Source: a bacterium (lineage in GTDB: Bacteria > Arandabacterota > Arandabacteria > Arandabacterales > Arandabacteraceae). Taken from it: a DNA stretch of 37,941 bases. The stretch covers positions 1 to 37,941 of the forward strand of contig DATKKY010000328.1 of the NCBI GenBank assembly GCA_035542695.1, read 5' to 3'. This document shows, in pieces, positions 1 through 37,941 of this stretch (within the stretch, counting starts at the first letter, position 1; each line of letters starts with the position of its first letter). Both the position numbers and the translations under genes were made by a program. The notes beneath the pieces were generated by a model. That model did no database searches. It saw nothing but the letters and a program-made list of their open reading frames with translations, and was not told where the DNA came from.

Positions 1-1857
1 GCGCACCAGGCTTTGGCTGTTTTCCACGACACGGACATATATCATGTCCAGCGCGCATACTTCGTGGTGGGTGACACGGTCCGCGTGGACAGCGTGGTCG
101 TCGAGGCGATTGACCTCAAGCCCACGACCTATGCCCTGATGATCGAAGAGAGAGCCGGAGGCCCCTATAGCGGGATTATGGCTTACTTGGCCGGTACGAG
201 GCCGGACACCCTGCTCGGTGGCATCCACATTGGCGACATGATCACTGTCCAGGGAGTCTACACTGAGTATACCGCTGGTTCGACCGCGGGCACGGTGTCC
301 GAGATTGACTACTGCACGGTTACCATGGTCCATGCCGGCTATGGCGAGGTCCCCCCGCAGCACCTGAGCTGTCGTCAGATTGGTGAGATCCTTGCCGATT
401 CGGTTTGCGCTGAGCAGTGGGAAGGCGTCTTCGTCGAGGTCGACACCGTGAAGTGCGTCCAGAACGACCTAGCCTACGCCGAATGGAGAGTCAGCGATGT
501 CAACCTCCATGCTGGCGCTTGCAGGGATACCGTCCGGATCGATGACAAGCTGGTTGACCCGACGTTGTCCAGACCCGCCGTGGGCGACACGCTTGCGCTC
601 ATAAGAGGCCCCTTGTCTTACGAGTTCGACCAGTACCGGATTTGGCCCCGGGCTGACAGCGACGTGGTCTACATAAGCACGCCTCCGGGCCCTAACCTGA
701 TCTTGGCCTATCCGCTTTCCAATACCAAGATAGAGGCTCTCTTTGATAAGGATCTTTTGAAGGCCTCAGCGGAGACCAAGGCTAATTACTATTTGAACAG
801 CGGCACCTCGATTAGCGCGGCAACCCAGGACGTCAACAACGCTGCCCTGGTCCACCTTACCACAGCCACCCAGCCGGCCACCCAGACTGACATTCTGACG
901 GCGTGTGACGTCAAGTCGGGCATTGGTGTGCCCATGGATTCCTGCGAGACCTATAGTTTCCGGGCGGGCATAACACCGATTTCATTTATCCAGACGCCTG
1001 CTGCGGGAAGGGGTGACACCTCGCAGTGCTACGGCCAGCAGGTGACCACGACGGGCATTGTGACCAGCTCCAATGCTACGTTCGGAGGCCCGTACTTCAT
1101 GCAGAAGCGGTCCGGCGGGCCGTGGAACGGAATCTACGTCTATCAGTTCACGATGACCAACCTGAATCCGGGCGACAGCGTCGTGGTCTCCGGTATCGTC
1201 ACTGAGTATTACGGCGCGACCGAGTTCACCTCGCTCGATTACCAGCAGCGCATCCCTGTCGCCGCGCCGGTCAAGATCAAGAAGGTTTCACCTTCGATGA
1301 TCGTCGCCGGCTCGCCGACGGCCGAGTCGTATGAAGGCGCGATGGTGCGGGTTGATTCGTGCTACATCTATCAGGGCCTCGATACCCACAATGAGTGGAG
1401 GGTCGGGCTCGGCACCGATTCGGTGTGGGTCGCCCACAGGGCTGCTTACACCTACGTGCCTACGTTGGGCTGCAAGGCCAACGTGCAAGGACCGTTGGAT
1501 TACTATTACGGCTATGCCATTCAGCCCAGAACCAATGCCGACATCACCGAGTTTGGCGCTGGCGTGACGCCGGGCACGGCCACTCTGAGGCTTGCTCAGA
1601 ATGCCCCGAATCCGTTCGGCCGTGAGACCGCAATTAAGTTTACGGTTCCGACTCGGATGAAGGTCAGTTTGTCGGTCTATGATGTTTCTGGAAGGATGGT
1701 ACGGTCGGTGTTCGATGCCGTCGCTGATCCGGGCGAGCACTCAGCCAAGTGGGACGGCCGGGATGGTTCCGGGACCAGCGTCAGTCCGGGCGTCTACTTC
1801 ATCAAGATGATGACACCGCAGCAGTCGATTGAGAAGAAGATGGTGCTCGTGAAGTAG
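1..1857 (+). CDS. Secreted multidomain protein (5' partial): two OB-fold-like modules plus a FlgD-Ig/T9SS-type C-terminal sorting domain
   Basis: The reading frame is open to nt 1, with no stop upstream of the TTG at 13, so the gene is truncated by the window edge. The last ~85 aa (LAQNAPNPFGRETAIKFTVP..VSLSVYDVSGRMV..WDGRDGSG..VSPGVYFIKM) fit the FlgD-Ig/T9SS CTD pattern. Two copies of a module G(D)xVxVxGxVTEYxGxxE are each followed by E(Q/S)(W/Y)EGxxVxVD..EWRV. A hairpin terminator follows the stop. Confidence 0.75.
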   Translation, partial: AHQALAVFHDTDIYHVQRAYFVVGDTVRVDSVVVEAIDLKPTTYALMIEERAGGPYSGIMAYLAGTRPDTLLGGIHIGDMITVQGVYTEYTAGSTAGTVSEIDYCTVTMVHAGYGEVPPQHLSCRQIGEILADSVCAEQWEGVFVEVDTVKCVQNDLAYAEWRVSDVNLHAGACRDTVRIDDKLVDPTLSRPAVGDTLALIRGPLSYEFDQYRIWPRADSDVVYISTPPGPNLILAYPLSNTKIEALFDKDLLKASAETKANYYLNSGTSISAATQDVNNAALVHLTTATQPATQTDILTACDVKSGIGVPMDSCETYSFRAGITPISFIQTPAAGRGDTSQCYGQQVTTTGIVTSSNATFGGPYFMQKRSGGPWNGIYVYQFTMTNLNPGDSVVVSGIVTEYYGATEFTSLDYQQRIPVAAPVKIKKVSPSMIVAGSPTAESYEGAMVRVDSCYIYQGLDTHNEWRVGLGTDSVWVAHRAAYTYVPTLGCKANVQGPLDYYYGYAIQPRTNADITEFGAGVTPGTATLRLAQNAPNPFGRETAIKFTVPTRMKVSLSVYDVSGRMVRSVFDAVADPGEHSAKWDGRDGSGTSVSPGVYFIKMMTPQQSIEKKMVLVK

Positions 1858-1882
1858 TTTTCCGCACCACAGGGTCTAATCA

Positions 1883-1916
1883 GGGGAGAGCCGTAGCGGC
1901 TCTCCCCTTCCGTTTT
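1883..1916 (+). terminator. Rho-independent terminator
   Basis: Perfect 11-nt inverted repeat GGGGAGAGCCG (1883-1893) / CGGCTCTCCCC (1897-1907), followed by TTCCGTTTT. It starts 26 nt after the stop codon. Confidence 0.7.
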
Positions 1917-1985
1917 CATCTTCCGCCGACGCTCCACCCTGCACCCGCGCGGGGTTGAGTGCCATTTCCAATCCCACTTTGCGGC

Positions 1986-2013
1986 TTGAGCTCAGCCTCG
2001 AGCATGGTAAGAT
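1986..2013 (+). promoter_or_regulatory. Candidate sigma70-type promoter for the sppA-like gene
   Basis: TTGAGC (1986-1991), 16-nt spacer, TAAGAT (2008-2013), preceded by TGg (extended -10 like). AAGGAG SD at 2045-2050. Confidence 0.35.
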
Positions 2014-2060
2014 TCTCGACATAGAGCTCAGTATCACTTGGCGAAAGGAGAACTCTCACC

Positions 2061-4616
2061 ATGAAGCCCCAGCGGACCGTGGCAACATCCGTGATCACAG
2101 CTTTGGCTCTGGCGCTTGTGCTCGCCGCCAGTCAAGCGGCCGCGCTCGATATCTCGACGCCATCGCCGATCTATTCCTATTTCGAGGGGCTGCGGGGGAG
2201 ATTGCCCCTCTGGACACCGGCAACTCCCGATGACCCGCTGTCAGCCTGGGTGAATCCAGCGACCCTGGGCACGGGCCGGGCCTCAGGAATCGGTTACCTT
2301 CACACGTACAACGATTCCACCTTTTCCGGCGACGACGCCTTCGTCATATCTCTTGGAAGCATGGCCTTCGGGGCTGAATTCATGAGGCTCCGGGAGACAC
2401 CTTTCTCATTCTCGACCAAGAGGGCCCACCGGTACACGCTTGCGTCGGGCCAGCGGCTTTTCAAGGGAGTCTACCTAGGCACGTCTTATTCGTGGATGAC
2501 CTCGGCGATCTCTGAGCTCGACCGCGCATCTACCTGGTCGGCGGGGTTACTGGTGCGACCGACCAGGATGCTGTCGCTGGGCCTGGTCGGCCGGGACCTC
2601 AATAGCCCAACCTATTATGGCAACAAGATGAAGCCCATCTACGAAGCTTCACTCGGTTTCAGGCCAGTGGGTGAGAGACTCACGGTCTTCACCACCTACT
2701 ACGCCCGTGCAGACAAACTCGAGATTCGGCCCCCCGACGGAAACGGCCAGGTGCTGGAGACCCAGCCAAGGTCTTTCTTTACGTATGGGATCGAGCTCGA
2801 ACCGGTGCCGGGTTTTGTGGTGCGGGTGGGGGCTGACGAGGACGAGAACATCAGCACCTCGTTCACGCTCGCTGCGGGCAATCTCGGGCTGGGTTCGCTC
2901 TTCACCAGGCTCAAGTCAGACAAGAAGAGCGAGCGAACCTACGGAACCGCCACGCTCACCACTTCTCCGTTCTGGCACTACAACGCCATGATGCCCCGGA
3001 ACGGCTACCTTGAGATCGAGATGGAAGGTTCCATCGCTGAAACGCAGCCGCCCTTTAGCCTGCTCGGTGGAGGCGGCCCACGTTACACCTTGCGGGGATT
3101 GCTGGATCGCATCGGCCGGGCCAAACAGTCGCCCGAGATCAATGCGATACTGCTCAAGTGCACCGGTATCTCGGCCAATTTCTCCATATTGGATGAACTT
3201 CGTCAGGCCTTGCTTGACTTTCGTTCCTCGGGCAAGCGGGTCATAGCCTACGTGGAAAGCCCGGGTAACGGCGAGTACTACCTCGCCTCAGCCTGCGACT
3301 ACATAATCATCATCCCCAATGGCTATCTCGGGCTCGTGGGGCTCAAGGCCGAAGGGATGTTCTTGAAGGGCACCCTCGACAAGCTGGGTGTCGAGGCCAA
3401 GTACACCAAGGTAGGCAAGTACAAATCGGCGGTCGAGGCTTTCACTGAGAATCAATTCACCGAGCCGAGCCGGGAGGCCGAGAATGCTCTTCTCGACGAC
3501 ATCTATGCCAAGTTCGTGAGCGACCTGGCCCGAGGCCGCAACATGACCGACGAGGCGATGCGCCAGGCGATCGATGCTGGGCCTTACGTTCCTGATGAGG
3601 CCTTCAAGGCCGGCCTGGTTGACACGGTAGCTTACTGGGACCAGGTGCCCGACATCGTCTCCAAGGTGCTCAACGCCGGCTCCCATTCGATGCCTTACGA
3701 TACCTTCGCCCGGCGGAACTATGGCAGCGCCCGCTGGGGCGAGCGTCCTGTGGTAGGCATAGTCTATGCCGTCGGATCAATCGAGCCCGGCACCAGCAGG
3801 CGGGACATGCTGCTCGGCGACATAATGGGCTCGGAGACAATCACCAGGGCAATCCGGGCGATGCGGGAAGACAATTCCGTGAAGGCAGTCGTTATGCGGG
3901 TGGATAGTCCCGGAGGCGTGATGACTGCCTCCGACCTGATAAGGCGGGAGATCGAACTCACCCGGAAGGAGAAACCAGTTATTGTGTCGATGGGGGGCGT
4001 TGCCGCCTCCGGCGGTTATCACATCTCCTGCGCCGCCAACACCATCTTGGCCGACAACACAACCATCACGGGTTCGATCGGGGTCTTCAATCTATGGTTC
4101 CACACCCGGGGCCTCTACCAGAAGCTGGGCGTCAACAAGGAGATTTTCACCCGCGGCAAGCACGCTGACCCCATGCCCGCCTGGCGTGATATCACCGAAG
4201 ATGACATGAACCTGATGCAGTACTTCGTCGATCAGTACTACGCCAAGTTCGTCAACGACGTGGCCAAAGGACGCGGCATGAACCCCGACAGCATCGGCGC
4301 TATTGCCCAGGGCCGGGTGTGGTCGGGCAGGGCCGCCCTCCAGAATGGCCTGGTGGATGGCATAGGCGGACTCGCGGTGGCTATCAGGGCGGCCCGCGAT
4401 GCGGCCGGAATTCCGGCTGATGAGGAAGTCGAGTTCCGGGTGCTGCCCACGGGCGGCGGCTTGCTGGAGAAGTTCGTGGGCTCCTTCCAGGGCCGCGCAG
4501 CCACCAAGCTGGAAATACCCGATCAGCTGAGGGAACTCGTCGGAGACAGTGCTTACCTGTCGGCGTTCGACGAGCCCTTCCTCTATCTGGCGCCCTATAC
4601 GCTGGTCATAAAGTAG
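2061..4616 (+). CDS. sppA: Signal peptide peptidase SppA, 67K (tandem S49) type, with a ~300-aa beta-rich N-terminal extension
   Basis: Cleavable-looking signal peptide MKPQRTVATSVITALALALVLAASQAAA. The first S49 half carries VGKYKSAVEAF (general-base Lys region). The second half carries MRVDSPGG..VSMGGVAASGGYHISCAAN..TGSIGV (nucleophile Ser region). SD lies upstream. Confidence 0.9.
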   Translation: MKPQRTVATSVITALALALVLAASQAAALDISTPSPIYSYFEGLRGRLPLWTPATPDDPLSAWVNPATLGTGRASGIGYLHTYNDSTFSGDDAFVISLGSMAFGAEFMRLRETPFSFSTKRAHRYTLASGQRLFKGVYLGTSYSWMTSAISELDRASTWSAGLLVRPTRMLSLGLVGRDLNSPTYYGNKMKPIYEASLGFRPVGERLTVFTTYYARADKLEIRPPDGNGQVLETQPRSFFTYGIELEPVPGFVVRVGADEDENISTSFTLAAGNLGLGSLFTRLKSDKKSERTYGTATLTTSPFWHYNAMMPRNGYLEIEMEGSIAETQPPFSLLGGGGPRYTLRGLLDRIGRAKQSPEINAILLKCTGISANFSILDELRQALLDFRSSGKRVIAYVESPGNGEYYLASACDYIIIIPNGYLGLVGLKAEGMFLKGTLDKLGVEAKYTKVGKYKSAVEAFTENQFTEPSREAENALLDDIYAKFVSDLARGRNMTDEAMRQAIDAGPYVPDEAFKAGLVDTVAYWDQVPDIVSKVLNAGSHSMPYDTFARRNYGSARWGERPVVGIVYAVGSIEPGTSRRDMLLGDIMGSETITRAIRAMREDNSVKAVVMRVDSPGGVMTASDLIRREIELTRKEKPVIVSMGGVAASGGYHISCAANTILADNTTITGSIGVFNLWFHTRGLYQKLGVNKEIFTRGKHADPMPAWRDITEDDMNLMQYFVDQYYAKFVNDVAKGRGMNPDSIGAIAQGRVWSGRAALQNGLVDGIGGLAVAIRAARDAAGIPADEEVEFRVLPTGGGLLEKFVGSFQGRAATKLEIPDQLRELVGDSAYLSAFDEPFLYLAPYTLVIK

Positions 4617-4629
4617 AGCCGGGAGCGGC

Positions 4630-5694
4630 TTATCGGCTGAAGTTGCTCTGCTTGTCCAACTCCAGGACGAAGGCAGCCATCAGTCTGGCGCACTGCTCCA
4701 GATCGCCGAGATGGATCACTTCAACCGGTGTGTGCATATACCTGTTAGGCACGCTCAAGAGGCCACAGGCCACACCGCCGCGTGACTTGAACACCGCATC
4801 CGCATCGGTACCCGTCCACCTGGGCGCTGCCGACACCTGAAACGGAATCTTCTTGGCCCGAGCCACTTTCATCAGAGCTTCCTCGACCCGCGGGCTTACC
4901 GAGGACCCCCGGTCAATGATGGGACCAAGGCCCAGCTTGACTTCGCCGTGCCGTTCTTTCGAGATGCCCGGCGTGTCGGTCGCATTCCCGACATCGACTG
5001 CAATGGCAACGCTGGGTTCGATGTGGAAGGCGCTGGTCAGGGCTCCGGCGAAAGATATCTCTTCCTGCACGGATGAGACGCCGAACACGGCAGCCTGAAG
5101 CTTCTTCTCGTGGGCAAGCAGCCGCAGGGCTTCAGCGACCACAAAGGCACCCATCTTGTCGTCGAAGCCCCGGGCGACCGCCAGGTCACCGGAGAGAATC
5201 TCGAAGCCCAGATCGAACACCACCGGGTCGCCAATTGCGACTCGCTTCAAGGTTTCTTCCTTGTTCTTCGCTCCGATGTCGATCCACATTTCGTGCAGCT
5301 TCAGTGTCTTCTTTTCATCCTCCCGATCCTGAAGATGAATCGCGGTCCGGCCGATCACGCCCTTGACTGGCCCCTTGGCGGTGCTGATGATCACGCGCTT
5401 GGCCGGGACGATGTTGGGGTCCACTCCGCCAATCGACCCGAAGTAGATGAACCCCTGGTCATTGACGTACTTGACCATGAAGCCCACTTCGTCGCAGTGG
5501 CCGATCAGCATCACCCGCGGCTTGCCGGTCCGGTTGAGAACGCCTACCGCATTGCCCTGAACGTCGGACTCCACCTTGTCCGCAAACTGGGTAACATAAG
5601 ACCGCCAGACCTGCTGAGCCGGGCGTTCGAAGCCTGACGGGCTCGGCGTGTTGACGAACTTCTCCAGGAAAGCCAGTGATTTCTTGTCCAACAT
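4630..5694 (-). CDS. M42 family metallo-aminopeptidase (FrvX/YsdC/TET-like)
   Basis: N-terminus LEKFVNTPSPSGFE and the core IGHCDEVGFMVKYV..GFIYF..IGG are typical of M42 peptidases. Length of 354 aa is typical. Confidence 0.85.
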   Translation of the reverse strand: MLDKKSLAFLEKFVNTPSPSGFERPAQQVWRSYVTQFADKVESDVQGNAVGVLNRTGKPRVMLIGHCDEVGFMVKYVNDQGFIYFGSIGGVDPNIVPAKRVIISTAKGPVKGVIGRTAIHLQDREDEKKTLKLHEMWIDIGAKNKEETLKRVAIGDPVVFDLGFEILSGDLAVARGFDDKMGAFVVAEALRLLAHEKKLQAAVFGVSSVQEEISFAGALTSAFHIEPSVAIAVDVGNATDTPGISKERHGEVKLGLGPIIDRGSSVSPRVEEALMKVARAKKIPFQVSAAPRWTGTDADAVFKSRGGVACGLLSVPNRYMHTPVEVIHLGDLEQCARLMAAFVLELDKQSNFSR

Positions 5695-5704
5695 AGTCTC
5701 CCTC

Positions 5705-7432
5705 CTATTTGACTTTGACTGCCAGCATGGTGAAATCGTCGGTCAGCATCCCGTGCGTGAACTTCAGGATCTCCTCATGCAGCCGGCTCACAATCTCAGC
5801 GCAGGGCAGGTCCAGCAGCGATCGCGCGATATCGGCTATTCGGTTCTCGCCAAAGGGCTCGCCGCGCTCGTTCTCGGGTTCAGTCAAGCCATCGGTGAAA
5901 AGGAGCAGCAGATCGCCAGACCTGAGGTGAATCCGCTCCTCCTCGTAAGCGACTTCTCTGATCGCGCCCAGGAGCATGCCGCCTTTGGTGAGGGAGCGGA
6001 CGCCACCCTGGGAAATCAAGAGCGGGTAAATGTGCCCGGCATTGGAGTAAGTCAGGACGCCGGCCTTGGTGTCCAGCACGCCGTAGCAGGCGGTGACGCA
6101 GCGCTCCGGTTCGACGCTCTCCCAGATCAGGCGATTCACCTTGGCCAGGATCGTCCGGATGGCGTAGTTATTCCTTATCTCGGCCAAGAGGCTCGCCCGG
6201 AAGCTCGCCATAACCAGCGAGGCCGGAATGCCCTTGCCGAAGACATCGGCGATCACGAGGCCCCACTGGCCCGGGCTTATCCTGATTATGTCGTAGTAAT
6301 CCCCGCTCACCTCTTCCGAAGGCAGATTAAGGGCGCTCAGCTCGAAACCTGGTATCTCGGGCAGTACATCCGGCAGGAAGGTCATCTGGATCCGGCGCGC
6401 CAGATCCAACTCATCCTCGAGCCTCCGCTTCTCCATAAGCTCCGCGTGAAGGATCGCCCGCTCGATGGAGATCGCCGCCTGGGAGCCGAAGGCCTTGATA
6501 AGAGCAAGGTCCTCTTCGGTGAAAGCTCCGATCCGGTCGCTTTCCAGGTTGAGGACGCCTACGATCTTCTCGTCTGCGAAGAGGGGGGCGACGATCTCCG
6601 ACTTGGTCGCTGCCCGCGACTTGATGTAACGCGAGTCCTTGGACACGTCATCCACGATCACGGACTCCCCGTTCTTGGCCACCCAGCCCACCAGTCCCTC
6701 ACCGAACTTGATCTCGAGCAGCTTCTCGTCAGCCGGATCATAGCCGGCGGTCGCCAAGCGCATCATGCCGACGGTTTCGGGGTCAACCAGGAACATGGCG
6801 CCGGCATCATACTTGACCGCTTGGCGCAGACAGTCGAGGATCAGGTTCAGCACTTCGCCGAGATCGAGCGAGGAGCTTATTCTCACGCCGACTTCATACA
6901 GCAGGCGCCGGTGATTGGCTTCCCGCTGGGAGGTTTCATAGAAGGTCGCATTGTCAAGGGCAATGGCAATCTGCTCGGCAAGCGACGACAGCACCTCAAG
7001 ATCGTGAGAAGTGAACTCGCCCGAGTCCTTGTTGATTGCCTCGATCGCGCCCCGCACATGGCCCCCTCTCATCAGGGGGACGCCCAAGCTGGTGCGCTTG
7101 ACTATCTTCAGGGCCTCTCCCAGCGGATCGCGATACCGGGCCAGCTCGGTGGCATCGTTCGCGACCAGCGAGCCGCCGGTCGCCACAACCTGCCCGATCA
7201 CGCCCTCCCCCCTCGCCAGAATCGGGTTCGCCAGATCGGCGCGGCTCTTGCCAAATCCTATCAGGATGCGGATCCTGTCGCTTTTCTCATCTAGCTTGCC
7301 CAGGGAGCAGGTTTCGCAGTTGACCGCGGACACGACGAGGTCATAGACCAGCGACAGCAGCGTGTCCAGGTCAAGCGTAGAGTTGAGGATCTTGCTTGCC
7401 TCAACCAGAAATTCAAGCGAATCCTTGTCCAT
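5705..7432 (-). CDS. GAF-GAF-PP2C (SpoIIE/RsbU-type) protein serine phosphatase
   Basis: Two GAF-like regions (..GEGVIGQVV..; ..GEGLVGWVAKNGESVIVDDV..) are followed by a SpoIIE-type PP2C domain (SGDYYD...FGKG...LLLFTDGLTE). Only 10 nt separate it from the downstream M42 gene, so they are probably co-transcribed. Confidence 0.85.
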   Translation of the reverse strand: MDKDSLEFLVEASKILNSTLDLDTLLSLVYDLVVSAVNCETCSLGKLDEKSDRIRILIGFGKSRADLANPILARGEGVIGQVVATGGSLVANDATELARYRDPLGEALKIVKRTSLGVPLMRGGHVRGAIEAINKDSGEFTSHDLEVLSSLAEQIAIALDNATFYETSQREANHRRLLYEVGVRISSSLDLGEVLNLILDCLRQAVKYDAGAMFLVDPETVGMMRLATAGYDPADEKLLEIKFGEGLVGWVAKNGESVIVDDVSKDSRYIKSRAATKSEIVAPLFADEKIVGVLNLESDRIGAFTEEDLALIKAFGSQAAISIERAILHAELMEKRRLEDELDLARRIQMTFLPDVLPEIPGFELSALNLPSEEVSGDYYDIIRISPGQWGLVIADVFGKGIPASLVMASFRASLLAEIRNNYAIRTILAKVNRLIWESVEPERCVTACYGVLDTKAGVLTYSNAGHIYPLLISQGGVRSLTKGGMLLGAIREVAYEEERIHLRSGDLLLLFTDGLTEPENERGEPFGENRIADIARSLLDLPCAEIVSRLHEEILKFTHGMLTDDFTMLAVKVK

Positions 7433-7500
7433 AAGGCCCTCTGGAGCTACAGCGGTTCTCGGCTTCCTGAGCCCGGTGACATCTTAACGTGCGGTGTATC

Positions 7501-7530
7501 AGTATCGCCCGAAACCGAGCCACTTGTCAA
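7501..7530 (-). promoter_or_regulatory. Candidate promoter of the phosphatase/M42 operon
   Basis: On the minus strand: TTGACA (7530-7525), 18-nt spacer, GATACT (7506-7501), about 70 nt upstream of the ATG at 7432. Confidence 0.3.
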
Positions 7531-7615
7531 TGATTATGACCCCCGCCGGGCTTGGCGCGAGCGTGGCCGCCCTCGCGGCCACAAAGAGCTTGCCGCCAGC
7601 AGGCCGAGCGGTAAA

Positions 7616-8227
7616 ATGGTTCTGGTGACTGCCATGGAAGATGGGATCATTAAGAGCGCGGATACCGAGCGGGCCAATCGAGTCCCGCCCGGCCAGCACC
7701 TGGTCGAAGGCCTGCCAGTGCTACACTTCTCGCAGGTGCCGCGGGTCACGCTCTCTGCATGGAGATTCGCCATTACCGGCTTGGTCGAGAGCCCAAGAAG
7801 CTTGTCCTATGACGAATTCACGGCCCTGCCGCGCTCCCGGGTTTTCTGCGACATCCATTGTGTGACTACCTGGTCCAGTCTGGGCCACACCTGGGAGGGC
7901 GTGCTGGCCAAAGACCTCCAGCGCGCGGTCAAGGTGCTGGAAGAGGCTCGCTTCGTGACCGTCAAGTGCCTCGACGGCTACACCACTAACCTGCCGTTGG
8001 CCGAGTTCTTCGACGATGATGTCATTTTCGCGACGCACTTCAATGGCAAACCCATCCGGCCCGACCACGGCTGGCCGCTCCGGCTAGTAGTGCCCAAGCT
8101 CTACTTCTGGAAGAGCGCCAAATGGGCCAGCGGGGTGGAATTCATGAAGGCTGACCGGCCGGGATTCTGGGAGATTCGCGGCTACCATAACCACGGCGAC
8201 CCCTGGACCGAGGAGCGGTTCGGCTAG
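7616..8227 (+). CDS. Small sulfite-oxidase-like molybdopterin-binding oxidoreductase
   Basis: RVPPGQH..LPVLHF..W.F.ITGLVE.P..LSYDEF..LP..VFCDIHCVTTWS..W.GV..FW..RGYH is the pattern of ~200-aa Moco-domain proteins. An alternative start is the ATG at 7634. Confidence 0.8.
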   Translation: MVLVTAMEDGIIKSADTERANRVPPGQHLVEGLPVLHFSQVPRVTLSAWRFAITGLVESPRSLSYDEFTALPRSRVFCDIHCVTTWSSLGHTWEGVLAKDLQRAVKVLEEARFVTVKCLDGYTTNLPLAEFFDDDVIFATHFNGKPIRPDHGWPLRLVVPKLYFWKSAKWASGVEFMKADRPGFWEIRGYHNHGDPWTEERFG

Positions 8228-9324
8228 GGCTTTGCCGGCCGTTGATCGGCGGTTGACCCACTACCAGCGTCGGTGACTACGTGGCAGCGCACGCAGAACC
8301 CGGGCGCCGCCCCCTCGATGGAAAGCCTCCTGAAAGCGGCGAAGTCGGCAGAGTTGATGCACTCCACGAGGCTCGATTTGAAAACGTTGCCGAAGTGCTG
8401 CTCTTTGGGAAAGGGCTTGGCGCAGCAAGGCACCAGAAAGCCATCCCACGTGACATAGAAGTGATTCCACGGAAAGGGGCACTTGGCGAAACTGCGCGCT
8501 GAGGCGATGTCGTCATACCCCACCGCAATGCCCTTGCTCCGAGCCAGATCTGCCGCCCGAGCCAGGGCCTGCTTGAAGCCTTCAGTGTGGTAGAACTTGT
8601 AATATGATGTGTCCCAGTCGTTGGCCACCAGGTTGAAGGTGTTGAAGTAAACTTCGGGAATGCCGAGCTCGGCGGCCAACTCGATCACGTCCACCATCTG
8701 GTGATGATTCGCCTCGAGCACGACCATATTGAACTTAAGTTGCACCCGCCGACCGCGCGCAACTTTGGCTATCGCCTTGACGTTCGCCAGGTACTTCGCC
8801 CAATCGGAGTTCCTGCGGACCTGCTCAAAGGCCTCGCCGATGCCGTCAATCGATATCTGGAGCGAGTCTATCTTGTCGGCGAGGGCATTGACGATCTCAG
8901 GGGCGTTGGGCTGCTGGGCGTTGGTGGAGATGAAAATATAGACGCCCTTGTTCTTGGCTCGGATGTAATCAACCAGTTCGATGAGGTGCGGGTAAAGCAG
9001 GGTCTCGCCCAGCCCAGTCAGCCCAATGCTATCCAGATAGACCAGGTTCCCGTCGAGCAGCTGCTTGGCCTGCTCGAAGTCCATGTGCCCCTTGTCCATC
9101 CGGCTGCCCATGGCATATTCGCGTGGGCAGGTGATGCAATGGAGCTGGCAGAGATTGGTCACTTCAAGCATCAAGGATGTCGGATGGGGCAGGCTGAGGC
9201 GCCGCCTACGCATGGCCGACGCGAAGGCTACCCGGTTGGCTGCGTACCGGAAGAACTGGGCGCCCCGCGGCAATCCCAGGGCGCGCCGCCAGATTTTCCG
9301 CGCAAGCAGGGCCGTCTTCTTCAT
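8224..9324 (-). CDS. Radical SAM enzyme with a C-terminal SPASM-type Cys-rich domain
   Basis: CX3CX2C motif in EVTNLCQLHCITCPREY. GGE-like motif GLGETLL. The C-terminal segment is cysteine rich: CPFPW..VTWDGFLVPCC....FCVRCHV. Confidence 0.85.
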   Translation of the reverse strand: MKKTALLARKIWRRALGLPRGAQFFRYAANRVAFASAMRRRRLSLPHPTSLMLEVTNLCQLHCITCPREYAMGSRMDKGHMDFEQAKQLLDGNLVYLDSIGLTGLGETLLYPHLIELVDYIRAKNKGVYIFISTNAQQPNAPEIVNALADKIDSLQISIDGIGEAFEQVRRNSDWAKYLANVKAIAKVARGRRVQLKFNMVVLEANHHQMVDVIELAAELGIPEVYFNTFNLVANDWDTSYYKFYHTEGFKQALARAADLARSKGIAVGYDDIASARSFAKCPFPWNHFYVTWDGFLVPCCAKPFPKEQHFGNVFKSSLVECINSADFAAFRRLSIEGAAPGFCVRCHVVTDAGSGSTADQRPAKP

Positions 9325-9362
9325 ACGCGCGTGCCACTCCCTAAGGTCAGGCAGTCCCAGAC

Positions 9363-10256
9363 TTAAGTTCCAGTGTCGCCGCTTTCCTCAGCCGACGAGC
9401 CCTGCTCAAGATTGATCTCCCCCAAGCCGGTCGCGACGTTGATGTTCAGGGTTACCTTGGAATTCCCATAGGCCTCGTTGACATAAGCATCGCCGTCGCG
9501 GGCGAAGCCTCCCGCGTTTACCGAGCCGAAGCCGTGCTTGGCTGTCACGCGGACCCCCACATCCGTAGGCAACCGCAGGGTGGCCGCTCCCACCCCACCA
9601 TCGATGTGGGCGTCAAGGTCGGCTTTCCACTCCCCAGTCAAGTCCAGCTTCACAGCGCCCGCGCCGAACTTGAGATCGAGTCGAGTGACCGATGGCGTGC
9701 CGGTAAGATCCACCTCCAGCTGGCCAGCGCCGGCATTGATGTTGAGCTTGCCGAGCGAGAGACTTCCCAGATCGAGCCTCCCGCGGCCCGCGCCCATCTC
9801 GATCGCCAGATTGAGAGGCACATTTTCGGCGAGCTTCAGGTCCCACTCATTGTGGATCCGGGCAGCAAGGGATGTCTTGCCGGTGTGAGGTTGCTCCACC
9901 AAGAGCGTCCCGTGGCCCTCGCTGACCTTGTAGTCCATTCGTGGCTTCCATTCGGCCACATTGTATCTGAATTCGGCATCCAGCAGTCGGGCCGAGCCGC
10001 CGGCAATATTGAGCGTTCCCGCGCCCATGACGATCTTGGCATCAACCGCCCGAGCACCGGACAGTTCGGTCGAGATGGTTTCGGTCTCGAGAGGCCCGAC
10101 CTTGACCCGACCCTGGCACCCCACAACGCCCAAGACCAAGGCTAGTGCCACGAGAGCAGCCATCAATTTGGAGATGGCCGCCGGTGTCGAGACCACCGGC
10201 CTGGCCGCGAGTTCCGAGCGCCCCAAAGGCGCTGCCCTTCGTTCCCCGGTTGCCAC
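9363..10256 (-). CDS. Toast-rack (DUF2154/LiaF-C-like) beta-rich protein, probable lipoprotein
   Basis: Lipobox-like LVLGVVGC. Repetitive beta segments GAGTLNIAGG / GAGRGRLDLG / NAGAGQLEVDL / FGAGAVKLDL / GGVGAATLRLP. The GTG start is supported by AAGGAGG 6 nt upstream. Confidence 0.7.
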   Translation of the reverse strand: MATGERRAAPLGRSELAARPVVSTPAAISKLMAALVALALVLGVVGCQGRVKVGPLETETISTELSGARAVDAKIVMGAGTLNIAGGSARLLDAEFRYNVAEWKPRMDYKVSEGHGTLLVEQPHTGKTSLAARIHNEWDLKLAENVPLNLAIEMGAGRGRLDLGSLSLGKLNINAGAGQLEVDLTGTPSVTRLDLKFGAGAVKLDLTGEWKADLDAHIDGGVGAATLRLPTDVGVRVTAKHGFGSVNAGGFARDGDAYVNEAYGNSKVTLNINVATGLGEINLEQGSSAEESGDTGT

Positions 10257-10373
10257 GTAGTGCCTCCTTCTTATTAGGCTCGGATGCCAGTATAGGTCTC
10301 GCCTCCACCCAAGTCAATCAGCCCTGGGGCTGCGGCTCCCAGCCGTTGACAAGCCCGCCGGGGGGGTGATATC

Positions 10374-10811
10374 GTGGGCGCGCCTATGAAACCGCGCGCG
10401 GCTTTGTCGCTGAGTCTTAGTGCATCCGCATTTCAGCACTACATCCTGAGGCCGGCAATCCTGATCTGGGTTGTGCTCGCCGCCGTGATGATTTGCCTCG
10501 GGCTCTACGATATCTACGCCCCGCCGGGCAAGTCGCCGGTTGCGCGATTATTCAAGCACCGCGTCAATCTTGCTACCGAACAATGGAAGGCTACCGAAGA
10601 GGTGTTGAAGACCCTGCCTCCAGTCCGGACGGTCCTGGTCGATACCGACAATCGCCCCTTCTTCTACCTCCTGCGCTACCGGCTCTATCCCACCTGGGTG
10701 GTCACGGAGCGGGAGCTGGCGTCATGGAAGCGCAGCCCCTCGGATTCGATCGACGCCACCGTGATCTACCGCAAGGGAACAGTCCGAATCGAGGGTGCGA
10801 AAAGCCCATGA
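10374..10811 (+). CDS. Hypothetical small membrane protein
   Basis: One predicted TM segment (ILIWVVLAAVMICLGLY). Its stop overlaps the next start (ATGA). No family recognised. The start is either the GTG at 10374 or the ATG at 10386. Confidence 0.5.
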   Translation: MGAPMKPRAALSLSLSASAFQHYILRPAILIWVVLAAVMICLGLYDIYAPPGKSPVARLFKHRVNLATEQWKATEEVLKTLPPVRTVLVDTDNRPFFYLLRYRLYPTWVVTERELASWKRSPSDSIDATVIYRKGTVRIEGAKSP

Positions 10812-12238
10812 TCTGGCAGGGGTTGAGATTGCTGCTTGCGCTCGGCTTAGTGGCCTTGGTGGGAGCGGGGATAGCGAGGCCGGAGCAAGGCAAGCGCTGG
10901 TACGCCCTCGGGGCATATGGATTCGGGGTCTCCTTCGCCCTTGGAATCGCTGCAGTTGCCGGCTACATGCTGATTCTGTCGGCCTTCGGGCTTTCGCTTT
11001 CGTTCTGGAAGATAGTGCTGGTGGCCGCGGTCCCGGTGGTCTCTCTGGCGCTCCTCGCCGTTCGGCGGAGCCGCGTGCTCCCTCACGTTCCAAGCGAACC
11101 CGCCAGCGGCAGCTTCGTCTCAACCGACTTGGTCCGGCCGGCGATTGCCATTGGCCTCCTGGCGCTCACCACCGCATTCGTGTTCATCGGGTGCTTCGTT
11201 GAACCTATCTCCGAGGAAGATCCGGTAGCAGCCTGGAGTTTCCACGCCAAACTCTTCTTCCACAACCACACAGCCTTTCCGGCCTATCTTACGAGTGGGG
11301 CATCCGGACCCTACGCTTCTTACTCCCCACCCTTCCTCCCGCTGGTCCAAACCTGGGGCCACTTCGCCATGGGTGCTTACAACGACTTGGCGATCAAACT
11401 CGTGTTCTGCTTCATCTACGTGGCAATACTGTCGGTCATGTTCACGGCGCTCCGCCGGTACGTGTCGAAAACTTACAGCCTCGCGGTGATGCTCCTGGTA
11501 GCCGCGGCCCCCGCGCTGGTGATTCCATTTCCTAGTGGCAGCGTCGCCTCAGGATACGCCGACGTGCCCTTGTCGCTCTTTTTGGCCGCCACGGCATGCC
11601 TGTTGGTTTTCTGGGCCAGCGGGGAGGGCTTGAAACCACTGGTCCTCGCAAGCGTGCTGGCATCATCAGCCATGTGGACCAAGCGGGAGGGCATGGCTTT
11701 CTCGATTGTGGCGACGTTGCTGGTCTGGGCGCTTGCCCTGTGGCCTGCCGGCAAGCGTAGGACCAGCAATCTCCGGGGTCAGGTGATCTTCACCGGGGTC
11801 CAGGCCGCCTCGATGATCCTGCTGGCCATGTACAAAGGCCGCTTTCCAGGCACCTTCGCGGGCGAACCGGTCCAATTCGCCAAGCTTCTTTCCGGCGAAT
11901 CAGTCGTCAGATTCGTGAAGTTGTGCGCCTTGTTCGTGATGGAAGGCCTGAATCCGACCAGATGGGGTCTGCTTTGGATCGTCGCAGTTCTGGCAATCAT
12001 CCTCCGCGCGCGGCAGCTCCGCAATCCCGCGTTGGTGGTGCCCCTCTGGCTGATTGGAGGACAGGTCTTGGTGTCGGTGCTCTTCATGACGGTCAGCGGG
12101 TACCCGGTGGCCCAGCACGCCTATCTTGACATGAGGCGGGTTTTGGTCACGGTCGCCCCGATCGCCGGGATACTGATTGGACTGCTCTCAGCAACCGAGG
12201 ACCGCGCCGCAAGTCCACGCCGTGGCGCAGACGCCTGA
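10808..12238 (+). CDS. Polytopic membrane protein, GT-C-fold (ArnT/PMT-like) glycosyltransferase candidate
   Basis: About 476 aa with many hydrophobic helices. The start MIWQGLRLLL overlaps the upstream stop by 4 nt. The family call rests only on overall architecture and is weak. Confidence 0.5.
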   Translation: MIWQGLRLLLALGLVALVGAGIARPEQGKRWYALGAYGFGVSFALGIAAVAGYMLILSAFGLSLSFWKIVLVAAVPVVSLALLAVRRSRVLPHVPSEPASGSFVSTDLVRPAIAIGLLALTTAFVFIGCFVEPISEEDPVAAWSFHAKLFFHNHTAFPAYLTSGASGPYASYSPPFLPLVQTWGHFAMGAYNDLAIKLVFCFIYVAILSVMFTALRRYVSKTYSLAVMLLVAAAPALVIPFPSGSVASGYADVPLSLFLAATACLLVFWASGEGLKPLVLASVLASSAMWTKREGMAFSIVATLLVWALALWPAGKRRTSNLRGQVIFTGVQAASMILLAMYKGRFPGTFAGEPVQFAKLLSGESVVRFVKLCALFVMEGLNPTRWGLLWIVAVLAIILRARQLRNPALVVPLWLIGGQVLVSVLFMTVSGYPVAQHAYLDMRRVLVTVAPIAGILIGLLSATEDRAASPRRGADA

Positions 12239-12290
12239 GTATTCGGGGACGTGAATTGCCTTCCGGCGCGGTTGTCGAAAGCGCCAGTCG

Positions 12291-13772
12291 TCAGTCGTTC
12301 CTGGACCAGCGCCGCTCGCCAAGGGATTGATCGAGGTCACGAGCCGAGAGTCCCAGATAGCCGAGAGCATTGGCCGGGATCTCCATGGGCAGCGGCTCGG
12401 GGCCGGTCCGCGACCCCTCCAGGAAATTCGCTGCCGCCGCGAATCCCGAGATAAGTGACTCATCTATAGTTGAGTAGTAGAAACGTCCGTTCCGCCCGAC
12501 GAGCGAGAGGTTCTCGAAGCGCTCGAGGAACCCGAGGACTATGGCAAGGGGACGCCGGTAGTCCAGACCCCAGAAAGGATAAGCGTGGGGCACAAGCACT
12601 TTCTCGGCTGCCCCCAGCTCGGGGCCCTGGAGCAGCCCGATCTTGCGGCCTGCGGCAAGGGTCAGCTCCAAGAGCTCTTCGGTCGAAGCCTTCCAGAATG
12701 AGTCGCCCTGGTTGGAGAAGAACTCGACCACCAGTGAGGTGTGCTCCTGGTCGGGTACCATCTCCGGACTCCAGTTCTTCGGCTCATGCCACCTCCCGAA
12801 AGGCACTGACTCATCCGGGAAGTATATCCACGAATCATCGGTCACTCGCGGCGAGTTGATCCGTACAAATAGCGTGACCAGATCGCGATAAGCCAGCTGT
12901 CTAGCAGCTGCCAGGACATCCGCCGGCGGGGGCGGATCAAGCGCCGTAACCAATCGATCCAGGTCTATGGACGACGCCACCCAGTCCGCCGAAAACTCTT
13001 GCGTCGCGCCGCCGGAATCGCGGCACAATATGGTCTCGAGCCGCTTCCCGTCGTGCATTACTCGCGTCACCTCGCGACCCAGGTTTACCCTGCCGCGCTG
13101 CGCCTCTACGTCTCTCGCGAGGTAGTTGGAGATCTGTCCGATACCGTGGCGCGGGTAGAGAAAGCAATCCACAAGCGTTCCCAAGTCGCTCCTCCGGGAA
13201 AAGAACTCCCGGATCACCTTGCCCAGGGAAAGCCCCTTTATGCGTAGAGCCGCCCAGTCGGCTGATATGGTGCTGGGTTCGACGCCCCACACCTTGCGGG
13301 TGTAGCCCTCGAAGTTGAACTCGTAGAGCGTCCTGCCGAAACGATGCACCACCCAGTCTTCGAAGGAGTTTTCCACTCGGCCGCTCTTCGATCTGGCCTT
13401 TTCCACGACACAATCCGCGAGCATCTTGAAGCAGTCTCCGAGCGGCAGCTGCCGCGTGACATTGCCAAGCCGCACTGGATAATCAAAGAACCTGCCGCGA
13501 AGATACAGCCGGCTCTTCCGCGGTGTGTTTATGAACTCATCCCCAAGCAGGCGCTGCAGGAATGGGACCACGTACCGCGACGGGCTGTAGAAGCGATGAC
13601 CGCCAAGATCATAGTAATAGCCGTCAGCAGTGCGCCGGGTCAGCGCAAGTCCACCGGGAATGGCAAGCTTCTCAACCACTTCGGTCGAGGCGCCACCGCG
13701 GGAGGCAAGATAGGCCGCGCCAAGCCCGGCTACCCCACCTCCAAGCACCAGAACGGATGACTTGTTCGGCAA
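12291..13772 (-). CDS. FAD/NAD(P)-dependent oxidoreductase (amine-oxidase/desaturase fold)
   Basis: N-terminal dinucleotide-binding motif VLVLGGGVAGLGAAYLAS..VVEK. TTG start with a GAGGTGA SD. 493 aa. Confidence 0.75.
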   Translation of the reverse strand: MPNKSSVLVLGGGVAGLGAAYLASRGGASTEVVEKLAIPGGLALTRRTADGYYYDLGGHRFYSPSRYVVPFLQRLLGDEFINTPRKSRLYLRGRFFDYPVRLGNVTRQLPLGDCFKMLADCVVEKARSKSGRVENSFEDWVVHRFGRTLYEFNFEGYTRKVWGVEPSTISADWAALRIKGLSLGKVIREFFSRRSDLGTLVDCFLYPRHGIGQISNYLARDVEAQRGRVNLGREVTRVMHDGKRLETILCRDSGGATQEFSADWVASSIDLDRLVTALDPPPPADVLAAARQLAYRDLVTLFVRINSPRVTDDSWIYFPDESVPFGRWHEPKNWSPEMVPDQEHTSLVVEFFSNQGDSFWKASTEELLELTLAAGRKIGLLQGPELGAAEKVLVPHAYPFWGLDYRRPLAIVLGFLERFENLSLVGRNGRFYYSTIDESLISGFAAAANFLEGSRTGPEPLPMEIPANALGYLGLSARDLDQSLGERRWSRND

Positions 13773-14104
13773 CCTTCACCTCTTGGTCGGGACTCGTCGA
13801 GAGCACGACCGCCTAGTCTGATTCGGCTGTCGGCCCAGGCTGCTTTAGAATCCGGGCGGCAGTAAGCCCCGCCACATCTTGGGTATATTAACACACGGGG
13901 CTGTGGTCCGCACCCCAGGTTGGCTGCCTCCAGCCGGAGCGCCGCTGGGGGCGCCAAAGAACCGCTGGAAACCCTTGATCTCGTCATGTAAACTTGTTTA
14001 GGTAGCTTTGGTTGGGATATGCCGACAGGCCGGCCCGCTCAGGGCCGGCTGCGTTCGAAGCTTGCAGTGGAGCATACTGCTGGCTCGTACATGAAGGGTC
14101 AACC

Positions 14105-14560
14105 ATGAAGACTGTAAAGGTGCTGGTGTTTCACCCGGAGCTCTGCGAGGGTGACCGGGCCTGCGAGCGCGCTTGCTCCAAGGTGCAGTACTTCAAGTCC
14201 GACGAGGGCGGCGAGAAATCCGCCTTGCGGATCACCCAAGACAAGGACGGCAAGTTTAGCTCAACCGTATGCAACCACTGCGGGCTTTGTGTGGACCTCT
14301 GCCCGGTGCTCGCTCTCCGGAGGCTCAAGTCCGGAGTGGTCGCCCTCAATAGGGCCCTGTGCGTCGGGTGCCAGGCGTGCGTAGCCTTCTGCCCGACCAG
14401 CGTGATGCGCAAGGCGCCTGGTTTCATCGTCCCCTTCAAGTGCATCTCTTGCGGCAAGTGCGTTGAGGCCTGCCCGAAGAAGGCGCTGGAGCTGGTGGAG
14501 GTGCCGATCGAGGAGCTTGAGCGCGAGGTCTATGCGAGGCACGGGAGGGTTTGCCCATGA
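14105..14560 (+). CDS. Poly-[4Fe-4S] ferredoxin, electron-transfer partner of AOR (AorA-like)
   Basis: Three canonical motifs CNHCGLCVDLCP, CVGCQACVAFCP and CISCGKCVEACP, plus an atypical N-terminal CEGDRACERAC. The stop overlaps the AOR start (ATGA). The ORF-track start at 14012 is rejected in favour of ATG 14105 (MKTVKV). Confidence 0.85.
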   Translation: MKTVKVLVFHPELCEGDRACERACSKVQYFKSDEGGEKSALRITQDKDGKFSSTVCNHCGLCVDLCPVLALRRLKSGVVALNRALCVGCQACVAFCPTSVMRKAPGFIVPFKCISCGKCVEACPKKALELVEVPIEELEREVYARHGRVCP

Positions 14561-16920
14561 AGGGCCCCGAAAACACAATTGAATGCGATTTTAAGCCGAG
14601 GACACTCAAGACCGAGGGCGGCTTCGAGACCGGCAATACCCGCCACGCCTGGGACTACGCCAAACTGCGCGCCGCCCACAAGCTGCTGCGCGAGTACAAA
14701 TACGAGAAACGCCCGGTGGTCCGCGGTTATGCCGGCCGCACACTGTACGTCAATCTCACCACCAACGAGATCAAGGAGAAGCCGCTTACCGATGAGATGA
14801 AGCACCTCTTCACGGGCGGCAAGGGGTTCGACCTCAAACTCCTGTATGACGCCATCAAGCCTACCACCAGATGGGACAGCGAAGAAAACGAGCTGGTGCT
14901 TGCTGCCGGGCCGCTCTGCGGCACTACGCAGTACTCGGGCATGGGCAAGTGCTTGGCCGCCACCGTTTCCCCCCTGACCGACATCATCTGCGACTCCAAT
15001 GCCGGCGGCTACTACGCACCCTACCTCAAGTTTGCGGGCTTTGACGCCATCGAGATCCAGGGCAAGGCCGCTGAGGACGTCGCCATCATTGTGGACGGCA
15101 ATGAGGGTGTCGTGAGAATCGAGACCGCTCCCCTGGAGGAGGTCAATTCCCATCTCCTGGCCGAACAGCTGACCTACCTCTTTGCCGCAGAAGACAGCGA
15201 GAGCGCCAGGCAGAAGGTCGCGGTGGTCTCATCGGGGCGCGGCGCCGAGCATTCCTATTGGGGCTGCCTCAACATCTCCTTCTACGATCCACGGCGCAAG
15301 GTGGCCAGGCTCAAGCAGCATGGGCGTGGCGGCCTGGGCACCGTCTTCAGGAACAAGAAACTCAAGGCCCTGGTCGCGCGGGTCCCGGAGATGCATGGCC
15401 TCTTGAACAATCCGGCCGACCCGGACAAGGTCGCCGCCACGGGCGCCAGGCATCACATCGAGATGCGGGACCTGGATAAGAGCCAGTGCAACATGCGGGT
15501 GGTCGGCACGGGCAATATCGTCGAAGTGATGGATGCCTATGACCTCTTGCCGGTCGAGAACTACCGCTTCGGCTCATCGCCCAAGGCTGCCAACCTGCAC
15601 TCCAAGCACTTCTATAAGCGCTTCACGCAGGTCATACCCGATGGCTGCTGGTATGGCTGCACCATGGCCTGCGCCAAGGTGGTTGACGGTTTCACGGTGA
15701 TGACCGGCCCATACAAGGGCATGAGATTCTCGGTGGACGGCCCGGAGTATGAGAACTCGGGCGGCTGCGCCAACATGGGCCTCTTTGATCCCGACTGGGT
15801 GATCGAATGGAACTTCTACTGCGACTGTTACGGGATTGACACCATCTCCTTCGGCACGGGGACGGCTTTCTACTTGGAGATGTACGAGTACGGCATCCTT
15901 AATAAGGAGCGGACAGGCGGGTTGGAGTTGGTGTGGGGGAACGGGGAGGCGATCCTGGAGTTCATGCATCGGATCGCCCGGGGCGACCAGCATGAATTCA
16001 TCCAGGTGGCGGCAAAGGGTATTCGCAAGACCAAGGATTGGCTCAAGTCCAAGGGCTGGGGCGATCCCGACTTGATCGAGAACTGCGGCATGGAGAACAA
16101 GGGGCTGGAGTTCTCGGAATACATGTGCAAGGAATCGTTGGCGCAGCAGGGCGGCTACGGCCTGACCAACAAGGGGCCGCAGCATGACGAGGCCTGGCTG
16201 ATTTTCATGGACATGGTCAACAAGCAGATACCCACCTTCGCGGACAAGGCTGAGGCGCTGCACTACTTCCCGGTCTGGCGCACCTGGTTCGGCCTGGTCG
16301 GCCTGTGCAAGCTCCCCTGGAACGATGTGACTCCCCTCTCCAATGCCAAGGCCAAGGAACCTGCCAAGGTGCCCGAGCATGTCCAGAACTACGCCGATAT
16401 CATGTCCGGGACCCTGGGCGTGGAGGTCAAGCCCCAGGACTTGATCGACCAGAGTGAGCGCGTTTACAACTTCCAGCGCGCGATGAATGTCTGGATGGGC
16501 CGTGGAAGGCGGAAGGACGATTGGATTCCGTACCGGGCCAAGGGCCCCGTGACCGAGATCGAGTACCTGTCGCGGCAGGAGCGTTACGACAAGCAGCTGG
16601 TGGAGAACAAGCTGATCACCAAGGAAGCCCTGGCCAAGATGACGGCGCGCGAAAAGCGCGAGCTCCTGGCCTCCTACCGCGACGACCAGTACGAGAAGCT
16701 GACTGATGCAGTGTACTACCGGCGCGGCTGGACGCCCAACGGCATACCGACACCCCAGAAGATGAGAGCACTTGGCTTTGGCACCTACAAGGAGCTCCTG
16801 GATATGCTCCAGCAAAAGATCGACCAGGATGAGCGGGAGGGTCTCAACCAGTGGGGCGGCAAATACGGCAAGGGAGAGCAGCCTCCCACGACCAAGCCGC
16901 GGTATTGGGAGAAATGGTAA
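14557..16920 (+). CDS. Aldehyde:ferredoxin oxidoreductase family (tungstopterin) enzyme, unusually long at 787 aa
   Basis: AOR hallmarks: GYAGRTLYVNLT N-domain start, GPEYENSG (catalytic Glu region), CDCYGIDTIS (pterin-binding DxxGxD-type motif) and GLVGLCKLPW (cluster Cys region). GGGAGGG SD lies 7 nt before ATG 14557. Confidence 0.9.
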   Translation: MKGPENTIECDFKPRTLKTEGGFETGNTRHAWDYAKLRAAHKLLREYKYEKRPVVRGYAGRTLYVNLTTNEIKEKPLTDEMKHLFTGGKGFDLKLLYDAIKPTTRWDSEENELVLAAGPLCGTTQYSGMGKCLAATVSPLTDIICDSNAGGYYAPYLKFAGFDAIEIQGKAAEDVAIIVDGNEGVVRIETAPLEEVNSHLLAEQLTYLFAAEDSESARQKVAVVSSGRGAEHSYWGCLNISFYDPRRKVARLKQHGRGGLGTVFRNKKLKALVARVPEMHGLLNNPADPDKVAATGARHHIEMRDLDKSQCNMRVVGTGNIVEVMDAYDLLPVENYRFGSSPKAANLHSKHFYKRFTQVIPDGCWYGCTMACAKVVDGFTVMTGPYKGMRFSVDGPEYENSGGCANMGLFDPDWVIEWNFYCDCYGIDTISFGTGTAFYLEMYEYGILNKERTGGLELVWGNGEAILEFMHRIARGDQHEFIQVAAKGIRKTKDWLKSKGWGDPDLIENCGMENKGLEFSEYMCKESLAQQGGYGLTNKGPQHDEAWLIFMDMVNKQIPTFADKAEALHYFPVWRTWFGLVGLCKLPWNDVTPLSNAKAKEPAKVPEHVQNYADIMSGTLGVEVKPQDLIDQSERVYNFQRAMNVWMGRGRRKDDWIPYRAKGPVTEIEYLSRQERYDKQLVENKLITKEALAKMTAREKRELLASYRDDQYEKLTDAVYYRRGWTPNGIPTPQKMRALGFGTYKELLDMLQQKIDQDEREGLNQWGGKYGKGEQPPTTKPRYWEKW

Positions 16921-17537
16921 AGGGTCCGCCGCCTATGGACCAGGGTGAGAGGGCGAAGCTAGAGGCCAAGTTGCGCAAGGCCTCGGTCGGCATTGCCGGC
17001 GCCGGCGGTCTGGGTTCCAATGCCGCAGTGGCACTGGCTCGGGCGGGCGTCGGTCGTCTTGTGATCGTCGATTTCGACACGGTTGAAAAAAAGAATCTCA
17101 CCCGCCAGTACTATTTCCTCGATCAGGTCGGCAAACTAAAAGTCGAGGCTATCAAGGCAACAATCGAACGCGCTATTGAGGGTGTAAAGGTGGATGCGAT
17201 TGCCAAGAAGCTACTCCCCGGCGAAATGGCCGCACCCTTCAAGGACGTCGATGTGGTCGTGGAGGCCCTGGACGACGCTCAGACCAAGACCCGCTTCGTT
17301 AAGGAAGTGATGCGAGACCTGCCCGGGAAACCGGTGGTCGCGGCCTCTGGAGTGGCCGGCTGGGGAGGGTGCGAGAGAATTGAGCTCAAGAGATTCGAGC
17401 CGCTTCACCTGGTCTGCGACCAGCGCGCCAAGTCCAGCGATGAGGGCCTGCTCTTAGCGCCCAAGGTTTCTACACTGGCCAACATGCAAGCCAACGTGGT
17501 GCTGGAGCTCCTGCTGGGGACAGAAGATGTCCATTGA
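16914..17537 (+). CDS. thiF: ThiF/MoeB-type E1-like adenylyltransferase, short 'ThiF family 2' form
   Basis: VGIAGAGGLGSNAAVALARAGVGRLVIVDFDTVEKKNLTRQ, and later VVEALDDAQTKTRFV..PVVAASGVAGWG. No rhodanese domain. The start is ATG 16914 (7-nt overlap with AOR) or ATG 16935. Confidence 0.85.
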   Translation: MVKGPPPMDQGERAKLEAKLRKASVGIAGAGGLGSNAAVALARAGVGRLVIVDFDTVEKKNLTRQYYFLDQVGKLKVEAIKATIERAIEGVKVDAIAKKLLPGEMAAPFKDVDVVVEALDDAQTKTRFVKEVMRDLPGKPVVAASGVAGWGGCERIELKRFEPLHLVCDQRAKSSDEGLLLAPKVSTLANMQANVVLELLLGTEDVH

Positions 17538-17727
17538 TGTAAACGGCGAGATCATACCCTACACCAAGGGGGAGACTGTCACCGAGCTCCTGGCTCGCAT
17601 GAATTATGTCTTCCCGATGCTGGTAGTGGCTATAGATGGCAGAGTGATCCAGGAAGCGGATTTCCCCTCTGCTACCTTCGAAGACGGTGCCAAGATTGAG
17701 GTGATCCACCTCACCAGCGGGGGCTAG
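17527..17727 (+). CDS. thiS: ThiS/MoaD-type ubiquitin-like sulfur carrier protein
   Basis: 66 aa ending in ..IEVIHLTSGG (C-terminal Gly-Gly). The start overlaps the thiF stop by 11 nt. Confidence 0.85.
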   Translation: MSIDVNGEIIPYTKGETVTELLARMNYVFPMLVVAIDGRVIQEADFPSATFEDGAKIEVIHLTSGG

Positions 17728-17982
17728 CCGCCGGCGGCACAATACCCGTTTCCGCGAAGATGCGCCCCGGCCCTACTTACTCCCCTGCTTACTTCATCTT
17801 ATAGGCAATCACTGAGAGCACCGCACCCTGAGGATCTTTCGCCCTGGCCACCAGCCTTGAGAAGGCGGAAACTCGGCCATTCTCCTGTTGACAATCATCC
17901 GACTTACGGTGCAGGATGCTTGTCAATAGGTGGAATGCGGTCTGGCTCAAGGTTCAGGCCTGGCTTTCATTGGACTCTATCA

Positions 17983-18693
17983 ATGAGACACTGTGAACTT
18001 GCCGTCATAATCCCGATGTACAACCCGGGTGAGGGCTGGGTGAGGAAGCTGTCCGAGTCGGCCGATCAACTCAAGGCCGTATTGGACGACAAGGACTTCT
18101 CACTGATAGTAGTCAACGATGGCTCCACCAAGAACGTAGATCCCCAGACGATCGAGGATGCCTCACGTCAATTGGGCAATACGGTTTTCCTATCTTACGT
18201 GTCAAATCAGGGCAAGGGATACGCAATCCGGTACGGGATGGAAAGAGCCGAGGCAGACTACTATGTGTACACCGATCTTGATTTCCCCTTCGGCTACCGT
18301 GCCGTCAGAGACGTGCTCGTCCGCCTGGAGACCGACCATTCGAACTTGGTGATTGGGACCCGCGACCCCGAGTACTTCAAGGTGCTGCCTATCCGGAGAA
18401 GGCTGATTTCCCGAAGCCTGCGCTTCGCTAACTGCGTGCTGACCAGATTCATCGTGAAGGACACGCAAGCAGGCCTCAAAGGTCTTGATAACAAGGCCAA
18501 GAAGGTGTTCTTGTCCACGCGGGTCAACAGCTTTATCTTCGAGCTCGAGTTCATCAAGAAGTGCATCCGACAGGGAATCAACTGCTCATTCATCGGCGTA
18601 AGCCCCCAGCCCAACGTCCGCTTCTCGGACTTTGGCCTGAGAACAATAATGAGAGAACTGGCGAATCTGACCAAGATCCTGCTGAGAACTTGA
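17983..18693 (+). CDS. Family 2 glycosyltransferase (small polyprenyl-phosphate sugar transferase-like)
   Basis: LAVIIPMYNPGE..LIVVNDGST..YVYTDLDFP (DxD region). The TTG at 17857 in the ORF track is rejected in favour of ATG 17983 (MRHCELAVIIPMYN). Confidence 0.8.
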   Translation: MRHCELAVIIPMYNPGEGWVRKLSESADQLKAVLDDKDFSLIVVNDGSTKNVDPQTIEDASRQLGNTVFLSYVSNQGKGYAIRYGMERAEADYYVYTDLDFPFGYRAVRDVLVRLETDHSNLVIGTRDPEYFKVLPIRRRLISRSLRFANCVLTRFIVKDTQAGLKGLDNKAKKVFLSTRVNSFIFELEFIKKCIRQGINCSFIGVSPQPNVRFSDFGLRTIMRELANLTKILLRT

Positions 18694-19478
18694 GCCCCCA
18701 AATCCTCCTCAGCTTCGATCTGGAAGAGTTTGACCTGCCGCTGGAATATGGTTGCAGGCTTGACGAGGAGTCCCAGCACCGCGTTACGCTCCAAGGACTC
18801 GAGCCTCTGGTTGGCCTGCTCGAGAAGCACGGGATCCAGGCCACCTTCTTCACGACCTCTTACTTCGCCGAGGCAAATCCCGCCGTGGTGAGGGGGATCG
18901 CCCGGACCCACGAGATCGCCTCCCACGGGTGCCGGCACTCGGATTTCCGCGAAGCAGACTACCACGAGTCCAAGAAGATTCTCCAGGATGTCACCGGGCA
19001 GCCTATCTCGGGGTTCCGGATGCCGCGACTCGGGGCGGTCTCCTTTCGACGTCTCAAAGAGGCTGGCTACCAATACGATTCTTCAATCAATCCCACGCTC
19101 GTGCCGGGCCGTTACAACCATCTTCTCAAGCCCCGCGTCGTCTTGCGCGAAGAGCAAACCGGCCTTTACGAACTGCCCTGCTCGGTCACGCCGATGATCA
19201 GGTTTCCGCTGTTCTGGCTGGCCTTCAAGAACCTGCCGTTCGGCGTTTACCTTACGCTATGCCGCCGGACGCTCCGCGCCGACTCCTATCTCAACTTGTA
19301 TTTTCACCCCTGGGAGTTTGCCGACCTCACCAACTTCAGAATCCCATTCTACTGCAAGCGGACTTCAGGCCAGCACTTGCTCTCGAGATTCGAAAGGCTG
19401 GTCACTGAGCTGGGGCCCGGTGCGAGCTTCAGCTCCATGGCCGACTTCCTGAGAAGTAGAGACTCGGTCTCAGGGTGA
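18690..19478 (+). CDS. Polysaccharide deacetylase (CE4/NodB-homology) family protein
   Basis: ILLSFDLEEFD, ATFF.T, IASHGCRHSDF and YFHPWEF motifs. The proposed TTG start at 18690 overlaps the GT2 stop (TTGA). The upstream ATG at 18561 lies deep inside the GT2 gene. The start is uncertain. Confidence 0.7.
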   Translation: MSPQILLSFDLEEFDLPLEYGCRLDEESQHRVTLQGLEPLVGLLEKHGIQATFFTTSYFAEANPAVVRGIARTHEIASHGCRHSDFREADYHESKKILQDVTGQPISGFRMPRLGAVSFRRLKEAGYQYDSSINPTLVPGRYNHLLKPRVVLREEQTGLYELPCSVTPMIRFPLFWLAFKNLPFGVYLTLCRRTLRADSYLNLYFHPWEFADLTNFRIPFYCKRTSGQHLLSRFERLVTELGPGASFSSMADFLRSRDSVSG

Positions 19479-19537
19479 TTCAGTTCGCCCGAATGCTCCT
19501 GGTGACACTCAGGCCAGCGTGCACCATCCCATCGGTC

Positions 19538-19566
19538 TTGACAGCCGCCCTTCTGCGGAATAGAAT
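19538..19566 (+). promoter_or_regulatory. Sigma70-type promoter of the IclR/ACAD/ETF operon
   Basis: TTGACA (19538-19543), 17-nt spacer, TAGAAT (19561-19566), 50 nt upstream of the IclR start. Confidence 0.55.
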
Positions 19567-19588
19567 AAAGTCGTGCCGATGAAATGCC

Positions 19589-19605
19589 GTTTCAATAAAT
19601 GAAAC
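19589..19605. promoter_or_regulatory. Candidate operator (perfect inverted repeat)
   Basis: GTTTCA-ATAAA-TGAAAC, with a third half-site TGAAAT at 19580-19585. It lies between the -10 box and the IclR start codon. Confidence 0.4.
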
Positions 19606-19615
19606 AGGTGCCATC

Positions 19616-20359
19616 GTGAGCGACTCGGTCAAGCGAGCCTTCCGCATCGTCCGCCACCTGGCCGAAAAGGGACAGGCGGCTAGCCTGGCGGCCATCAGCC
19701 GCGACCTGGAGCTTAACAAGGCCACGGCCCTCAGGTATCTTGCAACCCTTGAGAATCTGGATGTTGTGGAGAGATGCGAAGGCGGCTACCGGCTGGGATT
19801 GGCTTTGTACGAGTTGGGCAATCGAGTTGCGGTCCGGCAGGTGGTGGTCGCCCGCGTTGACTCCCATATGCGCGACCTCTGCGAGGAAGTCAACGAGACG
19901 GTCAATCTGGCGCAGCTCTTTCGCGACCGGGCTCTTTACTTGCACAAGATCGAGAGCCGCCGGAGCCTCCAGATGCGGGCCGATCCCGGCAGCGAGCTGC
20001 CCCTCTACTGCACGGCCCTGGGCAAGGCCATTCTCTCGGCAGTAAATGGCGGCCGAGAGAAGGACTTGCTGGCAGGCATCACGCTCAAGCGCCACGCTCC
20101 AGCCACTATCATGTCTAAGACCCAACTCGCCCGTGAGATCGAAAGAGTGCGCCATATTGGATACGCGGTGGACCACGAGGAATTTGAAGTTGGCCTGACT
20201 TGTATCGCTGCGCCTTTGGTTGTTCCCGAGCACGATTTCTGCGGGGCCGTCAGCATCTCTGCGCCCACCCTGCGCATGCCGGAGAAGACCATCCGGAGCT
20301 GCTCCGAGAAGTTGCGCCGCACACGCGATATCATGCACCGGGTCCTGCTTGGTCAATGA
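19616..20359 (+). CDS. IclR family transcriptional regulator
   Basis: N-terminal wHTH region (AFRIVRHLAE..ASLAAISRDLELNKATALRYLATLE) and a C-terminal IclR effector domain (..LPLYCTALGKAILS..GYAVDHEEFE.GLTCIAAP). GTG start with an AGGTG SD. Confidence 0.85.
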   Translation: MSDSVKRAFRIVRHLAEKGQAASLAAISRDLELNKATALRYLATLENLDVVERCEGGYRLGLALYELGNRVAVRQVVVARVDSHMRDLCEEVNETVNLAQLFRDRALYLHKIESRRSLQMRADPGSELPLYCTALGKAILSAVNGGREKDLLAGITLKRHAPATIMSKTQLAREIERVRHIGYAVDHEEFEVGLTCIAAPLVVPEHDFCGAVSISAPTLRMPEKTIRSCSEKLRRTRDIMHRVLLGQ

Positions 20360-20370
20360 GGAGGTCGAAG

Positions 20371-21504
20371 ATGGACTTTGATCTGCCTAAGGATGTTGCG
20401 CTGGTGGGCCGCACCGTGCGCCAGTTCGCCGAGACCACGATCGCCCCGCTGGTGGCGGAGATGGAAGCCAGCCAACGCTTCCCGAGCGAGCTCGTCCGCC
20501 AGATGGGCGAAATCGGCATCCTGGGCCTGGTGATCCCGCCGAAGTACGGCGGCTCGGGTTTGGGGTATCTAGCCCGCACCGTGGCCATCGAAGAGGTGAG
20601 CCGGGTCTCCGCAGCCGTCGGCCTGGCGCTGCAGGTCCATCATATGGGAGCGGCCACCCTGGTGGAATTCGGTACTGAAGCCCAGAAGCGAAAGTACCTG
20701 CCGCCGCTGGCCCGCGGCGACTACTTGGGCACGTGCGCGATCACCGAGCCGACCGGCGGCTCGGACTTGCTCAGCATGGCCACCACCGCGGAACCTTCAG
20801 TCGGCGGCTATGTCCTGAACGGCCGCAAGTGTTTCATCACAAATAGCCACCTGTCCCAAGCACCGATCTTCGTTGCCAAGACCGGTGACGGCCCTAAGGG
20901 CTTGAGTGCCTTCGTCGTGGACGCGGGGACGGCCGGCTTCACGCCCGGCCGCGATGAGCACAAGCTGGGGCTTTGGGGCGCCAACACGGGCGAGCTGATT
21001 TTCAAGAATTGCCAGCTGCCCCAGCAGAATATGATTGGCAATGAAGGCGAGGGCATGACGATCGCGCTCAAGATCATCAGCGAAGTCGGGCGGGCCGGCA
21101 TGGCGGCTGTTGCCCTGGGCATCATTCAGGCCAGTTACGACGAAGCAGTCAAGTTCGCCAAGGAGCGGAATCTTTATGGCCGGCCGATTGCCCAGCTCCA
21201 GGCAATTCAGTGGCATGTGGCTGACATCTACGCCCAACTTGCAGCGTCACGCCTGCTTTGCTACAGGGCTTCTTGGCTGAAGGATGCGGGCCGGGACTGC
21301 GCCATCGAGACGACGCTCGGTAAGACTTACACGACCGATGCCGCGGTCAGCTGCGCCCGCAAGGCTCTGGAGATTCACGGCGGCTGCGGCTCGATGATGG
21401 AATATCCAGTGCAACGGCTCTTCCGCGACGCCATGGTCTGCGTTTCGGCCGGCGGCACCACTGAGATCGGCAAGCTGGTGATGGCGCGGGCTGCGCTCGC
21501 CTGA
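20371..21504 (+). CDS. Acyl-CoA dehydrogenase family protein (butyryl-CoA dehydrogenase-like fold)
   Basis: MDFDLPKD.., AITEPTGGSDL, CFITNS and GG..EYPV.RLFRDA motifs. GAGGAGG SD lies 6 nt before ATG 20371. The ORF-track start at 20200 is rejected because it overlaps IclR. Confidence 0.85.
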   Translation: MDFDLPKDVALVGRTVRQFAETTIAPLVAEMEASQRFPSELVRQMGEIGILGLVIPPKYGGSGLGYLARTVAIEEVSRVSAAVGLALQVHHMGAATLVEFGTEAQKRKYLPPLARGDYLGTCAITEPTGGSDLLSMATTAEPSVGGYVLNGRKCFITNSHLSQAPIFVAKTGDGPKGLSAFVVDAGTAGFTPGRDEHKLGLWGANTGELIFKNCQLPQQNMIGNEGEGMTIALKIISEVGRAGMAAVALGIIQASYDEAVKFAKERNLYGRPIAQLQAIQWHVADIYAQLAASRLLCYRASWLKDAGRDCAIETTLGKTYTTDAAVSCARKALEIHGGCGSMMEYPVQRLFRDAMVCVSAGGTTEIGKLVMARAALA

Positions 21505-21514
21505 GGAGACAGGC

Positions 21515-22369
21515 ATGGCAAAGACAGCCAAGAAAGCTAACAAGGTGAGCCCGGCTCGCGGCGCGCGCACCAAATTGCATATAGTGGTCTGCATCAAGCC
21601 CGTGCCCGACCCGGCAGCGTGGAGCAAGCTTAGGCTCCACCCCGACACCATGCTCCTCAACCGCGCCGAGCTTGGGGCAGTTATCAACCCTCTTGATCTC
21701 AACGCGATCGAGCAGGCTCTCGCGATCAAGGAGGCCTCAGCCGCCGGAATATCGGTGCTCACGATGGCTCCACCTGCCGCCGAGGACCAGCTGCGCGAGG
21801 CGCTGGCAATGGGCTGCGACGAGGCTTATCTCGCAAGCGACCGCGCCTTCGCCGGCGCTGACACACTCTCCACCGCGCGCTGTCTGGCTGCAGCGATCCG
21901 CAAGATCGGCGATGTCGATCTGGTCTTCTGCGGAGCCTACTCGGCCGACGGCAGCACCGCCCAAGTCGGACCACAAATCGCCGAGCTGCTCGAGATGCCT
22001 GACCTCACCCATGTGGTAGGCATTGAGATGGTCCCAGGCGGGCTGCGGGTGGTCTGCAAAGTGGAAGACGGTACGGTGGCCGCCGAATGTGGGTTCCCGG
22101 CGCTCCTGACCTTTGACCGTGAAGCCAACCGGCCGCGGCTCGCTACTATGCCGGGCATCCGCCGGGCCCGAGGGTTGGCAGTTATCTCATGGACCGCAAC
22201 CGACCTCGGCCTCGACCCGGCCCTTACGGGACTCCAAGGATCGCCGACTCAGATGCTCAATGTGTTCACGCAGCCGACAGGCCGCAAAGGCGAGATGCTG
22301 AGCGGCAGCGCCGCGGAGATGGCCGAGAACTTACTTGCAAGGCTGCATGCTGCCAAGGTGCTGGAGTGA
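21515..22369 (+). CDS. etfB: Electron transfer flavoprotein beta subunit
   Basis: HIVVCIKPVPD, NPLDLNAIEQAL, GADTLSTA, DLVFCG..S.DG.TAQVGP.IAE and a GLQGSPTQ arm of the clostridial/Fix-like type. GAGGAG-N6-ATG. Confidence 0.9.
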   Translation: MAKTAKKANKVSPARGARTKLHIVVCIKPVPDPAAWSKLRLHPDTMLLNRAELGAVINPLDLNAIEQALAIKEASAAGISVLTMAPPAAEDQLREALAMGCDEAYLASDRAFAGADTLSTARCLAAAIRKIGDVDLVFCGAYSADGSTAQVGPQIAELLEMPDLTHVVGIEMVPGGLRVVCKVEDGTVAAECGFPALLTFDREANRPRLATMPGIRRARGLAVISWTATDLGLDPALTGLQGSPTQMLNVFTQPTGRKGEMLSGSAAEMAENLLARLHAAKVLE

Positions 22370-22379
22370 GGAGAAAGCA

Positions 22380-24896
22380 ATGTCGCCGGTGACAGCCAGA
22401 CCGAGCGATAGTGGAGCCAAGCAGGCAGCCGGGACGATTTGGGTGCTTGCCTCGCACCACGACGGCAGGGTGGATACTGTCGCGCTGGAGCTTCTGGGCA
22501 AAGGCGCCGAGCTGGCAGCGAGGGGTAACCTCACTCTGGAGGCCGTGATTTTCGGGAGCCTGGCTGGCGGCCTGGCCGAAGAACTCCTGGACTGGGGGCC
22601 GGCCGTGGTCCACTGGGTCGGCGATCCGCGGCTCGATGTCTTCTCAAGTGTCACCTATGCCTGGGCGCTGGCCGAGCTGGCGCGGCGCCACCGCCCGGAA
22701 ATAATCCTGCTCGGTTCGGACAGCCGTAACGCGTCGCTCGCTGCGCGAGTAGCTGCGCGGCTCGGCACCGGGCTTTCGGCTCACTGCATCGATATCAAGT
22801 TGGAACGCGGCCTGCTGGTCCAGACCGTACCCGGCTTCGGCGGCAACATCCTGGCCAACATCGTCTGCCCCGAGGCCCGGCCTCAGATGGCAACCGTTAC
22901 GCCAGGCGTTTTCCGGGCGGTCCGGACGCGCCGCCATGGGGCCAGAGTCGTGAAGACCGAAGTACCCATCCCCGACGGGCTGCGGAACGCAAGCCTCCGG
23001 GAAACTCGACGGCGGGAAAGTCGAGCCAGCCGTGCCGTCGAGAAGGCCGAGATTGTGGTGGCTGGTGGGTTTGGCGTCGGCAGCCGCGAGAATTGGACGC
23101 TCCTCGAGGAATTGGCATCGGTCCTCAAGGCTGCGGTCGGTGCGACGCGCCCGCCGGTGGATGAGGGGTGGGCTGCTGCCGAGCAGATGATCGGCGCCAG
23201 CGGCAAGGTGATTGCCCCCAAACTCTACATCTGCGCCGGGGTGTCCGGCATGATGCACCATACCGTGGGCATACAGCGCGCCAAGACGATTGTAGCTATC
23301 AATAGCGATCCCAGGGCACCTATTTTCGCTGCAGCTGACTACGGCCTGGTAGGCGACCTCAGAGAAGTGCTGCCCGCACTCACCCATCGGCTGCGGACGG
23401 GCCAAGCGCTGGCTCGCGAGATCCAGCCGCCTGAGAATACTCGGACGGCCGGGGAATTCCGTGAGAGCCTGCGCCGGATGACGCCCAACATATACAAGTT
23501 CGGCACTCTGATCGAGGACCCGGTATCCGACCCGCGGACGCGGCGCACGGTCGAGGGGCATGCTCAGATCTACGAGGCTGCGCGCGATCCCCGTTACCAG
23601 GACTTGCTTACCACAGTCTCTCATCTGACCGGCAAGCGGGTTTCCCGGTACCTGTCTATTATCAGATCGCCGGAGGACATGTTCGCCAACAGCCGCCTCA
23701 AACGGCTGATGTTCCAGTTGACCGGCACTTGCACCGGCGGCAGGTGCGCCGGGTGGGCCGCGCTTAACGCCATGTGGTCCACCACCTGGGACATCGACAA
23801 GCAGCATGGCACTAACTACCACCAGCGGCTCCAGAATTGGCTAGCTGATGCGCAGGCCCGCGATATCGCGGTGGCGGGAGCGCTGACCGACGCCAAGGGC
23901 CAACGCCGCCTGGCACCTTCCAAGCAGCCTGATCCCGACATGTACTTGCATGTGATCGAACGTCGTCCGGATGGGATCGTGGTGCGGGGCGCCAAGGTGA
24001 TGATCTGCGGCACAGCTGCCGCCAACGAGATATTCGTGATGCCTACCACCCGCTTGAGGCGGGATGATGCGGACTACGCCGTCTCCTTCGTCATTCCCAA
24101 GGACACACCGGGGCTGACGATTGTGGAGGCCCGCCACGCATCAGACATTCGCGACCTGGATGAGGGATTCGACAATCCGGTGGCCCACGGTGGTATCACC
24201 CAAGCCTACCTCTTCTTCGACAAGGTCTTTGTGCCGACCGAACGGGTTTTCATGAACGGCGAGTACGATTTCGCTGGTGAGGCTGTCTTCCGCTTCACAT
24301 TGCCCTACCGGTCGGCCATCGGCGGTTGTGTTGCCGGGCAGGGCGATGTGATGATCGGCGCATCGATCCTGATCGCGCGAGCCAACGGGCTTGACGAGAA
24401 GGTATTCCGCGACAAGCTGACTCAGATGATAATCAACAACGAGACCACTTTCGGCATGGGCATCGCGGCGGCCGTGATGGGCAGCGCCCACCCGTCGGGC
24501 GCGTGGCTGCCCGACCCGGTGCTGGCTCACGCCACCAAGGTCCACGTGGCAACGCTGCCCTATGAGACCAAGCGGCTGACCCAGGAGATCGCGGGGGGAA
24601 TTGCCGAGACCGGGTGCATGCCTTCGTACGAGGATTTCATGAGCGGCTCGTACGGTCACCTGATTCAGAAGTATCTGAAGGCCAATTCCCCGGCTGAGAC
24701 CCGTATGCGTGTAGCGCGATTGATCGAATGGCTGACGCTGGGCGCCGGTGTGCCGGGCTGCATGCACGGTGGCGGCTCGCCAGACGGAGCCCGAATGACA
24801 GTCTGGTCCGAGGCCAGACTGGACGAGATGATAGAGATGGCCAAGCGGATCGGCGGCATCTCCGACATATCGCTGGCCAAGCCTCCAGGCAAATAG
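22380..24896 (+). CDS. Fusion protein: electron transfer flavoprotein alpha subunit (N-terminal) plus a 4-hydroxybutyryl-CoA dehydratase/vinylacetyl-CoA isomerase (AbfD/HpaB-family) module (C-terminal)
   Basis: The EtfA part has IWVLASHHDG.., VVAGGFGVGS and LYICAGVSGMMHHTVGIQRAKTIVAINSDPRAPIF..DYGLVGDL. The AbfD-like part has FRESLRRMTPNIYKFG, GTNYH, GALTDAKGQRRLAPS, PDGIVVRGAK, DYAVSFV, YDFAG, ETRMRVARL and HGGGSP. It is one uninterrupted frame. GAGGAG-N6-ATG at 22380. Confidence 0.85.
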   Translation: MSPVTARPSDSGAKQAAGTIWVLASHHDGRVDTVALELLGKGAELAARGNLTLEAVIFGSLAGGLAEELLDWGPAVVHWVGDPRLDVFSSVTYAWALAELARRHRPEIILLGSDSRNASLAARVAARLGTGLSAHCIDIKLERGLLVQTVPGFGGNILANIVCPEARPQMATVTPGVFRAVRTRRHGARVVKTEVPIPDGLRNASLRETRRRESRASRAVEKAEIVVAGGFGVGSRENWTLLEELASVLKAAVGATRPPVDEGWAAAEQMIGASGKVIAPKLYICAGVSGMMHHTVGIQRAKTIVAINSDPRAPIFAAADYGLVGDLREVLPALTHRLRTGQALAREIQPPENTRTAGEFRESLRRMTPNIYKFGTLIEDPVSDPRTRRTVEGHAQIYEAARDPRYQDLLTTVSHLTGKRVSRYLSIIRSPEDMFANSRLKRLMFQLTGTCTGGRCAGWAALNAMWSTTWDIDKQHGTNYHQRLQNWLADAQARDIAVAGALTDAKGQRRLAPSKQPDPDMYLHVIERRPDGIVVRGAKVMICGTAAANEIFVMPTTRLRRDDADYAVSFVIPKDTPGLTIVEARHASDIRDLDEGFDNPVAHGGITQAYLFFDKVFVPTERVFMNGEYDFAGEAVFRFTLPYRSAIGGCVAGQGDVMIGASILIARANGLDEKVFRDKLTQMIINNETTFGMGIAAAVMGSAHPSGAWLPDPVLAHATKVHVATLPYETKRLTQEIAGGIAETGCMPSYEDFMSGSYGHLIQKYLKANSPAETRMRVARLIEWLTLGAGVPGCMHGGGSPDGARMTVWSEARLDEMIEMAKRIGGISDISLAKPPGK

Positions 24897-24929
24897 AGAC
24901 TCAGGCCGTACAGCCGGACTTCCCGAAGC

Positions 24930-27665
24930 TTACTTAAGCACCACCATTTTTCGACTGACTGACTTGTCCCCGGACTCGAGCAAGCACCAGTAAACGCCAG
25001 CCGCGACCCTGCGCCCGGCCTGGTCTTGGCCGTTCCACACGACGTCATGCTTGCCGGCATCCAGCTTCTGGTTGACCAGCGCGGCCAGCTCCCGCCCGCG
25101 GACATCATAGATGCCAAGCTTTACATCCGCCGACTTAGGAAGGCTGAAAGCAATCCTGGTCGAGGAGCCGAAAGGATTCGGGGTGTTCTGAGAAAGCATC
25201 AGCTGTCCCACAGAACCCCCGTCCACAACTCCTGCCGCATTGTAGGGTTCGCCGAAGATGTGACGCAGGATGTACTCGCAGTTGGACCTCATCGCTGCAT
25301 GGTTATATCTATACGGCCGTCCCGATATGAAGACGCACTGGCCGCCATCGGGCCTGACCGTGCCCGGCAGCGACGGATGTCGCCACACGCCGAGGCCCCT
25401 GGGCACCGCGAAAAGAGTGAGTTGCACGAAGATGGTCCGGCTCTCACCGCCCACGCTCGAGGTATCGAAAACCGCGTTGTAGGATTGCGTGCCCAGCTTG
25501 GCCATGTCAACCAGCCCGGTGTACACACTGGTCGCCCTGCCCGTGGTGTTCTGCGCCGCCTCAGCCCACTGGATGCCCAGGTACTCCCGCAGGGATTCAT
25601 ACACGAAGTCCTGGCCCATGCGGGTCAAGAGCAGCACGTTGCCGCCTGCCTTGAGATAGCCCATGATCGGGGCGTTATACCATGACGCCAGGTCTCCATC
25701 GTAGTTGTTCCCGATCCAGACCACTGCCGAGAACCGCTTGAGCGTATCCGCCGGGACATCGCCGTGGCCAAGAGGATGAGGCAGATTCGAAGGATAACCG
25801 CCCGACGGAGCAGCGAAAATGTCCCAGAAGCTTATCGGGAGCGATCCCCAGAAGATGCTGTCCGCATAGGCGGTAGTTATCTCCGTCCCGTAGGAGCTCC
25901 ACTCAACGCCATTGACCACCAAGATGCCGCGGTCCAGCCTGGCATCCGCCATGGAACCAGACACCATCCTCAGAATCCACTCATCCTTGTCCAGATCGAC
26001 TTTGGTAGGCTGGTCGTTCACTGCCAGAGTGAACTGCTGCGTGGCGAGCGAGTCTCCGACGACCAAGGTCGTCTCGCCGACTGCCGTGGTCACGGCGATC
26101 CGGATCGGCATATTGAAGACGTAATTCTGCTGGAGCTGGCTGATGTCGAGCGTAATCGAATAGCCTCCGCCGACCGGATCGGAGCTCCAGGAGTACATGT
26201 ACTCCGGGAAGCCTTCCTCGTAAATCCACTCATGGAAGAACTGATGAAGATCGCGGCCCGAGACCTGCTCGCAGATGTCTCTGAATTCCTCGGTGGTGCA
26301 AGAACCATACTCGTACTGACTGGTGTGGTAGGTCTTGAGGATACTGAAGAAGGTGGAATCGCCCACAACGCCGCGGAGCATGTGAAGCACCCACGATGCC
26401 TTATTGTAGCTCAGATTGGAATCAAAGATGCGGTCCCAGTCGGAGAGATCCGGACAATAGATAGTCCCTGGACCCAAGTACTTGGCAGATTGCATCTGCT
26501 GTTCGTAGGCGCTCCAGCCATAGGCGTGCTCGGCCCAAAGGGCTTCTGCGTAGGTGGCAAAGCCCTCGTTGAGCCAGACATGATTGAAGGTCTTGCAGGT
26601 AATCATGTCTCCCCACCACATGTGGGAAAGCTCATGGCAGACTATGTACTCGGCCCAGGCCCCGAGGCTGGTGCAAGTCTGGTGCTCCATGCCGCCGCTC
26701 CAATTGAACTCGGCCTGACCGTATTTCTCGTTGATGAAGGGGTACTGGCCGAAGTAGCCCGCAAAAGCCGTTATCATGTCCGGGACCATGTTGCAGAGCC
26801 CCGTGACCGAACTTACGTGGTCGGGATAGATGAAGTTGCGGATCTCCATCGAGTCGGTCGGCGAGTAGTGGTAGTACCTCGAAAACACTGTGTAAGGATA
26901 TATCGCCACCGATACGAGATAGGTGGCGATGGGGTAGCGCTCCGCCCAGTTATAGGTCTTGGTGCCATCTCCGTTGTCCGTGGTGGACCGTAGCAGCCCG
27001 TTGGAGGCCACGATCAAACTGCTTGGGACCCTTATCGAGATATCAACCGAATCGGCCTTGTCATCCGGGTAATCCTTGCAGGGCCACCAGGAGCGGGCCC
27101 CAAAGGGCTCGCTCAGACTCCAAATCAAGTCCAGCCCGGCGTGAGTGTCGAAACCGAACGCTCCCGCCGAGGAGGACGGCGTGCCGTGGTAGGTAATGTC
27201 GAAGGCGAGGTGCTCGCCGGTCGAGTAGGCCCGGTCCAGCGTAATGGTGAGGATGTCATTGGCATGGGAGTTCGCCAAGAGGCCCCCTCCCACTGCCTTG
27301 ACCGAGTCGACCACCATGTTGGTGTAAAGGTCCACGTCAACCGAAGAGATCGGGCCAGCCACCACCTGAGCCTCCATCCTGACCGTCCCCGAAACTATCT
27401 TCGTGCTGGGAGTCATAGTGAGGTTAAGGTGATAGTAAGAGACATCGTAGGATGCCTGACTGGCCGTCATCTGGGTCTCCCGGGCAGCCATCCTAGCGAA
27501 GAATCTGGCCTTCGCCTGGGCAAGCTGCCTGGACACGTCTCCCATCCTTTCAGGCGGGCCCGAGACAGGCTGGGCGAGGGTGACCCCAGCCCACAAGAGG
27601 GCGGCAAGCGCAACCAATGACCAAGCCCAGCGACGAGCCGAAGCCTCAAAGATCAAGCGGAACAT
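24930..27665 (-). CDS. Secreted M1-family zinc aminopeptidase with an extra alpha/beta-like domain and a FlgD-Ig/T9SS-type CTD
   Basis: Signal peptide; GGMEH (GAMEN-like) at aa 324-328; HELSH at aa 344-348 with NEGFATY 18 residues later (HEXXH-X18-E). CTD: LSQNTPNPFGSSTRIAFSLP..KLGIYDVRGREL..GVYWCLL. Confidence 0.9.
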   Translation of the reverse strand: MFRLIFEASARRWAWSLVALAALLWAGVTLAQPVSGPPERMGDVSRQLAQAKARFFARMAARETQMTASQASYDVSYYHLNLTMTPSTKIVSGTVRMEAQVVAGPISSVDVDLYTNMVVDSVKAVGGGLLANSHANDILTITLDRAYSTGEHLAFDITYHGTPSSSAGAFGFDTHAGLDLIWSLSEPFGARSWWPCKDYPDDKADSVDISIRVPSSLIVASNGLLRSTTDNGDGTKTYNWAERYPIATYLVSVAIYPYTVFSRYYHYSPTDSMEIRNFIYPDHVSSVTGLCNMVPDMITAFAGYFGQYPFINEKYGQAEFNWSGGMEHQTCTSLGAWAEYIVCHELSHMWWGDMITCKTFNHVWLNEGFATYAEALWAEHAYGWSAYEQQMQSAKYLGPGTIYCPDLSDWDRIFDSNLSYNKASWVLHMLRGVVGDSTFFSILKTYHTSQYEYGSCTTEEFRDICEQVSGRDLHQFFHEWIYEEGFPEYMYSWSSDPVGGGYSITLDISQLQQNYVFNMPIRIAVTTAVGETTLVVGDSLATQQFTLAVNDQPTKVDLDKDEWILRMVSGSMADARLDRGILVVNGVEWSSYGTEITTAYADSIFWGSLPISFWDIFAAPSGGYPSNLPHPLGHGDVPADTLKRFSAVVWIGNNYDGDLASWYNAPIMGYLKAGGNVLLLTRMGQDFVYESLREYLGIQWAEAAQNTTGRATSVYTGLVDMAKLGTQSYNAVFDTSSVGGESRTIFVQLTLFAVPRGLGVWRHPSLPGTVRPDGGQCVFISGRPYRYNHAAMRSNCEYILRHIFGEPYNAAGVVDGGSVGQLMLSQNTPNPFGSSTRIAFSLPKSADVKLGIYDVRGRELAALVNQKLDAGKHDVVWNGQDQAGRRVAAGVYWCLLESGDKSVSRKMVVLK

Positions 27666-27845
27666 GTTCTACCCCTTTCCTCGATGCTCCATTGCCGAAT
27701 GCTGCTGCCGACGGCATGCTACCTTGGCAGGTACACAGCCGCTACGCTCCGTACTTCAGGTGTTCAGATTGACCGCATTTACTCTATTTTACCAAAAAAG
27801 GGGCGCGTCCGCAATGAGGCTTATTCCGCAGGGTGCGGGGGCATG

Positions 27846-27874
27846 TTGACCGGCGTGCGCGGGTCTGGTAGCAT
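27846..27874 (+). promoter_or_regulatory. Candidate promoter for the PaaK-like ligase gene
   Basis: TTGACC (27846-27851), 17-nt spacer, TAGCAT (27869-27874). Confidence 0.3.
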
Positions 27875-27912
27875 ACCTGGCCGGAGTCGTGGACCGGCCA
27901 GAGGAAAAGCGT

Positions 27913-29280
27913 GTGAATCCCACATTGGTCAGGAAGGCAATCTATCCGGCCTATCGGGCCGCAAAGCGGGATAAGGTGCTCTCCCTTGGCGCTCGGATGC
28001 GCCAAGTCGCAGGGATGGAGGCCGAGCAAATCCAGCAGTATCAGTGGGAAAGCGTGCAGCGCCTTATCACCTATGCAGCCCAGCACGTGCCTTACTATCG
28101 CAAGTTGTTCGCCGACCTGGGCGTTCAGGTGAGGGATTTCAAGCAGCTCGCCGACATCACCGCTCTGCCCGTGCTCCGCAAGCGGGACATCCGGGACAAC
28201 TTCAAGGATCTGCAATCCGAGATCTACCCGAGGGAGCGCCTCCGCTATGACAGCACAGGCGGCTCCACCGGTCACAACCTCTACTTCTACTATGACCAGG
28301 CATCGTCGGAGGCCCGGCGCGCGGCCTACGTCGAAATGAATGAATGGATAGGGATCCACATTGGCGACCGCACGGCATACCTATGGGGAACGGCTTTCGA
28401 TGCCTCAAGCTCCGCCAAGATCAAGCACTGGATAAAGGCCCAGTTCACCAACGAACTGATGCTGTCGGCGTACACCATGGACCCGGTGAGCGTCGAGCTA
28501 TACACCAGGAGACTCTCGCAGTTCAGACCTCGGGCGATTGTCAGCTACCCCTCAGCGCTCGCTCATTTCGCTCAATCCGCCAAGGCAAGCGGCAAGACCT
28601 TGTTCAGACCTTCGGTGGTCGTAGTCTCGGGTGAGACTCTGTTTGACTGGCAGAGGGAAACGATTGAAGAGGCTTTTGGAGCTAAGGTGTACAACCATTA
28701 TGGCTGCCGCGAATTCGGCGCCATGGCGAGGGAGTGCCGGATACGCGACGGGCTGCACCTGGCCAGCGACCGGCTGCTCGTCGAGGTTGTCCCCGCCGCC
28801 AGATCATCCAGCGGAGAGGAGATAAGCGAACTGGTGGTCACTGACCTTGACAACTACGGCATGCCCTTCATCAGATATGCGATCGAAGATGTGGGCGAGA
28901 TCACCTGGGAGAGGTGCGCGTGCGGGCTCCGCCTCCCGAGGCTTCGGAGCGCCATCGGCAGGACTCTCGACGTGGTCAGGGCTCCCAACGGCAACTTCCT
29001 GGGAGGCACCTTCTGGACGATCCTGTTGCGCAAGGTCAAGGGGGTCGCGCAGTTCCAGGTGATCCAGGACAAGCTTGACTCGGTCACCATTGCGATCGTT
29101 CCAACGCCCGAGTTCTCGGATGATAGCCGCTCTTACGTCCTCAGCAAGATCCGCGAAGCCTGTGGTCCCGGGCTCGTAGTGCACTTCGACCTAAAGGATA
29201 AACTTGAGACCACCGGCGCCGGCAAGCACCGCTTCGTGATTTCCCGCATCGGACTCGGTCCCAACCCCACCCATAAGTAA
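27913..29280 (+). CDS. Phenylacetate-CoA ligase family adenylate-forming enzyme (PaaK/CapK/F390-synthetase-like)
   Basis: YDSTGGSTG (AMP-binding P-loop-like motif), NHYGCREFG and VTDL.NYGMPFIRY. A GTG start at 27913 follows GAGGA by 7 nt. The alternative GTG at 27889 would be nearly leaderless. Confidence 0.75.
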   Translation: MNPTLVRKAIYPAYRAAKRDKVLSLGARMRQVAGMEAEQIQQYQWESVQRLITYAAQHVPYYRKLFADLGVQVRDFKQLADITALPVLRKRDIRDNFKDLQSEIYPRERLRYDSTGGSTGHNLYFYYDQASSEARRAAYVEMNEWIGIHIGDRTAYLWGTAFDASSSAKIKHWIKAQFTNELMLSAYTMDPVSVELYTRRLSQFRPRAIVSYPSALAHFAQSAKASGKTLFRPSVVVVSGETLFDWQRETIEEAFGAKVYNHYGCREFGAMARECRIRDGLHLASDRLLVEVVPAARSSSGEEISELVVTDLDNYGMPFIRYAIEDVGEITWERCACGLRLPRLRSAIGRTLDVVRAPNGNFLGGTFWTILLRKVKGVAQFQVIQDKLDSVTIAIVPTPEFSDDSRSYVLSKIREACGPGLVVHFDLKDKLETTGAGKHRFVISRIGLGPNPTHK

Positions 29281-29442
29281 GAGCCAGGCGAGATCCGGTG
29301 ACCCGGCACGAATTGCATCCCAGGGGCCTTTGTCGATGCCCTCCCCCGCGGTTCCCAGGGTTTGCGGGGCGCCGCAGCATGTATTATGATCAACTATATT
29401 GACCCTGTGATCGACTGATGAGCTGGGCCAGGAGTATCCGTC

Positions 29443-31482
29443 ATGCACACCCCCGGGAATCGGGTTTTGTCGGTGAGCTTGAGCCGACTTTGCGTGCTCT
29501 TGATAGCTGTCTTGGGAAGTTCGGTCCAGGGCTGGTGCGCCGGCGATACGCTCACCGTGATCCAGCGCCCGCTGCTCAACATCCCGGCCATAGTGCGGGC
29601 TGGGGACACTCTGAATATTCAGTGCGAAGCCCCCTCCGGCACTTCCAATTGGGCGGCCGAGCTGATCCATGGGAAGAGCCTGGTGCCCTTAGCAGTCCTC
29701 GAGTCCACTTACGACCCTTCCACGCTCTGGTGGGACCTTAAGGCCAGGGTGCCCGCGGTCCGGCTGTACGAGCTGTATGATCTTGCCGTTGCCGCAAGCG
29801 GTGGGACCCAGGACACCACGCGCAATGCCGTCCGGGTGATCCCCGAATTCAAGAACGATTATTACTTCGTCCACATCACCGATCCTCATCTGCCGACTCA
29901 CCGGTACTACTATGAGGCCGGAGCCGAGACCGACTCCTCCTCGATGGTGGATCTCCGGGAAGTGATCAAGGATGTGAACATCATAAATCCGGAGTTTGTG
30001 CTGCTGACCGGCGACCTGGTCAATGAAGGTGAGCTGGAGGACTACCTGGACAGGCACTATTTCAGCCGGGCCCAGCGCCTGCTCACCGAGTTCCAGGTAC
30101 CGGTTTATCTTACAGCCGGCAACCACGATCTCGGCGGCTGGTACGCCACGCCGCCCCCTGACGGGACGGCCCGTCGCACCTGGTGGAGATTCTTTGGCTG
30201 GCAACGTCTGTCGAGCCCACCGTCAGGAGCTCCCTGGTACACGCAGGACTACAGCTTCGACTACGGACCGGTGCACTATGTTGGCCTGGAAGCCTACATC
30301 AACTACGACATGTGGCGGTCCGACATCTATGGCGGCCAGAGTTTCACCCAGGCGCAAATGAACTGGCTCGCCGGCGATCTGGCAGCTGCATCGGGAAGCT
30401 TGGCTCGGGTATTGTTCTACCACTACGATTTCTCGAGGCAGATCAACCCGGGGAGCCTGGGAATCCAGATGACGCTTGCCGGACATACCCACAGCGATGA
30501 GAACGACTTCCTGCCTCCCTACAACATCATCACGCGGAGCGTGTGCGACGGCAACCGGGCTTACAGGCTGGTGCGGGTATCCGGTGGTGTCCTCCATCCT
30601 TCGTTTACCATGACCGCCGGGTCCACTGGCGCCAATCTCAACGTCACTTACGCCCCAGCCAACGACGGGACCAACTCCAGCGTCACCGCCAATATCACCA
30701 ACAACCTCCCTGAGCACTTCGAGCATTCCCAGCTGCGTTTCGTGATGCCGGCTCAGAAGGGATACTACGATGTGGCCGGCGGGACCTTGCTTCAGGTGGA
30801 CGATTCCGGACCCAACCGGGTCTGCTATGTCGGGGTTGACATTCTGGCTTCCTCGTCGCAGACCGTGTCCATCACGCTGGACACCACGGACCGTGAAGCT
30901 CCCCAGGTCACGGTCACCTCTCCCAATGGAGGCGAGATCTGGGACGCGGGCTCGGCTCACGTGATTGCCTGGACGGCCTCCGACGACATCGGCGTCACCT
31001 CGGTGAGCATAGTGCTTTCCCTTGACGGCGGGCTCACCTTCAGCGACACGCTGGCCACGGAGGCGGGCGATGAAAGCACCTACACCTGGACCGTGAACGC
31101 TGATCCCACAACTGCGGCCCGCATCAAGGTGATCGCCCGCGACGGCGCGGACCATACGGGGGAAGACACCGGAAACGGGGATTTCGAGATTCGCCAGGCT
31201 GCTACCAGCGTACCCGGGACCCTGGTGATTGCCGGGACGGCTCCCAACCCGTTCAGCGGACATGCGACCATAAGATTCGGACTGCCGCGTGACGGGGTCG
31301 CCGAGATCGACCTTTACGACGTGGCCGGCCATTTTGTTATGAACCTCGTCAGGAGCCCGTACTCGGCCGGATACCATGAGATTGGCTGGGACACCGGTAA
31401 TGCCGTCGGCGCCGGCGTTTACATCCTGAGACTCAAGCTGGGACGGGACACGGCCACGGCGAAGACCGTGATACCGGGATAA
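29443..31482 (+). CDS. Secreted calcineurin-like metallophosphoesterase with an Ig-like region and a FlgD-Ig/T9SS-type CTD
   Basis: Signal peptide. Motifs FVHITDPHL, LTGDLVNEG, TAGNHD and LAGHTHSD. CTD: AGTAPNPFSGHATIRFGLP..IDLYDVAGH..GVYILRL. Confidence 0.85.
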   Translation: MHTPGNRVLSVSLSRLCVLLIAVLGSSVQGWCAGDTLTVIQRPLLNIPAIVRAGDTLNIQCEAPSGTSNWAAELIHGKSLVPLAVLESTYDPSTLWWDLKARVPAVRLYELYDLAVAASGGTQDTTRNAVRVIPEFKNDYYFVHITDPHLPTHRYYYEAGAETDSSSMVDLREVIKDVNIINPEFVLLTGDLVNEGELEDYLDRHYFSRAQRLLTEFQVPVYLTAGNHDLGGWYATPPPDGTARRTWWRFFGWQRLSSPPSGAPWYTQDYSFDYGPVHYVGLEAYINYDMWRSDIYGGQSFTQAQMNWLAGDLAAASGSLARVLFYHYDFSRQINPGSLGIQMTLAGHTHSDENDFLPPYNIITRSVCDGNRAYRLVRVSGGVLHPSFTMTAGSTGANLNVTYAPANDGTNSSVTANITNNLPEHFEHSQLRFVMPAQKGYYDVAGGTLLQVDDSGPNRVCYVGVDILASSSQTVSITLDTTDREAPQVTVTSPNGGEIWDAGSAHVIAWTASDDIGVTSVSIVLSLDGGLTFSDTLATEAGDESTYTWTVNADPTTAARIKVIARDGADHTGEDTGNGDFEIRQAATSVPGTLVIAGTAPNPFSGHATIRFGLPRDGVAEIDLYDVAGHFVMNLVRSPYSAGYHEIGWDTGNAVGAGVYILRLKLGRDTATAKTVIPG

Positions 31483-31524
31483 CTTCCTAGCGGCGTGGCC
31501 TCAAGACGGATGGCCTGAAGAGGC

Positions 31525-32322
31525 TTAGGTCTGCTTCCTGATCTTCCTCGCAAAAGCAAGATAATCCTTGAAGGAAGGGTCACGGCCCAGCAGAGCCCGC
31601 ACGGCGATGCGCTCCGCCACAATCTCCCGATCCAACGGGTCAAGAATCGCGGCGTCCAAACCCCTCATCGAGGCAAGCGCCAGCAAGGCCCGGTTGAGCA
31701 GGCGCCGCTGGGGAAGTCCGAAGGATACATTGCTGATCCCGGCTACTGTCCCAACCTGGGGAAAACGCTGCTTGATCCGATCGAGGGAGTCCAGGAAGAG
31801 CGTGACGGCCTGCTCATCGACACTGACGGGCCTGACCAAGGGATCAAGGAAGATGTCATGGGCAGCAACCCCGGCCCTGGTCAAGACTTCGATCAGGCGA
31901 CCGGCAATTGCTACCTCCTGCTCGGCGGTGGTGGGGATACCTTGATCATCAAGGCACAGAGCAATCACCCGCGGCCTGTGCTCTTGGATGAGCGGCAGGA
32001 ACCGCCGCACCCGCTCGGTCTCGCCAGTCAAGGAGTTGAGGAGCGCCTGCCCCTTGTGAAGCCTGAGGCCGGCTTCCATGGCTTCCAAGTTGGGAGTATC
32101 GATTGAGAGCGGCACCCTGAGCTTGCCCTGAACGAGCGGGATGATCCACGTCAAGACCTCAGTCTCACGACCCAGCACGGCTGCCGCATTGATATCTATG
32201 TAGTCGGCTCCGGCTCGCTCCTGAGCCGCGGCTTCCTTCAGAACGTATGCGGCGTTCCGGTCACGCAAGGCCTCCAGAACCGGCCGCCGGCTCGAGTTCA
32301 GTCGCTCGCCTATGATGATCAC
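31525..32322 (-). CDS. Stand-alone pterin-binding domain protein (methyltetrahydrofolate methyltransferase, AcsE / MetH-folate-domain-like)
   Basis: The N-terminus (M)IIIGERLNSS...AGADYIDINA is the hallmark start of MeTr/MetH pterin-binding barrels. GTG start 15 nt after the upstream stop. Confidence 0.8.
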   Translation of the reverse strand: MIIIGERLNSSRRPVLEALRDRNAAYVLKEAAAQERAGADYIDINAAAVLGRETEVLTWIIPLVQGKLRVPLSIDTPNLEAMEAGLRLHKGQALLNSLTGETERVRRFLPLIQEHRPRVIALCLDDQGIPTTAEQEVAIAGRLIEVLTRAGVAAHDIFLDPLVRPVSVDEQAVTLFLDSLDRIKQRFPQVGTVAGISNVSFGLPQRRLLNRALLALASMRGLDAAILDPLDREIVAERIAVRALLGRDPSFKDYLAFARKIRKQT

Positions 32323-32337
32323 GGTCCCACCCGGCGC

Positions 32338-34179
32338 TTACAGCGCCTCCAGCACCTCGGTCACTATGTCGTACTTGCCCAACGGCGGACTTATCTGGAT
32401 GCCTTGCACCATTCCCTTCACGGCTTGGAGCGTTTCGCGGGCAATCGCTATGCCTTCCCGTCGCGCAGCCTCGGGGCCAGCATCCTGTGCCTTCCTCATT
32501 CGCTCCATGGTCGCGGGTGGGACCCGTGCCCCAGGCACTTCGTTGTGCATGAACTCAGCATTTCTGAGGCTGGCCAGCGGCCAGATGCCTGCCAAGACCG
32601 GAATCCTCTGGCGATCAATTCGCCTGAGAAACTGCTCGAGCAAACCCAAGTCGAAAACCGGCTGAGTGATCGCGAATTCCGCACCGGCCCCGACCTTGGC
32701 CTCAAAGCGCGCGATCTCGTGGTCGAGGTCGATCGCCCCGGGATTGGCTCCGACACCAACCAGGAAGCTGGTGGGCGGCGAGAGCCGACGCCCACCGACG
32801 TCGATCCCTTTGTTGAGACAGGCCACCATGCCCACCAAGCCGATCGAATCCACATCGAAGATGGCTGTGGCATCCGGATAGTCGCCCAGCTTGGGAGGAT
32901 CGCCGGTCACGACCAGCAGATTCCTTATGCCCTGGGCATACATGCCCAGCAAATCCGATTGCATACCCAGCAGGTTGCGATCACGGCAAGTATAATGGAG
33001 CAGCGGCTCCATCTTGGCCCGTTCGAGCAGGATGCACGCAAGAATCATGGAGCTCATGCGGGCGCTCGCCCGGGGCCCATCAGGTATGTTGACACAATCG
33101 ATGCCTCGCTCTTTGAGTGCCCGAGCTGTCTCCACGGCTCCGGTGGGATCTGGCCCTCGGGGAGGCACCACCTCCACGCTGACCACGAAGCCGCCTCCAG
33201 CCAGCTTCCGGCCGAGCTCGGACTTGTCCTCAAGTGCTATCCGAGGCTGCTCAGGCTTGGGCTCGGCGACGGCCGCAAGGTGGACCAGCTTCCGCCGGGT
33301 CGGCTGGAGAGCCTTTATCGCAGCCCTCATAGCCTTGGTATGAGCAGGTGTAGTACCGCAGCAACCACCCACGATCTTGACGCCGCTCAGGATGAATCGT
33401 TTGGCGTACTCGGCCATGTACTCCGGCGAGCACAGGTAGATGTTCCTCCCTTCCACTTCCCGAGGCACCCCGGCGTTCGGCATTGCGGAGAGCGGCAGCT
33501 CCGTGACCTTGGCCATTTTCTCAATGCACTCATACATGTGGGCCGGCCCCACGCTGCAGTTGACTCCGACGACGTTGGCTCCCCACTCTTCGAGCTTGCC
33601 CGTGAAGACTTCGGGCGTGGTGCCATAGAGGCTATTGCCGTCGTCTTCGATGGTCATCTCGGCGACGATCACGGCGTCCCGGTCAAGCCCCCGAACAGTC
33701 TTGATCGCCTGATGAATCTCGTTGAGATCCGAGAAAGTCTCGAGAATCAGAAAATCCACTCCGCCTTCGATAAGCGCCTGCGCCTGCTCGGCGAAGGCGG
33801 CCTTGGCGTCCGTGACCGAAAGATGGCCCCAGGGCTCGATCTTGACCCCCAGCGGACCGATCGAACCGGCGACCAGCACTGTTGCCCCGGCCTCGCTCCG
33901 GGCCAGATGGGCGCCCGCGCGGTTCACCTCGGCGACCTTGCTCTCAAGTCCGAAGCCTCGCAGCTTGTGCCGATTGGCACCGAAGGTGTTGGTCTCGATG
34001 ATGTCCGCGCCGGCCGCGACATATGCTCGGTGGACTTCCGCGACTAGATCGGGATTGGCGAGATTGAGCTCATCGAAGCAGCAGTTGAGATAGACACCTT
34101 TGGAGTAGAGCATGGTGCCCATGGCACCGTCCGCGAGGAGCACACGCTCGGCGAGCAGGTCCAGCAGTCGTCTGTCTAT
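32338..34179 (-). CDS. Bifunctional homocysteine S-methyltransferase / 5,10-methylenetetrahydrofolate reductase (YitJ-like)
   Basis: Hcy domain: LLADGAMGTMLY, ADIIETNTF, VGVNCS and VGGCCGTTPAH (Zn Cys ligands). MTHFR domain: VSVEVVPPRG, LLHYTCRDRN and NLLVVTGDPP. The conservative start is GTG 34143. Homology-like sequence (IDRRLLDLLAER) continues upstream to an ATA at 34179 that has a perfect SD, so the start is unresolved. Confidence 0.85.
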   Translation of the reverse strand: MDRRLLDLLAERVLLADGAMGTMLYSKGVYLNCCFDELNLANPDLVAEVHRAYVAAGADIIETNTFGANRHKLRGFGLESKVAEVNRAGAHLARSEAGATVLVAGSIGPLGVKIEPWGHLSVTDAKAAFAEQAQALIEGGVDFLILETFSDLNEIHQAIKTVRGLDRDAVIVAEMTIEDDGNSLYGTTPEVFTGKLEEWGANVVGVNCSVGPAHMYECIEKMAKVTELPLSAMPNAGVPREVEGRNIYLCSPEYMAEYAKRFILSGVKIVGGCCGTTPAHTKAMRAAIKALQPTRRKLVHLAAVAEPKPEQPRIALEDKSELGRKLAGGGFVVSVEVVPPRGPDPTGAVETARALKERGIDCVNIPDGPRASARMSSMILACILLERAKMEPLLHYTCRDRNLLGMQSDLLGMYAQGIRNLLVVTGDPPKLGDYPDATAIFDVDSIGLVGMVACLNKGIDVGGRRLSPPTSFLVGVGANPGAIDLDHEIARFEAKVGAGAEFAITQPVFDLGLLEQFLRRIDRQRIPVLAGIWPLASLRNAEFMHNEVPGARVPPATMERMRKAQDAGPEAARREGIAIARETLQAVKGMVQGIQISPPLGKYDIVTEVLEAL

Positions 34180-34233
34180 GGCGCACCTCCTCGCGGCTTG
34201 GCCGAGCCCTCAACTATCCAAGCCTGTCTTCCC

Positions 34234-35010
34234 TCACCGCAGGAAGATCCGCTCGGGATCAACGACGTCCCTGAGGATGCGGATCTCTTCCGCGGTGGGC
34301 TTCTCGGTTTCTGTCGCCCGGGAAATCTCGAGGGCAAATCCCGTCGCGTCGCTGACGCCCTCCGGCGTGAGGCCAGGGTGATAGGAAGCTAAGTAAGCAC
34401 GCCGGGTCTTGTCGTCAAATCGCAGAATGCCCATGGTGGTTACAATGGCAGCCGGCCCACCCCAATCGAGGCTGGAGCGTTTGCGCCCGTCAGCGCCATC
34501 AATCCATCCTGGGCTGGTAATGTAGTCAACCCGCTCGGGCAGCCGCCGCTTCTCGTGCCGCGCCATGATCACAGTCCGCTTGGACAAGCAGGCGATGTCG
34601 CCGGAGCCGCCGCTCCCGGTGAAGCGCACCGCCGGCCGGTGATAATCGCCGATCGCGGTCGCGTTGATGTTGCCGTAGGCATCGATCTGAGCGCCGCTTA
34701 AGAAACCGACGTCAACGTGGCCCGCTTGGAGAATGGTCGTGAAGATCTCGAACAACCCACCGGCTGTGGACGCCAGTCTCATCGCGCGGCAATCACCCAC
34801 CGACATGGGGAGATGTTTAAGCTGGGAATCCACGGTGCCGGCCTCGAAGATGATCACGCACTTGGGAGCATGGGTGTGCTGGGCCAGCATCGAACCGAGC
34901 ATGGGGAGCCCGGTCCCCGCAAAGACGATCTCCTTGTCCTTGATCTCACGCGCCGCCGAGACCGCCATCAATTCGGTCAGAGTGTAATCGTCGGAGTATT
35001 TTCGGGTCAT
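34234..35010 (-). CDS. CoA-transferase subunit B (family I, glutaconate/3-oxoacid CoA-transferase-like)
   Basis: 258 aa; ..VFAGTGLPML.., IIFEAGTV (active-site Glu region) and GAQIDAYGNIN. AAGGAGA SD. Confidence 0.8.
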   Translation of the reverse strand: MTRKYSDDYTLTELMAVSAAREIKDKEIVFAGTGLPMLGSMLAQHTHAPKCVIIFEAGTVDSQLKHLPMSVGDCRAMRLASTAGGLFEIFTTILQAGHVDVGFLSGAQIDAYGNINATAIGDYHRPAVRFTGSGGSGDIACLSKRTVIMARHEKRRLPERVDYITSPGWIDGADGRKRSSLDWGGPAAIVTTMGILRFDDKTRRAYLASYHPGLTPEGVSDATGFALEISRATETEKPTAEEIRILRDVVDPERIFLR

Positions 35011-35049
35011 CTACAGGTCTCCTTGCTGGGATCTCGTCATCGGGATTGC

Positions 35050-36009
35050 CTACAGCCTCCGCTTGAGGGTCGGGTTGTAACCGAGTGTCGCATCGGCAGC
35101 AAGCTTATCCAGCCGCTTGGCGCCGCCCACGCGCTCCAGGTAAGCCTTGTGGTCCTTCACCCCGTAAACGAAGTCGTTCAAGTAGCTTTCGAAGGTCTTG
35201 GCGTCCTTGGCCCTATCGTGGTAGATCGCCAGCTGCTCGGGATCGTAGTCATAGTATTTGTAGCAAGCGTAAGGATGGGCCCCGTAAGGCACTTCGACGA
35301 CGTGATCCACCCTAAAGAACGGGATCTGGTTGCGCTCAGCCTCCGCCCTCAGCTGGTTGGCATCCACCACCTCTTCGCATGTGACGATCAAGGTGCGGGC
35401 GCCAAGCGCCTCCTGGACATCGCCAAAGCTCTGGCCCAGAATTCGCACTGTGCCATCGGACCCGACCTGCTGGGCGTGCAGCACGCAGAAATCCGCATTG
35501 ATCGCCGGGACCAGCACCAGGTTCTCGTGAGTGAAGGGGCACTCCATGGTATGGAACTTGGCGGACGCTATCTTGGGGTTGGCCGCCCGCGTGGTCTGCG
35601 GGAAGCCCTCGCGCTTCAGGAGGTCTGAGCCGAACATGGTCTTGGTCGGCAAGAAAGGAAGGCCCAAAGCCCCAGCAGAGAAGCGCAACACCATGGCAAA
35701 ATTGCTGTAGTCCTCCCACTCAATCGCACCTTCCTCAATCGCACGCCTGAGGCACGGGCCTATGGTCCCAAACGCCTCGTCAGCTTCGTAGGCGATCTCG
35801 ATTCTCGCGACACATCCCGCGCCGATCAGGATATCCAGGTCCCCGCCGGGCGAATGACCGTAAACATGGAGGTTGCGCTTCTTCTGGCGGATCATCTCGT
35901 AGATCAAGGCCATCGGGTGGCGCTGGACAGTAAAGCCGCCGAAGGCGATGTGCGCCCCGTCGGGAATCATGCGGACAACTTCCTCGAGCGATGTGAACTT
36001 CTCTGGCAT
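35050..36009 (-). CDS. CoA-transferase subunit A (family I)
   Basis: MPEKFTSLEEVVRMIPDGAHIAFGGFT..RHPMALIYEMIR, at 319 aa. The 93 upstream codons of the track ORF (up to 36288) are rejected. They are low-complexity and overlap the divergent promoter and riboswitch. Confidence 0.8.
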   Translation of the reverse strand: MPEKFTSLEEVVRMIPDGAHIAFGGFTVQRHPMALIYEMIRQKKRNLHVYGHSPGGDLDILIGAGCVARIEIAYEADEAFGTIGPCLRRAIEEGAIEWEDYSNFAMVLRFSAGALGLPFLPTKTMFGSDLLKREGFPQTTRAANPKIASAKFHTMECPFTHENLVLVPAINADFCVLHAQQVGSDGTVRILGQSFGDVQEALGARTLIVTCEEVVDANQLRAEAERNQIPFFRVDHVVEVPYGAHPYACYKYYDYDPEQLAIYHDRAKDAKTFESYLNDFVYGVKDHKAYLERVGGAKRLDKLAADATLGYNPTLKRRL

Positions 36010-36130
36010 AGTGAGGTATCTCCTCTTGTGGTGATGTCGCCCGTCTGTGCTACTGACTATAAAGACCATATCCGGGTTTGAAATTCCAGCAGATTGTCGG
36101 CGGGCCCGTGGCGCGGGTGACGGTCCGGAG

Positions 36131-36159
36131 TTGACTCGCCCCACGCAGGGGTGTAGGAT
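36131..36159 (+). promoter_or_regulatory. Sigma70-type promoter driving the TPP riboswitch transcript
   Basis: TTGACT (36131-36136), 17-nt spacer, TAGGAT (36154-36159). The predicted transcription start falls a few nt before the aptamer P1. Confidence 0.5.
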
Positions 36160-36164
36160 TGGGC

Positions 36165-36260
36165 CTGCGTTGGGGGAGCTCGGTAGGCCGGGCTGAGAGA
36201 GCGAGCAATCGCTGACCCCTCGAACCTGATCCGGACAATGCCGGCGGAGGGATGCGCTCG
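36165..36260 (+). promoter_or_regulatory. TPP (THI-element) riboswitch aptamer
   Basis: GGGGAGC..(CUCGG-UAGG-CCGGG)..CUGAGAG..(AGCGA-GCAA-UCGCU)..ACCCCUCGAACCUGAUCCGGACAAUGCCGGCGGAGGGA matches the conserved THI-box core (GGGGUGC..CUGAGA..ACCC..GAACCUGAUCNGGNUAAUNCCNGCGNAGGGA) almost position for position. Confidence 0.9.
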
Positions 36261-36336
36261 CTACGAGATCTTCCTCCGCTGTGCGCACGCTGTCCTGACC
36301 AGGTTCTAGCCGACCGAATTGGTGGAGGTGTTCCCG

Positions 36337-37446
36337 ATGGCAGAAGGCACGACTGGCAAGCCAGGGACTGGCGGCTTGATCCCTCGAGCCAAGTTCCCGG
36401 CGGTGGGCAAGATCTCGCCGGAGTTCTTCGATGAGGTCATATATCCGCGACTGGGCGCCGCGAGGCCCGAGGTAGTGGTCTCACCCCAGCACGGGGTGGA
36501 CTGTGGCGTTGTCAAGATCGGGGATGGCCGGGTAATGGTCGTCACCACTGACCCCATCTTTATCGTGCCCGAATACGGCTTCGAGCGAGCGGCTTGGTTT
36601 GCCTGGCATATCCTGGCTTCGGATGTCACCACCAGCGGGTTTCCGCCAGCGTACGTGATCGTCGATTTCAACTTGCCCCTGAAGATGACCGAAAACCAAT
36701 TCGCTACCCTCTGGGAGGTCTTTGACCGCGAGAGCCGCAAGTACGGCGCCCAGGTAATCACGGGCCACACTGCAAGGTACGTCGGCACGGACTATCCCAT
36801 GGTTGGAGGGGCAACTTTCATTGCTGTCGGGCCCGAGGACAAGTACGTCCATCCCGGCATGGCTCAGCCAGGCGACACGATTGTGGTCACCAAAGGTGCA
36901 GCGATTGAGGCAACCGGCATCTTCGCCTGCGCCTTCCCGGAAACCATAAGGCAGCACCTCGGAGAAACCGTTCTCCGGGAGGGGCAGGAGATCTTCTTCA
37001 AGATGTCAACGGTTGACGATGCGATCACGGCTGCGGGCATCGGGGTTCGTGAGCAAGGCATCACGGCCATGCACGACGCCACCGAGTGCGGCGTGATCGG
37101 AGGCCTCTTTGAGATCGCCCAGGCTTCTCGTACCGGCATAGCGGTGGACGTGGACAAGGTCCCCGTGCCGCGGGCTGCTGGGGCTATTTGCAAGCACTTC
37201 GGAATGGACCCGCTCACATCGATAAGCGAAGGAACCTTGTTGATTGCTGTCAAGCAGCGCAAGGCCGAAACCCTGCTCGCGACCCTGCGGGCGAGGGGCA
37301 TCCAAGCTGAGGCCGTGGGTGAGATCCTGGCGCGAAAAGAGGGCTTCCGGATGATCCAAGACGGCCAAAGCAAGCCCCTTGAGCATCCCAGGGTAGATCC
37401 GTTCTGGCCAGCGATGGACCGGGCGATGCAGGCGGGCCTGAAGTAG
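36337..37446 (+). CDS. PurM/HypE/ThiL-superfamily (AIR-synthase-related) ATP-dependent enzyme, subfamily unassigned
   Basis: HGVDCGVVKIGDGRVMVVTTDP, ASDVTTSGFPP..V.FNLP, QVITGHT and AMHDATECGVIGGL fit the two-domain PurM-like fold. There is no HypE-type C-terminal Cys. ATG 36337 sits 8 nt after GGAGG; the track start GTG 36319 lies inside the SD. Confidence 0.7.
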   Translation: MAEGTTGKPGTGGLIPRAKFPAVGKISPEFFDEVIYPRLGAARPEVVVSPQHGVDCGVVKIGDGRVMVVTTDPIFIVPEYGFERAAWFAWHILASDVTTSGFPPAYVIVDFNLPLKMTENQFATLWEVFDRESRKYGAQVITGHTARYVGTDYPMVGGATFIAVGPEDKYVHPGMAQPGDTIVVTKGAAIEATGIFACAFPETIRQHLGETVLREGQEIFFKMSTVDDAITAAGIGVREQGITAMHDATECGVIGGLFEIAQASRTGIAVDVDKVPVPRAAGAICKHFGMDPLTSISEGTLLIAVKQRKAETLLATLRARGIQAEAVGEILARKEGFRMIQDGQSKPLEHPRVDPFWPAMDRAMQAGLK

Positions 37447-37502
37447 CCCCGGAAGGCTTGAGATCTCCGGCTTGCGTCCCGGGCGCGGTGTGCCCGGTGA
37501 TG

Positions 37503-37941
37503 CTATGTCTGGAAGAGATACTGCAGCTTGAGGAAGTACTGCCGGCCGGCCAGGGACCAATCTCGAGCACCGGCCGTCCCCTCCTCGCCCTTTTGGTAAT
37601 CCTGCGTGGAGCCAATGTAGAAGATCGAGAAGGGGCTGACCTGGTACGTCACTAGCGGATCCACCTGCCAGGTGTTGCGGCTGTCATCGTACTGGAAGAC
37701 GATCCGGGCGGAGAGCTCACGGAGCACTTGGGCCGTCAGCTTCGACCTGAAGATCGTTTGTTCGAAGAGCTTCTCCCCGGTATTGACATCATCGCTCCCA
37801 ATGTGGTTGTAGGAGAGAGTCGCCGACAGGCGATTTGTGGGCTTGAGAGTGGCCGAGCCCCCATAGCAGAGCTGCTTGCCCACCGTCAGCTGCCAGCGGG
37901 CAATGCGGTGACCATAGCTAATGTTGGCTGAGCAGGCAAGG
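37503..37941 (-). CDS. Beta-barrel-like outer-membrane protein, C-terminal fragment (5' end beyond the window)
   Basis: The frame stays open from 37883 to the window edge. Alternating beta-strand pattern with a C-terminal ..FLKLQYLFQT typical of OMP termini. Confidence 0.5.
   Translation of the reverse strand, partial: LACSANISYGHRIARWQLTVGKQLCYGGSATLKPTNRLSATLSYNHIGSDDVNTGEKLFEQTIFRSKLTAQVLRELSARIVFQYDDSRNTWQVDPLVTYQVSPFSIFYIGSTQDYQKGEEGTAGARDWSLAGRQYFLKLQYLFQT

Follow-up and report, generated by a model that had tools for sequence, protein, structure and literature searches.

Organization of the locus

The window analysed here, a stretch of 37,941 nt, encodes on its forward strand a unit of four genes, for an IclR-family transcriptional regulator, an ACAD, EtfB and a protein in which EtfA is fused to an AbfD-like module. 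The first gene (19616–20359) encodes the 247-residue regulator, which presented the Pfam domains HTH_IclR and IclR_C and had every one of its NCBIfam matches under the cut-off; IclR was not kept at other loci, where TetR or cupin regulators were found. Upstream of it, a sigma-70-like promoter (TTGACA-17-TAGAAT, 19538–19566) agreed with 11 of 12 consensus positions, a consensus match only, with two such sites in the region against 1.2 expected. The second gene (20371–21504, ATG at 20371) encodes a short-chain ACAD paralogue of 377 residues with all three Pfam ACAD domains, N, M and C, and the third (21515–22369) a 284-residue EtfB assigned to the bifurcating type by PDB matches and motif alignment. 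The fusion frame occupies positions 22380–24896. A ferredoxin-dependent AOR is also encoded within the window.

The intergenic gaps between the four genes were 11, 10 and 10 nt, bearing out the tight operon proposed in an earlier note on this DNA. At all three junctions the stop codon overlaps a GAGGAG motif (TGAGGAG), the stops of IclR (20357–20373), ACAD (21502–21517) and EtfB (22367–22382) being TGA in each case, and the motif is followed after 7, 6 and 6 nt by the ATG of the ACAD, EtfB and fusion genes, respectively. The GAGGAG-N6-ATG signal described for the last three starts was thus found at two of them, while the first junction shares the GAGGAG motif with a spacing of N7. The fusion is co-transcribed with its EtfB and a specialized, Glu-less ACAD, and translational coupling with both is probable.

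The fusion frame comprises 838 codons and is open throughout. Its EtfA portion (22380–23393, residues 1–338) was delimited by Pfam and is complete, as the earlier note had it, with domain I (Pfam ETF) at residues 20–192 and the a-FAD shuttle domain, matched by ETF_alpha at residues 220–299, extending to residue 338, where the portion ends in LPALTHRL. A 17-residue linker, RTGQALAREIQPPENTR, follows at 23394–23444 (residues 339–355); its previously given length was correct, while its position had been placed one base off, at 23395–23445. The AbfD-like module (23445–24896, residues 356–838), identified by Pfam, PDB matches and residue tables, comprises HpaB_N at residues 356–625 (1.5e-82) and HpaB at 633–824 (7.6e-44). 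All four Pfam domains were full-length, with E-values from 1e-29 to 1e-82, and the EtfA–AbfD-type fusion is genuine. An AF2 model of the whole fusion, from a 25-sequence alignment, had a mean pLDDT of 60.9 and a pTM of 0.43, with most of the C-terminal half under 50.

Distribution and origin of the fusion

More than 100 clusters at 90% identity, independent of one another and drawn from different samples and phyla, showed the same four-domain architecture (815–877 aa, 64–85% identity), with hosts among the Eisenbacteria, Acidobacteriota and Elusimicrobiota. The intact fusion was present in 28 species-representative genomes, and a single full-length 50%-identity representative was found among 1.84 billion proteins. 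Throughout the fused clade the linker was semi-conserved (TG...P..TR[TS]). Frameshifts do occur in some related long-read loci (L004, L012 and L025), and the fusion might likewise have arisen from a misassembly, a sequencing error or a lost stop codon peculiar to this contig, a concern that the earlier note had raised. Since more than 100 independent clusters and the 28 genomes share it, with a semi-conserved linker, assembly error was excluded, and we consider an artefact of this kind vanishingly improbable. Two apparently unfused close copies (P0105 and P0108, from loci L025 and L004) were rejected as frameshifted long-read assemblies, and a split ACAD at L012 was likewise traced to a frameshift in such an assembly.

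The fused proteins formed one monophyletic clade, so the fusion probably had a single origin, most simply when the stop codon separating neighbouring etfA and abfD-like genes was lost. In unfused relatives from Desulfobacterota and Anaerolineae, the order ACAD-EtfB-EtfA-AbfD-like was conserved, with 3–75 nt between the last two genes in the collinear operons; the region of the linker corresponds there to the C-terminal tail of EtfA, the gap and the AbfD-like N-terminus, M.[IL]KTR. The fusion therefore hard-wires an association that is encoded elsewhere as neighbouring genes. The AbfD-like subfamily as a whole comprises thousands of environmental sequences from eight or more bacterial and archaeal phyla, and no cultured host was found among the 120 matches listed for the unfused Desulfobacterota-type protein, all of which were metagenomic or MAG-derived.

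Sequence similarity of the ETF to the bifurcating type

The best five PDB matches of the EtfA portion were all bifurcating ETFs (7koe_B, 5ol2_A, 6fah_A, 4kpu_A and 7qh2_A; 2e-66 to 1e-54), whereas non-bifurcating ETFs matched at 1e-37 or weaker. EtfB, which contains the Pfam ETF domain, matched best CarD, the C. difficile, T. maritima and A. fermentans proteins and LctB (1e-57 to 1e-39), compared with about 1e-23 or weaker for non-bifurcating ETFs. It also carries the motif DGSTAQVGP (nt 21947–21973), eight of nine positions of the DGDTAQVGP that marks b-FAD binding (PMC9232219). Judged by the PDB rankings, the ETF belongs to the bifurcating type, in agreement with its earlier reading. The D to S change was kept across the fused clade and falls on the position mutated in a b-FAD-deficient Ldh-EtfAB variant (PMC9232219), so that actual bifurcation by this ETF is not assured. 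EtfB further presented a clade-specific 3-residue insertion in PVPDPAAWSKL (nt 21599–21640) and a Lys/Ala-rich N-terminal extension of 21 residues. The mobile shuttle domain is EtfA's C-terminal segment, and a functional Ldh-EtfAB was made with a C-terminal tag on EtfA (PMC9232219).

The AbfD-like module has a remodelled active site

The closest PDB matches of the module were AbfD (1u8v, 8e-106) and the Nitrosopumilus 4HBD (6vjr, 7.5e-100), placing the C-terminal half in the AbfD/HpaB family as previously proposed. An HpaB-type two-component flavin monooxygenase was rejected, since TIGR02309 scored 141 bits against a cut-off of 480, the HpaB monooxygenases in the PDB matched at 1e-35 or weaker, far below the match to AbfD (about 1e-106), and the cluster cysteines were kept. 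Three of the four cluster ligands of AbfD are retained, C99, C103 and C299 corresponding to the invariant C451, C456 and C650 of the fusion, with a C-x4-C spacing where AbfD has C-x3-C, while the fourth ligand, H292, was replaced by Tyr (Y643) in all 78 subfamily members. In the same 78 sequences, from bacteria and archaea, the changes T190C, E257Q, H292Y, Y296I and K300V and the deletion of E455 were invariant; both solved 4HBDs retain all of these residues, of which T190, E257, Y296 and E455 play an important part in dehydratase activity and H292 is a cluster ligand (bioRxiv 10.1101/2020.02.05.935528). The earlier view that AbfD chemistry would yield crotonyl-CoA here does not fit these replacements; the match holds at the level of the family and fails for the specific enzyme, and we infer that the module is not a 4-hydroxybutyryl-CoA dehydratase.

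The subfamily also gained invariant residues: three cysteines, C543 at the T190 position, C746 inside an insertion and C794 at the S456 position beside the deleted E455; two histidines, H394 and H704; and E583, E743 and Y758. R90 and many charged residues common to AbfD were invariant as well. Because C99, C103 and C299 were kept and new invariants were gained, the residue tables indicate an active site that was remodelled rather than decayed. A long branch separated the subfamily from both solved 4HBDs, and the module is a member of a distinct, deeply conserved and previously uncharacterized AbfD-like subfamily. With a different hydroxyacyl-CoA, dehydratase-type chemistry might in principle be regained through the new bases H394, H704, E583 and E743.

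The partner ACAD lacks the catalytic glutamate

The best PDB matches of the ACAD were 5lnx (7e-97) and the C. difficile Bcd (5ol2_C, 1.5e-86), and alignment revealed retained FAD/substrate motifs (AITEPTGGSD and FITN). Residue 361 (nt 21451–21453) is Gly, in SAGGT as against the IYEGT of ACADs, so that the canonical catalytic Glu, at the position of MCAD E376, is lost. The residue before the helix-G Arg is also Gly, so the IVD-type Glu is absent too. An acidic residue in SEVGR, considered as a relocated base, was rejected, as it probably corresponds to the conserved Asp of the canonical LDGGR and is absent at locus L034. Since the canonical Glu is missing, the protein is not an ordinary butyryl-CoA dehydrogenase, and its assignment in the earlier note as a Bcd-like crotonyl-CoA reductase was not upheld. 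The loss was found in all operon-linked bacterial copies, while second ACADs adjoining them were canonical. The tree of the Glu-less clade was congruent with that of the AbfD-like proteins, and the Glu was possibly lost twice independently.

Genomic context of the AbfD-like genes

Of the 67 informative loci, 54 contained ETF genes, arranged in four different ways, and this favours a net exchange of electrons over a redox-neutral dehydration. The remaining 13, from Zixibacteria, Ignavibacteria and a few archaea, had no ETF within 4–10 kb, so that ETF coupling may not be universal. In the ETFs of the archaeal loci the b-FAD motif was largely lost, and the a-FAD shuttle side was the feature common to all locus-linked ETFs. 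The context was that of acyl-CoA and fermentative metabolism, with CoA ligases, CoA transferases, an ADP-forming acyl-CoA synthetase and Pta-Ack. Clustering of the neighbours at 82 loci revealed generic acyl-CoA genes and no universal substrate-defining neighbour; an AMP-forming ligase was present in 23, and DUF6125 was also found, as were a B12 mutase at archaeal loci and, in Elusimicrobia, a nitroreductase.

Discussion

Taken together, the sequence comparisons suggest that the ETF has a dedicated FAD/Fe-S oxidoreductase partner, tethered to its shuttle domain, that would act on a CoA thioester, a reading to which we give an even chance. The AbfD-like module, whose FAD and Fe-S content is predicted from homology, would be this partner, and because the shuttle domain is formed by EtfA's C-terminal segment, the 17-residue tether would keep the a-FAD near the AbfD-like FAD and [4Fe-4S] site. 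Electrons would pass from NADH to the b-FAD of EtfB, to the a-FAD of the EtfA shuttle and to the AbfD-like FAD/Fe-S centre, and from there to a short-chain CoA-thioester substrate, or the whole path might be reversed; should the ETF really bifurcate, ferredoxin would receive the second electron. OYE, FadH, DPD and similar reductases employ residues of the Tyr, Cys and His type as proton donors. The replacement of Glu/His acid/base residues by Tyr, Cys and His is reminiscent of this, and a reductive role is therefore favoured. The Glu-less ACAD may serve as a second ACAD-fold partner, either as a Bcd-like core to which the ETF base docks and which passes electrons on, or as the enzyme of the next step. 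More tentatively, and with doubts outweighing confidence, the subfamily may represent ETF-dependent radical enzymes of a new class, with FAD and [4Fe-4S] and fed with one electron at a time, in which the Glu-less ACAD is obligatory; the single electrons of the tethered shuttle would possibly be products of flavin-based bifurcation, with the net effect that a CoA thioester beyond the reach of ordinary ACADs would be reduced or otherwise converted by redox chemistry.

Among known systems, both ETF subunits of the window are closest to those of the bifurcating Bcd-EtfAB of C. difficile and A. fermentans (5OL2, 4KPU and 4L2I), in which ACAD, EtfB and EtfA are likewise encoded together and with which EtfB shares the b-FAD motif at eight of nine positions. 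Those complexes have no third flavoenzyme, whereas here the EtfA shuttle domain carries an AbfD-like module of about 480 residues, the ACAD lacks the catalytic Glu and EtfB contains the 3-residue insertion. In the acryloyl-CoA reductase AcrABC of C. propionicum, which lacks an AbfD-like component, AcrA was the best NCBIfam match of the EtfA half (5e-60, 203 versus a cut-off of 600), AcrC that of the ACAD (2e-108, 362 versus 640) and AcrB the second-best of EtfB (6.5e-61, 206 versus 475), all scores falling far under the equivalog cut-offs. Fusion of EtfA to an electron-transferring Fe-S module has precedents in the caffeyl-CoA reductase CarCDE (6FAH) and LctBCD (7QH2), but the extra domain is there a small N-terminal ferredoxin domain beside the ETF base, whereas here it is a C-terminal ACAD-fold flavoprotein of about 55 kDa on the mobile shuttle domain. 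AbfD of C. aminobutyricum (1U8V) and the Nitrosopumilus 4HBD (6VJR) share the full HpaB_N/HpaB fold with C99, C103, C299 and R90; AbfD catalyses a redox-neutral reaction, whereas this subfamily is ETF-linked and differs by the replacements and deletion given above, the C-x4-C spacing, three additional Cys and two additional His. A full-text literature search found no published description of the fusion or of the AbfD-like subfamily, in line with the novelty claimed in the earlier note, and we know of no other ETF that has its mobile a-FAD shuttle domain joined covalently to a large partner flavoenzyme.

The module might instead have no organic substrate and act as an FAD and Fe-S outlet, like ETF-QO/FixCX or the ferredoxin domain of CarE/LctC, exchanging ETF electrons in either direction with another acceptor, the three new Cys contributing, in the former substrate pocket, either a fourth ligand to the cluster or a further metal centre. 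ETF-QO, with one FAD and one [4Fe-4S], takes electrons from the a-FAD of ETF and is in this sense a functional analogue, although its fold is unrelated, it is membrane- or quinone-linked and it is not fused to EtfA. All acid/base residues of AbfD are lost, two of the three new invariant Cys occupy or adjoin positions that were once catalytic (T190, and S456, which neighbours E455), canonical ACADs at the archaeal loci could be electron sources with the AbfD-like protein as sink, and the ferredoxin domain of EtfA is a redox relay in Ldh-EtfAB (PMC9232219). However, R90 and many invariant charged residues shared with AbfD suggest that a CoA/FAD scaffold was retained, the newly invariant His, Glu and Tyr have the look of catalytic residues, several operons are directly adjoined by CoA ligases or transferases, and the stand-alone copies of Zixibacteria and Ignavibacteria fit an autonomous enzyme better than a relay, so that we regard such an outlet as unlikely.

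The alpha2beta2 ACADs of Mycobacterium have just one kind of catalytic subunit. The Glu-less ACAD and the module, which share the ACAD fold, might similarly form one heteromer with a single catalytic subunit type, the EtfA fusion mainly fixing stoichiometry and assembly. The congruent trees of the two genes, the restriction of Glu loss to ACADs tightly linked to an AbfD-like gene, and the location of FAD at the monomer–monomer interface in 4HBD (bioRxiv 10.1101/2020.02.05.935528) agree with this arrangement; yet archaeal, Zixibacteria and Ignavibacteria AbfD-like proteins bear the identical signature without a Glu-less ACAD, and the ACAD retains FAD/substrate motifs that typical non-catalytic ACAD subunits lack, which makes it quite improbable. 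A working 4-hydroxybutyryl-CoA dehydratase/vinylacetyl-CoA isomerase tethered to a bifurcating crotonyl-CoA reductase of the Bcd/EtfAB type, channelling 4-hydroxybutyryl-CoA through crotonyl-CoA to butyryl-CoA, would account for AbfD being the closest solved structure, for the three cluster Cys and for the similarity of ACAD and ETF to Bcd/EtfAB and AcrABC, and at one Vicinamibacterales locus a class-III aminotransferase and a CoA transferase upstream recall omega-amino-acid fermentation. It is nevertheless very unlikely: H292 and the four activity residues are invariantly replaced or deleted, the ACAD lacks the Glu for C-alpha protonation or deprotonation, no conserved 4-hydroxybutyrate dehydrogenase or AbfT-type transferase was found among the locus neighbours, and it is not evident why a redox-neutral dehydratase would need a conserved link to ETF.

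States of ETF with its partners are hard to capture (PMC9232219), and the fusion is a natural construct for trapping and studying them. The subfamily, large and deeply conserved, differs from 4HBD at every residue tied to catalysis, and its members carry the JGI label '4-hydroxybutyryl-CoA dehydratase/vinylacetyl-CoA-Delta-isomerase'. In MAG surveys, EC 4.2.1.120 is taken as diagnostic of the DC/4HB and 3HP/4HB cycles of carbon fixation (e.g. PMC9802188), and a catalytic-residue filter (H292, T190, E257, Y296 and E455) would avert false pathway calls. That the ACAD's catalytic base was lost, perhaps on two independent occasions, suggests a joint mechanism. The fusion thus points to an uncharacterized redox complex common among uncultured anaerobes; if the subfamily is indeed a new class of ETF-dependent radical enzymes, the bifurcating or ETF-coupled complexes would gain a new type, found widely among uncultured anaerobic bacteria and archaea, whose proteins are now mislabelled as a marker of CO2 fixation or GABA fermentation.

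The fusion ORF and its operon

The frame at 22380-24896 (+) remained open over 838 codons and matched four Pfam domains at full length, namely ETF (fusion residues 20-192), ETF_alpha (220-299), HpaB_N (356-625) and HpaB (633-824). The EtfA part ends at residue 338 (...LPALTHRL), and the linker RTGQALAREIQPPENTR (residues 339-355, nt 23394-23444, +) joins it to the AbfD-like module. Upstream, on the same strand, are the genes for an IclR regulator (19616-20359), an ACAD of 377 aa (20371-21504) and EtfB (21515-22369), the successive gaps down to the fusion being 11, 10 and 10 nt; TGAGGAG is present at all three junctions, at 7, 6 and 6 nt from the ATG. The earlier note had described the ORF and operon in the same way, apart from a linker coordinate that was off by one base and one junction spacer, which is 7 and not 6 nt. 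A near-consensus promoter-like site (TTGACA-17-TAGAAT, 19538-19566) was located upstream of the IclR gene, and the next gene downstream of the fusion, convergent on the minus strand, encodes an M1 peptidase with a T9SS tail according to Pfam.

Distribution and origin of the fusion

A search of 5.8 billion proteins retrieved over 100 clusters (90% identity) whose members share all four Pfam domains, at 815-877 aa and 64-85% identity, from JGI, ENA, NCBI and Logan assemblies. Where an organism was given, it was Eisenbacteria, Acidobacteria/Vicinamibacteria, Elusimicrobia, Bacteroidales or a candidate division. Scanning species-representative genomes revealed relatives in 300 genomes and an intact fusion in 28 of the best 80 loci, invariably in the order ACAD-EtfB-fusion. 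This recurrence as a four-domain protein, in clusters and genomes from independent assemblies, confirms that the fusion reported in the earlier note is real and leaves misassembly with next to no probability. After clustering of 1.84 billion proteins at 50% identity, one full-length representative stood for the entire fusion family, and the top 150 matches contained no second, independent EtfA-HpaB-family fusion.

The close 'unfused' copies at two loci of relatives (L004 and L025) and the split ACAD at a third (L012) proved to be frameshifted long-read assemblies rather than true separate genes, the frameshifts having joined ACAD and EtfB into a chimera or split the ACAD or the EtfA. They also account for database entries (for example, database proteins P0105 and P0108) that are wrongly called as 'unfused' or as odd fusions. 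A full-text literature search found no published description of the fusion architecture or of the AbfD-like subfamily. NCBI names for the proteins are domain-based only, and JGI names P0003-P0104 and P0275-P0386 4-hydroxybutyryl-CoA dehydratase/vinylacetyl-CoA-Delta-isomerase.

ACAD, EtfB, EtfA and the AbfD-like protein were encoded by four separate collinear genes at six loci, from Desulfobacterota (L030, L032, L036, L038), Anaerolineae (L034) and Anaeroferrophillacea (L037), with a gap of 3-75 nt between the last two genes at the five boundaries examined. The fusion linker matches the EtfA C-terminal tail and the AbfD-like N-terminus of these unfused operons, the latter reading 'M.[IL]KTR' in the unfused proteins versus 'TR[TS]' in the fusion. 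In a neighbour-joining (NJ) tree of AbfD-like domains, rooted on the two solved 4HBDs and without support values, all fused proteins formed one clade nested among unfused Dehalococcoidia, Zixibacteria/Ignavibacteria/Thermoplasmatota and Desulfobacterota/Anaerolineae relatives. The simplest history would be the loss of one stop codon between neighbouring genes.

At archaeal loci, a gene for a DUF6125 protein (~179 aa, five Cys including a CxxC) lies precisely between etfA and the AbfD-like gene, where the linker stands in the fusion (L059:4876-5415 (+), the equivalent position in ~22 other loci, mostly Thermoplasmatota, and also L018). This protein might serve the same system as an adaptor or as a small metalloprotein.

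Active site of the AbfD-like module

The C-terminal half was closest to Clostridium aminobutyricum AbfD (1u8v, E = 8e-106), with the Nitrosopumilus 4HBD (6vjr) at 7.5e-100, while HpaB monooxygenases matched far more weakly (1e-35 or worse). AbfD numbering was rebuilt from the alignment and landed on R90, C99, Q101, C103, T190, E257, H292, Y296, C299, K300, E455 and A460. The [4Fe-4S] cluster of 4HBD is held by C99, C103, C299 and H292, and T190, E257, Y296 and E455 are reported to matter for dehydratase activity (bioRxiv 10.1101/2020.02.05.935528). We surveyed these positions in 78 AbfD-like domains (28 fused, 6 Desulfobacterota/Anaerolineae, 3 Dehalococcoidia, 14 Zixibacteria/Ignavibacteria and 27 archaeal). 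C99, C103 and C299 were retained in all 78, with C-x4-C spacing. Equally invariant were T190C, E257Q, H292Y, Y296I and K300V, the deletion of E455, the replacement of S456 by Cys and an additional Cys within a 2-residue insertion. New subfamily-specific invariants were K373, H394, K441, E583, H704, E743 and Y758 (fusion numbering), and the window fusion carries six invariant Cys (C451, C456, C543, C650, C746 and C794). In contrast, none of the canonical residues has changed in either solved 4HBD. Judged by this residue pattern, the subfamily is best regarded as a paralogue of its own, under strong constraint and with a remodelled site, rather than as a canonical dehydratase or a copy in decay.

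ETF subunits and the partner ACAD

Both EtfA and EtfB were closest to structurally characterised bifurcating ETFs. The b-FAD recognition motif of EtfB is DGDTAQVGP, and non-bifurcating ETFs are without it (PMC9232219). It reads DGSTAQVGP in the window, DGDTGQVGP in Dehalococcoidia, DG[AS]TEWVGP in the Desulfobacterota/Anaerolineae clade and D[LM]FSGQ[IV]GP in archaeal EtfBs. The fused and Desulfobacterota/Anaerolineae operons share a 3-residue EtfB insertion, PVPDPxxWxKL (PVPDPAAWSKL in the window, nt 21599-21640, +); in the alignment, CarD, the EtfB of C. difficile and the archaeal proteins have no such insertion. The window EtfB also has a Lys/Ala-rich N-terminal extension of 21 residues, MAKTAKKANKVSPARGARTKL (nt 21515-21577, +), which is absent in solved EtfBs.

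The ACAD gave E-values of 7e-97 against 5lnx and 1.5e-86 against C. difficile Bcd, and its best NCBIfam match, AcrC, fell far below the cut-off. 'SAGGT' replaces the 'IYEGT' of ACADs, so that the position of the catalytic Glu is occupied by Gly361 (nt 21451-21453); the IVD-type alternative Glu position is also Gly, and 'GGCGS' stands where 'GGYGY' is expected. Every operon-linked bacterial ACAD was devoid of the Glu, with 'SAGGT' in the fused clade, 'PSAGT'/'PAGGT' in Desulfobacterota/Anaerolineae and 'MGGGT' in Dehalococcoidia. The canonical residue is present in the ACADs of archaea and in the second ACADs that adjoin some triads. In an NJ tree without support values, the Glu-less ACADs of the fused and Desulfobacterota/Anaerolineae operons formed one clade mirroring the AbfD-like tree, and those of Dehalococcoidia branched apart from it, a placement that faintly hints at convergent loss of the Glu.

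Locus context and host

Of the 67 informative loci, 54 included ETF genes, and four gene orders were represented: fused; collinear; AbfD-like-ACAD-EtfB-EtfA (Dehalococcoidia); and ACAD-ligase-EtfB-EtfA-DUF6125-AbfD-like (Thermoplasmatota). The loci of Zixibacteria and Ignavibacteria, and a small number from archaea, had no ETF genes nearby. Recurrent neighbours were AMP-forming acyl-CoA ligases (23 loci), family-I CoA transferases, an ADP-forming acyl-CoA synthetase, peptide-binding proteins, a dipeptidase and a class-III aminotransferase, together with a Pta-Ack fusion and a nitroreductase in Elusimicrobia and a B12 acyl-CoA mutase with its adenosyltransferase in archaea; no neighbour beyond the triad was universal among the loci compared.

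In several Elusimicrobiota loci and L004, a nitroreductase-family gene lies directly 3' of the fusion on the same strand (for example, L003:10472-12985 and L028:9824-10378; also L004, L020 and L031), ~2-8 nt away in L028 and L003, and may be a further operon member there. At loci with no ETF genes close by, a gene for an EB_dh (ethylbenzene dehydrogenase gamma-like, haem-binding) protein directly precedes the AbfD-like gene (L044:8781-9875, L075:8825-9847 and related Zixibacteria/Ignavibacteria loci), and its product could be an alternative electron partner. Ten loci, mostly Zixibacteria/Ignavibacteria, have a GAF-SpoIIE (PP2C phosphatase) gene at a median of ~1.2 kb from the AbfD-like gene (for example, L077:2439-4214); a homologous architecture occurs at 5705-7432 (-) of the window, 15 kb upstream. 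This proximity may be coincidence or a regulatory link.

The window also encodes a tungsten-type aldehyde:ferredoxin oxidoreductase (AFOR_N + AFOR_C, 789 aa) in a region at 14012-17537 (+), with the gene for a poly-ferredoxin subunit before it and a ThiF/MoeB-like gene after it, which indicates a probable ferredoxin-based anaerobic metabolism. Radical SAM enzymes, several peptidases and a CoA-transferase pair are present as well. This gene content, together with Ca. Eisenbacteria as the source of the closest fusion relatives (79-85% identity), suggests that the host belongs to the FCB group and is anaerobic and proteolytic. FlgD_ig/Por_Secre_tail (T9SS) C-terminal sorting domains are borne by two large secreted proteins (1-1857 (+) and 24930-27665 (-)), of which one is an M1 peptidase, and S49 and M42 peptidases are encoded too; these features fit a proteolytic, Eisenbacteria-like FCB host. 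A single ORF combines homocysteine S-methyltransferase and MTHFR domains (32338-34143, -) and adjoins a separate pterin-binding protein (31525-32322, -), so the methionine-synthase and folate modules appear split and rearranged. Two long ORFs of 581 and 463 aa (10493-12238 (+) and 27889-29280 (+)) have coding-like GC3 and no Pfam match.

Proposed function

The AbfD reaction is redox-neutral and would not need an ETF. The ETFs linked to the AbfD-like subfamily are of differing types, including archaeal ones largely without the b-FAD motif, and their common element appears to be the a-FAD shuttle. This shuttle swings by ~75 degrees between b-FAD and the d-FAD of the partner (PMC9232219). It is formed by the EtfA C-terminus, so in the fusion 17 residues would tether the AbfD-like module directly to it. 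On these grounds we propose, at about even chances, that the AbfD-like protein acts as a FAD/Fe-S oxidoreductase coupled to the ETF and as the docking partner of the shuttle. In the window organism, electrons would pass from NADH through b-FAD and a-FAD to the AbfD-like FAD/[4Fe-4S] centre and on to a CoA thioester, with ferredoxin as the second acceptor if bifurcation operates. Tyr, Cys and His are typical proton donors of reductases, and since they replace Glu and His in the module, we lean toward the reductive direction. Of the whole model, the role given to the Glu-less ACAD is the most tentative: this protein may work on the product, or it may form a Bcd-like core on which the ETF base docks and through which electrons are relayed.

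The earlier note had instead proposed that the module dehydrates its substrate as AbfD does and that ACAD/EtfAB then reduces the crotonyl-CoA. The new invariant His and Glu could serve as bases for such channelling, but canonical residues are replaced or deleted in the module and the catalytic Glu is absent from the ACAD, which contradicts this chemistry at both steps and makes it very unlikely. By analogy with ETF-QO/FixCX or the ferredoxin domain of CarE/LctC, the module might be an electron relay or outlet without a substrate, which would suit the new Cys, presumably situated in the old pocket; the apparently retained CoA/FAD scaffold and the existence of stand-alone AbfD-like copies argue against this, and we consider it unlikely. 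A mixed ACAD/AbfD-like hetero-oligomer seems quite unlikely.

Taken together, the sequence comparisons place the fusion with known ETF-oxidoreductase complexes and the AbfD/ACAD superfamily. As an ETF-coupled oxidoreductase, it would be a natural ETF-partner tether, useful for mechanistic work, within an abundant environmental protein family whose chemistry is probably unlike that of known AbfD. Similarity alone is thus unsafe for assigning EC 4.2.1.120 as a carbon-fixation marker: the JGI dehydratase naming, applied despite the missing H292, T190, E257, Y296 and E455, puts marker-based inference at risk of false calls of 4-hydroxybutyrate carbon-fixation cycles and butyrate pathways.

Follow-up and report, generated by a model that had tools for sequence, protein, structure and literature searches.

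The gene directly downstream of the TPP riboswitch in the 37,941-nt stretch of bacterial DNA analyzed here (the window) belongs to a protein family, referred to as family X, whose link to thiamine is firm. The best explanation of the combined evidence is that its product, X, is an ATP-dependent enzyme from a distinct, nameless PurM-superfamily branch devoted to thiamine metabolism. Its substrate and reaction we infer, and tentatively so: X may take the functional place of ThiM and supply thiazole phosphate. No relevant report that connects the family with thiamine or riboswitches turned up in the literature searched.

The riboswitch and gene X

A search against Rfam returned a single family at gathering level across the entire 37.9-kb window, the TPP riboswitch that precedes gene X (Table 1). 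The match scored 68.8 bits against a gathering score of 54.3 (E = 1.2e-11) and covers the full-length aptamer (model positions 1 to 105 of 105), which assigns the element to RF00059. No second TPP riboswitch was found when all 359 contigs of the assembly (2.68 Mb, 89.9% complete) were searched, and gene X is the sole riboswitch-controlled thiamine gene on the DNA available from this genome. A candidate sigma-70-like promoter ends 3 nt 5' of the aptamer and was the only such site returned by the consensus scan of positions 35900 to 37941, on which its designation is based.

Table 1. Gene X, its upstream control region, and the neighboring reading frame
Feature	Coordinates	Strand	Basis
Promoter-like site, sigma-70-like (TTGACT-17-TAGGAT)	36131..36159	+	Consensus scan, 9/12 matches
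TPP riboswitch aptamer (THI element)	36162..36269	+	Rfam RF00059
Expression platform	36270..36336	+	Sequence read directly and fold prediction
Gene X (369 aa; PurM, or AIR-synthase-related, superfamily; thiamine-linked family without a name)	36337..37446	+	Pfam, orthologues
Open reading frame convergent to gene X	37503..37940	-	

Within the expression platform, CCUCCGCU (36273 to 36280) can pair with the 3' aptamer strand GCGGAGG (36244 to 36250), and its alternative partner is the ribosome-binding site GGUGGAGG (36321 to 36328). The ribosome-binding site of gene X, GGTGGAGG, lies 8 nt 5' of the ATG at 36337. In the minimum-free-energy fold of 36162 to 36350, positions 36240 to 36252 are paired with the CCUCCGC segment (z = -2.4), and no terminator-like site was found between the aptamer and the ATG. 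The alternative pairing of CCUCCGCU, together with the lack of a terminator-like site, suggests that the riboswitch probably acts as an OFF switch at the level of translation. At high TPP, it would fold so as to sequester the ribosome-binding site, and the product of gene X would not be made.

Because the neighboring reading frame is convergent, the gene X unit is monocistronic. Pfam recognized an N-terminal AIRS domain (PF00586, 39.7 bits) and a C-terminal AIRS_C domain (PF02769, 81 bits), both above their cut-offs, and this pair of domains places X in the PurM superfamily. A sequence-only reading of the window had described a TPP riboswitch that controls one monocistronic, AIR-synthase-related gene and no other, and the Rfam match, the reading frame, and the assembly-wide search bear this description out. 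The motifs it had quoted are present in the translation (DCGV at residues 55 to 58, VVTTDP at 68 to 73, ITGHT at 141 to 145, and AMHDATECG at 244 to 252), and the C terminus (...MQAGLK) lacks the terminal cysteine of HypE, as had also been claimed.

An AlphaFold model of X, built on 24 orthologues, reached a pLDDT of 93.3. Orthologues are 44 to 86% identical across bacteria and archaea, mean column identity across phyla is 67%, and about 69 positions are invariant. Among the latter are the acidic and His/Thr residues D55, D72, D96, D110, H144-T145, and H246-D247, which, judged from the fold, may form the nucleotide/metal site. The N-terminal loop (AVGKIS/GKISP) is free of cysteine in 24/24 orthologues, and the family shares a conserved C-terminal tail, HPRVDPFW. 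No cysteine is invariant (C251 is replaced by glycine in 2 of the 24 sequences), which argues against a persulfide- or selenide-type chemistry.

Standing of X within the PurM superfamily

X fell below the cut-off of every NCBIfam model. The best curated match was to the ThiL model TIGR01379, at 80.5 bits against a cut-off of 184.15; the HypE model TIGR02124 scored 71.6 against 251.6 bits and the SelD model TIGR00476 scored 57.5 against 125, and the PurM model TIGR00878 was not among the matches at E <= 1. On these scores, X was rejected as a canonical ThiL, HypE, SelD, or PurM. The HK domain (PF02110) was absent from X in the Pfam search, and X is not a homologue of ThiM. The same genome encodes a canonical ThiL (contig C308, 294.8 bits), a HypE that ends in PRIC (C351), SelD (C8), PurM (C124), and PurL. 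Scores below the cut-offs, combined with separate genes for ThiL, HypE, SelD, and PurM, indicate that X constitutes a separate family. One further PurM-like paralogue without a family assignment is also encoded in this genome.

Comparison with solved structures gave the same picture, as the model of X lies at about equal distance from HypE, ThiL, and SelD (TM 0.63 to 0.73, 16 to 24% identity). ThiL (PDB 3C9R/3C9T and 5CM7) has the PurM-type two-domain fold in common with X (TM 0.58 to 0.65), uses ATP, and acts in thiamine metabolism, and it provides the best curated sequence model. However, identity in the structural alignment is only 16 to 18%, the SelD-like N-terminal GKISP loop and the HPRVDPFW tail are features of X, and X is riboswitch-controlled and adjoins thiE, whereas to our knowledge thiL is typically neither under riboswitch control nor next to thiE. 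HypE (PDB 2I6R and 3WJP) is the nearest solved structure by fold (TM 0.71 to 0.73), and in sequence, too, no solved structure comes closer than that of the E. coli enzyme (52 bits), but X lacks the cysteine of the C-terminal PRIC. No hydrogenase genes were recognized adjoining X in the annotated loci. JGI labels many members of the family "HypE," and this label is a misannotation. SelD (PDB 3U0O and 2YYE) has the same fold, and the TIGR00476 match spans residues 25 to 290 of X. The N-terminal lid motif of E. coli SelD is GCGCKISP; the lid of X retains GKISP but has neither cysteine nor selenocysteine.

These profile and structure comparisons uphold the earlier placement of X in the PurM superfamily but outside both HypE and canonical ThiL, and the canonical thiL for which a check had been proposed is present elsewhere in the genome. 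The description of X as an orphan held in that no curated family claims it; X is not rare, with more than 593 relatives among GTDB species genomes.

Genomic company of family X

A total of 164 loci, including a few duplicates, was collected from Eisenbacteria, WOR-3, Kryptoniota, Melioribacteraceae, Acidobacteriota, Planctomycetota, Verrucomicrobiota, Actinomycetota, Chloroflexota, Fraserbacteria, and Thermoproteota, the last including Sulfolobaceae MAGs. Roughly 4 to 5 kb of flanking DNA was inspected around X, and neighbors were identified by tblastn with reference proteins from these loci. Thiamine-phosphate synthase was found near X in 76 of the 164 loci (ThiE in 47, ThiN in 8, and ThiDN in 21), and in 68 of those 76 it is on the same strand at a distance of 400 nt or less. 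Other neighbors were ThiD (14 loci), ThiC (10 loci), NCS1 (CytX-like) permeases (6 loci), a class I methyltransferase (6 loci), ThiW (2 loci, L077 and L116), a ThiY-like binding protein (1 locus), and ThiL (1 locus, L066). ThiM, ThiG, and TPK were each found near X in none of the 164 loci by the same method.

At least 22 loci have a TPP riboswitch that scores above the Rfam cut-off ahead of X or of the operon that contains it. Besides this window, such riboswitches stand directly 5' of X in Eisenbacteria relatives (L016, L017, L019, and L020), Planctomycetia (L041), and Verrucomicrobiota (L132 and L135), as well as in L131 and L147. A home-built TPP model, R1, marked 34 candidate elements in 98 further loci; 8 of 15 that were rechecked with Rfam passed the gathering score, and the remaining R1 matches are regarded as leads.

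Several operon arrangements recur. Melioribacteraceae and Kryptoniota carry riboswitch-thiC-X-thiD-thiE operons, with X placed between thiC and thiD in six loci, and the arrangement in Actinomycetota is riboswitch-thiE-X. Two Thermoproteota genomes share the order riboswitch-ECF S component-methyltransferase-X-thiE, and a Fraserbacteria locus reads riboswitch-ABC permease-ThiY-like binding protein-methyltransferase-X-thiE, such that a methyltransferase-X-ThiE trio occurs in three phyla, Kryptoniota being the third. L079 and L092 have an ECF S component next to X that classified as neither ThiW nor ThiT. The order in L066, from Acidobacteriota, is X-ThiE-ThiL, and L077 and L116 contain a thiDN-X-thiW operon in which X overlaps the thiazole-transporter gene thiW. 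In Eisenbacteria relatives, Rrf2, a CysK-like gene, and MnmA precede X. Fusions of X to ThiD and of X to ThiN and isochorismatase were found in one record each. An in-frame ThiE-X fusion was found in 0 of the 164 loci, where long reading frames proved to be out-of-frame artifacts. In a third long record, X is joined to a TonB-receptor plug domain, which may be an artifact of assembly or gene calling. Neither clear orthology to canonical ThiL nor a general lack of TPP riboswitches and thiamine genes around the orthologues, the two outcomes that the sequence-only reading had named as refuting it, was found.

The pathway genes that accompany X were counted in sets of genomes, most of which are MAGs in which individual gene absences are uncertain. 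The bacterial census comprised 47 X-positive genomes, that of the window included. ThiL was at or near its cut-off in about 41 of them, ThiE was present in 40, Thi4 in 19, and ThiG in 5. Nineteen, among them the isolate Rosettibacter primus, possess ThiE without ThiG, Thi4, or ThiM, and 13 of the 14 such genomes tested encode ThiC. The archaeal sample consisted of 281 Thermoproteota genomes, 32 of which have X at 400 bits or more. A clade of 15 of these, Sulfolobaceae among them, has Thi4 and no strong ThiL match, and here X does not adjoin any thiamine gene. The other archaeal X genomes mostly have ThiL, lack Thi4 and ThiM, and carry X adjoining ThiN, ThiE, or ThiDN; 10 combine ThiL and such a neighbor with no Thi4 or ThiM. 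ThiG was found in none of five tested genomes of this kind, and ThiC is absent from six. In all, ThiG, Thi4, and ThiM were not found in about 29 X genomes that do encode a thiamine-phosphate synthase, and the supply of thiazole phosphate is the one core or salvage step without a known gene in any such genome.

ThiM (PF02110) was found in none of about 88 X genomes (0/47 bacterial, 0/11 Acidobacteriota, and 0/32 archaeal), and it is present in 32 of 301 Acidobacteriota and 12 of 281 Thermoproteota genomes sampled. The overlap of X and ThiM expected by chance is 1.2 genomes in Acidobacteriota and 1.4 in Thermoproteota, against 0 observed; because the expected overlap is so small, this mutual exclusion is consistent with a shared role and carries little statistical weight.

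In the genome of the window, ThiL and ThiC are the thiamine genes found besides X, the latter split over two contig ends and without a riboswitch. ThiD, ThiE, ThiN, ThiG, Thi4, and ThiM were not found in this approximately 90%-complete assembly. The closest relatives (G001 to G003) have ThiE and ThiC and lack ThiG, Thi4, and ThiM. Since the relatives carry these genes, absence here may reflect the missing part of the assembly, and the 10% of the genome that was not assembled probably contains thiD and thiE. The missing thiazole branch appears to be real for the lineage.

Candidate reactions of X

The thiM-like genomic behavior of X, together with the thiazole-phosphate gap, favors a ThiM analogue, an assignment we hold to be possible though somewhat short of probable. 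ThiM (hydroxyethylthiazole kinase, PF02110, with a ribokinase-like fold) supplies the phosphorylated thiazole moiety in other organisms. X resembles it in its position beside or fused to thiamine-phosphate synthase genes, in its TPP riboswitches, in its proximity to thiW and precursor importers, and in its occurrence in genomes both with and without a de novo route to thiazole; it differs in that it has no relation to ThiM in sequence or fold, so that the shared function is read from context. X would work directly before thiamine-phosphate synthase (ThiE or ThiN) and would use ATP to phosphorylate hydroxyethylthiazole, or a carboxylated form of it, to give the phosphorylated thiazole moiety. 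The X-ThiE-ThiL gene order in L066 matches this pathway order.

Several points count against a ThiM analogue. Known members of the PurM superfamily act on carbonyl or amide oxygens, phosphate, or selenide, and we know of no member that phosphorylates an alcohol. Genomes with de novo thiazole synthesis retain X as well. A ThiW-centered test gave no sign of X replacing ThiM and instead brought up a P-loop NTPase as neighbor: in six Bathyarchaeia loci that lack both X and ThiM, ThiDN and ThiW occur with a conserved NTPase of about 190 aa, and the gene for this protein adjoins X in L077 and L116. These contexts make the P-loop protein a rival candidate for the thiazole kinase. Finally, the recurrent SAM methyltransferase beside X-ThiE is unexplained by a simple kinase and hints at a less simple substrate.

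Some of the same observations bear on another thiazole-side step driven by ATP, in which X would, by analogy with PurM, activate or ring-close a modified or acyclic precursor, and might act with the recurrent methyltransferase in an unrecognized de novo or salvage route. PurM-family chemistry favors carbonyl activation over alcohol phosphorylation, and PurM itself carries out formyl activation and cyclization. The roughly 29 genomes with a synthase and no ThiG, Thi4, or ThiM, the methyltransferase-X-ThiE trio in three phyla, the Rrf2, CysK-like, and MnmA genes before X in Eisenbacteria relatives, and the possibility that the separate P-loop protein is the true thiazole kinase all agree with such a step. 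We nevertheless regard it as unlikely, as X shows no residue pattern for sulfur chemistry and no invariant cysteine, a single enzyme cannot build a thiazole, no further conserved partner of X emerged across the loci examined, and only 6 of the 164 loci contain the methyltransferase. In its strongest form, X, possibly with the methyltransferase, would constitute a third route to thiazole phosphate in which a PurM-fold enzyme activates, closes, or converts a precursor at the expense of ATP. This is a distinctly doubtful proposal that, if true, would explain how the roughly 29 genomes that carry ThiC/ThiD/ThiE (or ThiN) and lack ThiG, Thi4, and ThiM make thiamine.

A divergent thiamine-monophosphate kinase was among the original suggestions, and X could accordingly be a second, TPP-regulated enzyme isofunctional with ThiL. 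The ThiL model is the best curated match, ThiL is a structural neighbor, and X adjoins ThiE or ThiN, whose product is TMP. Furthermore, 17 of the 32 archaeal X genomes have no ThiL match, compared to 40 of 249 without X; two complete archaeal genomes (G474 and G396) have neither ThiL nor TPK, and Melioribacteraceae lack ThiL. The ThiL-less archaeal X genomes belong mostly to the clade of 15, however, and the enrichment is therefore largely one evolutionary event. A true ThiL accompanies X in about 41 of the 47 bacterial genomes, this one included, and X and ThiL share one operon in L066; on these grounds X was rejected as a general replacement for ThiL. TPK was present in three of the five ThiL-less genomes tested, and in three of the four ThiL-less Melioribacteraceae, the fourth being an incomplete MAG; moreover, the thiazole-phosphate gap would stay unexplained. 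The suggestion is thus weakened, and we judge a TMP kinase to be quite unlikely.

The frequent company of ThiL in bacteria would suit a thiamine kinase that, like ThiK, converts imported thiamine to TMP for ThiL, as would the monocistronic, riboswitch-controlled X of this genome, where no ThiD, ThiE, or ThiN was found. The latter absence may be an assembly gap, though, given ThiE and ThiC in the closest relatives. Close coupling to ThiE or ThiN and to ThiD in at least 68 loci would be unexpected for such an enzyme, and in the ThiL-less genomes that also carry X, TMP made from thiamine would be a dead end; a thiamine kinase is accordingly very unlikely.

A role in the pyrimidine branch, whether by supplying AIR or helping ThiC, by phosphorylating HMP-P, or by acting on formylaminopyrimidine, is scarcely credible: the thiC-X-thiD placement in six loci, the importers beside X (NCS1 in six loci, ThiY-like in one), and the fact that PurM enzymes act on N-formyl substrates speak for it, but the six archaeal X genomes without ThiC and the separate PurM of this genome effectively refute the earlier suggestion of a PurM-like AIR supplier for HMP synthesis and led us to reject a ThiC helper, an HMP-P kinase would be redundant beside ThiD, and the strongest linkage of X is to TMP synthase rather than to ThiC. 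Of the original proposals, the one left standing is an ATP-dependent enzyme that salvages or activates a thiamine moiety, narrowed to the thiazole side of thiamine-phosphate synthase.

The present analysis adds to the picture of this family its co-occurrence and shared operon with ThiL, its independence of ThiC, the thiazole-phosphate gap in about 29 genomes, its ThiW and precursor-importer contexts, and the competing P-loop candidate. Thiamine biosynthesis is regarded as solved, yet family X, which is among the most conserved proteins of its thiamine operons, stands under direct TPP control, and occurs in well over 500 species genomes across many phyla of bacteria and archaea, has no assigned reaction. 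In public annotation its members appear as "HypE," "hydrogenase maturation factor," or "AIR synthase family protein." Because such annotation is misleading, predictions of vitamin B1 auxotrophy for uncultivated lineages may be wrong; the lineages concerned include Eisenbacteria, WOR-3, Kryptoniota, relatives of Ignavibacteria, many Actinomycetota, and Thermoproteota. Orthologues of X are present in Rosettibacter primus, which is in culture, and in MAGs placed in Sulfolobaceae such as Saccharolobus and Acidianus, a family some of whose members can be manipulated genetically; the question should therefore be directly testable. If X supplies thiazole phosphate, it would close a pathway hole in dozens of genomes and represent a new type of reaction for the PurM superfamily.

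Thiamine genes and PurM-superfamily paralogues

In the genome that carries the window (G000), thiC is broken over two contig ends, and no TPP riboswitch was found upstream of the part on contig C136. Searches of this 90%-complete assembly likewise detected no thiD, thiE, thiN, thiG, thi4 or thiM. Besides X, the 369-aa protein behind the TPP riboswitch, the same genome encodes a second unassigned PurM-superfamily paralogue. This 338-aa protein resembles X in its N-terminal layout, and its top match was hypE, at 98 bits and under the cut-off. When 281 sampled Thermoproteota genomes were searched with the X profile, a second-tier paralogue scoring 237 to 279 bits was seen in about 44 genomes. Among the matches listed, 13 of 44 contained a single in-frame stop (11 TAA, 2 TGA); these stops may reflect gene splitting, recoding or an artefact of the alignment.

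Gene neighborhoods of X

In Eisenbacteria-like relatives (loci L014, L017 and L018), X lies downstream of an Rrf2 regulator gene and a gene for a CysK-like PLP enzyme. Both L017 and L018 also carry a gene for the tRNA thiouridylase MnmA between these genes and X, as well as a DedA/VTT membrane protein gene after X; in L017, the order is mnmA, TPP riboswitch and X. In five loci of the archaeal clade with no strong ThiL match (L074 to L076, L078 and L081), X is bordered by conserved genes for an MFS transporter, for thioredoxin-like and DsrE-like proteins and for a GNAT acetyltransferase, and no thiamine genes were found flanking X in these loci.

In Thermoproteota, Kryptoniota and Fraserbacteria, the gene just before X-thiE encodes a class-I SAM methyltransferase that weakly matches the BioC, UbiE and DVU_1556 families. 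Adjoining thiDN-X are proteins of 309 to 323 aa that combine a C-terminal ThiN domain with an extra N-terminal domain and are encoded on the opposite strand to thiDN-X in L077 and L103; they resemble ThiR-type archaeal thiamine regulators.

Coordinates of features at loci (L) or on genome contigs (G:C)
Feature	Location	Positions	Strand
thiC, part	G000:C67	8554-9504	
thiC, part	G000:C136	2-310	
338-aa paralogue	G000:C85	2501-3517	+
Second-tier paralogue, example	G577:C16	7996-8997	
Second-tier paralogue, example	G523:C63	3223-4224	
Second-tier paralogue, example	G406:C3	143471-144478	
Region with Rrf2 and CysK-like genes and X	L014, L017, L018	about 2400-5700	
Methyltransferase	L092	3914-4600	
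Methyltransferase	L079	4343-5008	
Methyltransferase	L154	3796-4476	
Methyltransferase	L172, L180		
Methyltransferase	L181	3821-4465	
ThiN-domain protein	L073	6209-7138	
ThiN-domain protein	L077	2602-3531	
ThiN-domain protein	L103	528-1499	
P-loop NTPase	L104	4572-5147	
P-loop NTPase	L106	4584-5198	
P-loop NTPase	L107	4545-5141	
P-loop NTPase	L108	4578-5153	
P-loop NTPase	L077	6630-7187	
P-loop NTPase	L103	4557-5114	

A P-loop NTPase linked to ThiW

The thiDN-thiW operons of Bathyarchaeia and Thermoprotei encode a conserved P-loop NTPase of about 190 aa, with the Walker A motif GxxGxGKT. In every such locus, its gene directly follows that of the thiazole transporter ThiW and overlaps the thiW end. 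Searches of Pfam, NCBIfam and PDB returned no match to this protein, and Atlas clusters place its family in Thermoproteota and Thermodesulfobacteriota. The NTPase is put forward as a candidate new thiazole kinase or energiser of ThiW.
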